Of a DNA stretch of 64,000 nt, positions 1-64,000 are shown piece after piece; position 1 is the stretch's first letter; each line of letters begins with the position of its first letter. Source of the stretch: Thalia democratica (taxonomy: Eukaryota); NCBI GenBank assembly GCA_965202585.1, contig OZ241834.1, positions 17,112,001-17,176,000 of the forward strand. Direction: 5' to 3'. The notes beneath the pieces were generated by a model. That model was not told the DNA's origin, did no database searches, and saw only the letters and a program-made list of their open reading frames with translations. A program made the position numbers and the translations under genes.

Positions 1-646
1 AGTCCTTTTTCAATGTGTTAAATAATTATTCATCTGGCTAGTCTATTGTTAATGTCCTTGGAGCGTTAAGTTTTTATTTTATTTGTTAGTCAATGCATTT
101 TAATATTTGATGTTGATTGTTCTACATCAAAGCGTAAATAAGTATAAGTTCGTGGTTAAAATTTTGCTTTTTATGTTAATCTATAAATTTTGTATCAAGT
201 TATGTTCAGATCTTTGTTTTAATAAACAAACTTTTTGTGTTAATCTTATTTTTTTCTGTATGTGTCTTTTAGTTTAAGTGGTCTACGTTTTGATGCCAAG
301 GTCCATCATATGGACAATAAACTTGTAATCGTATAATAAAATATATAAAAAAGCATAGTTGTTAGTTAATATTAAAACTCAAAATAAACTAGAACAATTT
401 ACTCACGCTTAAAGTATTTTTTATCTTAGTCTCTAAATAAACTAAATTTTTTGTCCCTGGTATAAACCTTTTATAAATAATTTATTTTTATCTTTTCGTT
501 AGTTTGTTTCTAACCTTAACTTTTACTGTTTAAGATTTTAAATCTTTCATTTTTTGCCTTTAATATAAGTATGTTATAAATTTTTAGTTTTCAGTTTCTT
601 TTTATGTTACAGATTTGATACTAGCTAAAAAACCTTTAATCGGCCT

Positions 647-935
647 GCATACAAAAGTGATGTTCCGTACAAAAACGTCATCGTGCAAAAATGTCACTGT
701 AAAAATGTGACGTTGTGCAAAAGTATCGTTGTGCAACAATGCTGCCGTAAAAAATTGTCATCGTGAAAAAATGTCGCCGTGCAAAGATGACGCCGTGCAA
801 AAGTGACGCCGTGCAAAAGTCACCCCTCATGCTAAAGTGACGCTCGTGCAAAAGAGTCGCCGTTTAAAAGTGTCCCCTCGTGCAAAAGTTACCCTTCGTG
901 CAAAAGTGACGCTCGTGCAAAAGTGACCCGTTCCC
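647..935. repeat. Minisatellite of ~15-18-bp units (consensus cgtgcaaaagtgacgc/cc), most regular at the right end
   Basis: About 17 recognisable gtgcaaaagt-type units. They are degenerate on the left (acaaaagtga, gtaaaaatgtga) and near-perfect on the right (cgtgcaaaagtgacgctcgtgcaaaagtgacccgttccc). Confidence 0.85.
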
Positions 936-2459
936 AAATTAACTAGCTAGCCCTAATGTTCATATATATCGTGACGTACCAGATAAATTTTTTTCAATGA
1001 TTAGTTACCAGTAAATATTTAGAGTTAGTTCTTCCTTCTTTTTAATGTAAGTACTTTATATTATGATTTGTTATTTTATTTTGTATTTTTACTTTAATTT
1101 ATTTAATTTAGACTTAATAATTAAAAATATTATATCGTTTTATAATAATCCGATTTAATATTAAGTACTTTGTCTATTATTAACCATTAAGCTATAAAAA
1201 TCTATAGCAATTATTTTATTTTATTTTTCAATTTTTTTTAATGGACACATGTATATACCTACTTTAGCTTCTATTTTTCCCTTACAGTATTTAATTTTTT
1301 ACAGAGCTCAGTTGAAGTGTGTTGACTCTTTTAACACACAGAAACATATGTCAGTGTAATAAAAGAAGAATACTGTATAATTTGTTATTATTATGTATTC
1401 CAGTGAACTTGTTTTGCTAATATCTTTTGTTAACAAACGCTTAAATTTATATTTTGAATAGTTATCTTATATAACACTTTTTTAGTAACTTCATCTGAAA
1501 GTAACAACTGTTATTTTGAAGATATTAAAGTATATCTCTCGTTTCAATTTCAAAATCATTCATTACCATTTACAAACTCATAAAAACTTTGTTAGGGTAG
1601 ATTAAAAGTTTAGACAAATCTAAACCAATTTAGAAAAAAGAAGACCAAAAACTGAAGAAGGCCAAAAAATCAAAATGTATTTATTTATAAATTCTATGTT
1701 TCGATTTTGTTTTGTAATATTTTATTTACTAAACCGTCATACGAAATGTATGGCTGCTATCGGTTAACCATTTTTATAAAACTTTTTATAAACAATGAAA
1801 TGCTAAATAAAAAATGTCTACTGTGAATAAACATATGTATCTTTTGTTATAACTTAAGAAACGTTATATCTTATATAATTTTAGAGATATAATTTATTAA
1901 TAAGTAGTACGTTTGATGAACAAAGTTTAGTTGGACTCTAGTCATTATTTATAAGTTTTAGGAGAAAAAAACTAAAGTATTTGTTTATTTAATTTGATCT
2001 AAAACATCAAAAACTATTGTTGCTACTATACTATTTTATATGATAAAGTACCAATAATTTATTTATAACTCATTTTATTTACATTAAATTTTATCTACAG
2101 TAGCGTGAGTTCAATGCCCCTAAGTTTTGTGAAATTTCTAGTGGAGCTATGAAGTAGTTTTTATTGTCGGAATCTTTATCAGCTTTTTAACTGTTAGCAA
2201 ATATGAGCTAACAAAATTAAAAAAAAAAAAATTATCGGTATTCATTATAAGGCCATAAAAGTTGCAATACTTTTTTTTTCATTACTTTTGATTTTGTTTT
2301 TAACTTTTTGCATTAAACAAAATTTAAAATTTCTTTGTACTAAAAAAATATTAAGTAGTCTTTTAGAATTTTATATATCTTTAAGAAATACATTAATTAC
2401 CAATATTCGTAGTGAGTTAATAAATTTATTAAAAATAAAAAACAAAATAAAATTAAAGT

Positions 2460-2790
2460 AATTTTTTATAATTTTCGCAGTAGTTTTCTTCTTGAAAAGT
2501 TCTTTATTCTGAGGTTTGGCATTTCCTTTCTATCCGTCTTGATCATTTGTAGTCTTGTCCTAAAACATGTTTTAATTTTTGGAATTAGAAGAATATTTTA
2601 AGTTTTGTTTTGTATTTCTCTTTAAACTTTTAGAATTCTTTAAGTTACCTAGAAGATGTTGAAAAATTGCTGCTCTGTTTAACACATCGTTCGGCTACAT
2701 CGTTGACAACACCCATGTCATTTACCATTGCTTTCGTCTCAAAGTAATTTCAATCGCAATTCTATTTTTCTGGAGTAAGTTAAAGGATTA
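2460..2790 (-). pseudogene. Degraded C-terminal fragment of a DNA transposase-like ORF
   Basis: The minus strand gives YFETKAMVNDMGVVNDVAERCVKQSSNF, then after stops/frameshifts LQMIKTDRKEMPNLR. This resembles the VVNDxAERGVK...VExDRKxxPNLR C-terminus I recall from invertebrate transposase-like proteins. Family not established. Confidence 0.4.
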
Positions 2791-2835
2791 AAACAGTAAT
2801 AAAATAGATTGTTAAATCAGTAAAATATTTTAATT

Positions 2836-3289
2836 ACTAAAGTATAAACATAAAAAAATATTATACTTTTCTTTTAAAGTTATACTGTTTAAACCAGCTA
2901 CAATTAGTAGTTTTTTAAAGAAAAAAAACGAATATTTATTTAATCAATGGTTGATGTGAAACCAATTTAAATAAAGTTTTGAAAATAAAACTAAAACAAT
3001 CAAATTCAACTTTTACTACTAAAAACATAAGTAGATGCATCCTTCTAAAATTACGCACCAAAGTATCTAAATATAATTACTAAAGCACAAAAAAACGTTA
3101 CACTTTTCTTTGAAAGTTATATTGCTTATACCTGCTACAATTAGTATATTTTTCAAAGAATTAAAACTATAACTAAGATGAAACCAATATAAACAAAGTA
3201 TGGTCAACAAAACTAAAACATTCAAAATCAACTTTTACTACTAAAACTATAAGTAGATGCATCCTTCTAAAATTACGCACCGAAGTATC
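2836..3289. repeat. Diverged two-copy tandem duplication, period ~222 bp
   Basis: gtagatgcatccttctaaaattacgcacc occurs at 3031 and 3253. The flanking blocks (cttttct..aaagttata, ctacaattagta, gaaaccaat, caacttttactactaaaa) are also repeated. Confidence 0.8.
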
Positions 3290-3389
3290 AACATTTTCAC
3301 TAAATACAAGTTATTATAGGTAAAAATTTATATAAGTATTATAAAATAACCTTTAATGTTGTAAAATGATGATATAGCAAACTTCGTTT

Positions 3390-5481
3390 TCAGTATTGTT
3401 ATGAGTTCATCTAAAAAAACAGCTACACTTCCTCAAAGGATTTCTGTGAAAAAAGATACAGAGCGCAGGTCACGCTGTATTTTCTTCAGAATTGTTAGGA
3501 GACTATTTGGAAAACAACTACCTCTTTATTAGAGGAAAAACTTTTGTAAAGAAGTTCTGAGCTCTGCATGATGTTAATCCTTGGTAGTAATAGGAAAAAG
3601 CCTTTATCTTCCTCCTGTTTTTCTCCAGAATTGTCCTGATTTTATTTAGAAAAACAGCTACCTTTAATCACTCGACTTTTTAAAGAAGATTTGAGCTCTT
3701 TTTGGTGGTAATGTAAGGTTGTAGTTGCAAAGCACCGTTATGTTCTTTAAAAAGAAGTTTTTTGTGAAAAGTCCTGCTGTTTTTATCCAGAATTGTGTTG
3801 ATTTTATTTAGAAAAACAGCTACTTTTAATCACTCGACTTTTTAAAGAAGATTTGAGCTCTGTTTGACGGTAATGTTTGGTTGTAGTGGCAAAAAACCGT
3901 TATGTTCTTAAAAAAGAAGTTTTTTTTGTGACAAGTCCCGCTGTTATTCTCCAGAATTGTGTTGGATATTTAGATTAACAGCTACTTTTAATCACACGAC
4001 TTTTTAAAGAAGTTCTAAGCTCTGCTTTATGGTAAAATTAGGTTGTAATGGGAAAGAGCTCTTATGTTCTTAAAACGGAGTTTTTTGTCGCATAACCCGC
4101 TGTTTTTCTCCAGAAATGTGTTGAATTTCTTTATAAAAAACAGCTACCTTTAATCACTCGATTTATTAAAGAAGATTTGAGCTCTGTTTGACGGTGATGT
4201 TTGGTTGTAGTGGCAAAGAACAGTTATGTTCCCTAAAAAGAAGTTTTTTGTGCAAAATCCCGCTGTTTTTCTCCAGAATTGTATGGGATATTTAGAAAAA
4301 CAGCTACCTTTAATCACACGAATTTTTAAAGAAGTTCTGAGCTCTGTTAAGGTGGTAATTTAAGGTTGTAGTAGGAAAGAGCTCTTACGTTGTTTAAAGT
4401 AAGTTTTTTGTGAAAAGATCCGCTGTTATTCTCCAGAATTGTTTTGATTTTATTTAGAAAAACAGCTCACTTTAATCACTCGACTTTTTAAAGAAGATTT
4501 GAGCTCTGCTTGATGGTAATGTTTGTTTGTAGTGGCAAAGAACAGTTATATTCTTTAAAAAGAAGTTTTTTGTGAAAAGTCCTGCTATTTTTCTCCAGAA
4601 TTGTGTTGGATATTTAGAAAAACAGCTACCTTTAATCACACGACTTTTTAAAGAAGTTCTAAGCTCTGTTTGGTGGTAATGTTAGGTTGTAGTGGCAAAG
4701 CACCGTTTAGTTCTTAAAACAGAAGTTTAAAAGTCCCGCTGTTTTTATCCAGAATTGTGTTGAATTTATTTATAAAAAAACAGCTACCTTTAATCACACG
4801 ATTTTTTAAAGAGGATTTGAGCTCTGCTTGATGGTAATGTTAGGTTGTAGTGGTAAAGCACCGTTATGTTCTTAAAAAGAAGTTTTTTGTGACAAGTCCT
4901 GCCGTTTTTCTCCAGAATTGTGTTGGATATTTAGAAAAACAGCTACCTTTAATCACACGACTTTTTAAAGAAGTTCTAAGCTCTGCTTTATGGTAAAATT
5001 AGGTTGTAATGGGAAAGAGCTCTTATGTTCTTAAAATGGAGTTTGTTGTCGCATAACCCGCTGTTTTTTATCCAGAATTGTGTTAAATTTCTTTATAAAA
5101 AACAGCTACCTTTAATCACTCGACTTTTTAAAGAAGATTTGAGCTCTGTTTGACGGTAATGTTAGGTTGTAGTGGCAAAGAACCGTTATATTCTTTAAAA
5201 AGAAGTTCTTTGTGAAAAGTTCCGCTGTTTTTCTCCAGAATTGTATGGTACATTTAGAAAAACAGCTACCTTTAATCACACGAATTTTTAAAGAAGTTCT
5301 GAGCTCTGTTTGGTGGTAATGTAAGGTCGTTGTAGGAAAGAGCTCTTACGTTGTTTAAAGTAAGTTTTTTGTGAAAAGTTCCGCTGTTATTCTCCAGAAT
5401 TGTGTTGATTTTATTTAAATAAACAGCTACCTTTAATCATTCAACTTTTTAAAGAAGTTTTGAGCTGTGCTTGATGGTAAT
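3390..5481. repeat. ~161-bp tandem satellite, left arm (about 13 monomers, degenerate at the outer edge)
   Basis: The blocks ccagaattgtg / aaaacagctacctttaatcac / gactttttaaagaag / gagctctg / ggtaatgttaggttgtagtggcaaag recur every ~160-162 bp (e.g. (g/a)agctctg near 4020, 4180, 4341, 4501, 4661, 4820, 4980, 5141). Confidence 0.95.
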
Positions 5482-6221
5482 TGTAACGATACGTTATTTA
5501 ATTCCAATTTTCTATTTTTTACTTGGAAACACTTTGTTGTTGGGAAAGCTAAAAACAACAACAAATGAGATGTTGACAAGTGATAGTATAAGAAATTTGG
5601 AATTGTTGCTATAGCAATAGTCTTTAGTCAAGGAAAGGATTATTGTAAGCTGGGGCATTCTTAGAGAGAGTAGTCTGAGTTCTGAGGAAAGAATTGGAGT
5701 GAAGTTTATTGTCTTCCAGTAGAATCACCTTTTCCTGTATGCTAGTGACTAATTTTATTGACTTTTTTTATAAGCAAGATACTTAAATTGTTTTTAGACA
5801 AATTTAAGTATTTTCTTGAATTTTGTTAACATTGTATAAAATTTTATAACAGTTTATAAAATTTTATTGATTTTTTCATACCTGAGTTTTTTATTGTAAT
5901 TTTTGCCTAATTTTAACTACTTTATTCATTTTAAGTTTTTTATATTTTGTTACAAATTGGTTTACTATTAAGTTTTTAGTATATAAATTTATCTCAACTG
6001 CTTTGTATTTTATATTATTAAATAATTTTTATAAAAGTAAATTTAAACTATGTCACGGGTCAGTCCAAATCCAGAGTGTCTTCCAGACACTAGGATTCAA
6101 ACTCGGGCTAAGAGTGCTCGCATTCAAAGCCAAAGATCTCTTAGCCATGAGTCAACCATTGACCCTCCTACCCTCCTAAACAAACCCTTGGAAGTTGGCA
6201 TGCCAACCTCCTCTGGTTTCA
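5482..6221 (+). repeat. 5' LTR (740 bp)
   Basis: Starts tgtaacgatacg and ends ctctggtttca; I found no difference from 12315-13054. TATA-like tatataaa at 5980-5987 and ATTAAA at 6017-6022. Confidence 0.93.
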
Positions 6222-8020
6222 TTGGCGTCCTCGAGAACAAGAATAACGACCTTTCGGTCAGTCATACACATCAACCTAACATAAGTTTAAGTGGGTCTTA
6301 CCATACCAGTCAAATTGATCCATGTTTTTCACCAAATTCAGATTTGGCCATCACAACTCAGAACAATTTGTTATTTACTAAAAATGATATTAACAATGTA
6401 CAAACAATAGTAGGGGAAAGTAAGTCACATCTGACACAAAAAGACAACTTACCAAACCCTAACATAAGTTGTAAAGACCCTCAACATTTTCACACAGATC
6501 ATACCATGGCTAGTTTTATGCATGATACCCATAATAATTATATACCATATACCATTAATAGTAATACTAAAATAAATCACAATCAAAATTACAGTCAACA
6601 AGCCATAGTGGGCCAGTTTCAGCCTGACATCAAGGTTAATTCAAGCATACATAATATAGGTGGGTATCACAACACAACTAATTCTCCCCACTTAGGTACT
6701 AAGGTCTGTCTACCCTACCAAGTGTCCAGTGAGGTACGAGACACTAGTCAAGCCATAAACTCAGACAACTTAGCATCTGCAACAACTGAGCAAGAATTAC
6801 AGATGGTTGAGTTAGAAATTGAGCGTCAAGCTAAACGTCTCAAAGAGTTAAAGTTACAAAAAAGAAAAAAAACTTTGTTGTCAATAAACAAAGAAGCACA
6901 TGAACTTGAGCTTGACATGCAAGCCAGTTGCAGAGATCCTCTACAGCAGACCTGTCCTAGTAGAACTAAAATAATCAATGGGTTAGTGAATGCCAGGGGT
7001 GAATATAATCATATTGATAATAACTCAATGAGGACAACTTCCAAGCCTGACTCAAATTTCAATAACATTGTTGACTTTAACTTGCCAGGGGGTGGTTATA
7101 GGGGATTCAATTTAAGCAATAGGATCTCTGAACTTAAATCTATTATTAAGATAGATATTACCGCTAACCCTAGAGATGAAATAAGCTATTTTGAAGATAT
7201 GTGCCGAAGTCTTGAAATTTTTGACTCTCAATTGCGCTACCAAATTTTGACTTCAGTCTGGCCACATAAAGATATAAAAAATTTTTACACTACTGTCGAG
7301 TATGGGAGACGTTGTTACAAGAGTCTTATTGATTACTTGTCAAATAGGGATGGTCAGCTTGGTAGAGTTCTTCTGCCTAGACCTGATTTCAACAATCTAA
7401 ACGGCCAAGCTTTGGAACTAGAAGTCACGAAGTGGGAGGCAGAAATGAAAGACTCTAACACTTTAAGAAAGTTTTTATACATTCACCTAGCTCCTGAACA
7501 CTTAAAAGGTAAAATGAGAGAAATCTTAAGCTTAGATATAGAAAATTTTAAGCGTCGTTGTAGGGACATTTGTGATGCAAACCACCAACGTAGTATAGAG
7601 GCATCAAGAAATATTAATTACAATGTTAATAGACCAAGTCAAAGAAAGAGTAAATCTAACTATCACATGAATAGCTATAGACATATAGACCGAAACTCTG
7701 GCTACCAAAATAATGCAAACAACTATTTTGGCCATCAAGATTGTAATTTTATTCCTGATACTAGAATCATTGGCCAACTTATAGATAATTTCCAGGGTCG
7801 GACACAGCAAAACAATACCCCTGTTGCCAATGGGTATCAAGGCAGACAAAATAGCAATCACAACAATACAGGCAACAATGGGACTTTAAGTACTCTCTGT
7901 CACAGACATAGAAAGTTTGGGAATAACGCCTATGAATGCGCTGCCCCGGGGACGTGTGAAATGGCAGGTATCAGAGCTCAACGTCCAACAAAAAACGACT
8001 TCCCGTCTTCGTCGCAGTGA
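6050..8020 (+). CDS. gag: Gag (656 aa) with a long low-complexity N-terminal extension, coiled coil, capsid-like core and C-terminal CHCC-type zinc knuckle
   Basis: Uninterrupted ORF upstream of pol. Coiled coil TEQELQMVELEIERQAKRLKELKLQ, core PRDEISYFEDMC...YKSLIDYL, knuckle C-x2-H-x9-C-x5-C. Confidence 0.9.
   Translation: MSRVSPNPECLPDTRIQTRAKSARIQSQRSLSHESTIDPPTLLNKPLEVGMPTSSGFIGVLENKNNDLSVSHTHQPNISLSGSYHTSQIDPCFSPNSDLAITTQNNLLFTKNDINNVQTIVGESKSHLTQKDNLPNPNISCKDPQHFHTDHTMASFMHDTHNNYIPYTINSNTKINHNQNYSQQAIVGQFQPDIKVNSSIHNIGGYHNTTNSPHLGTKVCLPYQVSSEVRDTSQAINSDNLASATTEQELQMVELEIERQAKRLKELKLQKRKKTLLSINKEAHELELDMQASCRDPLQQTCPSRTKIINGLVNARGEYNHIDNNSMRTTSKPDSNFNNIVDFNLPGGGYRGFNLSNRISELKSIIKIDITANPRDEISYFEDMCRSLEIFDSQLRYQILTSVWPHKDIKNFYTTVEYGRRCYKSLIDYLSNRDGQLGRVLLPRPDFNNLNGQALELEVTKWEAEMKDSNTLRKFLYIHLAPEHLKGKMREILSLDIENFKRRCRDICDANHQRSIEASRNINYNVNRPSQRKSKSNYHMNSYRHIDRNSGYQNNANNYFGHQDCNFIPDTRIIGQLIDNFQGRTQQNNTPVANGYQGRQNSNHNNTGNNGTLSTLCHRHRKFGNNAYECAAPGTCEMAGIRAQRPTKNDFPSSSQ
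6223..6235 (+). promoter_or_regulatory. Primer-binding site (TGGCGTCCTCGAG)
   Basis: A TGG-initiated motif 1 nt after the LTR CA end, complementary to a tRNA 3' end ...GAGGACG-CCA (G discriminator). The specific tRNA was not identified. Confidence 0.7.
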
Positions 8021-8052
8021 GAGGATCAGATGGCGGGATTAAAAGTCCTCTT
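7990..8052 (+). promoter_or_regulatory. -1 programmed ribosomal frameshift signal: A_AAA_AAC slippery heptamer plus predicted H-type pseudoknot
   Basis: Heptamer 7990-7996 is phased X_XXY_YYZ in the gag frame, pol is in the -1 frame, and that frame is open from 7990. Stem 1: 8001-8007 tcccgtc / 8032-8038 ggcggga. Stem 2: 8019-8026 gagaggat / 8045-8052 gtcctctt. Confidence 0.75.
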
Positions 8053-11000
8053 ACAGAGACTGTTAAACAGTCTCCCGAGCGTCCATTGCGCTGGACTTTC
8101 AAATTGGTCAAAAACTCTTTTGTTGACCCTAATAATTTGCCACAAAATCTTCAGTTTGTTGCAGATTTGAATACAAACGTTTTATTTTTAATTGATTCTG
8201 GAAGTGAGATATCACTTTTACCGAAGTCTTTAACTAATGGTATTAACAAATATTTTCTCCCTAATAGCAAGAGTATCCAAGGAATAGGCGACTCAGTAAT
8301 TCACCCAGTTGGGAGTGCAGATATAGAAGTTAATGTTAGTGAACTAGGTAATTTCACACATACCTTTTGGATAACTCCAGAGTCAAGGGGTTATGGTATA
8401 ATTGGACTTGATTTTCTAAAAGCGAATGAATTAGAAATACTGCCAGCCAAGTCACAATTACGCTCAGCAATTTCAGGCCGGAAGACAAAACTCCTTGTGG
8501 CTTCAGACTTTCCCAGCCCTGTAGTTGCATCAATCAACAGTGTCGAACTGATAAACTCAGGCAAAAATTCTTTAGAAGAAAGATGTAAGGCCTTACTTGC
8601 TAAATTTCCAGAAATTACTAAGAAACCTGACTATACTGTACCACCAAAGCACAATCATTCCCTAGAGATAATAGTCGATAATTATTGTCCTAAAATGACC
8701 AAGGCCAGGAGATGCGGTGGTACAAGAGAAGTAATTAAAGATCATTTCTTTGATCTATTAGAGAGAGGTGCTGTAGTCCGGGGTAGTGGGGATACATGTG
8801 CTTCTCCAGTTACTTGTGTACCCAAGAAAGATAAGACTTATCGTGTTTGCATTGACTACACTATTCTAAATTCACATACACGTCCTTTATCTTATCCGCT
8901 ACCTCGTATAGACGAACTGTCTGAAATCATTCCAGGAGGTACATGTGTTTTCTCTACCCTGGATCTAAAAGAAGCTTATTACAGCTTGCCAATAGAAATA
9001 AGTTCTCAAAAGTATGCTGCAATAATCACGCATAAAGGAGTTTTCATTCCAAAACGTTGCACGTTTGGCTTGAAAAATGCCCCTACCAGATTTCAGCAGA
9101 TGATGGAAAGTATTTTTATTTCTTGTCAAACTTTTACATTTATTTATCTGGATGACATATTGATTTTTTCCAAAACTGAGGAAGATCATATCTCTCATTT
9201 GAAGACAGTTTTTAAGATATTGTCTGACAATGGATTATATCTAAATACAAACAAATGCAATCTTGCTAAAACAAAACTAGATTTTTTAGGTCATTCTGTT
9301 AGCATTGAAGGACTTAATGTCTTAGACTCAAAGGTTGAGGCTATTCGGGAATACCCTATTCCCACCACACGAAGAGACCTAAAACGTTTTTTAGGTCTTG
9401 CGAATTACTATCATCGTTTTGTTCCAAAGATTGCTGAAATAACTGCACCTCTCAATGAGTTATCTGGAGGTCCAAAATCTACTAATCGTGCTAAAATTAA
9501 CCTTAAAGATAGGCATATTCAAGCTTTTAAAAACACAAAGGCTATTTTAGCACATACGACTACCTTGTCTTATGAAGATCATAACAAACCACTTATGCTA
9601 TTTTCAGATGCATCTGATACCCATGTTGGCGCAGTCCTCGAGCAGGAAGGCAAGAATGGGGAGATGCGTCCTTTGGCATTTTTTTCAAAGAAATTGCCAC
9701 CACTTAAGACTGTTAGGTCAACTTTTTATAAGGAACTTCGTGCCCTTTATTTAAGCTTGAAACACTTTCAATATAGAATTCTTGGCAGGAGGTTGTTGAT
9801 AAGGACAGATAACAAGGCATTGGTTGGGGCCATTAACAATAATCTAAAAGATCAGTCACCTATGGAACAACGGTACATCATGCTGATAAAAGAGTTTGAT
9901 CCAGAAGTAGCACACATAGCCGGATCCAACAACACAGTTGCAGATGCTCTAAGCAGGCCGCCTCAGATTACAGCCATGCATGTTAGAGCACACCAAGAGG
10001 ATCCGGATTACTTGTGTAGTTCGGAATCTGATACTAGTGACAGTGAGCTGGACATAGATGATTTTGATAACAGTGAGCAATTAATAACTCCAGAAGTTTA
10101 TGATTTGGATATTTCAAGCTCAGATGTAGAATCTGTTAGCCCTAAAACTTTGGATAGGGAGGCAATTGCAATTTTCCAAAGGAGGGAGCCAGGCCTTATT
10201 GACCAAGCACGCCTCTTAAAGAAAGAAGTCCAGTTCACAACAAACGAAAACATGGCTTTCTTTATAGAAGATGGAATTAAACGTGTCATATTGCCTGAGT
10301 CGTTGCGTCTGACTGCGTACAACGCAGCCCATAACAGGCTTCACTTGGGTATTGAGAAGTCCATAGAAGCCATAGCAAGAACTTTCTGGTGGCCTAAGTT
10401 AAGGAATGACATCAGTCACTGGGTTAATAACTGCGCCACGTGTCAGCAGACAAAAGTTTCTAGACATAACAGGCCAAACATAGGTTTTTTTCCCAATAAC
10501 ACGCAACGTTTCCAATTTTTACATTTAGACCTTATAGGCCCATTGGATAAGTCAGTTGACTATCAATATGTTCTAATGATAAAAGATAGAGCAACTGGGT
10601 TATTGGTAACGGCTCCCATACCAGATAAAACAGCAATAACTGTTAGGAATGCTTTTATACAAAACTGGGTAGGGCATTATGGAGTACCTCAGGTTGTTCT
10701 TTCAGATAACGGTAAAGAATTTAAAAATTTTTTATTGCAAGAGGCGTGTAAACAATTGGGAATTGAGCAAAGGTTTACCTCTTCAAGAACGCCTCAGACA
10801 AATGGTTATGTTGAAAGACAGAATAGAACAATCAATGTGGCTTTTCGTTCACTTGAAGACAAAACAAATTGGGCTCTTCACCTCCCATTAATTACTTGCA
10901 CCATTAACAACTCATTTATTGAAGGTTCCCCTTACACCCCGGCCCAGTATGCATTTGGATGCTCTTTAAATTTAAGTGGCCGACTTCTTTTTGATGAAGT

Positions 11001-11397
11001 CGATGAAATTCATCAAATCACCAGACCATCTCCTTTTGAATGTGCGGTCTTTGTAAATTCCATGGCAGATGTCAGCCGCAAGTTCAGAAAAACTAAAAAT
11101 GATGCACCATTTTATCAGCCAGGCCTTTTTAATTGTAGATATGTTTGGTTGAAAAAGAATAACAGAAAGAAATTAGATAATTTGTATGAAGGACCATACA
11201 AAGTGGTAAGAAATAAATCAACAGAACATTCTTTGTACATAATAAAAAATTCTCAGGTTGTGAAAGTATCAATTGGAAATACTAAAGCTTATGTTGGTCC
11301 GTTAAATCTTACTGATGAATTGGAAGGTATTAATAGTTATAATTTAAGACCACATGGGCCAGTTAATTATGCAGAGACCCATAGTTCAGAGGAGTAG
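8017..11397 (+). CDS. pol: Pol polyprotein (protease, reverse transcriptase, RNase H, integrase); probably made as Gag-Pol via -1 frameshift at ~7990-7996
   Basis: PR FLIDSGSEIS; RT YRVCIDY, YPLPRIDEL, LDLKEAY, FGLKNAP, YLDDILI; RH FSDASD, ELRAL, TDN, VADALSR; IN H-x3-H...C-x2-C, LHLDLIG, SDNGKEF, NGYVERQNRT, GPY. Confidence 0.96.
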   Translation: MRGSDGGIKSPLTETVKQSPERPLRWTFKLVKNSFVDPNNLPQNLQFVADLNTNVLFLIDSGSEISLLPKSLTNGINKYFLPNSKSIQGIGDSVIHPVGSADIEVNVSELGNFTHTFWITPESRGYGIIGLDFLKANELEILPAKSQLRSAISGRKTKLLVASDFPSPVVASINSVELINSGKNSLEERCKALLAKFPEITKKPDYTVPPKHNHSLEIIVDNYCPKMTKARRCGGTREVIKDHFFDLLERGAVVRGSGDTCASPVTCVPKKDKTYRVCIDYTILNSHTRPLSYPLPRIDELSEIIPGGTCVFSTLDLKEAYYSLPIEISSQKYAAIITHKGVFIPKRCTFGLKNAPTRFQQMMESIFISCQTFTFIYLDDILIFSKTEEDHISHLKTVFKILSDNGLYLNTNKCNLAKTKLDFLGHSVSIEGLNVLDSKVEAIREYPIPTTRRDLKRFLGLANYYHRFVPKIAEITAPLNELSGGPKSTNRAKINLKDRHIQAFKNTKAILAHTTTLSYEDHNKPLMLFSDASDTHVGAVLEQEGKNGEMRPLAFFSKKLPPLKTVRSTFYKELRALYLSLKHFQYRILGRRLLIRTDNKALVGAINNNLKDQSPMEQRYIMLIKEFDPEVAHIAGSNNTVADALSRPPQITAMHVRAHQEDPDYLCSSESDTSDSELDIDDFDNSEQLITPEVYDLDISSSDVESVSPKTLDREAIAIFQRREPGLIDQARLLKKEVQFTTNENMAFFIEDGIKRVILPESLRLTAYNAAHNRLHLGIEKSIEAIARTFWWPKLRNDISHWVNNCATCQQTKVSRHNRPNIGFFPNNTQRFQFLHLDLIGPLDKSVDYQYVLMIKDRATGLLVTAPIPDKTAITVRNAFIQNWVGHYGVPQVVLSDNGKEFKNFLLQEACKQLGIEQRFTSSRTPQTNGYVERQNRTINVAFRSLEDKTNWALHLPLITCTINNSFIEGSPYTPAQYAFGCSLNLSGRLLFDEVDEIHQITRPSPFECAVFVNSMADVSRKFRKTKNDAPFYQPGLFNCRYVWLKKNNRKKLDNLYEGPYKVVRNKSTEHSLYIIKNSQVVKVSIGNTKAYVGPLNLTDELEGINSYNLRPHGPVNYAETHSSEE

Positions 11398-12281
11398 GAC
11401 ATGGTCAATGGTATGGTGGATTATTTTGGGTTTGGACTGTAACAATTATTTTTTTTTTATTTAATATCCAAAATTATTAATATTTCTTTTTGAGCTATTT
11501 TATCCTTATAATTATTTAAAAAAATTTTAAACTAGTTATATGTAATTTGGGATAAAAAAATTTCTGTGTTTTAAATGTGCTTTGTTTTTGAGTTGATTTG
11601 TTTATCTAAATATAAGCTAACTTATAACAAGATAATAAGATTTTTTTACTTTTATTTTATATCTAAGTTGAACTATTAAATACAATTATTGCTTGTTAAA
11701 TTTATGACAATTTTTGAAACAAAATCTTAAATTTTGGCTTTAAGATTATTTTATTAACACACAAAAAAAAAAACATATCAAAAATAAAGATTTTTTCCAA
11801 CATTTTATTTTATAAAAAAACTAATTTTTTGTTTGCTTTTATTGTGTTGGGAAGTTTTAATAAATAATGAAATCTTGCTTGTGTAACTTACAGTAACCAA
11901 GCAAATTTAACAACAACTGTAAACATTGAAAAAATTCCCTAAAACACAAAAAAAAAATGAAAACTTTATTAATTGCTGTTCTATGGAATTTATTGATTTA
12001 TGTTCAGAAGTTTGACATTTTACATGACCGTAATGTTATGTTCAACTGTATGTGATTTTATGGGTTTTGTCGCCATGATTGTTATTTTGGTTTATTTATT
12101 TTGTCGATAATCTTAGTATGACGTTATTTATACATATTTTGTTTTTTGTTACCTATGTATTCTTTTCTTTCCTTAAAGAGAGTGAGGAAGGAAAGCGGGA
12201 TGTTACTGCACATCTTTACTAGCGTGTTTTTATATGTTTTACTGTTTTGAGAACAATACTTCATTAGATAGGTGCATGTTT

Positions 12282-12311
12282 AAAAAAAAAAAAAAAAAAA
12301 GAGAGGAAAGG
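12282..12311 (+). promoter_or_regulatory. Polypurine tract
   Basis: A19 followed by gagaggaaagg, ending 3 nt before the 3' LTR. Confidence 0.8.
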
Positions 12312-12314
12312 TAA

Positions 12315-13054
12315 TGTAACGATACGTTATTTAATTCCAATTTTCTATTTTTTACTTGGAAACACTTTGTTGTTGGGAAAGCTAAAAACAACAACAAATG
12401 AGATGTTGACAAGTGATAGTATAAGAAATTTGGAATTGTTGCTATAGCAATAGTCTTTAGTCAAGGAAAGGATTATTGTAAGCTGGGGCATTCTTAGAGA
12501 GAGTAGTCTGAGTTCTGAGGAAAGAATTGGAGTGAAGTTTATTGTCTTCCAGTAGAATCACCTTTTCCTGTATGCTAGTGACTAATTTTATTGACTTTTT
12601 TTATAAGCAAGATACTTAAATTGTTTTTAGACAAATTTAAGTATTTTCTTGAATTTTGTTAACATTGTATAAAATTTTATAACAGTTTATAAAATTTTAT
12701 TGATTTTTTCATACCTGAGTTTTTTATTGTAATTTTTGCCTAATTTTAACTACTTTATTCATTTTAAGTTTTTTATATTTTGTTACAAATTGGTTTACTA
12801 TTAAGTTTTTAGTATATAAATTTATCTCAACTGCTTTGTATTTTATATTATTAAATAATTTTTATAAAAGTAAATTTAAACTATGTCACGGGTCAGTCCA
12901 AATCCAGAGTGTCTTCCAGACACTAGGATTCAAACTCGGGCTAAGAGTGCTCGCATTCAAAGCCAAAGATCTCTTAGCCATGAGTCAACCATTGACCCTC
13001 CTACCCTCCTAAACAAACCCTTGGAAGTTGGCATGCCAACCTCCTCTGGTTTCA
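12315..13054 (+). repeat. 3' LTR (740 bp), carrying a second copy of the first 57 gag codons
   Basis: Same sequence as 5482-6221. ORF 12883-13110 repeats the Gag N-terminus and then reads into the satellite. Confidence 0.93.
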
Positions 13055-16000
13055 TAATGTTTGTTTGTAGTGGCAAAAAACAGTTAAGTTCTTTAAAAAG
13101 AATTTTTTAGTGCAAAGTCCCGCTGTTTTTCTCCAGAATTGTATTGGATATTTAGAAAAACAGCCACCTTTAATCACACGAATTTTTGAAGAAGTTCTGA
13201 GCTCTGTTTGGTGGTAATGTAAGGTCGTTGTAGGAAAGAGCTCTTACGTTGTTTGAAGTAAGTTTTTTGTGAAAAGTTCCGCTGTTATTCTCCAGAATTG
13301 TGTTGATTTTATTTAAATAAACAGCTACCTTTAATCACTCGACTTTTTAAAAAAGATTTGAGCTCTGTTTGGTGGTAATGTTAGGTTGTAGTGGCAAAGA
13401 ACAGTTATTTTCCTTAAAAAGAAGTTTTTTTGTGAAAAGTCCCGCTGTTTTTCTCCAGAATTTTGTTGATTTTATTTAGAAATACAGCTACCTTTAAACA
13501 CTCGACTTTTTAAAGAAGTTTTGAGCTCTGCTTGATGGTAATGTTTCGTTGTAGTAGCATAAAACCGTTTTGTTCTTAAAAAAGAAGTTTAAAAGTCCCG
13601 CTGTTTTTTTCCAGAATTGTGTTGATTTTATTTAGATAAACAGCTACCTTTAATCACTCAACTTTTTAAAAAAGATTTGAGCTCTGCTTGATGGTAATGT
13701 TAGGTTATAGTGTCAAAGAACAATTATGTTCTTAAAAAAGATTTTTTTTGTAACAAGTCCCGCCGTTTTTCTCCAGAATTGTGCTGATTTTATTTAGAAA
13801 AACAGCTGACTTTAAACACTCGACTTTTTAAAGAAGTTCTAAGCTCTGCTTTATTGTAAAACTAGGTTGTATTGGGAAAGAGCTCTTATGTTCTTAAAAC
13901 GGAGTTTTTTGTGGCAAGTCCCGCTTTTTTTTGTTCAGAATTAATTAGGTTTTATCTAAAAAAACAGCTACTTTTAATCACTCGACTTTTTAAAGAAGAA
14001 TTGAGCTCTGTTTGACGGTAATGTTTGGTTGTAGTAGGAAAGAGCTCTTACGTTGATTAAAGTAAGTTTTTTGTGAAAAGTTCCGCTGTTATTCTCCAGA
14101 ATTGTGTTGATTTTATTTAAATAAACAGCTACCTTTAATCACTCGACTTTTTAAAGAAGGTTTGAGCTCTGCTTGACGGTACTGTTAGGTTATAGTGTCA
14201 AAGCACCGTTAAGTTCTTTAAAAAGAAGTTTTTTGTGAAAAGTCCCGCTGTTTTTCTCCAGAATTTTGCTGATTTTATTTAGAAAAACAGCTACCTTTAA
14301 TCACTCAAATTTTTAAAGAGGATTTGAGCTCTGCTTGATGGTAATGTTAGGTTGTAGTGGTAAAGCACCGTTATGTTCTTAAAAAACAAGTTTTTTGTGA
14401 TAAGTCCCGCCGTTTTTATCCAGAATTGTGCTAATTTTATTGAGAAAAACAGCTCACTTTAAACACTCGACTTTTTAAAGAAGATTTGAGCTCTGTTTGA
14501 CGGTACTGTTAGGTTATAGTGTCAAAGCACCGTTATGTTCTTTAAAAAGAAGTTTTTTGTGAAAAGTCCCGCTGTTTTTATCGGGAATTGTGTTGATTTT
14601 ATTTAGAAAAAGAGCTACCTTTAATCACTCGACTTTTTAAAAAAGATTTGAGCTCTGTTTGATGGTAATGTTAGGTTGTAGTGGCAAAGAACAGTTATGT
14701 TCTTAAAAAAGATTTTTTTTGTGAAAAGTTCCGCCGTTTTTTTCCAGAATTGTGCTGATTTTATTTAGAAAAACAGCTGACTTTAATCACTCGACTTTTT
14801 AAAGAAGTTCTAAGCTCTGCTTTATTGTAAAACTAGGTTGTATTGGGAAAGAGCTCTTATGTTCTTAAAACGGAGTTCTTTGTCGCAAGTCCCGCTTTTT
14901 TTGTTTAGAATTAATTAGGTTTTATCTAAAAAACAGCTACCTTTACTCACTCGACTTTTTTAAGAAGAATTGAGCTCTGTTTGGTGGTAATGTTTGGTTG
15001 TAGTAGGAAAGAGCTCCTACGTCGTTTTAGGTAAGTTTTTTGTGAAAAGTTCCGCTGTTATTCTCCAGAATTGTGTTGATTTTATTTAAATAAACAGCTA
15101 CCTTTAATCACTCGACTTTTTAAAGAAGGTTTGAGCTCTGCTTGACGGTACTGTTAGGTTATAGTGTCAAAGCACCGTTAAGTTCTTTAAAAAGAAGTTT
15201 TTTGTGAAAAGTCCCGCTGTTTTTCTCCAGAATTTTGTTGATTTTATTTAGAAAAACAGCTACCTTTAATCACTCAAATTTTTAAAGAGGATTTGAGCTC
15301 TCCTTGATGGTAATGTTAGGTTGTAGTGGTAAAGCACCGTTATGTTCTTAAAAAAGAAGTTTTTTGTGACAAGTCCCGCCGTTTTTCTCCAGAATTTTGT
15401 TGATTTTATTGAAAAAAAAGCTGACTTTAAACACTCGACTTTTTAAAGAAGATTTGAGCTCTGTTTGACGGTACTGTTAGGTTATAGTGTCAAACCACCG
15501 TTATGTTCTTTAAAAAGAAGTTTTTTTTGAAAAATCACGCTGTTTTTATCGGGAATTGTGTTGATTTTATTAAGAAAAAGAGCTACCTTTAATCACTCGA
15601 CTTTTTTAAGAAGATTTGAGCTCTGTTTGATGGTAATGTTAAGTTGTAGTGGCAAAGAACAGTTATGTTCTTAAAAAAGATTTTTTTTGTAACAAGTCCC
15701 GCCGTTTTTCTCCAGAATTGTGCTGATTTTATTTATAAAAACAGCTGACTTTAAACACTCGACTTTTTAAAGAAGTTCTAAGCTCTGATTTATTGTAAAA
15801 CTAGGTTATATTGGGAAAGAGCTCTTATGTTCTTAAAACGGACTTTATTGTCGCATAACCCGCTGTTTTCTCCAGAATTGTATTAAATTTCTTTATAAAA
15901 ACAGCTACCTTTAATCACTCGACTTTTTAAAGAAGATTTGAGCTCTGTTTGACGGTAATGTTAGGTTGTAGTGGCAAAGAACAGTTATGTTCCCTAAAAA

Positions 16001-17780
16001 GAAGTTTTTTACGTTAAGTCCCGCTGTTTTTTCTCCAGAATTGTATTGGATATTTAAAAAAAAAGCTACCTTTAATCACACGACTTTTTAAAGAAGTTCT
16101 GAGCTCTGTTTGGTGGTAATGTTTGGTTGTAGTAGGAAAGAGCTCTTACGTTGATTAAAGTAAGTTTTTTGTGAAAAGTTCCGCTGTTATTCTCCGGATT
16201 GTGTTGATTTTATTTAAATAAACAGCTACCTTTAATCACTCGACTTTTTAAAGAAGATTTGAGCTCTGTTTGACGGTAATGTTAAGTTGTAGTGGCAAAG
16301 CACCGTTATATTCTTTAAAAAGAAGTTTTTTGTGAAAAGTCCTGCTGTTTTTTTCCAGAATTGTGTTTAATTTATTTATAAAAAACAGCTACCTTTTAAC
16401 ACTCGACTTTTTAAAGAAGTTCTAAACTCTGCTTTATTGTAAAACTAGGTTGTATTGGGAAAGAGCTCTTATGTTCTTAAAACGGAGGTTTTTGTCTCAA
16501 TTGCCGCTTATTTTGTTCAGAATTAGTTAGGTTTTATCTAAAAAAGCAGCTACCTTTAATCACTCAACTTTTTAAAGAAGATTTGAGCTCTGTTTGACGG
16601 TAATGTTAGGTTGTAATGGGAAATAACAGTTATGTTCCCTAAAAAGAATTTTTTTGTGACAAGTCCCGCTGTTTTTCTCCAGAATTCTATGGGATATTTA
16701 GAAAAACAGCTACCTTTAATCACATGAATTTTTAAAGAAATTCAGAGCTCTGTTTGATGGTAATGTTAGGTTGTAGTGGCAAAGAACAGTTATGTTCCCT
16801 AAAAAGAGTTTTTTGTGACAAGTCCCGCTGTTTTACTCCAGAATTGTATGGGATATTTAGAAAAACAGCTACCTTTAATCACACGACTTTTTAAAGAAGA
16901 TTTAAGCTCTGTTTGGTTGTAATGTTAGGTTGTAGTGGCAAAGCACCGTTATGTTCTTTAAAAAAAAGTTTTTTGTGAAAAGTCCCGCTGTTTTTCTCCA
17001 GATTTGTGTTGATTTTATTTAGAAAAACAGCCTCCTTTAATCATTCGACTTTTTAAAGAAGTTTTGAGCTCTGCTTGATAGTAATGTTTGGTTATAGTGA
17101 CAAAGTACCGTTATATTCTTTAAAAAGAAGTTTTTTGTGCAAAGTCCCGCTTTTTTTCTCCAGAATTGTGTTAGATATTCAGAAAAACAGCTACCTTTAA
17201 TCACACGATTTTTTAAAGAAGTTCTGAGCTCTGTTTAGTGGTAATGTTAGGATGTAGTGGTAAAGCACAGTTATGTTTTTTGAAAAGAAGTTTTATGTGA
17301 CAAGTTCCGCCGTTTTTCGCTCCAAAATTGTATAGGTTATATTCAGATAAAGAGCTACTATTAATCGAACGATTTTTTAAAGAACTTTTGGGCATTGATT
17401 GATAGTTATTTTAGGTTGCAATAATAAAAAATTCCTTCAGAATAAAGTTTTGTGACATGTTCCGATGTCTTTTTTTTCAGAATCATATAAGTTATAGTTG
17501 TATAAACAGCTACCTTTAATCTAAAGACTTCTCAAAGAAGCTTTCAGCTCTGCTTTATGTTCAACTAAGGTTGGAGTTGGCAAGAGCCCAAATGTTCCTT
17601 AAAAAAAAGTTTTATTGTAACAAGTTTCGCTTTTTTTCTCCAAAATTAAACAAGATTACTTAGAAAAACAGCTGACTTTAATCACAAGACTTTATAAAGA
17701 AGTAGTGTTTACTGTTTGATGGTAATCTTAAGTTTTAATGGGAAAGAACATTTATCCTTCATAAGAAGTTTTTTTTCACA
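13055..17780. repeat. ~161-bp tandem satellite, right arm (about 29 monomers) with ~969-bp six-monomer higher-order repeat
   Basis: The same monomer resumes in register after the TSD. Variant markers recur at ~969-bp spacing between ~13850 and ~15800, and the array decays after ~17300. Confidence 0.95.
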
Positions 17781-20053
17781 ATTTACTACAACCAGTGCAT
17801 GTTATTAAATTATTGTTTAAAAATATTATTTCGTTTGGTTGAAAATATGTCCAGATTGTATATTAGACCTTTTGCCAGTAAACTTTTTGCAGTTCTGCTT
17901 ACTTTCTTGAGTGTTTATTGTTAGAGTATATAGCAGGCAAATTACTAACCTTATGACTTAAAATATTGATACTTTACTTTACAACAAACAGATTTTTGTA
18001 AACTTGTCATAGAAGTTGTGGATATTTCTTTATTAATTCTCTATCAAAAAAGACAACAAAATGAGTTTTTAACTTTAGTATAGTAAAAACACATTTCAGT
18101 TTAAATAAACAGAAAATTTAACGAATAAATTAAACTTAAGCAAAGGGTATTTAAAAATCTATAGGCAAAAATGAGAAGCTATTTATAATAATTTTAAGTA
18201 AAACATACTTAACGATTTAAGTATTTAAACTTAGATGTACTAAAAACTAATAACAACAACTTAAGCTTTGATGAAAAGTACTTCAGAAATGAGTAGACTA
18301 AAATGAGCAATTAGAATTTATTTTAAATGTTTTGATTTAAAGTCATAAAAGTATTTAAAAAAATGGTATTACTATAAAAAGCTTATTTATATTGAACAAC
18401 CAAACTAACCAACCGTTGAATGCTGAAGTGTTTCTTTTGATATCTGAACTGATAAATGCTTATGGTATATGGAACTGATGAAGTACTGCTTATAGTATAC
18501 TTCAAATCAATTCGATTGTGATGTTGGTTTTCTCACACTGAAAATATTATCTAAAAAAGTTGGCATTTAATAGCGCATGAAAAGATCTTCTTTTTTGTGG
18601 AATTCTTTTTGTCATCTCCTGGTTGTCATGGGTTTTTCTCAAAGAAGAGCAGTTTGACAACTTTTGTCATATTGTTAATAATAATGTTAATGTAATTTTT
18701 TTGGTAATTTGAAGTGCAGTAACGAACTCGCACCGCCTGATATTTAAAACTCTCGCTATTAAAATAAATTCTATTTTTAATAAATATTCCGCAATTTTTA
18801 TCAAAATTGCAGAATTTTGAATAATGTGAATTTTTTTGCGCTTAGGCCAGTCTGATAGAAAACCAATGTTATTTAAGTTGGATTTGCTAGCTAGTATTTC
18901 CTCAGTTTTTATTTTAAGACATTACTAATATGTAAACTTGTTTAACAAAATACTACTGATACTGTACTTAATTTTTCACACGTAATTATTTTTAAGTGTG
19001 CTACTTGACATTACGTAATAATTACTACTAAAAACTAGTGTAAAAGTTTTCGCTCAAAACTTTTAAAAAACAATTTAAATAAAGTAGTTGACAATAAAAT
19101 TCGATACGTACCCCGAATACTCAAAAGAACTTAACTTTCCCCAAAATATTTACTACTAATGATTAAACATTTTTAATAATAATGTTTTCACAAGACCTCT
19201 CTCCTAAAGTATCTAAGCGTTCTGTCATTTATTAAAGTTAATATGTTTCAATGATACTTTAGATTACTTAACTTGAAAAATTGGGTTGTGTTTTCTTGTA
19301 GAACTTTTTATAAGTAGTATCTTATAATGTTTTTAATTAAAACGTTATGTTTTTATAATGTACTAACTTTTTCTTTTTATTTTTTAGTTATTGTATTTGT
19401 TCATCTAATTTCATCTTTTATATATTTAAAAGTTAAAAAAAATTATATCTTTTTAGTGTTTGCTCTTCGTTTTTACTCTTCGTGTGTCATCTGTTTAAGC
19501 GGCCCAGGTATTGATGTCTGAGTCAAAACACAATGAACAACAACAATAAATTTATTAATAAAATAAAACTAACTAAGAAAACTTGTAAGGAAGTAATGTA
19601 CGTTTCAAAGAGTTGTGTTTAGTTGAAGTAGCTATAAAAACGTATAGTTTAAAGTGTTAGAAAACAAAGTTTAACCAGGATAAAAAATTATAATGAGCTC
19701 TAATTTATTAGGTTTATAGAGTCTAAATACCTCTAAAAAAAATTTTTTATAAATTTTACGGAACTAAAAGTTAAAAAGCTTTAATATAATAACAAACTTC
19801 TATTGGTAGTGAATTTGATTAAGTATTTTTAAATTGTAATTTAAACAAATGAAAAAATAGCATGACATGAACTAATCTATGTAAAAATCTGTTTACATAA
19901 GTTTAAAAAAAAAGTTAAAACTTTGTCTAATAAAAGTTAACCTATGATAAAGTCAGATTTGCTTTTTGAGGAAAAAATCCGATTTAGAGTCATTAAAAAC
20001 TAGATTGATATTAATTTCAATAATAACAGATCAGTTTATTTCTAAATATTAGA

Positions 20054-20346
20054 CTCAAGTTAATACATAGTTTGATCATACCAATTCGATCATCAGACTA
20101 AAAGCCTTCGGTAGACTGAGACCCCTTTTTCGTTCTTAGTGAAACTCGTCAGTTAGCCGCAACCGAAAAACTTGCAGTCGTTAATCTACAAACGGCTTAT
20201 CATGTTCGTTTGTAGATTGACGACTTCAAGTTTTTAGTTCCGGCTGACTGACGAGTTTCACTGAGAACGAAACAGAGGTCTCAGTCTAGCGAAGGCTTGT
20301 TGTCTGATGATCGAATTGGTATGATCAAACTTTGTGTCAACTTGAG
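20054..20346. repeat. Fold-back (palindromic) element, ~140-bp imperfect arms, 12-nt loop
   Basis: ctcaagtt...gtttgatcataccaattcgatcatcagac...aatctacaaacg / loop gcttatcatgtt (20195-20206) / reverse-complement arm ending aacttgag. No clear TSD. Confidence 0.85.
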
Positions 20347-21511
20347 ATTGTCTCACGGTATACAAAATTCCAAGCTAAGGCTCTGTAGGCTTTTGCCAAG
20401 GTTTTCTTTAAGTATAAGACTGGAACTTGCTCGGGTTTGAAGAAGAACGAAAATATAGATACTTGTAGAACTTTTAAGTAGTTTTTAAATGCATTTATCA
20501 AAACCCCTTTTTAACTTCAATACTAAACTATACTAAAATAACCTGTAAACTGAGATTAAACAAATTTATATAAAGAAAAAGCGTCTATTTATTAAACTGT
20601 TGAAAAACGTTTTGTGCATAGTAAATAACATCTGATGCACATTACTTTTAAATATTAGTGTGCAGTTTAGCAAAGAGTTCTTAGTTGACAACATTGATAA
20701 GAAAAAGTCCATTTTTATGCTTAGATTATTTAAAAAACGTTAACTACTAAAAATACGTTAAAATTAGTAGAAACAGCTTAGTAGATATTTGAGTTTAATT
20801 AATACTCTTATAGATTAAGATAATAAACTACCAGGATTAGAATTGGCTGACATAGTTTTTAAAAATGTTTTACTTTAAAAGTAAATAAAGATTTGCTTTA
20901 GAAACTTTTTTAGAAATGCTTAAGCAGTTTTTAATAAGCTAAGGACCTATTTTTCTAATCTCGGGTCGCACTGTATAGAAAAATGATTTCGCGGGCCGCA
21001 GTTACTAAGAATAATTGTACTAATCAATAGAAAAATACTACTTTTTATCAATAGTATGTAAAATTAGCACTACTAAATTGTAAGTTTTAATTATTGGAAT
21101 TAGAGCCTAAATATAGTTTTTTACCACAAAAAATATTTTCTTCTTTGTTTTAAGCTGAAAAAACGCGATATTTAGCCATCTAAATTCTCAAAATTTTAGC
21201 CTTGTTTTTAAAATATTTTGTTTTTTATCTTTAAATAAAGTTTCGAAAGGTTTTATTTTCTAGTTTATTTTATCTCACAGTTAAGTTGCATTCTTAACAA
21301 TAAGAAAAGTTTATTTTTCACTTATAAAACTTATTAATCACGCTTTATACGTTAGTTCAGAGTTTGAAATTTTAACAAACATGTTTTAAATAACGATTAT
21401 TGTTTTGTCCTGTACTGATGCACTTGTAGCTTCTTGTTAACTTCAACATTAAACAACAACCAACTGATTTTTGACGTAACTGACAAAAAATTATCTTTAA
21501 CTTCTTCTCTA

Positions 21512-22531
21512 TTAAAAAAAGCGTCCCAGCACCACCGCAACAGCAAACGTCAAGGCTCCGGCAACGACTGCAAGTTTGTTCTCTCCAAAAATTCCTTCGC
21601 TAGTTTCCCGGTCGATCCACTGTTTTATTTCGCGGACGTCGATACCAACGCTGGGTCCGTTCGAACTGCACTTGTACCTGGCGTTAGTGCAGCCGTAGCT
21701 GTGCACCGCGAACACCACCCCATCCCTCAAAGGGCTTTCTCCTTTTGCCAGAGCGCATACGAGCGCGGTGCCGGAGTCTCCGGGGGCCGTCTGTTCGCAC
21801 GTTCCTTCGTCGCAGCCGTAGCAGAACTGATTTTTTCCGTCAAAATACGGCCGCTGGCGTCCGTCGACGTACTGCTTGCATCTCCCGCCGTCCAAAAGGT
21901 GGACGGTACCCTGCATCGCCTCGCCCTCGAAGCTCCACGTGTACGTGACGTTGCCGTCGATCGAAGTCGTCCTGGTGTCGAACCCCCACCCTTGCACGAC
22001 GCATTTCGCGCTCGGATCGAACTTCACGTCTTTTTCCAGCAACTTTGCGGGTCGAACGGTGTCTGTTGCGTGAAACTTCTCTTTTGTGTAAATGAGAGCC
22101 ACGTCGTATAAGCTACTTTCAGGATCGTACTGCTTGTGTATGACGATTGATTTTCCGTCGTCACCATACATCTTTTTAAATGTTCGTCGTTGAGCTCTCG
22201 CACTCTCGTCGTTGACGGCCTTCGTGCCGGCTAAAATTTTCACGGCGTGAAAACGATGCAGCGTCGTGGTCCCGTCGACCGTTTTGTTCACGTCCGCCAC
22301 GTTGTGCGCGGCAGTCAAAACCCAGTTCAACTTCACGATGGTGCCTGCGCCTTCCGACCTGCGCATTCCGGCGCCGCTCTCGCTGAAGTAAGTGTGGTAC
22401 AGGCTCAAGTGCACCAAGTGGTTCAGCGTTCCGTGCTCAGCTTTTGACTTGCTGATCACCTGTGATTTCGCTCGCAAAAAGAGCAAACCGATTGCCAAGA
22501 AGCAAAGTATCTTTGGTGCGCTCGAGGACAT
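21512..22531 (-). CDS. Intronless S1A (chymotrypsin-fold) serine protease, 339 aa, with signal peptide and C-terminal hydrophobic anchor (copy A, full length)
   Basis: ATG at 22531 (the ORF track's start at 22546 is TTG). Signal MSSSAPKILCFLAIGLLFLRAKS; triad TAAHNV / YDVALI / GDSGTAL; tail LAVVAGALTFAVAVVLGRFF*. Confidence 0.88.
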   Translation of the reverse strand: MSSSAPKILCFLAIGLLFLRAKSQVISKSKAEHGTLNHLVHLSLYHTYFSESGAGMRRSEGAGTIVKLNWVLTAAHNVADVNKTVDGTTTLHRFHAVKILAGTKAVNDESARAQRRTFKKMYGDDGKSIVIHKQYDPESSLYDVALIYTKEKFHATDTVRPAKLLEKDVKFDPSAKCVVQGWGFDTRTTSIDGNVTYTWSFEGEAMQGTVHLLDGGRCKQYVDGRQRPYFDGKNQFCYGCDEGTCEQTAPGDSGTALVCALAKGESPLRDGVVFAVHSYGCTNARYKCSSNGPSVGIDVREIKQWIDRETSEGIFGENKLAVVAGALTFAVAVVLGRFF

Positions 22532-23245
22532 TTGACTACCCAACAAAGTATTAACGAAATTGTTATAAAAATTTAAGCTTATTTTAGAACTTCACCGTTT
22601 CATGACGTAGTTTTATCAAAAATAGTAACCAAAAACTTATTATTTGAAAACCTAAAAACATAGGAAATTACAAAGTAGCTGTTTTACTGTTACTGTAAGT
22701 GTCAATGTTTGATAATGATTATGAAATGAGCACAGTTTCCTAAAACAAACTTAAGTTTTTGTCTTAGAAAATGGAAAATTAAGGATTTTAATAACTTTCG
22801 TGCAAAACAATAGCAAACAGTAGTTTATTTGTCGTTTGGTAGAGTCCTATTGAAATTCTAGGTGTTTCCCCAGTATTTGCTGAGTCAGCATAAAAGATTT
22901 ATTAAAATTTTGTTTTTTAAATAGTTTATTATATGTTTGGGTAAGGTGGGTTAGAGTTAAGGGTATAAATAAAAAAAAAATAAATAATTTGGGTATAAAT
23001 TAAAAAAAATGATATAAAAAATTCCAACTCTGCAAATATTAGGGGAATACGTTTCACTTAAAATCGGACCCATCAGGCAGGCATAGTCGCGAGAAACCGT
23101 TGTTGTTATCTTACCAAGCGGTCTTAAGTAAAAAGTACTTAGTCTCAACTTTGTTGATGATGGCCGAAATAGATATTGGTTAAAACTAAGAATTAAAGAA
23201 AGTTAAAACTATAAAATTTTCACACCAATGCAGAACAATGTATTA

Positions 23246-24062
23246 CAGTGCTTAACCACTTATCCGGAAAAGTTAGGCAACATGTCCGGATCGGCAAGAT
23301 ATTATTCAAAAAAAAATCAAAAAATAATATAACTGCTGTATATTGTGCAAAGCATAATAAATGATAAAAGCTCAGCTTCTCTTTTTCTGCTTTAAACTTT
23401 TTTAATTTTTTTTGGTTTTCAAAAAGTCGTAAAAAGTTGACCTGCCTATGCTAAACTGCTACATTATAAATAACTTTAACGTTTTACAAAACCATTTTAC
23501 AAACTTCTACATTATTTTAAATGGTTAGTGCAAAACTTTTCCTTTTTTTATTTCTTATTAATTTATAATACCTGGTATGTTGATCGGCCTAATTTATATA
23601 ACTTATAAATAACAACTGAAAATAATTGTCATGCATCTAATCTTAAAAAAAGTTTATGAATTAACAATTTTTATAGTATAGTTTTGAATTAAAACTCAAA
23701 CATAAAAGAACTGTTATAAATTCTTTTTCTAAAACTATCAAAAAAAACTTTAAAAGATTAAATAAAAAACTATATTTTAAACAATATTGTTTGAAAAAAA
23801 ATTAAAAACTGACTTTCTTTCTTTACATACAAGATTTTTAATAACTAAACTAGTTTTGAACAAGGTTTAAATGTAAGCTTTAGTAGTTTTATAACGTCAT
23901 CATAGTGGACTTAATTGCATAATTTATAACACACTTAATTTTTTTACAGCATGAAAGTCAAAATACTTGTATCACACAAAAACTTTAGTGTTTAATATTG
24001 AAATTTTTTCTCGAACGAAACAGTCCGGATAAGTGAGCGTCCGGATAAGTGAACAAGCACTG
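23246..24062. mobile_element. Non-autonomous Tc1/mariner/pogo-type MITE (817 bp) upstream of protease copy A
   Basis: TA on both flanks. TIRs cagtgcttaaccacttatccgga / revcomp cagtgcttgttcacttatccgga (20/23 match). No ORF. Confidence 0.75.
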
Positions 24063-24322
24063 TAGTTGTGAGTTACCGTTCGAAAACAAAAAAAAATCCA
24101 GTATAAAATTCTTTTGAGTTTATAGTGATAATTTTTATTCCAAAAACTGTAAAACACTTTACAAGAACTTGTTCTATCACTTCCAATCAGTAAAGTTTCT
24201 TTTTCACCGGAAATAATCTATGGTGTATATATTTTTAATAACTATATAGCAAAAATATCTCAATAAGTTACATAATCAAATTTTCAGGTATTTACTCTCT
24301 TCTAATGTAATTCTTTTTACTT

Positions 24323-24452
24323 CGAGCCTGTCCTGGACAAGACGTTAAAAGGTATCCAACTAGCTGTACGACTCGATAATAGAAAGGTTTTTTCGTGCAC
24401 TAGGTCCTAAGACCAAATATTTTGAGCGCTCTTTTTTTGTCGTTCAATAAAC
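24323..24452. repeat. ~130-bp dispersed repeat (also at ~30717-30846 through the duplication, and diverged at 62421-62544)
   Basis: Shared blocks gtacgactcgata..aaa.gtttttt, tttgagc.ct.tttttt..cgttcaataaac, and upstream aga(c/t)gttaaa..gtatc. Confidence 0.6.
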
Positions 24453-27076
24453 AATTTTAAGCAAAAAACATAGTTGATACCGCTTAAATAAAAGCTAATC
24501 AACCAAGTTGCTTAGACTCTACAAAATTCAGGAAAATTTTTATCAGAAGCAATAAGTAAAAAATAGCTTTTAAGATGAGCTTTTAGAACTAAAACAAGGA
24601 GCTAAAAGCACAAAAAAACTTTAATTTTCAAATAGACAGTCAAGAAAGGAAAACTTCTTTCAACAACAGCAATTTCTATGTGAGGTTTTTCCAGATTATT
24701 TAAAAAAAATCAGACTGAATCTAGCTTGTTTTAAATATAGTTTTTTGTTAAGTTCAGGCTAAATTTGATTTTTCTATCAATTTCAGGCTAGCTATTAAAA
24801 CATTTTCTGTTTGGACTTAGGGTATTTTCTACTAGATGTTAATCACTTCTACTACTATTATATAGTTTTTGATATTCGAGTTTGACTAACAGTAACTTTT
24901 AAAGTTATAATTTTTCTTTACGTGCCTTAGTTTACTGAAAAGTTTATTAAAGTTTTTTTATTTGATAAGCAAAATAAGTTAAAAATAGATACACTTAAAA
25001 CTTATAAGAACTTGTACAATACATGTATACATACTTTTAATTAGCTAATTTTTGTTAAAGTACGTTCTAGTCTTGAAAGAATCCGTAGAGCTGTATATAT
25101 TTTAAAGGCATCGTCGTTAGTGGGTTAAATAATTTTGTACAAAAGCAGTTGTTGTTTTGGTTTTTCGACATACTTCACTTCTATGGATCTTTAGATTTAA
25201 CACCTTATTATATTATCTTTAATATAACTTTCTACCAAGCCTGTATAAAATAACTTTTTTTTTTCTTGTCAATTTTACCATGTTGTATTTAGGAATCGAA
25301 ACCTGAGCCACTTAAACAGGACACACAAAAGAACATAAGAAAGTAAAAAAAAACACATTCTAATCAACTATTAGGGAGATGTTGTGCTAAGTTATATTAA
25401 TATTATAGTATACTGTAATATTGGTTGGTTTTTGATGTATCTTGTTCTTCTTAATTTTTTGAATATTTTTTTTGAATAATTATTTAGCAGTTTAAAAGCA
25501 ATTTGTTTACATTGAAGTTGAATGTTTTAGTTTTATACTTAAACTATACTTGTCTAAAACTTTAGATAATAATTTTTGTTAAGTTTCTTTTATATACAAA
25601 CTACTTAAAGAAATTAGAGGTAGATTTACTAAGACAAAATTCCTTAAGCTATACTGTTAAAAAGATGGTGCAAATCTAACTAAAAGTGTTGATTATAAAT
25701 GATAGATAAAAAAATTCATTTAACTAAAAATACATTTTTTAATCTTAAAGTTTTAGTACTTTAAAAAAATTAAACAACTGTTGCGGTTTCTATAACATGC
25801 GTACTTAAAAATAGGTAAAGAGTATATTAAATAATTTTATCATCTTCAGCAAAAAATTTAAGACTGAAAATTAAGTTTTACATTTACAGTTACTGATTGA
25901 ATTTTTTTTCAGTTATGTACAAAACTGTTTTTACGAAAAAAAAAACAATTTTTACATAATGTTTTACTTATATCCCATAACAAATTTTAGAACTTATCTA
26001 AACTACTGTAAACACTTTAAAATTTTTTAAAGTATTAGATCTAATAAAACACTATTTTTTAACGATAAAAAAACTCTCCATCTTAATCGAAAATAAAAAT
26101 TTAAACTAAGATTAGTTTAAAAATAGATACATTGTTTAAAAAAAGTTATAAAAAAAGTTAACTTTATGAGTATAGATTTTAATAGTTTTTAAAGCAAACA
26201 AAGAAATTTGAAGGGAAAGGGGATACAAAACTATACAATAGTTTGAAAAAAGAAAACTCAAACACTAAAATAGAAAGAAAATTTTATTATTAAATTTAAT
26301 AGTTTTGCCTACGAAAATTTTTAGTTGTAAATTTTTAAAAGGTTTAAAACAGTTGGTGCTTTTTCTTAATAAATCGAAAATATAATAATGAGCACCATTT
26401 TATAGAACTAATGAAAACGTTAGCTTTTTTCACAAACTTCTTTAAAATTATTAAGAAAAAAACGAATTGCAAACAATTATTGCGTTTAAAAAAAAATCAT
26501 ATTTAAGTATCTTTTTTATTCAGCTTGAATATTTTTGTATGAAAAAAATTATTTATTTGTTTCTAATTAATTACATTAAAGACAGAACACAATATCAAAG
26601 TTTCCAGAGTGTTATAAAATAAAATCGAACAATTTCAAAATTTATATAAAAAAGCTAAGAAAGTATTAGGACGGTTGTTTGTCAAACTCATACTTTAATT
26701 TCTTCACTAAAATTTATTATACTGCTTTTAACTACAAGTATTAAGAAGTAATTTATAGTTTATCAAAATATTTTACTAATAGAAAAGCACAAAGTATAAA
26801 AGTGAAGCAGTCAATACATAAACAACAGCATTAAGCTTACAACTAGATCTATATACAAACGCTATGTTAAAAATATCAAATATTTTGTACAAAAGTTAAC
26901 TTATAACTCTTTTATAAGTTGTTAGTAAAACTTAGTCCTATAAAATTCAAGTTTAATGTATTACACTCAAAGTACTCATGTTTCACACCAAAGGCTGTCT
27001 GTACAAAAAAAAAAGTTATTCAAAAAACTTGGAGTGATGTTCAAATGCCCTTTTTTAAAAAGAGAGTGGCACGAAC

Positions 27077-27316
27077 TTAGTTGTTGTTTGCCGACGACCC
27101 TTGCGGGGTCCCTTCCCTCGACATCTGCTTGCCCTGCTTCCCCAGTGTCGGAGCCTTGCCCTGGACGGCCGCCTGAGCCACCGACGAGAAGAGCGCGTGG
27201 GCGTGCTGCACCGACTGCGGGTACACGTCAGCCGCCTGCATGTTGTACAGCATCGCGGCCGGGTTCAGTCCCGCGAAAGTGGCCGGATCAGACAAGTTCA
27301 TTCGATTCATTTGTTG
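27077..27316 (-). pseudogene. Orphan duplicate of the GMEB-like terminal exon
   Basis: Copy of 33471-33710 with its cag acceptor intact and one Q->K change (27139). It now lies downstream of protease copy B. Confidence 0.75.
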
Positions 27317-27956
27317 CTGCAATTTGATTGTAATGAAATTGTGTTGAAGCGTCAAAGTTAGAAAAAAAGTTGCTAAAATCAGCGTTCTTGTATTGTGTAT
27401 TTACGATTAAAAGTAGTTAAAGATGTGAAGACAGTTTAAATAAAGCTTATAAAAAGTCAATAAAGTTTTGAAGCACTAATATAAAAAAATACAAAAAAAA
27501 TATAACGTTTGGCTTATCACAACTAAGTATTAAATATAGAATAATAACACAGATTTATTTAATGAATGTTTAGAAACTAAGCTTTGTGAAATTATCTTTG
27601 AAGTAAATTTAATTACTTTATAAGTATACTTTACTAACAATATTAAATTTTATAGCACTTATTAGATTATGACAAAATATTGATTTAAAGTTTCACTTTG
27701 TATTTGAAAAAAATGTTTTGGAATTAACTTAGTATAATTTTAAAATGTTAAAATTTTGCATTCTAACTAATAAAATAGTTTAAGTTATTTTAAAGGCATT
27801 GAAAAACCCAGTAAAAGTAATCAGATTTTTTTAGATTTTGAAATAAAATTTTTTTTAAAGAAAACTCAAAACTTTTATAAATAAGAATGAGTGTTACTAA
27901 ACAAGTAAGGTTAACTTTTGCAATCAATTTAACAATTTATAATGCTTTAAGAAAAA

Positions 27957-28925
27957 TTAAGTCTTCAAAAAGTTCTCTCCAAAAATTCCTTCGCTAGTTT
28001 CCCGGTCGATCCACTGTTTTATTTCGCGGACGTCGATACCAACGCTGGGTCCGTTCGAACTGCACTTGTACCTGGCGTTAGTGCAGCCGTAGCTGTGCAC
28101 CGCGAACACCACCCCATCCCTCAAAGGGCTTTCTCCTTTTGCCAGAGCGCATACGAGCGCGGTGCCGGAGTCTCCGGGGGCCGTCTGTTCGCACGTTCCT
28201 TCGTCGCAGCCGTAGCAGAACTGATTTTTTCCGTCAAAATACGGCCGCTGGCGTCCGTCGACGTACTGCTTGCATCTCCCGCCGTCCAAAAGGTGGACGG
28301 TACCCTGCATCGCCTCGCCCTCGAAGCTCCACGTGTACGTGACGTTGCCGTCGATCGAAGTCGTCCTGGTGTCGAACCCCCACCCTTGCACGACGCATTT
28401 CGCGCTCGGATCGAACTTCACGTCTTTTTCCAGCAACTTTGCGGGTCGAACGGTGTCTGTTGCGTGAAACTTCTCTTTTGTGTAAATGAGAGCCACGTCG
28501 TATAAGCTACTTTCAGGATCGTACTGCTTGTGTATGACGATTGATTTTCCGTCGTCACCATACATCTTTTTAAATGTTCGTCGTTGAGCTCTCGCACTCT
28601 CGTCGTTGACGGCCTTCGTGCCGGCTAAAATTTTCACGGCGTGAAAACGATGCAGCGTCGTGGTCCCGTCGACCGTTTTGTTCACGTCCGCCACGTTGTG
28701 CGCGGCAGTCAAAACCCAGTTCAACTTCACGATGGTGCCTGCGCCTTCCGACCTGCGCATTCCGGCGCCGCTCTCGCTGAAGTAAGTGTGGTACAGGCTC
28801 AAGTGCACCAAGTGGTTCAGCGTTCCGTGCTCAGCTTTTGACTTGCTGATCACCTGTGATTTCGCTCGCAAAAAGAGCAAACCGATTGCCAAGAAGCAAA
28901 GTATCTTTGGTGCGCTCGAGGACAT
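27957..28925 (-). CDS. S1A serine protease copy B, 322 aa: identical catalytic domain, C-terminal anchor replaced by FLKT*
   Basis: The translation is identical to copy A up to GIFGEN, then crosses the duplication junction into intron-derived sequence (TTT TTG AAG ACT TAA). Confidence 0.8.
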   Translation of the reverse strand: MSSSAPKILCFLAIGLLFLRAKSQVISKSKAEHGTLNHLVHLSLYHTYFSESGAGMRRSEGAGTIVKLNWVLTAAHNVADVNKTVDGTTTLHRFHAVKILAGTKAVNDESARAQRRTFKKMYGDDGKSIVIHKQYDPESSLYDVALIYTKEKFHATDTVRPAKLLEKDVKFDPSAKCVVQGWGFDTRTTSIDGNVTYTWSFEGEAMQGTVHLLDGGRCKQYVDGRQRPYFDGKNQFCYGCDEGTCEQTAPGDSGTALVCALAKGESPLRDGVVFAVHSYGCTNARYKCSSNGPSVGIDVREIKQWIDRETSEGIFGENFLKT

Positions 28926-29639
28926 TTGACTACCCAACAAAGTATTAACGAAATTGTTATAAAAATTTAAGCTTATTTTAGAACTTCACCGTTTCATGAC
29001 GTAGTTTTATCAAAAATAGTAACCAAAAACTTATTATTTGAAAACCTAAAAACATAGGAAATTACAAAGTAGCTGTTTTACTGTTACTGTAAGTGTCAAT
29101 GTTCGATAATGATTATGAAATGAGCACAGTTTCCTAAAACAAACTTAAGTTTTTGTCTTAGAAAATGGAAAATTAAGGATTTTAATAACTTTCGTGCAAA
29201 ACAATAGCAAACAGTAGTTTATTTGTCGTTTGGTAGAGTCCTATTGAAATTCTAGGTGTTTCCCCAGTATTTGCTGAGTCAGCATAAAAGATTTATTAAA
29301 ATTTTGTTTTTTAAATAGTTTATTATATGTTTGGGTAAGGTGGGTTAGAGTTAAGGGTATAAATAAAAAAAAAATAAATAATTTGGGTATAAATTAAAAA
29401 AAATGATATAAAAAATTCCAACTCTGCAAATATTAGGGGAATACGTTTCACTTAAAATCGGACCCATCAGGCAGGCATAGTCGCGAGAAACCGTTGTTGT
29501 TATCTTACCAAGCGGTCTTAAGTAAAAAGTACTTAGTCTCAACTTTGTTGATGATGGCCGAAATAGATATTGGTTAAAACTAAGAATTAAAGAAAGTTAA
29601 AACTATAAAATTTTCACACCAATGCAGAACAATGTATTA

Positions 29640-30456
29640 CAGTGCTTAACCACTTATCCGGAAAAGTTAGGCAACATGTCCGGATCGGCAAGATATTATT
29701 CAAAAAAAAATCAAAAAATAATATAACTGCTGTATATTGTGCAAAGCATAATAAATGATAAAAGCTCAGCTTCTCTTTTTCTGCTTTAAACTTTTTTAAT
29801 TTTTTTTGGTTTTCAAAAAGTCGTAAAAAGTTGACCTGCCTATGCTAAACTGCTACATTATAAATAACTTTAACGTTTTACAAAACCATTTTACAAACTT
29901 CTACATTATTTTAAATGGTTAGTGCAAAACTTTTCCTTTTTTTATTTCTTATTAGTTTATAATACCTGGTATGTTGATCGGCCTAATTTATATAACTTAT
30001 AAATAACAACTGAAAATAATTGTCATGCATCTAATCTTAAAAAAAGTTTATGAATTAACAATTTTTATAGTATAGTTTTGAATTAAAACTCAAACATAAA
30101 AGAACTGTTATAAATTCTTTTTCTAAAACTATCAAAAAAAACTTTAAAAGATTAAATAAAAAACTATATTTTAAACAATATTGTTTGAAAAAAAATTAAA
30201 AACTGACTTTCTTTCTTTACATACAAGATTTTTAATAACTAAACTAGTTTTGAACAAGGTTTAAATGTAAGCTTTAGTAGTTTTATAACGTCATCATAGT
30301 GGACTTAATTGCATAATTTATAACACACTTAATTTTTTTACAGCATGAAAGTCAAAATACTTGTATCACACAAAAACTTTAGTGTTTAATATTGAAATTT
30401 TTTCTCGAACGAAACAGTCCGGATAAGTGAGCGTCCGGATAAGTGAACAAGCACTG
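29640..30456. mobile_element. Duplicate of the Tc1/mariner-type MITE upstream of protease copy B
   Basis: Same TIRs and TA flanks as 23246-24062, shifted by +6394. Confidence 0.75.
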
Positions 30457-33400
30457 TAGTTGTGAGTTACCGTTCGAAAACAAAAAAAAATCCAGTATAA
30501 AATTCTTTTGAGTTTATAGTGATAATTTTTATTCCAAAAACTGTAAAACACTTTACAAGAACTTGTTCTATCACTTCCAATCAGTAAAGTTTCTTTTTCA
30601 CCGGAAATAATCTATGGTGTATATGTTTTTAATAACTATATAGCAAAAATATCTCAATAAGTTACATAATCAAATTTTCAGGTATTTACTCTCTTCTAAT
30701 GTAATTCTTTTTACTTCGAGCCTGTCCTGGACAAGACGTTAAAAGGTATCCAACTAGCTGTACGACTCGATAATAGAAAGGTTTTTTCGTGCACTAGGTC
30801 CTAAGACCAAATATTTTGAGCGCTCTTTTTTTGTCGTTCAATAAACAATTTTAAGCAAAAAACATAGTTGATACCGCTTAAATAAAAGCTAATCAACCAA
30901 GTTGCTTAGACTCTACAAAATTCAGGAAAATTTTTATCAGAAGCAATAAGTAAAAAATAGCTTTTAAGATGAGCTTTTAGAACTAAAACAAGGAGCTAAA
31001 AGCACAAAAAAACTTTAATTTTCAAATAGACAGTCAAGAAAGGAAAACTTCTTTCAACAACAGCAATTTCTATGTGAGGTTTTTCCAGATTATTTAAAAA
31101 AAATCAGACTGAATCTAGCTTGTTTTAAATATAGTTTTTTGTTAAGTTCAGGCTAAATTTGATTTTTCTATCAATTTCAGGCTAGCTATTAAAACATTTT
31201 CTGTTTGGACTTAGGGTATTTTCTACTAGATGTTAATCACTTCTACTACTATTATATAGTTTTTGATATTCGAGTTTGACTAACAGTAACTTTTAAAGTT
31301 ATAATTTTTCTTTACGTGCCTTAGTTTACTGAAAAGTTTATTAAAGTTTTTTTATTTGATAAGCAAAATAAGTTAAAAATAGATACACTTAAAACTTATA
31401 AGAACTTGTACAATACATGTATACATACTTTTAATTAGCTAATTTTTGTTAAAGTACGTTCTAGTCTTGAAAGAATCCGTAGAGCTGTATATATTTTAAA
31501 GGCATCGTCGTTAGTGGGTTAAATAATTTTGTACAAAAGCAGTTGTTGTTTTGGTTTTTCGACATACTTCACTTCTATGGATCTTTAGATTTAACACCTT
31601 ATTATATTATCTTTAATATAACTTTCTACCAAGCCTGTATAAAATAACTTTTTTTTTTCTTGTCAATTTTACCATGTTGTATTTAGGAATCGAAACCTGA
31701 GCCACTTAAACAGGACACACAAAAGAACATAAGAAAGTAAAAAAAAACACATTCTAATCAACTATTAGGGAGATGTTGTGCTAAGTTATATTAATATTAT
31801 AGTATACTGTAATATTGGTTGGTTTTTGATGTATCTTGTTCTTCTTAATTTTTTGAATATTTTTTTTGAATAATTATTTAGCAGTTTAAAAGCAATTTGT
31901 TTACATTGAAGTTGAATGTTTTAGTTTTATACTTAAACTATACTTGTCTAAAACTTTAGATAATAATTTTTGTTAAGTTTCTTTTATATACAAACTACTT
32001 AAAGAAATTAGAGGTAGATTTACTAAGACAAAATTCCTTAAGCTATACTGTTAAAAAGATGGTGCAAATCTAACTAAAAGTGTTGATTATAAATGATAGA
32101 TAAAAAAATTCATTTAACTAAAAATACATTTTTTAATCTTAAAGTTTTAGTACTTTAAAAAAATTAAACAACTGTTGCGGTTTCTATAACATGCGTACTT
32201 AAAAATAGGTAAAGAGTATATTAAATAATTTTATCATCTTCAGCAAAAAATTTAAGACTGAAAATTAAGTTTTACATTTACAGTTACTGATTGAATTTTT
32301 TTTCAGTTATGTACAAAACTGTTTTTACGAAAAAAAAAACAATTTTTACATAATGTTTTACTTATATCCCATAACAAATTTTAGAACTTATCTAAACTAC
32401 TGTAAACACTTTAAAATTTTTTAAAGTATTAGATCTAATAAAACACTATTTTTTAACGATAAAAAAACTCTCCATCTTAATCGAAAATAAAAATTTAAAC
32501 TAAGATTAGTTTAAAAATAGATACATTGTTTAAAAAAAGTTATAAAAAAAGTTAACTTTATGAGTATAGATTTTAATAGTTTTTAAAGCAAACAAAGAAA
32601 TTTGAAGGGAAAGGGGATACAAAACTATACAATAGTTTGAAAAAAGAAAACTCAAACACTAAAATAGAAAGAAAATTTTATTATTAAATTTAATAGTTTT
32701 GCCTACGAAAATTTTTAGTTGTAAATTTTTAAAAGGTTTAAAACAGTTGGTGCTTTTTCTTAATAAATCGAAAATATAATAATGAGCACCATTTTATAGA
32801 ACTAATGAAAACGTTAGCTTTTTTCACAAACTTCTTTAAAATTATTAAGAAAAAAACGAATTGCAAACAATTATTGCGTTTAAAAAAAAATCATATTTAA
32901 GTATCTTTTTTATTCAGCTTGAATATTTTTGTATGAAAAAAATTATTTATTTGTTTCTAATTAATTACATTAAAGACAGAACACAATATCAAAGTTTCCA
33001 GAGTGTTATAAAATAAAATCGAACAATTTCAAAATTTATATAAAAAAGCTAAGAAAGTATTAGGACGGTTTTTTGTCAAACTCATACTTTAATTTCTTCA
33101 CAAAAATTTATTATACTGCTTTTAACTACAAGTATTAAGAAGTAATTTATAGTTTATCAAAATATTTTACTAATAGAAAAGCACAAAGTATAAAAGTGAA
33201 GCAGTCAATACATAAACAACAGCATTAAGCTTACAATTAGATCTATATACAAACGCTATGTTAAAAATATCAAATATTTTGTACAAAAGTTAACTTATAA
33301 CTCTTTTATAAGTTGTTAGTAAAACTTAGTCCTATAAAATTCAAGTTTAATGTATTACACTCAAAGTACTCATGTTTCACACCAAAGGCTGTCTGTACAA

Positions 33401-33470
33401 AAAAAAAAGTTATTCAAAAAACTTGGAGTGATGTTCAAATGCCCTTTTTTAAAAAGAGAGTGGCACGAAC

Positions 33471-36400
33471 TTAGTTGTTGTTTGCCGACGACCCTTGCGG
33501 GGTCCCTTCCCTCGACATCTGCTTGCCCTGCTGCCCCAGTGTCGGAGCCTTGCCCTGGACGGCCGCCTGAGCCACCGACGAGAAGAGCGCGTGGGCGTGC
33601 TGCACCGACTGCGGGTACACGTCAGCCGCCTGCATGTTGTACAGCATCGCGGCCGGGTTCAGTCCCGCGAAAGTGGCCGGATCAGACAAGTTCATTCGAT
33701 TCATTTGTTGCTGCAATTTGATTGTAATGAAATTGTGTTGAAGCGTCAAAGTTACGAAAAAAAGTTGCTAAAATCAGCGTTCTTGTATTGTGTATTTACG
33801 ATTAAAAGTAGTTAAAGATGTGAAGACAGTTTAAATAAAGCTTATAAAAAGTCAATAAAGTTTTGAAGCACTAATATAAAAAAATACAAAAAATATATAA
33901 CGTTTGGCTTATCACAACTAAGTATTAAATATAGAATAATAACACAGATTTATTTAATGAATGTTTAGAAACTAAGCTTTGTGAAATTATCTTTGAAGTA
34001 AATTTAATTACTTTATAAGTATACTTTACTAACAATATTAAATTTTATAGCACTTATTAGATTATGACAAAATATTGATTTAAAGTTTCACTTTGTATTT
34101 GAAAAAAATGTTTTGGAATTAACTTAGTATAATTTTAAAATGTTAAAATTTTGCATTCTAACTAATAAAATAGTTTAAGTTATTTTAAAGGCATTGAAAA
34201 ACCCAGTAAAAGTAATCAGATTTTTTTAGATTTTGAAATAAAATTTTTTTTAAAGAAAACTCAAAACTTTTATAAATAAGAATGAGTGTTACTAAACAAG
34301 TAAGGTTAACTTTTGCAATCAATTTAACAATTTATAATGCTTTAAGAAAAATTAAGTCTTCAAAAAGTTAATGATTGAAAATATTTTATATGAAAACTGT
34401 AATAGAAAAGAAAGTACTTGTATGTCGGGCCATCTTTGATGCTGAAGACCTCTAGTTGCTGCTACCAAATTACTTGCAATGGGGGGTGTTGTTGATGACC
34501 CAGTAAAGTCTGACCAAGCTTTACCGACATCTGTTTTAAAACCGAATTGAGTAAATAAATATAAAACTTTTTTTTTAATTGAAAAAATTACCACCAATAG
34601 TTGGATTAGGAAGCCTGTCAATTGCTTTTTGTCTTACGATTTTGTACATTTTTGGTCTTTTTTCAGTTGGTATAAGTTGAGTTGCATCAGTCAATACTCT
34701 CGATTTTCTTTTTAAATCTTGGTCCAATTTTTTTTGTTCTGCTAGACGTTTTTCTAAATCTATAGTTTTTAAAAATTAAATAAACTGTCTTAATTAGATT
34801 TTCCTAAAAATTCAAATTTAATTTTAAACATTTAACCTAAAGTAAAACTATTGTTATTAGTCATAGCAGGACTAATCTACTACCCTAATACTTAATCTGA
34901 TGCTAACTTACATTTTTTTAGAAATGAAGTTTATTGAAGTTTATGTTTACTAGAGCATGGAAATTTTACTTAAACTAAAACTTTAAAATGCAGAAAAAAA
35001 ATTAATTGCAAATTTGCTTTCTTAAGTGAGTTACAAAAACCATACAGTCAAAACATGATTGACTTTATTGTAGTATTAATCTGCATTAATTTCTTTAAAA
35101 GTTTGTTTCTAAAAATAATCTTAAAATATTTATGATTCAAACTAAAATACCTTTGTAGACTCTTATGTTTTTTGTCTACTCAGTTTTGATAAAAATAGGA
35201 TAACAAAAATCGCAAAAAAATATTCTTAGTTACCATGTATTATGTTAGCGTTATCTTCGGATTGTTTGTCAACAGAATGTTTATGAAAATTAAGTCTGTG
35301 CCTTATATTAGGAATGATTTCCAACGCTGCTACTGTGTTTGTCAACGTAACAGCATCTAAAAAAGTAACAGTAATAAATATCTAAATAGTGATTTATATA
35401 AGTTTTAAAGTATAAGAAAAGTTGTTTTAACACACATAAAAAACCAAACAATTAATACGTTTATGAAAATTTTATAAAGTCAAGCCAGAATACTTATTAG
35501 AGGATTTATTATACTGTGGTAGCTGTCAGGACTTTTCAAGTAGTAGTCATTTTTATGGCCCTAAGAAATTATGTTGTAAATGTGCTACGCTTGCAAAAGT
35601 TTTACTAAAGCAATTAAGATCTTTGATATAAAACTCAATAAACTACTCAACTAAGAAAAAGGTCTCTGTTTTTTTTTCTAATATAATTATAAATTTCTAC
35701 TTAATAGAAAATATATTTAAGAAGAAAGTAAACCTTTATGTTTGACAAGTTTTATTAATATAACTTATATTGTGCAAAACTATTAACTTAATTAAATAAT
35801 AAATTTTAAATTTTATTAAACAAAACAACGTTTCACTCGTTTGAAGACGAGATCTTCAGTTGTTTTAAATCTTTTTCAAATAGATTCTATTCTATTTGAA
35901 TAAGATTTTAAACAAATGAAGATCTCGTCTTCAAACGAGTGAAACATTGTTTTGTTTAATAAAATTTAAAATTTATTATTGATCAATCTCCTTTTATTTT
36001 ATTTAAGTTGAGAACTTTAATTGCCACCTTTAAAGTATAAAGTACGCAACTTAATTAAAGGGAATTATTTTTTTGAGCTAAAAAAAGTAAATTAACTACG
36101 TGTTTTAGTTTGAACTAGACTTACTACTAAGTAAAAAAATTAAATAAGTTGCTTGTTTACAGAAGATCCTAGTCTTTAAACAAATTTTTCTAGTTTAGCT
36201 TTAGTACAACTCTTTTTTTTTACTTTGTATTATGTGCTAAAACTTGATACTATATCCTAAATTAGCTTTCTCATCCTGGTAATATTAAATTTTTACATGA
36301 TCTTAGCCAAAAATCCTAAGTTAACAAGAATATAACTTCTATCGATCGGTTATTTGTAAGCATCTAATTATTTTATTGGTCTAAATTTAATAGTTTAAAT

Positions 36401-39400
36401 AAAATTTGGTTAATTTAGACGCTAATTTTTTTGAACTTTTTATATATAATTGATTATTTTCGTGAGAAGCATCACAATTAACAAAATGCAAAATTGTTTA
36501 AGTTTAAGAATTTTTTTAAAGAGTTAATAATTTGAGATAACTATAACAGCTCTCATTTATATATCAGAGATAAGAATATGAGTAAATAATAAAGCAAAAA
36601 GAATATCCTAAATATATTTTTAAACGATTTTATAAATATTCTATACCTATTCTTCTTAAACTTTTTGTTAAAGGTCCAATATTGTATTTTACATGTCAAG
36701 CAAGTTCATGATAGATGTAATTACACTTGAAATCTAGAACATCTTAAAAAATATCAAGTTTAAAAAAAAGTTAAAAAAATCTCAGTTTAGAATAGCCTTT
36801 TTCACAAAGTAAAAGTCTATTTTTAACTAAGTATAGAATAAAAGTGTTTGTTCCCGCTAAGTGTCTAGAATTTTTAAAAACCAAAAAAATGACTTAAAAA
36901 GTAGTGAAGGACTAATTGTTATATTTTTGAAGATTGAATGTCCTCAAAGTCTTTTCATAAATACACAAAAGCAGTTTTTGATTATTATGGTGACGTTTCT
37001 GATTAAAAATTGGATCAAGGTTGCGTACTTACTCAAACTCTTTTCGGAGTTTTGCTTTAAATTACTTTAAATTGCGCTTTTGGATCGTCAACTAACTGAA
37101 AGTTAAACTCCATCAAAGAACTGATAATCATCCTTTAAACCTTGCATGTCTGAAAGCAAAGCAGAAGGTGAAAAACTTAGTACAAGATCTCCTTTTTGCT
37201 GATGATAGATCCCTTCGCCCTAAAAGTTTAGACACTTCTTAATCAGCAGAGTCAGACTTTTGCCATATCTTTTGCCTTAAAAAGCTAATGTCCTAAGCGA
37301 AGGAACAGATATTCTACCAGCAATCAAGAACGATGGTAAGGGCATAAAAAATGTAAAAAAAGTGTATTTGGCTCGAGTATTGCGTAAAACGTATCATTGG
37401 ACAAGTAAATTAATTGTAGCGTTTTAAAGTTTTATGATTTTTCGTTTGACTGACTATAAAACTCTTGGATAACCAAAAGTTAGGTTTTCGCTCTAAGTAT
37501 AATACTTTTTGTGCCTGTGTATGAAGTAAAACTTGGGGAATGATGTTGTACTTAACGAAACGTGGACCTTGTTGAAAAAAAACACTTATGATGCCTTCGA
37601 TATATAAAAAAAAAAAGACAAAAAAAGAATAACCAAAATAGAAACATGGAGACTTACTAATTTTTCTACTATCTACTTTAACCTCAGCCTGTGCAGGCTT
37701 CGCTTACTTAGTCATGTACTAAGGATGTGCGACGAGCGAATGACATCCAAAAGTCAATGTTGTACAGCGAGTTGTTAATTGGCAGACGCAAACGCGGTCG
37801 GTTAACAGTACGTTCACTAAAAGCGACCCAAAAATCTTGAATGTTAGCACTTATAAGTGGAAAGAGTCTGCTTATGACCGTGAAAAGTTTGAATACAAAG
37901 GACTAGAAGAAAGAAAAAGGCGACACTTTAGAAAACCCCAGCAGACGAAGAAATCAGAATTAAATTAAATTCTATTTTGTTTGCTTTTTCTTTGTTTACT
38001 TTTTATTTATTTATTTTATTTCAATACTTAGTTATATCACTGTGTTTGACTCTGTTTTAAGTGTAGCGTTTTTTTTTTTTGTACAACATTAAATTTTTGA
38101 GAACAAATGCTCTGTCGATCTTGACTGGTAGCGGGCCTATTGTTACTATTTTTAAACATTTTACTTCTATTTCTCATCAAAATAAATTACTTAAGAAAGT
38201 TAAGTTTAAACTATTATGTTTACAGACATTTAAACTTAAAAAGAAGCGAAACTAAATAGGATTGTTTAACTTTAATCACAATAGTTTATTCAAAGTGTTA
38301 TGAAGTATTAACCTAAGTTTGTTTTTATACATTGAATGCTCCTTAAAAATAAAATTTTACTTAGCGTTATAGATGTCAGTACAATAAAAGACTACTTACT
38401 TAAAAAAATTAAAAAATCAAATCAAATCTTTCTTACAAACCTTCAGCCGAAATGTTAGGTCCTTTACTACAGCGACCCATCAAGTTTTTAAATTGGTTTA
38501 GAGCATCACCCATTATTTGTTCAAATAGATCACTGTTTATCATACTACTCCAAAACTTTTGAAGATCTAAAAAGGTTTTTCATATGTTATTTTTACTTTA
38601 GCAGTAGTAAAAAAAAGATGTTAACAAGAAGTTAAGATAATTATTTTATACAGTTTTCTGTTAAACAAGAATATTTAGAGAGCTTTATATTGTACAGTAC
38701 TTTAGAGGAGATTTTATTTATACCACAATTTCTTAAGTTAACAATATTTTAGTGTCGATGATAAGCTAAACTTTCATTTTGAAATTTTCTAACAATAGAC
38801 TTTTCTTACTTTATTTTTTTATTTTTTTTTAACTTAGACTTTTGTCTTTAAATTTGGTTTGTTGACTTCAATAATAAATTATTTAAACTAGTTTAGAAAA
38901 CAATCGTATTTAACAAATGCCTATACACAAAAAGTTTACTAATTCAAGTAAAATGCATACTTTGTTGGCTAAATAGTTCTAAGAATTATTTAAAGGTAAA
39001 ATAAAAAGAAGGCATGTTTGTTTTATTTTAAGTTAGGATGTTCAAATTCTTCTTGACCATCATCTAACCGTATGCTTTTTCTCCTGTTATACTGGTGTCT
39101 CTCATAATACTCCCGTCAAGACCACCAATTCCAGAATCTTCAGAAGAGCTAGATCTTTCAAGAGAATCAGCTGGATGCATGTTCAAGATACCTGTTGAAG
39201 GATTTCCTACTAAAACGTTTGCAGTACTAAGTTCGTACTTAAATAAACTAAGGACTTTTTATTTGATACTTACCTAAATCTGAAACTAAACCAAGTCAGT
39301 TTAAACTCTTTCACTATTTTGCTTTTATTACGATTGTTTTACAACACCAAATTATTACTTTTTAATGTTTGTTTGTAAGCAAAATCATGCATTTTTAAAA

Positions 39401-42400
39401 CTTACATTTGAAGCTAATTTTGTGTTAAAACTGTTCATTCTAAAAAGTTTCTTAAATGTTAGTCTAAACATAATACATGCAATACTTATATATTTAAAAC
39501 AATAACTTACTTTTTATTTCTATAGACCATTACTTTTGGTAAAAGAAGAACTTGATAAAAGTTAATACCAAGTTTAAGTTATACTTTTATTTTTCTTATG
39601 TTAGGAAAACTTATAATTTAGTCTACTATTTATTTTAATTAGCTTATGCTATAAATATATTTAAAAAGTTTAAAGTTTATAGCGAAAGAGTTTAAACTGG
39701 CTTGGTTTTATCGTTTCAGGTTTTATAATAATACTTTATTCAATAAACTATATCTAAGTTAGTCAAAGGTGTTTTTATACGTCTAGACTACGTGTTTTGT
39801 ATCAAAATTAATTAGATAGAATAACTGTTTTCGCTATTACGTTTGATTACTCAAAGGTCTAGGTATGTTCACCTTTGAATTAGTCTGTTTTATGAATTTT
39901 TGAATAAAAGTTTCTTCTTGTCAGCAAATTAATTTCTTATACTATGGGTCAAGTACTAAAAATAGTCAAAAGTACAGTGAAAAGTTTCACTTTAAAAGTT
40001 TCAAGATTAAATTAAAAACTCTTACTTATAAAATACTACCATAAATGCTTCAAAAAAGTTATAGGTTAGTAAAACCAAATTTCAAACAGATTAAAGAGCA
40101 ACAGAAAAATTTTAAAACAACTAAAGTTTTGTGAAACTTAAGAAATACTTTAAGGACAGTGAAACTTACCTCTTTTGTTGAGGTGGTGTGGGCCAGTTCT
40201 TCTTGAAGCTATTACACTTGTGTACATGGATCCAGAGTCGTCATGGGTGTGCTGAGTAATGACTGATGTTTCAGTGTGAGGCTTTAATATTAAATTTTCA
40301 TCAGTTCAAATGATTTTTTTAATGCAAAATACTGAGTTAGTTTAAGAATTTATTTAAAAAAAGTATAAGTTTTTGCTTTCGATAAAAATCTTACGTGTAT
40401 CATTAGAAATCTTAAAATGTCATGCCTATTTAAAATAAAAAATTTTAAAGGTATTTTAAGAATTAATACGACAGCACTTTTTTAATCTTTATAAAAATTA
40501 CTAATTAGTTTTTGGTGACATTTAGATAGTTTTCGAAGCAAAGTAAAATTTACTTTAAAAAAACAACATATTTCAAAAACTAAATCAAAATATTTGTTTA
40601 AGTTTTACTTTGAAAAATGTTTGTTCCTTCATTACGAATTTTGTTATAACTTAAACTAAAACATAAGGATAACCAAATTTAGATGTTATTGTTATCCAGA
40701 TAATATTTGTCCAAAAAAATATATTTTTTTTAGTTAAATATGTGTTTGTAGTTTTGTTTCCTTTTGTAGCTAGTAAAATTTTATTTACTTTTCTTTTACC
40801 TAAAAATTTTTTTTTAGAAAAGTAAACTAGTTTATTTTAAGTTGGTAAAATGTTCTCATTAAAATACATAGAATTTGTTAATGAAATTTTTCTTCAAAAT
40901 TTATCACTGTTTATACTGTAGTACGAATAAAATCTTATAATAAAAACTAGTCTTAAAACGGTATTTATTTTTTCTAGATAGTTACTATTTGATTATTCCA
41001 AATAGAATAATAGTTACTCCATAACGTTTCTGTCCACACTAGTGTGCACAAGTGCAATTAAAAAAATCACTGTTTTAACATACAGTCATTTTTTACTATG
41101 CAAATAATTTTCTCCTAACTTTAGAAATAGCACAAACATCACATTTTAAGTAATGAAATAATAAACCTATCCTTTTCTAAACAAAATAAAAATAAACGCT
41201 GATAGTTTTCAAGGTCAAGGTAACACGAAATATTTAAACTTAAAGTATTTAGTTTACATTTTTTAATATGTTATAGAACAAAAAAACTTTTAAATAAGTT
41301 CAAAACACTCTTATACATATGTGCTAGATAGTTATTTTTTAAGTTTTTTTAATAAATAAAATGCTGAGCTAATTAGTACAATTTCAAAAAAAGGTTGTTT
41401 ATGTAACGATCTTACTATAAATCAAAAGTTAAACATTTTAATATTCTTCAGTTTAGCAAAACAAAAGCAATTAGTTAGTATACGAACCTGCACTGCAGGC
41501 TCATCAAAAGATTTGTTTGATCTGCATTGATTTGAACAGTTGTTATCATGATCATAATAGTTCAAATCTCCTTGTTCAATTAGTTTTCTAAATTTATAAA
41601 GGGTGTTACTTTAGAACATTAAAAAGTAAAAAGTATTTTAAGCAAGGAAACTAATTATGTTTAACATAGTTATACCATGTCTACTTTTTGTAGTACTCAT
41701 TTATAATTATGTAATTATATTTTTTTTATTAACAACAAAATTTTATATTGCACTTTGAAATCTAAAAAAAAAAGCTACTTCCTTTAACTTAGTCACTTTG
41801 GTTTTTGTTTAATTTCTAAAAAAGAGTTTAAAAAATTATTAAGAAGTTTATAGTTATGTAAAATATTTCTAGTCTTTTAATCATTACTTTTGGTTGTTTA
41901 GTTAAAAGAAAAGTTGTTCAACAAATTTAGGAAATCTAAAATAAAAGAGTAGGTTAAAAACCTTAGCATTTGGCCTTTTATTCTAATTGCTCGTTTCCAA
42001 TCTTTTAAAGTTGACTTTCCTGCCAAATTTACGAATTCTTTTGGAGTTAACCAAGTGTCTTGCGTCTGAAACAAAGTTTATAGTTATTAAATTTTTAAAT
42101 TTATTCGAAAAATTAATCTAGCAAGCTTACTTTCACACATTTAGCGTTAATTCCTGGACAGACAAATTTCTTCCAAATTAGTTCTCCTTGATTGTTACCG
42201 CAAGTGATTGGATATGTAGTGTCATCATTAGGTCTGTTGAGAAAGTTTAACTTTTTAAAGACAGTATTCACATTTTTTTCTTTTGATGAAACAAAGTTTG
42301 AAACAAAGTTAAGTATGATTTCCATGCTAAATGATTAATGCATATCAACAAAAAAAGACAGTATATTTTAATATAGTTTTATAAGGTATCTATTAAGAAA

Positions 42401-45400
42401 AAGTTCATGCAGAGTTTATGAAGCTTTTGATTTGTTTTTAAAAAGTCAAATGTAAAGCTTTAGAAAAAAAGCTACATTTTAATGCAGTCTAAACAAGTTT
42501 AGTGTCAGTAACTTTTGCTTAAAGTAACACTATTGTTTATGCTTAAAGATATTAAATGTAATAAAACGTTTACAAGGACTTATCAATTATAATTTTGTAG
42601 TAAAAAGAGTAATTAGATCTTTTTTTTATCATTATCTAGCTCTTTTCTTACTTATCATGATCGTTTGAATCAGCTCTATAATCTTTAGATAAGTAATGGT
42701 GGTTGATTGTAGGAGATGAAACTCTTTGTTGATTTGGCTGATGTCTTTCAATTCTACATAAAGAACATCTTTTTTTAATGATTTATACTTTTAGATTTAG
42801 GAATATAAAAAGAAGAAGAGAGTCAAAAAAGTTATGGATTTTAAATGGTGCTACAAATTACTCCAATTTTTTATTCACTATAATCCAAATCAAAATTTAC
42901 AATGCAACCTTACTAAACCCTTCTACTGAAAAACACACAATAATGAAGGACCTAATGGTATCGACGGATAGTTAAGCTGAGTTTTAATAATTTTTTGTTT
43001 AATATTTTTCTTAACTTTTTGTCCTCTTTTAATTTAAGTTATGTATTTTTATTCTTTTTATAAGAATTTTTACTAAACTTTTTTTATAATGAAAATGTTA
43101 TGTCTTAAATCATTACATGATAAATCTTAAAATTCTAAACGCTTTACAGTATTATAGACCCACACTTTTATCTTTGATTATAATTTATTATAAGTCTTCT
43201 ATTGTTTTTTGCATTTTTTTTTGTCTTCATTAACTAAACATATATTTCAAAAAGCAAAATGTATAACAGAAAAGCTATTAAAGTTGTTTTAGATAAAACC
43301 ACCGGTAAGCAACAAAAAGCTAGCATTCAAAAAATTACATAAACTCGTAATACCTGTTCATTATGTGTCTGTTATCAGTCATATAGTTTGACTTTGGAGG
43401 AGTGAGCGTCACAACGTGGTTATCTTTTGAGTTTCTAAATAAATTTGTTAATACTTTTAAGTTTGTTAACAGTTAATCGTTTTCTAAATTACTAACTGTA
43501 AAGCTAAGATAAATATTACTTTAATTTAAAAATAAACATAATTTATAAAAGAATGTTCATACGAAAGCAATTTTTTATAAACTAACTTAAGTAAGTTGAA
43601 AATAAGAAAAAATAAGGCATTATTTATAAAGCAGCAAAAAATGCTAAAAAAATGATGTTTAAAATAACCTAAAATATTTATTTCTTTTCATTTTTAATAA
43701 ATACACAGAAACTAAAAAATAAGGTTTCTTAATGATGGCTAAAAAGAATGATATGAGTAAAATAGAATTTTAATTCACAAAAAAATCAAAAACAGATTAT
43801 CTAAATTTTACTTTTAGACGTTCTTCATACTATTTTTGTTTCTATGAGCAGATAAAATTTTAAATAGGTTTACAGATAACACTTAGGTTTATATTCCTTA
43901 AAATATATAAACCTAAGCCTAACGAAGCAACAGAGTCATTATCAAAAAACATAAGTTATTAAGTTTGAAAACACTACCTGTATCTTCCGACTACAAAATG
44001 TTGTATAATAAGGCTATGGCTTTATATGTATAGATATTGTTTACTAAGTAAAAACAAGATGAATTTAAGTATTTGATTTTTCCGTAAAATATTTATTTCA
44101 TAATGATACTACTGATTCCGTGTGAAATTAGAACATTCTGTACAATCAAGTCAATGTTAAAACTGTACTACGTTTTGGCAAAACATTTCAAACCGATATA
44201 AAGATCTCATAATTGTATGTATAAACTTATACATATTTATATATATTTATCCATACTCAAAATATAAAAACCGAAAATTACTCGAGAATTTTTACTTCTA
44301 AAGTTTAGTTTATGTTACCTAAACAGTTGTTGAAAACTTACAAAAAACACTTGTCTCATTAAATAAATTAAAAAATACAACACATCTGTTGTAATATATT
44401 TAATTGCAAATATATATACTAAGTTTTAATTCTATAACTTTGTATCATAAATTTTTACTTTCACCTTTTTTTTTTTTCCTTTTCGAATACTAAACAAAAA
44501 AAAATTATTAAAATCCTTTTAAAAAAGAACCTTTATATGAATAAAAATTACACTTATTATATGCAAAGCATAAACAGAAAGTAAATAGTAAAAGTTAAAC
44601 TAAAAGATTTTAGCAATTATCTCAAGAAGATACAAAAAATAGTATAATAGTTATGTAGAACTTACAACTGCATCATTGCAAAACCAAAACAGGTACTATT
44701 TTAAATATTTAATTATAAGTTAGTAAAATAGTTATAAAAAATAGCAGATTAAATAAAACTGTTCCTGTTATTTTGTGTATTGATTATTTTTTGAAGCAAT
44801 AAAACTCTTATTTTCATAGTAAATCCATTAAGCTTATTTAAACAGCTTACCTTATATATTTTTTCAAAAAATTATAAAAACAATATAAATTATTAAATTG
44901 GTAAAAAGTTTCTTTAAATAAAATTTTCAGTAGAATGTAAAAAAATTTATTTTAAGTAAAAGTTTAGTGCAAGTAAAACACTTGTATAATCAATGTTAAT
45001 TTCATTATTTCACTTAACTGATCTAGTACCTTTTATTCTTATAAAACACTGTAAGTATTTCTAAGAGACAAACGTTTTTAACACAATCAAAAAAAAAAAC
45101 AGATCCGAGACTTTTAATCGAAAAATATTTATTTTGAATCGAAATCTAATTAACAACCAACATTTTGTCAGAATCAAAGGAAGACTGTGAATGGCTTGCC
45201 TTCAAGCGAGCCATGCGTTCAACTACCATTGATGTGCTACGGTCTTGGTCCTTGAAAAAAAAATCATGTTTGTTTAATTTTATATCAAAATTTACTATAA
45301 ACAAATGAATATTTACAATTATGAATGTGTTGAATTTGAACAATTGATAGCGATAATTTAGGATGTTTTTTAAGGTAATAAATATTGACCAAATTTGTAA

Positions 45401-48400
45401 CAAAAGCTGGATAAAATTCTTAATCGTAACTAGTTTCTTATAAACTTTTAACCATTCTAATTTCTAAAATTTATCAAGAAGGTTTTTTAGATAAATAAAT
45501 ATTAATAAAAAAAACTTAAGTATGTTTCTTATAAACAGAAATATAAAACTGAGTTTCAAAGTTATCAACCACTTAGTTAGCGAAGCTTAAGAAAATAATT
45601 ATGCTTTAACATTATTATCAAGCAAAAATTTTTACAAAATATAACATTGGTTTTAAAAATAAAGTTGTTTAATGATCATTGGATAAAAAGTAGCTTTAGC
45701 GAATTCTCATAGATTTTATTTTACTTTCGAAAGTTAAGTATTTAAACCATACAAAAACAAAAAAAGTAATTCAGTAAACTAATGTTTTAGTTTTTTAAAA
45801 ACAAAAAAAAAGTTAAATTTTAAAAACAAAGGACTCATTGCTAATTAAAGTATAGTAATTTTTGCTTAAAAAAAAATTAATTTAACTTTTTAGAGCTAGA
45901 CAGACCAATACTACAAACTAAAGTTTTCGTAATTAAATACAAAAAGATCAAACAGAAAATTTTAGGAGTAAAAAAATATATAAAAGTTTTACTAAAAAAC
46001 TACATGTTAACCAAAATATAAGGCTTGTTTTTTAATAGAGTAAAATGCTTTTATAAATTTTAATTTTAAAGTTTTAAATTTTTACTTACATTATACACTT
46101 GTTTTTTACAAAAAAAATGATCAAGTGAGTCTTGAAACTAATTTTCTTATATTAAAATTAGTATTTGAACTTTTATTCTAAAATTTAAATAGTCAGTAGT
46201 ATAACATATGCAAAATATACACTTAAACTTTCTTGAAAAATTTGTTTTCTAAAGTCTAAGATGTAAATAAATCGAAACAATCATATGTTAAAATTATGTT
46301 TCTTACATTCATCTAATAAAATCTTTAGAGGTTTTTTAATAATAAAAATTTATAGACTTGGTTTCTACAGTACTTGCAGGAAATATAGCTTATAAAACAC
46401 TTTTTCAAATTTTTAGTAACAAATCCAATGGTTTTAGTTTAAGATATATTTTTAGCCAGTTTGTAATTAAAAAAAAAAAACTAATACACTGTTAAATGCA
46501 ACTTTTGTATATATACCATTCTTGTTATTAAACTATAGTTGAAAAAGTTAAATTTGAAAAGATAAAAAAAAATTAAAGTACTAATGTATTTGAATAATTA
46601 GTATTATAAAAAAATATATTTAATTAAACAAAGCCAAATATATATATAAAAAAGACCTTACACCTTTTGATTTAACTATTTAGTCGTAGATATTTTATAA
46701 TGATTTTTTTTTTTTGTAATTATTGTACTATAGTCGTAAATATGTTATTACACTTCTTTTAAAATACAGCTCAAACTTTAATAAATACTATCGTCAAAAT
46801 TTTATATAAGTTTAATTACTTTTGCAAACTCTACCTGTGATGGCTGTCTTAAAAGAGATTTTGTTTTTCTGACAGTATTCCCTATTTCCATATTTTTTTG
46901 CTGTTGCTGTTGTTGATGTTGCTGTTGTTGACTCGCTATTTTTGCTTGTAAAGTTGATTGTATATAGCTCTGTATTCTGCTTGTAAAATACCGTTTTGTT
47001 ACCTCTTTTTATAGTCAAAGTACTACAATGAACAGTTTAATAAGTGAAAAAAAAGTATACAACACAAAGCCAATTTGTTTTAGTCATTTCTAAAATTAAT
47101 CAACAAGTTGCTGTAAACGTTAGTGCCGTTTTTAAAAATTGAAATTTTGCCATTATAAATCGATATTTCAGAGGTTTTTTGCTTCACGTTCATGCGCGTA
47201 TGACGCAAAGCAAATTTTAAACGTATGAAGCGTGTGTATTGACCGATAAATTGAGTTTTTACCTCGTTTGAACGTGATAAATCAATTTAGTGCATTGCAA
47301 GAAGCATTTTTTATTTTAACGCAGTTAAAGTAGCTGCGATGAACTTTATTGACGTAGAGAGTTATTTATTTACATGTTCAGCTAAAAAGAGGATATTAAA
47401 ATAAGCTAGTATTTATAATGTTAAGAAATCTAATAATTTAAAACTTAAAATCCTTTATCCGGCTTAAAGTTAGTCTATTTTTTCTAACATCCAGGTAGTT
47501 TATTTAGTTTCTAATAAATTTAGCATATGTATATATATTTCTCTTACATTTAAACAAAGATATATAAGATGATTTAACGTGTTATCATAAAGAAATTTTT
47601 TTTAACGTTTTTGCATAAAAGATTTCAAAATGACAGTCTAAACAATATGTTTAGTTTTAAAAATCTAATAAAGAATAAAAAAAGAAAGATAAAAATTGGG
47701 AGATGTTTGAAGAAAACAACTTTAAAATTTAAGATATTTAATACTTTAAAGCTTTTTACTTTGTTTTTACTGTTGTTTAAAAATACTGTAGTATAATTTT
47801 AATAATGCGTTTTTTACAAAGTTGCTAAAAAGAAAGAAAACCGACTGTTTTTTAATAAAAAAGCAATCAAAGTAGTATTTCAGCACATAATAATATTAAA
47901 CGTCAAAGAGCAAACCATTACAAAAGCTTGTTTTTTAGTATCCGTTCAAAATCAAAATTGTTTTTCTTATCATCAAACTGAGCAGTAACGTGTAAAGTAA
48001 TCACCCACACGTCCTTGAAATTTCACGATACAGTCATATAAGACTTTGAAAAATAGTAACAGATTGTTTTTCTATAAAAAGTACTAAGACTTTCTATAAC
48101 AGGTAAAACTAGAACTTTTTTCGTGACTTAGATACGCTATAAATACATTTTAAATCGATTTAAGTGATCAACAGCCATTTCTAGCTAATATATCGAAAAG
48201 TTGCGGCGAAAACATGGGTTCCCGTTTCTCGCGTTTTGTTGTATCAACTTTTATAATGACCTAAATTTAACACAGCATAATTTCAACAGAATAAAGTAAG
48301 AAAAGTAGTTTAGTTTCTAATTATTTACAAATTGTTAAACGCTTAACTTTCACAGAAAGCACTAAAATGAATTGTGTATAAGGAAGCAATTAACCTTATA

Positions 48401-51400
48401 ACAACAAGTTAACAAAAAAGTTGTTTTTTGCAAAAAGGAAAATGTTTTCTATTTTGTAACATAGTTTTTCAATATTTATTAAACTTATTAGTTAAAGAAA
48501 TATCCGAAAGATCTGTTTGTGTCGTATTTAAAGATGATACTGTAGAAGTCTTAAACTATTTTTTTTAAATAAAGAAAAAACTTAAACTTTGAACTTGCTT
48601 ATTTTATAAAACTTGTTTTGTGAATACTTTTTTTAAAGTAACAAATTTTGTAAATGAACTTGTTTATTTGAGTTAAGTAAAAACAAAACGCAGATATTTA
48701 AATTTTTTGATAGTAAAACAGATTAGATTTTAAAATCAAACAATGCTTACTAAATAGCTTAAGTATCATGCCAAAACATAAGACTTAAAAATTTAAAATA
48801 TTTGATTTTTTATAATGCTTTATAAAAACATTTGTAAGTTACTCAAAAATTTTCAAAGTCTTTTTATAGCTTTATCAAAATCAGTAAAATTAGTTAAACA
48901 TTTTGGTATAAACAACTTCTCTCAGATTAAATGAACTTAAAAATTCAAGGCTTACTACGAAATATAAGTTATCACATAGTACCTCTAATTCACAAACCAC
49001 AAACATACATGGCTTGGAAAATTAAAAACATATATGTAAAAGGCTACACAATGTTCGTTTTCAAATTTGCTGTTGTTTAAATTCCTTGAAAGAGCTGTAC
49101 AGCAGCGCTTTGTCACGACATTTCAAAAGATCGTGACTGCGGGCCACTTGCGTTATGGCTTCGAAGACAAAAACGATCACGAGAGTTTACCAGGAGACAG
49201 GTAAATGAAAAGTTTTGTATTTTTTCAACAGATACCGTACAAACCATAGTTACAAACTTCGAATGCTTGAGACTAATTTTCTTTAACCACTTGATCGTGA
49301 TAGGTCAAGTTCTAACAGTACAACGCGGTGTCCGAATTAATTGGCTGCATTTCGAATGACCTTCAACTAGAAAAAATAAAATACCATCGCAGACACGCTA
49401 CAATTTATCGCGAGAGCCTAATGACTTTCGAAAAACCGCGACAGGAAAATTAATTTACACGGCCGCAAATTTTGCGTCAAAAGTTATTCGTATGGGCGTG
49501 CGCGTGTTTGTTGCAAAACACCGACTTACGTCAATCGAACGTCGCCGACGTCCGTATCGACGCAACGCACAGCGACGGTGGTGCCGATCGCGCCCTCAGG
49601 CATAAACTTTGATGTGAGCTTCGTCGAACGGTTTGATCGTGCGTTGCTTTGCGTCATTTCTAAAATTTCGTGTTCGACGTTTTTAATTCGTGCTTTTCTT
49701 TTTTTGGTTGAAATTAAAGTTGCGTAACGGAAAATTACTTTGGTTTTTAGTCTAAAGAAATATTTTTTATTTTGAGTAGCTTTATTTGAATATATTTAAA
49801 ATGAAAAAACAGACCATCATTATTCAAAATTTAAAGTTTTTTTCATAAAAAAAAGTAATTATATTGAATTACCAAGCGGTCGCGTCAAAGCTTTAGCAGA
49901 GAAAACTTGCGAGTGAAACTAGCAAAAAATCGTTCTCACCTCTGATCCTGAGACGTTACAAAATTGGAAGTGCTGGTCGCTGATGAGGAGGAGCTGGCTG
50001 GTTGATTTGCAGCGGAGTGAGAAGATTGCTGCTGAGCGATCAACTGGGAAGCAGCTGGCTGCTGGTAAGCTGGCAACTGCGGTGCTTGGTCTTTGGTGGG
50101 CGAAGATGCGGCTTCGGTCGTCGCAGAAAGTGCTAGCCGAGGTTTCTTTTCGTCGCCTCTGTTTTTGCAATAATAATACTTAAACTAGTTCCTCTTTTGA
50201 TTGTAGCTTGTAATAGTTTTCAAGGATTTAGTTTAACACAGCATTTAAACGACTCTAAGATTAATTAAAAAATAAAAAGAAACTAGTTTTTTTAGGTTAA
50301 TTGCAAATAAAATAAAAAGAGAAACATATACAGTTTAACTGATAAAGTTTTGTTTTGACAAAAAATTAACTAATCAAAAGTAATCTTATTTTTGTACAAA
50401 ACTAATTTTATGAATTATATAGATGCTTAAAATAAAGTTTATAACTTTAAAGTTTATTTTTACTGATTTATTTTTGATTCAACACTTAAAAATACTCTAT
50501 GAGCAGTAGTTAATTTTAATTGAACAAAAACAAACTTTGTACGTTTCTTTGAGGAAACTCACAAAATAAACAAAGCACAATATTATATAATCACGGAACC
50601 ATACAGTCTACTTCACTTTTGTTTATTTCTTATCAGTTGTAAAATCTTTAAACCAAATAAAATTTAAAGCCATAATTTTTTTGGGCAGCTTGTTATGTTA
50701 AAATTCTATTTATTGTTTTAATATATTTTTATAAACTTAATGTTTACAGAGTTTTAAAGTGGTATAACGAAGCTTATAAAACTATAAGTTTCAATTTGTA
50801 AGTTAATTAAGTATATAACAGAAAAGCACTATTGTAATTTAAAACTTTTGTATTTTTAAATATTGAAGAAATAAAGTAATCGAATGATGTTTGATAAAAG
50901 AAATGCCTGAAATAGTATTAAAAAGGTCTGATTTTTAGATTTTTTAAAACAAGACTAAAAACCAAAACAAAACCTAATTTTTTTACATAGATAAAAATTT
51001 ACATCGTTTTAGCTCTTAATAAAGAGTAAAACAATTTTTTAATTAAATAATTTTTACATTTCTAAATATTTTTTTAATATAGAACAAGAATTTATTTTAT
51101 CACGTTTGCGAAAGAGCTTTTAGAAGTATGTATTAAACTTTCTACGTTTTCTTAATTATTTTTTCTTTAATTATTTAACATATATAATGTCTTGATGTGT
51201 AATTTTAAGCTAATTTTTTATCAATATTGGAAACTATAAAACAGTTTTGACCTAAACTTAAAAGACCAGTTAAAATTTTTACTTCTTAAATATTCAGTGT
51301 GCACAAAGTTGAGATGAGTGTGACAAAACATAACATTTATACGCTTCTTTTAATTTTTAATGTGTGTTTGTGCTGTACTTGATTTCTACATGAGTGTGAA

Positions 51401-53151
51401 TAAAAAAGAAAAAACAAATTTAATAGCCATAACTTTGTCTAATCGATTGGCATTTATTTTGTTAGCTGACCTTCTACAAATAAATAAAGCAACCGTAAAA
51501 TGCGATATCGGAGACGGAGACAAGACGAAAATGAAAATTGCTTTTTTATTCTGCTTTCGTCATGACAACACGCAAAAAAACAGACATCTACGAAATGAGG
51601 CCACGATTTCAGGTTGTTTTTATCATAAGGATACATAATTTTTTTGTTCTATTAATAAATAATTTAAATTATCGTTTAAAAATCACAAATCATGTTCTGT
51701 TTAACTTCGTATTTTAACTTTTATGTAAAGCTAGTTAACAGGTCCTCCTTATTTAATAAAACAATATTGGAATTTCATTACTATAAAATGCTTCAACTAC
51801 TATACTTAATTTAGTACTTAGTTTTTAAAATTCAACTTGAATAGTAATTGTCAGCAATTTTTTTTACCTTATTTCACCGACGTACTGAAATCTAGGGTCT
51901 TCGGGAGCTGGTGACTTTCTTGAACACGCTGAAGAGTCAGAGTCCTAAAAGTAGTTATTAGTAATACATGCGAGTGAGTGAGTTGAAAATTAAAAGTTAC
52001 TTGTGAAGGTATCTTCCGAGGACGGTAGAATGTCTTTTGGACGCTTTTCTGTCCTTGCTTCTCTGGCGTTGAGCTAACGAATTCGGTTGTTAATAGTTTT
52101 TGTATAGATACTTTATTTAAGTACTTAACCTTGGAAAAGTTTTAGTTTTAAACGAGATAAATTACCAAAAGAATATTTCACTTAACAAACTAGCACTTTG
52201 TTTACTAAATTAATCGTTAAAAAATAATAATGTTAACAAAATATTAAAATATAAACATTAATAACAATTATTTGTAGCCTTGCTAAGTTTAAAACTCTCA
52301 CAAACTTAATTGAGTTTTTTTAAAAGAAATTTTAAGAAACCAGGTTATAAATAATTAAAACAACAGTATACAATAAAAACTTATTACTTCAAAAACATAT
52401 ACGATAGACTTGTTAAAATAAATATATTTTCTTTAAACAGCAGTTTAACATTTATAATCAAAATAGTTTTAAGTCTTTATAAACTAGAATATCTTTTTTT
52501 ACAAATATATTATTATATACAAAAACTTATAATGTTCTGAGATAAATATTTAAACTAACTTAAATAATGACCAAATGCTTAATAAAAATATAAAACATAC
52601 AAAACTTGTGTTTTTGTTCTATTTTAATGTTGTTTAACACCTGTAACATCTACTTTATTTAAAGTCGTATAACTTTAAAAATCTTAAATTAAACTAATAA
52701 AAAAGCACATTACATGCTTTCTATTTACTGACGCACGTAATCATTATTGTTTATTCCTACGAGCTTAATTTGTCAGGATCTTTATTAGCAAACTTTTACC
52801 AAGTATTTTTTCGATACTTTTAACAAATTTTATACTCTTAGTGATTGTTTTAAACTCAGAAGTTAGAACAATATTTTTTTGAACTTAGATATGATTTAAC
52901 CAATAATGTTTTGATAATTAGTTAATTTTAAGCACTTTCAAAACAAAAACTTTGTTTTGTTTATCCAATACGTATGTCAGAAATGTAAAGCTTTACCTAA
53001 CACATACCTTATTCTTAAATCATGAATCTAATTTTCGATTTATATGTTTTAAACTTTTCGAGTTTTTGAACTGAAATCAACTATAGGTTAGTATCAAAAA
53101 ACATACTACAATTACTGATAAGTTATACGGTTCATCGTCTGAAACAGCCAT
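33471..53151 (-). CDS. GMEB: GMEB1/2-like SAND (KDWK) domain transcription factor, about 672 aa, 18 predicted coding exons
   Basis: Phase-consistent GT-AG exons: 53151-53129, 52073-52001, 51944-51886, 50158-49940, 46979-46835, 45250-45162, 43434-43354, 42753-42652, 42233-42131, 42065-41962, 41587-41488, 40281-40170, 39209-39069, 38566-38441, 35356-35234, 34759-34638, 34530-34474, 33710-33471 (sum 2019 nt). GMEB-type motifs: YPITCG..IWKKFVCPGINAKCV, WLTPKEFVNLAGKSTLKDWKRAIR, CSNQCRS, FWSSM, DAVTLTN, DLEKRLAEQKK, KRPKM. The 5' exons are less certain. Confidence 0.82.
35795..35980. repeat. Near-perfect intronic hairpin: 90-bp arms, 6-nt loop, 4 mismatches
   Basis: 35795-35884 is the reverse complement of 35891-35980; the core cactcgtttgaagacgagatcttca pairs with tgaagatctcgtcttcaaacgagtg. 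Confidence 0.92.
36861..37970 (+). mobile_element. Decayed 5'-truncated RTE-clade LINE (RT core to 3' end), antisense within a GMEB intron
   Basis: Frameshifted pieces: EGLIVIFLKIECPQSL, DQGCVLTQTLFGV, LNLACLKAKQKVKNLVQDLLFADD (catalytic FADD), CLRYI..RITKIE, RLRLLSHVLRMCDER, SMLYSELLIGRRKRGR, LNVSTYKWKESAYDREK. These match the RTE-type RT and C-terminal motif order. Confidence 0.75.
41488..42233 (-). CDS. GMEB: Three exons encoding the SAND domain and the adjacent His/Cys zinc-binding motif of the GMEB-like gene
   Basis: PNDDTTYPITCGNNQGELIWKKFVCPGINAKCVK|TQDTWLTPKEFVNLAGKSTLKDWKRAIRIKGQMLR|KLIEQGDLNYYDHDNNCSNQCRSNK; canonical splice sites and matching phases. Confidence 0.93.
49530..49657 (-). 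other. Candidate alternative first or cassette exon of the GMEB-like gene in a CpG-rich island
   Basis: tttag acceptor (exon from 49659), ATG at 49657, 42 open codons, and a perfect AC|gtaagt phase-2 donor compatible with exon 46979. Confidence 0.5.
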
Positions 53152-56100
53152 GTGAACCGATTATATCAGTGCTAAACAAAAACTTCTTATACCGTTTAAT
53201 TTTTTATATTTCGACTAGACTCAATAAAATAAGCGATGTATCAACTAAGACTAAAAAAGTAAAAACAAACTCAGACACTTTTGCAAACTTGATAAAACTC
53301 ATTATATAGATCAACTTTGAATCTTTATTTTAAGCTGTTTTATATTTCAAAGCGTAAAATTAAAGAATATATCAAAGTTACGTAACTCAAAAAATCATTA
53401 AGTTAAAGCTACATGTTTGAAACAAAATTTCTTATATCATCTAGGATATACCAGAAAGTCTGAAAATAAAAATTGTTTTTGATTTGCTATGACCCCTGAA
53501 ATAAAAATAAGTAATAATTTACTAAGAAGAGTTTATAAAATTATTTAAGATTTTTAAAAGTTTTTTGTCTATTTTTTGCTCATTAAAACTACTGAAAATT
53601 GTTAAAAAAAATCATCAAAGTATCTTTTTTATAATATACTTGTTATATACAACCATGATTAGGTGTTATCTACAAAGAAGAAAAATAAACTTAGACATTG
53701 AGACCTAAGTTTCTAAAAATATTAACCTATAAAATAGCTGATTGACTACTGTTTCGTTAAATATTTTTGAACTTAAAAAATATTTTAACACGAATCAGGT
53801 ATGTTACTCCAAGTTAATACAGTGTTAAAATAAATCGAAGGTTTAAACGATAAAAGAGCTTTAAATTATTAGTATTAAATATTCAAAGTTTCACACGTCT
53901 TTACTTTTTTTTATTTTACTAATTTAATCAGCTTATAAAATACTTTTACTAAAATATAGGTATTTTTCATTAACACCATGTTATTTTAAAGTTTCTACTA
54001 AAGTAGCCTTTGTAGTTCAAAGTTTTTTTTCAATTAAAGTGATTAATTTAAACTTATTTTACTGATACTTTGAATTTTGCAAAAATATAAAAAATTACAA
54101 GTAATGTACTTTTAAAAAAAGTAAATATAACAATAAAATTATAACGCTGACAAGATTTTTGGTTTTGTTACAGAACTACGAAAACTATGAATCTACTTCA
54201 ACTTTATTCGCGTTTAGTTATAGAGGTCTAGATATAAACTTAGTTTTGTTAATTAACTTTAGTTTCTAATTAAGTTTCTAAATAAATAAATATTTTACTG
54301 AAATGGTCTAAATTAAACAAGATTTTTAAAAAATGTAAGTTATTCAGTAATTAATTGTTTGAACAAAGCCCAAGACTACCTTGTTTTGAGAACAAAAAAT
54401 TACACTTTGAAGCACTTACTCCTGCAAACCTACTTTTATTCTTTTTATTTTAGAAAACTCCTTATGTCTTCCACCATTTTAACGTTTATGCTGAAACCAT
54501 GTCACTTAATAGTTAAACTATTTATACTTAATAACTTTATTTTTGCACGATTATGGTTTGAACTGTAACTATTAAGCTTGTTAAAATCTCGTTAATTAAA
54601 AAAAAAAGTTATTTAAACAGTTTTTTTTTTATATTTAATCTACTTTCAGAACTTTAGCATTTGTTTTTACTAATTCTTTACATTTTAGACTTTAATACAT
54701 TGTTCTTTTTTTAACTTTAATACCATTATTTCTCATACAACTTAAAACTTCAAGAAAATGTGGATAATTATATACTAAAATCGTTTTCAAATAGTAGTTG
54801 CCATAATAAATTTGTTTTAATTTAAAAAACAAAATATAAAAAATGATGCAACATTGTTTACTTTTATAAACCGATACGACAGTTAGAAATATTTATTTCG
54901 GTAATGACGCGAAAAATTAATTTGATTGAAGCCTTTATATTACACACTTTTTTTTATACTTAATGATTTTGTATCTTGCCACTCTACTAAAGAAGGTTTT
55001 AAAATATTTACAAATACATCATTACTATATTATATCTTCCGTTATTAGTTAATTTTGCAATATAAACAAGTTAAAACTGACCTTATTAAACTTATTTATC
55101 GATTTTATAAAAAAATTAAAAATGGTTAAAAAAACTAAAGTACAAACATTATCAAATGAAAAAAATAAGACCATATTTATTTTAAAAATGTTAAAAACAA
55201 TACAGTTTCAGAAGCAGTTTTAGCTATTTTTTTAACCTCAAAGCAAAAACTTTACTTTTTGATCTCACAAGTATCGCAAAAAAACAAATAGTTTACAATT
55301 TCAATTCTAGTTAGTCCTCATCGTAAATAAACACTAATGTTGTAGGTTCAAGACGTTCCAGACTTATTTATATTCCATATTTTACAAAGTGGAAAGAAAA
55401 AGGCAATACTCTTTTAAAGTTATTTTATGACAGATATTAGAGAAAATTCTTCTGAAACTTTTTTGTGCTCACGGACCTGACATTTTACAGTAGAGAAGAA
55501 AAAAGTATCCTCGTTATCGGAGGTTTGGCAAAGATATTCTGCAAATGAACTATACACATGAATAATTATTTAGGTGAAACTTTGGCGTACAATTGTAACC
55601 ACTAAGTACGAATTTAGTTAACACTTTTGCTTTAACTCTTGTAGTTTTTATTAAACGTGGTTTTGATTTTTTAGATGACATATAAAACTTTTAAAACTAC
55701 TGTTTTATTGATAGTCTAAAACTATACTCACTACAAACGTCTTTTAAATTAAACAGCTTTGAAAAGAACATTTTAAACTGAAAAAACAGTAGACGTTGAT
55801 TTAGTTAGATACTTCAAATGAAACTTTTTTTACGATTGGTTATTGTGTTAGTCCCAAATAAACTTCTTTGTCTATGTTGTATATCTAAAATTTATTTAAA
55901 AAGTATATTAATTAGCTTAGTTTATGACAAAAAAATTTTCTACGTTATACATTTTGTAAAACGTTTACTGAAAACTATTGAACTACATGAAAAAAAATTA
56001 CCACGGTGATACTTAAAATACAATAGTACTCAAAAATCGATAAAAACGGATACCTAGTATATATAACTAATATAACTAATAGATTCTTTCTATATACAAC

Positions 56101-59100
56101 AAAATAAAAAGCTAGCAGTTTTTTCTTGGTAAAAAAAAAGTGTAATTTAAACAAAAAAAAAGTATAATAAATATTTATATATATTCTATATATACAAAAC
56201 ATAAACAAAATTTTTCTGTTTATAAAACCCACAATTTTTCTATTAGCTCTAATCTATTATTTTTATTTTTGGTTATAGAACACACTAATCTGTATTATAT
56301 AAGACTGCAAAAGCTAGTAATATATAAGTTTAGTGACACTTAACGTACATAACCTGTTGAAATCTTTTATAAATTTTTAGTTGCTAAATATTTCAAAAGC
56401 AAGTAAAGTACCTAATAATTTATACAGTTTTTATCAAAAAGTAAGGTCAATAATTTATCAATAAGTAAAAAACAAAATATTTTATTTATAATAAACTTAT
56501 TGAAAGTTATAAATTATTTAAATCTTAAAAAAATGATTTGAAAAATTAACTTTTGATAGGTATAGTTTTTATTCATTTAGGAAACGTTAGTTTAAGAAAC
56601 GATACTACAACTAAAGCTAGTACTCAAATTTAAAAGGAATAAATTTAATAATCAAAATATGACCTTTTTACAACTACATTAAAAAAAGCTTCTAGCTGAC
56701 TTCATATATAAATGTTTAAATGAGATCAAATAAAATTTTGTCTTTTTAGTTGATAATCTTAAATTTTAGTTGTGTTTTAAAAACCTAATAACAATAATCA
56801 AAAACTAATTTTTTCAAACCGATACAACATCAAAAACAATCACATAAAAAAGCTACCAAAATGCTTCTATTTTTTTTAATACCTTAATTTCTTATATAAC
56901 AGTCATGTTTTTGTAGTTTATTAATTAATTTAAAGCTGATATTTTGTAAAGTTTGTTTTAATTATTAACAAAAAATGCTAAGTACATAAATTACTAAAAC
57001 TATGAGTCCGCACAATCTATAATTGCTGTTGTTCAACTATGTCGTTGTCTTGAAACTACAAACTTTTTAAATACTTTTATTTTATAATATATAGGATATT
57101 CTATATTAGTGCTAGATATTATGTTAGAGTTTTTTGTTTTAAAAACTGAAGTTTTTGTTAGATGTTTCGTTGACTAGTCTTTTCTCAATAACTTTTAAGC
57201 TTTAATTCGTAGCTTTATTTTAACTAATTTTAGAACATCTACATACCATTAACTTAAATTATTAACGCTTAGATTTTGTCACTAAAAAGGCTGTCAATGA
57301 CAAAATTATTTAGAAAAAGAGTACTGATCTTCTGGAAAAATTGTCATTTTACTCAGTTTTTTGTTAAGATTACATATTATAAAACTAGTTATTACTAAGT
57401 TTTTTATGGTAAAAACGACAAGATATTTTTTATACCACAACCTAAACAAAACCATATCAAAAAAGTTTATAACTATTTTTTGTAAAACTTCAATCTAACC
57501 ACAAACAAACTTTTTAAATGAAATATTAATATAATACTTAAAGGAAGTCAAAATTCTATTTATATATTTATCTGACTTTGTTCGTATCAAGTTTTGTTAT
57601 AGTCTTCTAAACGTTTTTACTTAGAATATATTTTTGTTTAATATAATAATTATATTTCTTTTACAACTAAACTTTTTTATCATACTATTTAAGAGTATTT
57701 AACAGTTTACGTAAACGTATTTTGTCGAAGTACAAATAAAACTATTAGTTGGTTTAATTACTTTATAATATATCTACTTTGTTGTTAAATTTTGTAAAGT
57801 TGAACAAAAGTGAATTAAGTGTCTTTCTAGTGTAGTTAAACAAAAGTCAAAATAAAAGCTTTAATGTTTATGCATTTCTCTAGCTCAACACAAAACTTTG
57901 AACAAAGCGATTTTACTTTGTTTACCCATGTAAAAAAACTTAAAGTAATTATGTAAACACAAGCATGATTTATAAAAATGCAGTTAAAATTTTTCAATCA
58001 AAAACGATACTGTGAAAATTTTTAAAACATCTTTTTTTAACGGTTTATAAAAACTGATTCAATATTAAATAAAATCACCTCACGAGACCTTTCTTGCGGT
58101 TTTTGTAGATCAAAAAAAAGTCGAGTTTTATTCAGTGTGATTTTCGCAAAAAATAAAATTCAAGAACTAACAAAAATAAGGATGCACAGCAAATAAACTT
58201 TTGATAACTCTGATTGTAGTGAGTTATCCAATTTAGTAACTTTTATTATATTTATATTTTTATTTAATATCATAACATTTAAAAATTTAACTATCTGTAA
58301 ATTTTTCCATATTTAATTTTTTCAAGTGAAAACTATCTTTCATATACGATGAAAAAAAAAAAATTATGTTTTTTTTTTTAATTACTAAAATATGGCTAGT
58401 TTTACCAATTACAAATTATCTCTTGTAATACTTTTAATTAAATACTTATTAAATTTATTTTTTTTATTAACTGAAACTTCTTGTACACTTTTATTTTGTC
58501 AACTTTAAGTTATTGTTTAAGATATAATTTGAATTTTCATGTAACCAAACAAAATGTAGTTTTAATTTAAAAAATATCTTTGCAAAAAACATTTAACTTT
58601 ATCTCAGTTAATAATTTAGCAGCGCTAAGCCTTTTTTTTTTCTTTTTTAAGTTTCAATATAGTTTAAACAAGTTTGTAAATACACTAACAACCTAGTACT
58701 TCATTTTCTATTGACATTTTATAATAATTCAATTCGTACTTTTTTACAAATAAAAACTAGTTTCATTAAAATCAATTTGATTTTCTATCTAAAAAATTAC
58801 AAAAAAATATTAGTACGTAACCAAAAGAGTATGAAAGCAAGTAACAAGGAAATGTATCTAAATTTACCTTTGTTTAATCTAGCTCAGCATATATTTGTTT
58901 TACAACGCTTATTTTCACATTTCTGATTTATTTTTATTTGTAACAGTATTTGCAGGCCACACAAAGCGGACGTTCATACAATTAACCCAAGTTAAGCCAA
59001 GTTCAAGTTATACATCTTAAGTTAGCATAACTCGGCTTTTACGACTTTAAACAAGTTAGCTTAGTTTAGCAGTTGTTTTGTTTTAGACTTTGATATGATA

Positions 59101-60120
59101 GTTCTAAATAAATAACTATTAGTCTGTTATAAATATTTATAAAACTTAAAATTTTCGTAAAAATAAACATCTACAACTTGTGTTAGCTTTTACTAAAAAA
59201 TTCAAGCCAAAAATTAAAATTAAAAATGTTATATAATTTAGTTTAAAAAATAAAAGTTTCTTAGTAGGTGTAGTAACTTTTTTATCGTAGTATTTTAAAA
59301 CTGCTGTTTCTATTTGTATATCATCATTTTTTTTAAATTAATCACGAGTGTTTTTATTCAAAATAAAAGTTAATGATAACTTTTTTTGCTAAAAATTAAC
59401 AAGCAAAAACTGGTAATTTAGTAGTCTATAAACTTAAAACATGTCGAAAACATAGAACTTAATTTATTTTGACTAAATTTAACAACCAGAAACTTAATTC
59501 ATATATACTAAGTTTAACAAAAAATACTTTTAGGCTTTTAAGCTAACTTAATTGTAAATTAATTCTTTTTTAGACATTATTTTAATATTATAAAGTTTAT
59601 ACTTACTGATAGTATTGATTATAAAAATTATGGTAAATTTAGTTATATTTTCAGTAATACTAAGTATAATTTAAAATAATACATTTTATTTAAACTACAA
59701 CTTAACTTAAATTTAACTAAATTGAATAAGTTTTAAAACATTAAATATATCGGCATCAACAAATGTTCTTAAAATTTGATCACAAATTGCTTTTGTGACT
59801 AAATTATCAATTTAAAACAAAAAAAAGGTATACTGCACTAAAAAAACGGAGCAAAAAATATTTTTTTTATTTTAAACTAACCCGAATTGCTGTTACGTTC
59901 GAGTTATAAATATAGGACCATGTTTATTATACTTATACATCAAATTCACTAAACTAAAATAAACAAGTTATATCCTAAAACTAATAGTTTAAACTTAAAC
60001 AAATCAACTTATTATTTACAGAAATTTATTTAATTTATGTAAATACGCTTCAAAGTTATTTCTAAGATACTTTTATGAGTATAGTCTTCTATATTATTTT
60101 ATCAAAAATATTTTTTTTAC

Positions 60121-60401
60121 CTGTTTTGTTTAACTTTAGACTGGGTAGACTCAACAGTTATCACTGGAGTAGAATTTTCCCCATTATAGTTTTTCTCCAA
60201 TGCCTTAGCGGGCTCTAAAGATACATCATTAAACACTTATTAGTTTTTCATTTAGATAGTGAAAAATGTTATTCAAAGTATCATTTTTGTTAAAGATCAT
60301 ACCATATTTTAAGAATATTTAGTAATAACAATTTCAGAAAAATATATAAGCAAAAACTATAACAAAGCTTACTTACCTTTTGTAGCTTGAGGAAAACTCA
60401 T
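60121..60401 (-). other. Two candidate distal 5' exons (60401-60377 and 60202-60121), possibly an alternative start of the GMEB-like gene
   Basis: ATG AGT TTT CCT CAA GCT ACA AAA G|gtaagt, then (G)GC ATT GGA GAA AAC...AAC AG|gtaaaa, ending in phase 2. The acceptor choice is ambiguous. Confidence 0.3.
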
Positions 60402-61570
60402 CAGTTATGTTTTGTAGACTTTATTTTGTATTTACTCTTATAATATAGTGAGTATTTCAAAATATTGGTATCTATGAAAATTAAGACTATTTAGGTACTT
60501 TTTTTTATATGGTGTTTAACTAAAACAGTTCAATCAGCAGTGCCTCTAAAAAATTTTAATACTACTTAAGTCAGTTTATAATAACACCATTTTTCTAATT
60601 CATCACGAAACAATAAATTTCTAAGTATATGTTAGAAGTTTATAACTTAAAATGAGAATGTAAAAACTTTTAGAAAACTATGAATTTTTACACAATTTTA
60701 AATCAAAATTTCTACTTCTACTAAATAAAATTTCTACAATTTTAACATACAACTTGTATTACAAAACAAGTTAAAATTATATAAAATACTTTTGGGTCAT
60801 ACAAGTAAAAAAGGGTAATTGTTCATACTAACCACTCACTACTGTAAATTCTTCATACTACCAGCTCAGCATAAAAAATCAATAAACTTCTCAGAAGGTA
60901 AAATATTTTTTCCTACTAAGATAAGCTATGGAGAATTAAACTCATTAGCCTATGAGCATGATAAGTTTTACATCGTTCAAAGAAGACCGTATTTAGTTAT
61001 TTTTGTATATAAATTAATTTAATTAGCTCAATCTCATAAAATTCAAAAAAATAATGACACTGGTTTTTAAAAAAGTATTTAGCAAGTTTTGTCGTGCTTA
61101 ATAAGTTTATTAAGTTCTATATCTATTTATAGTGTTAGTGAAATTGCTTAAGATTTTAAAATAAACTGTTTTTTAGTTTATATTTATGTATTTATTTTAA
61201 ATTATTTTTGCTGTTGTTAGATAAATGTTCAAAGCTTATATTTTTTATAAAAGTGTATTTTTTACCGTTCATTAAATTATTTTGTACCATCATGTTTAAA
61301 AAACTATTTCAGTTTGAACCCATTGATTAAAAAGTTGTAAGTAGTTTTAAGGGTTTAGTTTTCTAAGTCAACAAATGTTTTTCTGTGATTAAATCTTAAA
61401 CACATGCTTTAAGCTTACAAAAATTTTTGTACTCTTCTAGGTTCAATCTTTCTAATTTTATTTTACATAATATTTATTTAAAACAGTCTTACCTATCATT
61501 TTAAACTTGTTTAAATTATGATTACGTTTTTGCAACAACTATTTACAAAAAGTTTAGTAATCTTCTAGAT

Positions 61571-61882
61571 CAAAGGTCGGCAGCCTTTTGTAACTCACTG
61601 TTAACGATCAGGGGCCGCACTACTTTTAAAAGTCTTCAAGGGCTGCAGTTGTTTGAAAATAAGTGTACAAATCAGTACAAAATTCAGTTTTTAACTAAAA
61701 CAATAATAAAATAAGCAATAATAAAGAACTTATAAGCATTATTTATTTACAATATGAGCCTTGTTATAATTTTTTATTAAAAATTTCGTTATTATAATGG
61801 TTTTAAAAAAGAATGTTTTTAGCTAAAAGTGCCTCGTGGGCCGCAGATTTTGGCTTAGAGGGCCGCAGTTTTCCGACCCCTG
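61571..61882. mobile_element. hAT (Charlie/Buster-like) MITE, 312 bp
   Basis: 8-bp TSD ttctagat (61563-61570 and 61883-61890) with central TA. TIRs caaaggtcggcag / revcomp caggggtcggaaa; internal ggccgca motifs. Confidence 0.85.
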
Positions 61883-64000
61883 TTCTAGATTCAATCTATC
61901 TAACTTTATTTTACATTTTGTTTGTTTTAAAAAGACTTACTTATGATTTTAAACTTGTTTGATCTATATTCTATGATTAAGTTTTTGCAACAGCTACTTT
62001 TTTTTTATAAGTGTTATTAATAAAATATTTCTATGCTTTTAGCAGTAGCTATTTACAGTTGAAAGATCTTTGGGTATGCACTTAATCACAATCAAGTTAA
62101 TTCGTGAAGAACTAGTTTAAAAAGCTTTTTTTGTTACTACTATTTTTCTGTTTTTATTGTTAAGTAATTTAGTTGTGGTACTTTTTCTTATAATCTATAT
62201 CGACTTATAAAAGAAAATATTTAACATCTTTTTGTTATTTTTATACATACCACTAAATGTTCAATACTAATTTTAAATTTGAAAGTTATTTATTGTTGTT
62301 ATCTATTTCTACTGGGTAGGTGTTAAAAATGCATGACAGTATCTTGTACAAAAAATCACTTTTGCACTAGTTTTAATTTAAATTTATTTTAATTGTGTTT
62401 CAAATTAATTGTTAATTTTTCCAGCCCTGCAAAAGATGTTAAATTGTATCTAAGTAGTGTACGACTCGATACTAAAAAAGTTTTTTTGGTATACAAGGTC
62501 GTTTGACTAAATTATTTTTGAGCACTTTTTTTCGTTCAATAAACTATTATTGATATATTTTTTAATGTAATTGTAAAACATAAATACTTGTATAAAACTT
62601 TTTAGGATATTTTTTTTTATTTTCGTTTTCCGTTAACTATAACTTAAACTGTAAAAAAATATTCATAAGCGACGATGTAAAAAAAAAGACCCATCCCCGT
62701 ATCTATCTACTATACATTACACTATATCTACTATATATGGTTGTTTTCACTTAATTATTTATAATGAATGTGTACTGAATATTTTTTTGTAATAGTTATG
62801 GATAAATATGAAAATACATTTGTAAACGAAACAAACAATCAAAACACCAAAGTTGTTATGCTATTAAATAAAGTAGAAAACTTCTTATTTATCAAAGTTT
62901 CTAATTTAACTTACTCATTTATTAATAATTAACTACTTCATTTAGATTTGAAAATAAACAGAAAAAAAAATTCTTACTAAGTTTAACTAGTTTAAAAGTT
63001 TTAGATGATAAAAACAAACTAATAAAAAATATGTATAATGAATCTAAACGAACTTGTAATATTTGTAAAAATTTCTATAAATGACTTTTCATAGTATACA
63101 ATCAGCTCTAAAAAATCTTATTGTTATAAACTAAAACTATTACTGTTTTAGGTAACTTAGCAATACTTTTTTTTTGTTAAGGTTTTTATTGACTTTCGTA
63201 ACGTTAGAAAACTTATTTATAAGTTTTATACGTACAACAGAGATTTAATTACATAAGAAGTAAATCTTACAACGTTACGGTTATTATAAAATAATCATTA
63301 AAACATGATACAAATAAATTTGATTAAAAAAATAAAATTTACTCCTTTATTAAACTTGAAAAAAAATATCAGTTATAAAAGTTTTATTTTTGAGATTAAG
63401 GAATTTAAACTATACATTAAGCTTTGATTTACGATTATATAGAAATTAAAAGCTAAATTTATTACAACATTTAGTTGTTAAACTGTTTTACTAAATATCT
63501 TAAATAAAAGCTTTTCTACCAAAGATCTAAGAAATTTAAAAACAAAAATTACGTTTTTAAGTAACTGTTTAGCATTAGTTTTTATTTTATATGTAAAATG
63601 TAGTATAGATATGAAGGAGAAGTTAATATTTTAGCAAGCTTTTAAGGTAAAACAATTAATTTAACTTTATTATCAAAGAGTACATGATAAACAACTAAAT
63701 ATTTAGTTAGTTTTACAACTTTTTATTATATTTTAGTGCACAACATTTAAAGATAATTACAATATGCAATTAAATTTTTTACTTTATTAAAGTAATAAAA
63801 AATTTAGACACTCATAAGTTTAACAAATACAATCATTTAAGTGTAGTTTACAAAAATTATTATAAGCTAGCTACTTCAAGTTGTATGCCTATAAGGCTTT
63901 GTAAGGTTATATTTTATAAACATAAACTTATTCTTAGAGTTAGTTTAAATGTTTGTATAACTTTAAAATAAACAAAACTAGTTTAATGTTACTTTTACCT

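Follow-up and report, generated by a model that had tools for sequence, protein, structure and literature searches.

The locus raises the question of whether a rearrangement has turned a putatively membrane-anchored serine protease into a released one, and whether that rearrangement belongs to the genome or to its assembly. The window (the whole 64,000-nucleotide stretch of DNA that was analysed) gives one self-match in self-BLAST, which aligns 21578-27974 with 27972-34369 over 6,398 columns at 99.86% identity; in the repeat search, the spacing between repeat starts is 6394 and 6395. The two units form a head-to-tail tandem. Unit A (21578..27971, 6,394 bp) contains codons 1-318 of the protease gene, 3.6 kb of intergenic DNA, the terminal exon and 3'UTR of a GMEB-like gene, and then the 3' part of the last intron of that gene. 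Unit B (27972..34369) has the same content. The units differ by eight substitutions and one single-base indel, located at 22710, 23561, 24231, 26677, 26708, 26843, 27139, 27360 (the indel) and 27499. None of these differences falls in the protease coding part, and only three base differences separate the copies of the 3.6-kb intergenic region upstream of the protease.

The two units meet at 27972..27974 in a 3-bp junction, GTT (AAC on the gene strand), with which unit A ends and unit B starts. Read on the minus strand, copy A has ...GGAGAGAAC followed at the break by AAACTTGCAG, the junction reads ...GGAGAGAAC followed by TTTTTGAAGACTTAA, and the right flank reads ...CATTAAC followed by TTTTTGAAGAC; comparison of the three gives the overlap as AAC, i.e. 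GTT on the plus strand. The 20-mer across the junction has a single occurrence in the 802-Mb assembly.

The break separates two forms of the protease gene. Copy A (21512..22531, minus strand), the ancestral form, is a single exon encoding 339 residues from its ATG, as defined by its ORF and by Pfam. It has a signal peptide, the triad His76, Asp143 and Ser253, and a hydrophobic tail of 17 residues at positions 321-337, and its translation ends in KLAVVAGALTFAVAVVLGRFF and a stop. These last codons (319-339) and the stop lie outside the duplication (21512..21577, minus strand). Copy B (27957..28925, minus strand), the derived form, is an ORF of 322 residues, the first 318 of which are those of copy A; it then continues with FLKT and a stop (GIFGENFLKT at the end), which come from GMEB-like last-intron sequence that is also present at 34369-34355. 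Copy B is without the hydrophobic tail, and the best 15-residue hydropathy mean at the C-terminal end is 2.62 in copy A versus -0.28 in copy B. Its ORF is intact, and with the stop in a one-exon gene, splice-dependent decay is not to be expected. The initial annotation had described most of this arrangement, and its description was borne out: self-BLAST and the ORFs place the break of a 6.4-kb duplication inside the protease gene just after GIFGEN, the three strand reads confirm the GTT microhomology, and the identity it had put at about 99.9% agrees with the measured value. The 17-residue hydrophobic end of copy A follows from the ORF translation, and copy B does retain its signal peptide, the whole 3.6-kb upstream region and a complete chymotrypsin-fold domain. 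The proposed recruitment of FLKT from a GMEB intron held as well, the gene being identified by its SAND domain with GMEB-1 (1OQJ) as the best solved match.

Both copies match the Pfam Trypsin family PF00089 (E 9.5e-23 for copy A and 3.3e-22 for copy B; 80-82 bits, with a cut-off of 20.6 bits), and the match ends at residue 306. In the AlphaFold model (pTM 0.77), residues 303-312 form the last helix of the fold, and the break falls after it, in a low-confidence linker at 314-327. According to this model, the breakpoint lies in a disordered linker beyond the last helix; the domain is intact in copy B. The top Foldseek matches are granzyme B, cathepsin G and chymase (E about 1e-17, TM-score up to 0.87 on the target). 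His76 (TAAH), Asp143 and Ser253 (GDSG) are invariant across 19 aligned sequences, and the GDSG aligns with the active-site motif of enteropeptidase. As for a zymogen activation site of the IVGG type, the protease lacks this motif; next to the signal peptide it has an invariant Gln24, and then VIS or VLS.

The hydrophobic tail is a conserved feature of the protease family that has been lost in copy B. Of 17 foreign homologues (35-96% identity), 16 have the tail, as do all ten of the ten nearest paralogues and about 15 of 20 remoter paralogues. The five remoter paralogues that are naturally tail-less have intact ORFs ending just after the last helix of the fold, showing that members without the tail can persist. 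The tail follows the secreted domain with small residues (S, G, N), a short polar spacer and a terminal hydrophobic stretch; across the family, the hydrophobic run has 13-17 residues and a conserved basic-aromatic end (RFF, KYFY), which does not settle the choice between a GPI signal and a transmembrane helix. Across the family, the sequence of the tail drifts while the tail itself stays conserved, as expected of a physico-chemical signal. Judged by its sequence, copy A has the layout of a C-terminally anchored S1A protease, with a signal peptide and a terminal hydrophobic segment, and the tail would more likely act as a GPI signal than as a transmembrane helix.

We compared this layout with that of known anchored proteases. 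Gamma-tryptase (TPSG1/PRSS31), also of the S1A type, has a transmembrane helix at its C-terminus. As in gamma-tryptase, the protease domain comes first and a C-terminal hydrophobic segment follows, with almost no cytoplasmic tail; however, there is no close sequence relation, and a typical plasma-membrane helix is longer than the hydrophobic run found here. Prostasin (PRSS8) and testisin (PRSS21) are tethered by a GPI-signal layout (PMC10252689) and share with the present protease a signal peptide, one chymotrypsin-fold domain and a C-terminal hydrophobic signal, and prostasin is among its sequence matches (E 1e-4). However, the identity to prostasin and testisin is only ~20-25%, and there are distinct differences. 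The protease here is without a pro-peptide or IVGG site, having Q-VIS directly after the signal peptide, and it has Ala at the Cys191 position and Gln at position 189. It is also a single-exon gene of a lineage-private family, and its GPI attachment is a prediction from the layout.

Four runs were compared as contigs: X1, which is organism A and probably the source sample and thus not an independent individual; X3, a close relative; and X4 and X5, which include a marine metagenome and metatranscriptome. The contigs of X3, X4 and X5 continue through the breakpoint into the ancestral tail, and four further contigs from three metagenome assemblies (L013-L016, 95-96% identity) are collinear with copy A through the same position. 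The duplication is seen in X1 alone, and in none of X3, X4, X5 or L013-L016. Because these relatives retain the ancestral arrangement, the event is a young one, specific to a lineage or an individual; they also fix its polarity, with the tailed form ancestral and copy B derived. An X5 RNA contig at 27972-28745, from a population without the duplication, has a loose end at 27972 that is the tail of copy A, and thus the tailed parent form is transcribed. Derived letters are found in both copies A and B. The junction 24-mer had no match in the JGI metagenomes, a search made uninformative by the 1-5% divergence of the wild relatives found. Neither of the exact proteins A and B is present in a collection of 15 billion proteins, where only the tailed form occurs, at 96% identity (4 members).

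The upstream neighbour is identified as GMEB-like by its SAND-domain exons (41898..42325, minus strand; PF01342, E 1e-13 and 4e-9), and the match to 1OQJ has an E value of about 1e-11. Its penultimate exon, together with the first 48 (or 96) nt of the last intron, adjoins the duplication from outside (34370..34550, minus strand), with exon borders inferred from the sequence. The likely donor is CAA/GT at 34418/34417, with TTG/GT at 34466/34465 as the alternative; both are in phase 0. The coding part of the terminal exon in copy B lies at 33471..33710 (minus strand; ORF; acceptor ttgcag/CAACAA, phase 0), with coordinates derived from the unit offset, and this is the exon that the intact gene would be expected to splice to, across an intron of ~700 nt. 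The terminal exon and 3'UTR of copy A are orphaned (26168..27316, minus strand; coding part 27316-27077) and lie 0.64-1.8 kb downstream of the stop of protease copy B; X5 RNA contigs span 26168-27035 of this GMEB-like 3' region. The orphan exon and 3'UTR may supply a poly(A) site for protease copy B, and they appear a better candidate for its 3' end than the AATAAA at 27554-27559 (minus strand) that the initial annotation had offered. That hexamer is present, but with 402 copies in the window it carries no weight as a 3' end; 309 are expected in 64 kb of such AT-rich DNA, and we rejected it as 3'-end evidence.

We propose that the duplication would have arisen by a non-homologous join at the 3-bp microhomology, through template switching during replication or through end joining. 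One breakpoint lies between codons 318 and 319 of the single-exon, signal-peptide-bearing S1A protease gene, which has the C-terminal hydrophobic tail, and the other falls in the GMEB-like gene directly upstream on the same strand, some 50-100 nt past the start of its last intron. The join leaves both parent genes intact and adds a partial protease gene with the full upstream region, residues 1-318 and four intron codons (FLKT). If transcribed like its parent, copy B would enter the secretory pathway and be released instead of held at the membrane; expression, secretion and activity are here predictions from sequence. We see an even chance that the locus represents a genuine 6,394-bp duplication of very recent origin that has given a partial, tail-less protease gene, with a released enzyme if that gene is transcribed. 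If copy B is expressed, a single structural mutation would move the enzyme from the cell surface to the medium with its catalytic part and promoter untouched, and the duplication brings along a ready 3' end, the terminal exon of the neighbour.

Two of the alternatives concern the reality of the duplication and the role of the tail. Two haplotypes of a single-copy region might have been placed in tandem by the assembler, or a chimeric read threaded in; the 0.13% divergence is within the allelic range, uncollapsed haplotigs occur elsewhere (C315 repeats the C6 locus and C513 the C5 locus, with identical scores), and X1 as the probable source data is not independent. However, the window sequence has no gap or N at the junction, and a 3-bp overlap cannot come from read overlap. 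In X1, one contig ends exactly at 27974 and another starts at 27972 (word depth about 110); the assembly graph thus branches at both breakpoints, and the raw data contain the junction words repeatedly. The presence of the junction in X1 is inferred from these contig ends, and among the longest X1 contig pieces listed, none bridges it by at least 31 nt. Copy number was read from allele fractions at single sites and not from depth, since all four runs are contigs and the stretch compared had no single-copy flank: at site 26843, the copy A letter has a depth of about 34 of 133 in X1, and this fraction of ~25% fits three to four copies and misfits a heterozygous single-copy locus with two haplotypes. 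A second, weaker allele fraction is found at 25221. The assembly holds only two matches of >55% identity to the protease, both in this window, and no second haplotig of the locus was found in it. The observations argue for a real duplication and not an assembly error, and we consider the artefact improbable. Given a real duplication, the tail could be something other than a membrane anchor, for example a C-terminal propeptide that is removed or a sorting signal, and its loss would then not make a tethered enzyme soluble. The shortness of the run (13-17 residues) and the basic-aromatic end, an imperfect fit to a classic GPI signal and to a full-length transmembrane helix alike, lean this way; against them stand the order of small residues, spacer and hydrophobic end, which is the standard GPI-signal layout of prostasin and testisin (PMC10252689), and the conservation of the tail through sequence drift, and we give this explanation a low probability.

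Copy B may also be a neutral or slightly harmful copy-number variant, silent, poorly terminated or encoding an unstable protein, which will be lost. In C. elegans mutation-accumulation lines, 63% of the duplications that arise spontaneously are partial duplicates, and in natural lines of D. melanogaster the share among duplication variants is 76% (PMC3449122). The restriction of the duplication to the X1 sample and the improvised 3' end of copy B are consistent with such a fate, as is the single RNA contig compared (X5), which carries the ancestral tail and contains no copy B RNA. However, copy B has the complete upstream region with its three base differences, an intact single-exon ORF and a genuine poly(A) region downstream, and tail-less paralogues persist in the family. 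A passing variant is unlikely in our view, though to be taken seriously. The opposite outcome is a nascent gene, with transcription from the duplicated promoter, a poly(A) site in the orphan GMEB-like 3'UTR, secretion of an active soluble enzyme and a rising frequency in organism A. We think this very doubtful; if true, it would show how the tail-less members of the family originate, by breaks in the linker between fold and tail. The initial annotation described the locus as a new gene caught at birth; this may be so, but it overstates the case, because among young duplications no class is more common than partial duplicates.

Read as a young duplication with a partial, tail-less protease gene, the locus can be compared with partial duplicates with recruitment, a class defined by Katju and Lynch and a known route to new genes (review PMC3449122). 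Copy B belongs to this class: it is shorter than copy A, its homology ends after codon 318, and its terminal codons are of non-coding origin. As in other members, the duplication is tandem and DNA-mediated with a break inside the ORF, the new copy retains its promoter and 5' portion while the non-coding flank contributes a few terminal codons, and the ancestral state is set by outgroup sequences. Unlike the usual partial duplicate, copy B loses exactly a putative C-terminal targeting signal, which predicts a change of location and not a catalytic loss; the protease copies also have no coding differences, and the event has been seen in a single sample. The two parent genes persist, and wild relatives document the ancestral state; if copy B is expressed, this would be a cleanly polarised case. 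Events of this class are common and have been well described. The value of the locus is that of a tidy, testable case and not of a new principle.

The duplication also marks ongoing turnover in a much-expanded protease family. This lineage-private family of single-exon genes has at least 97 matches in the genome, across many chromosomes. We set aside the idea that the GC-rich, intronless protease gene was acquired horizontally or as a retrogene, since these matches and the GC-rich exons of the spliced neighbour show that GC-rich coding sequence is the norm of this genome.

Self-comparison of the window gives a single long direct repeat, 21578–27974 against 27972–34369, with 99.86% identity (eight mismatches and one 1-base gap), and a repeat search returns spacings of 6394 and 6395. 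In the base-by-base alignment, the two units differ at 22710, 23561, 24231, 26677, 26708, 26843, 27139, 27360 (an indel) and 27499, and similarity is lost sharply at 21577/21578 and 34369/34370. One end of the duplicated unit lies 48 nt (or 96 nt) into the final intron of a GMEB-like gene, and the other at codon 318 of the protease. On the minus strand, the ancestral gene reads GGAGAGAAC-AAACTTGCAG at the breakpoint, the right flank reads CATTAAC-TTTTTGAAGAC and the junction reads GGAGAGAAC-TTTTTGAAGACTTAA; thus, the join carries a 3-bp overlap, AAC, which is the plus-strand GTT at 27972–27974. These results confirm the initial annotation in its 6.4-kb duplication breaking just after GIFGEN, its GTT microhomology and its identity of about 99.9%. 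We calculate that a blunt join would show an overlap of at least 3 bp by chance in roughly 5% of cases; the microhomology may point to a mechanism without proving it. Only about 50 nt (34370–34418) separate the right breakpoint from an exon–intron border. Self-complementary palindromes at 20054–20346 and 35795–35980 (87% and 93.5% complementarity) lie 1.2–1.5 kb outside the duplication ends; foldback or MITE-like elements are one possible identity, and any involvement in fork stalling or template switching is speculative.

Copy A of the protease (21512–22531, minus strand) forms a single open frame with 339 residues counted from its ATG, and copy B (27957–28925, minus strand) encodes 322 residues, equal to copy A to residue 318 (GIFGEN) and followed by FLKT and a stop. 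Both match Pfam Trypsin (E about 1e-22), and the sequence matches among solved structures are S1A enzymes: the enteropeptidase light chain (1e-8), MASPs and prostasin (1e-4). The AlphaFold model (19 sequences, pTM 0.77) matches granzyme B, cathepsin G and chymase (E about 1e-17, TM-score at most 0.87 on the target). The triad His76, Asp143 and Ser253 (GDSG) is invariant in the family alignment. IVGG is absent, and in all 19 aligned members its place is occupied by a V-I/L-S stretch after an invariant Gln (Gln24, then VIS), immediately past the predicted signal-peptide cleavage site (AKS/QVIS; residues 23–25 at 22460–22465 in copy A), which hints at an unusual activation step. The lack of IVGG, together with Gln and Ala at chymotrypsin positions 189 and 191, respectively, makes the protease an atypical S1A enzyme, judged by its sequence. 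The family is large and single-exon (at least 97 genome matches), and the closest paralogue in the genome search is just 54% identical. Several paralogues occur in identical-scoring tandem copies, three of them 8,563 bp apart (G000:C2:50956532-50974557; L031, a naturally tail-less form) and two 16.5 kb apart (G000:C1:73956325-73973783), and recent tandem amplification seems common in the family. Another paralogue (L020, G000:C5:35190794-35192434) and its copy on contig C513 have a 600-residue open frame with two tandem trypsin-like domains and a hydrophobic tail at the end. Loci on the chromosomes recur with the same scores on small contigs such as C513, C315 and C382, which probably represent haplotigs left uncollapsed.

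The 17-residue hydrophobic end that the initial annotation gave to copy A is read in the following layout: small residues (S313, G315), a six-residue spacer, the 17 hydrophobic residues and a terminal RFF. This arrangement would fit a GPI-attachment signal; the alternative is a putative short transmembrane helix with a three-residue cytoplasmic end, and either, if true, would tether the enzyme. Removal of such anchoring signals yields a secreted protein, as in work on GPI signals and prostasin. In the AlphaFold model, the last helix of the fold spans 303–312, the tail forms a helix of its own and the break at 318/319 falls in a linker modelled with low confidence; copy B is therefore predicted to lose none of the fold, in agreement with the complete catalytic domain claimed for it. 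Tethering of S1A proteases to membranes by GPI or C-terminal helices is established (PMC10252689).

The 'GMEB' label of the neighbouring gene is justified, since its minus-strand exons at 42325–42113 and 42074–41898 match the SAND profile (PF01342) and, among solved structures, match GMEB-1 best (1OQJ, E about 1e-11). An ORF at 27355–27077 is preceded by an acceptor (ttgcag/CAACAA), with the exon starting at 27316 and a stop at 27077; possible donors of the exon upstream of the duplication, CAA/GT (34418/34417) and TTG/GT (34466/34465), are both in phase 0 and both fit. Metatranscriptome contigs span 26168–27035, and their depth increases toward 26200–26400 in a 3'UTR pattern. Together, these features led us to read 27316–26168 as the GMEB-like terminal exon and to place the ancestral protease after the GMEB-like gene on the minus strand, with a 3.6-kb intergenic region between them. 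Splicing to the terminal exon in the copy B unit at 33710 is possible, which leaves the GMEB-like gene untouched, and the duplication also leaves protease A untouched. Alignment and gene placement bear out that copy B keeps its upstream region (whole, with three base differences) and takes its FLKT end from the GMEB intron. Behind it lie about 650 nt of leftover intron and an orphan terminal exon that has a real poly(A) region. As a candidate 3' end, this exon is preferable to the AATAAA at 27554–27559; that hexamer is present as annotated, but it occurs 402 times in the window and carries no weight as a 3' end. The protease upstream region is rich in very high-copy repeats (29200–29600 and 30400–30999, equivalent to 22806–23206 and 24006–24605), where word depth in X1 and X3 reaches about 2e5 versus about 110 for unique DNA, with many contig joints and loose ends.

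We compared the stretch 25000–30999 with Logan contigs of four runs: X1 (organism A, probably the source sample and so not independent of the assembly), X3 (a close relative, organism B), X4 (a Tara Oceans metagenome) and X5 (a metatranscriptome). The window has no Ns, and a search of the 802-Mb assembly finds the junction 20-mer a single time. X1 contig 4 (1,106 nt, matched over its full length) ends at 27974 and contig 5 (1,293 nt) starts at 27972, and no contig among the longest X1 pieces listed bridges the junction. De Bruijn contigs terminate at graph branch points, so ends exactly on both sides of the 3-bp overlap indicate that the raw data contain two continuations at each breakpoint, as a tandem junction predicts. 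At 26843, the copy A letter has a depth of about 34 of 133 (roughly 25%), and a second private variant at 25221, near a contig end, stands at about 26%; these fractions, from which copy number was read in a stretch without single-copy flank, fit a diploid genome with three or four copies and do not fit a heterozygous site in single-copy DNA. An assembly artefact is thus improbable, and in this one sample, probably the source individual, the duplication is very probably real. In the other three runs, contigs of X3 (2,512 nt, about 98.8% identical), X4 (2,122 nt) and X5 (1,052 nt of RNA, 278 nt of the record lying beyond 27972) all pass 27972 and continue in sequence unlike the stretch; for X5, the 30 nt shown of the loose end equal the copy A tail. 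The X4 contig, which encodes the tailed homologue P0001, and three other metagenome contigs keep collinearity with copy A across the breakpoint at 95–96% identity (L014 reaches 3.9 kb past it), and all four encode the tailed form ...KLAVVAGALTFAAAVVLGRFL.

The tail recurs as a terminal hydrophobic run in 16 of 17 foreign homologues (35–96% identity), all ten nearest paralogues of the genome and about 15 of 20 remoter ones. Its sequence drifts while its character is kept, as would be expected for a targeting signal, and it is improbable that the tail is something other than an anchor. Five intact remoter paralogues (L025, L029, L030, L031 and L036) end shortly after the last helix; thus, tail-less members exist and persist in the family. 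The main rival, a real but inconsequential copy-number variant, is a rather unlikely account, though less so than an artefact or a non-anchoring tail; in its favour, the duplication is known from one individual, the X5 RNA contig carries the copy A tail and most partial duplicates are lost. We give an about even chance to a real, very young partial duplicate, most likely encoding a form of an anchored protease that lacks the tail and is predicted to be secreted. The duplication proposed as the source of a soluble isozyme in one rearrangement is upheld as an observation, and its interpretation is partly supported. In worms and flies, most new duplications are partial: 63% of those arising in mutation-accumulation lines and 76% of those segregating (PMC3449122). 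Copy B exactly fits the class of partial duplicate with recruitment, and the duplication is a neat, testable example of a known process.

Outgroup letters show copy A to be derived at 22710, 26843, 27139 and the 27360 deletion, and copy B at 29955; there are no coding differences between the copies. The two units diverge by 0.13%, far less than the distance to organism B (1.2%) or to the metagenome lineage (4–5%), which places the duplication later than those splits. New mutations could account for the differences, as could old polymorphism if the units derive from different homologues. Elsewhere in the window, an LTR retrotransposon with 747-bp LTRs at 5476–6222 and 12310–13055 (99.87% identical, one indel) is as young as the duplication; it sits in a satellite array of about 160-bp period that runs on both sides (3615–5481 and 13055–17780; whole, 3615–17780).
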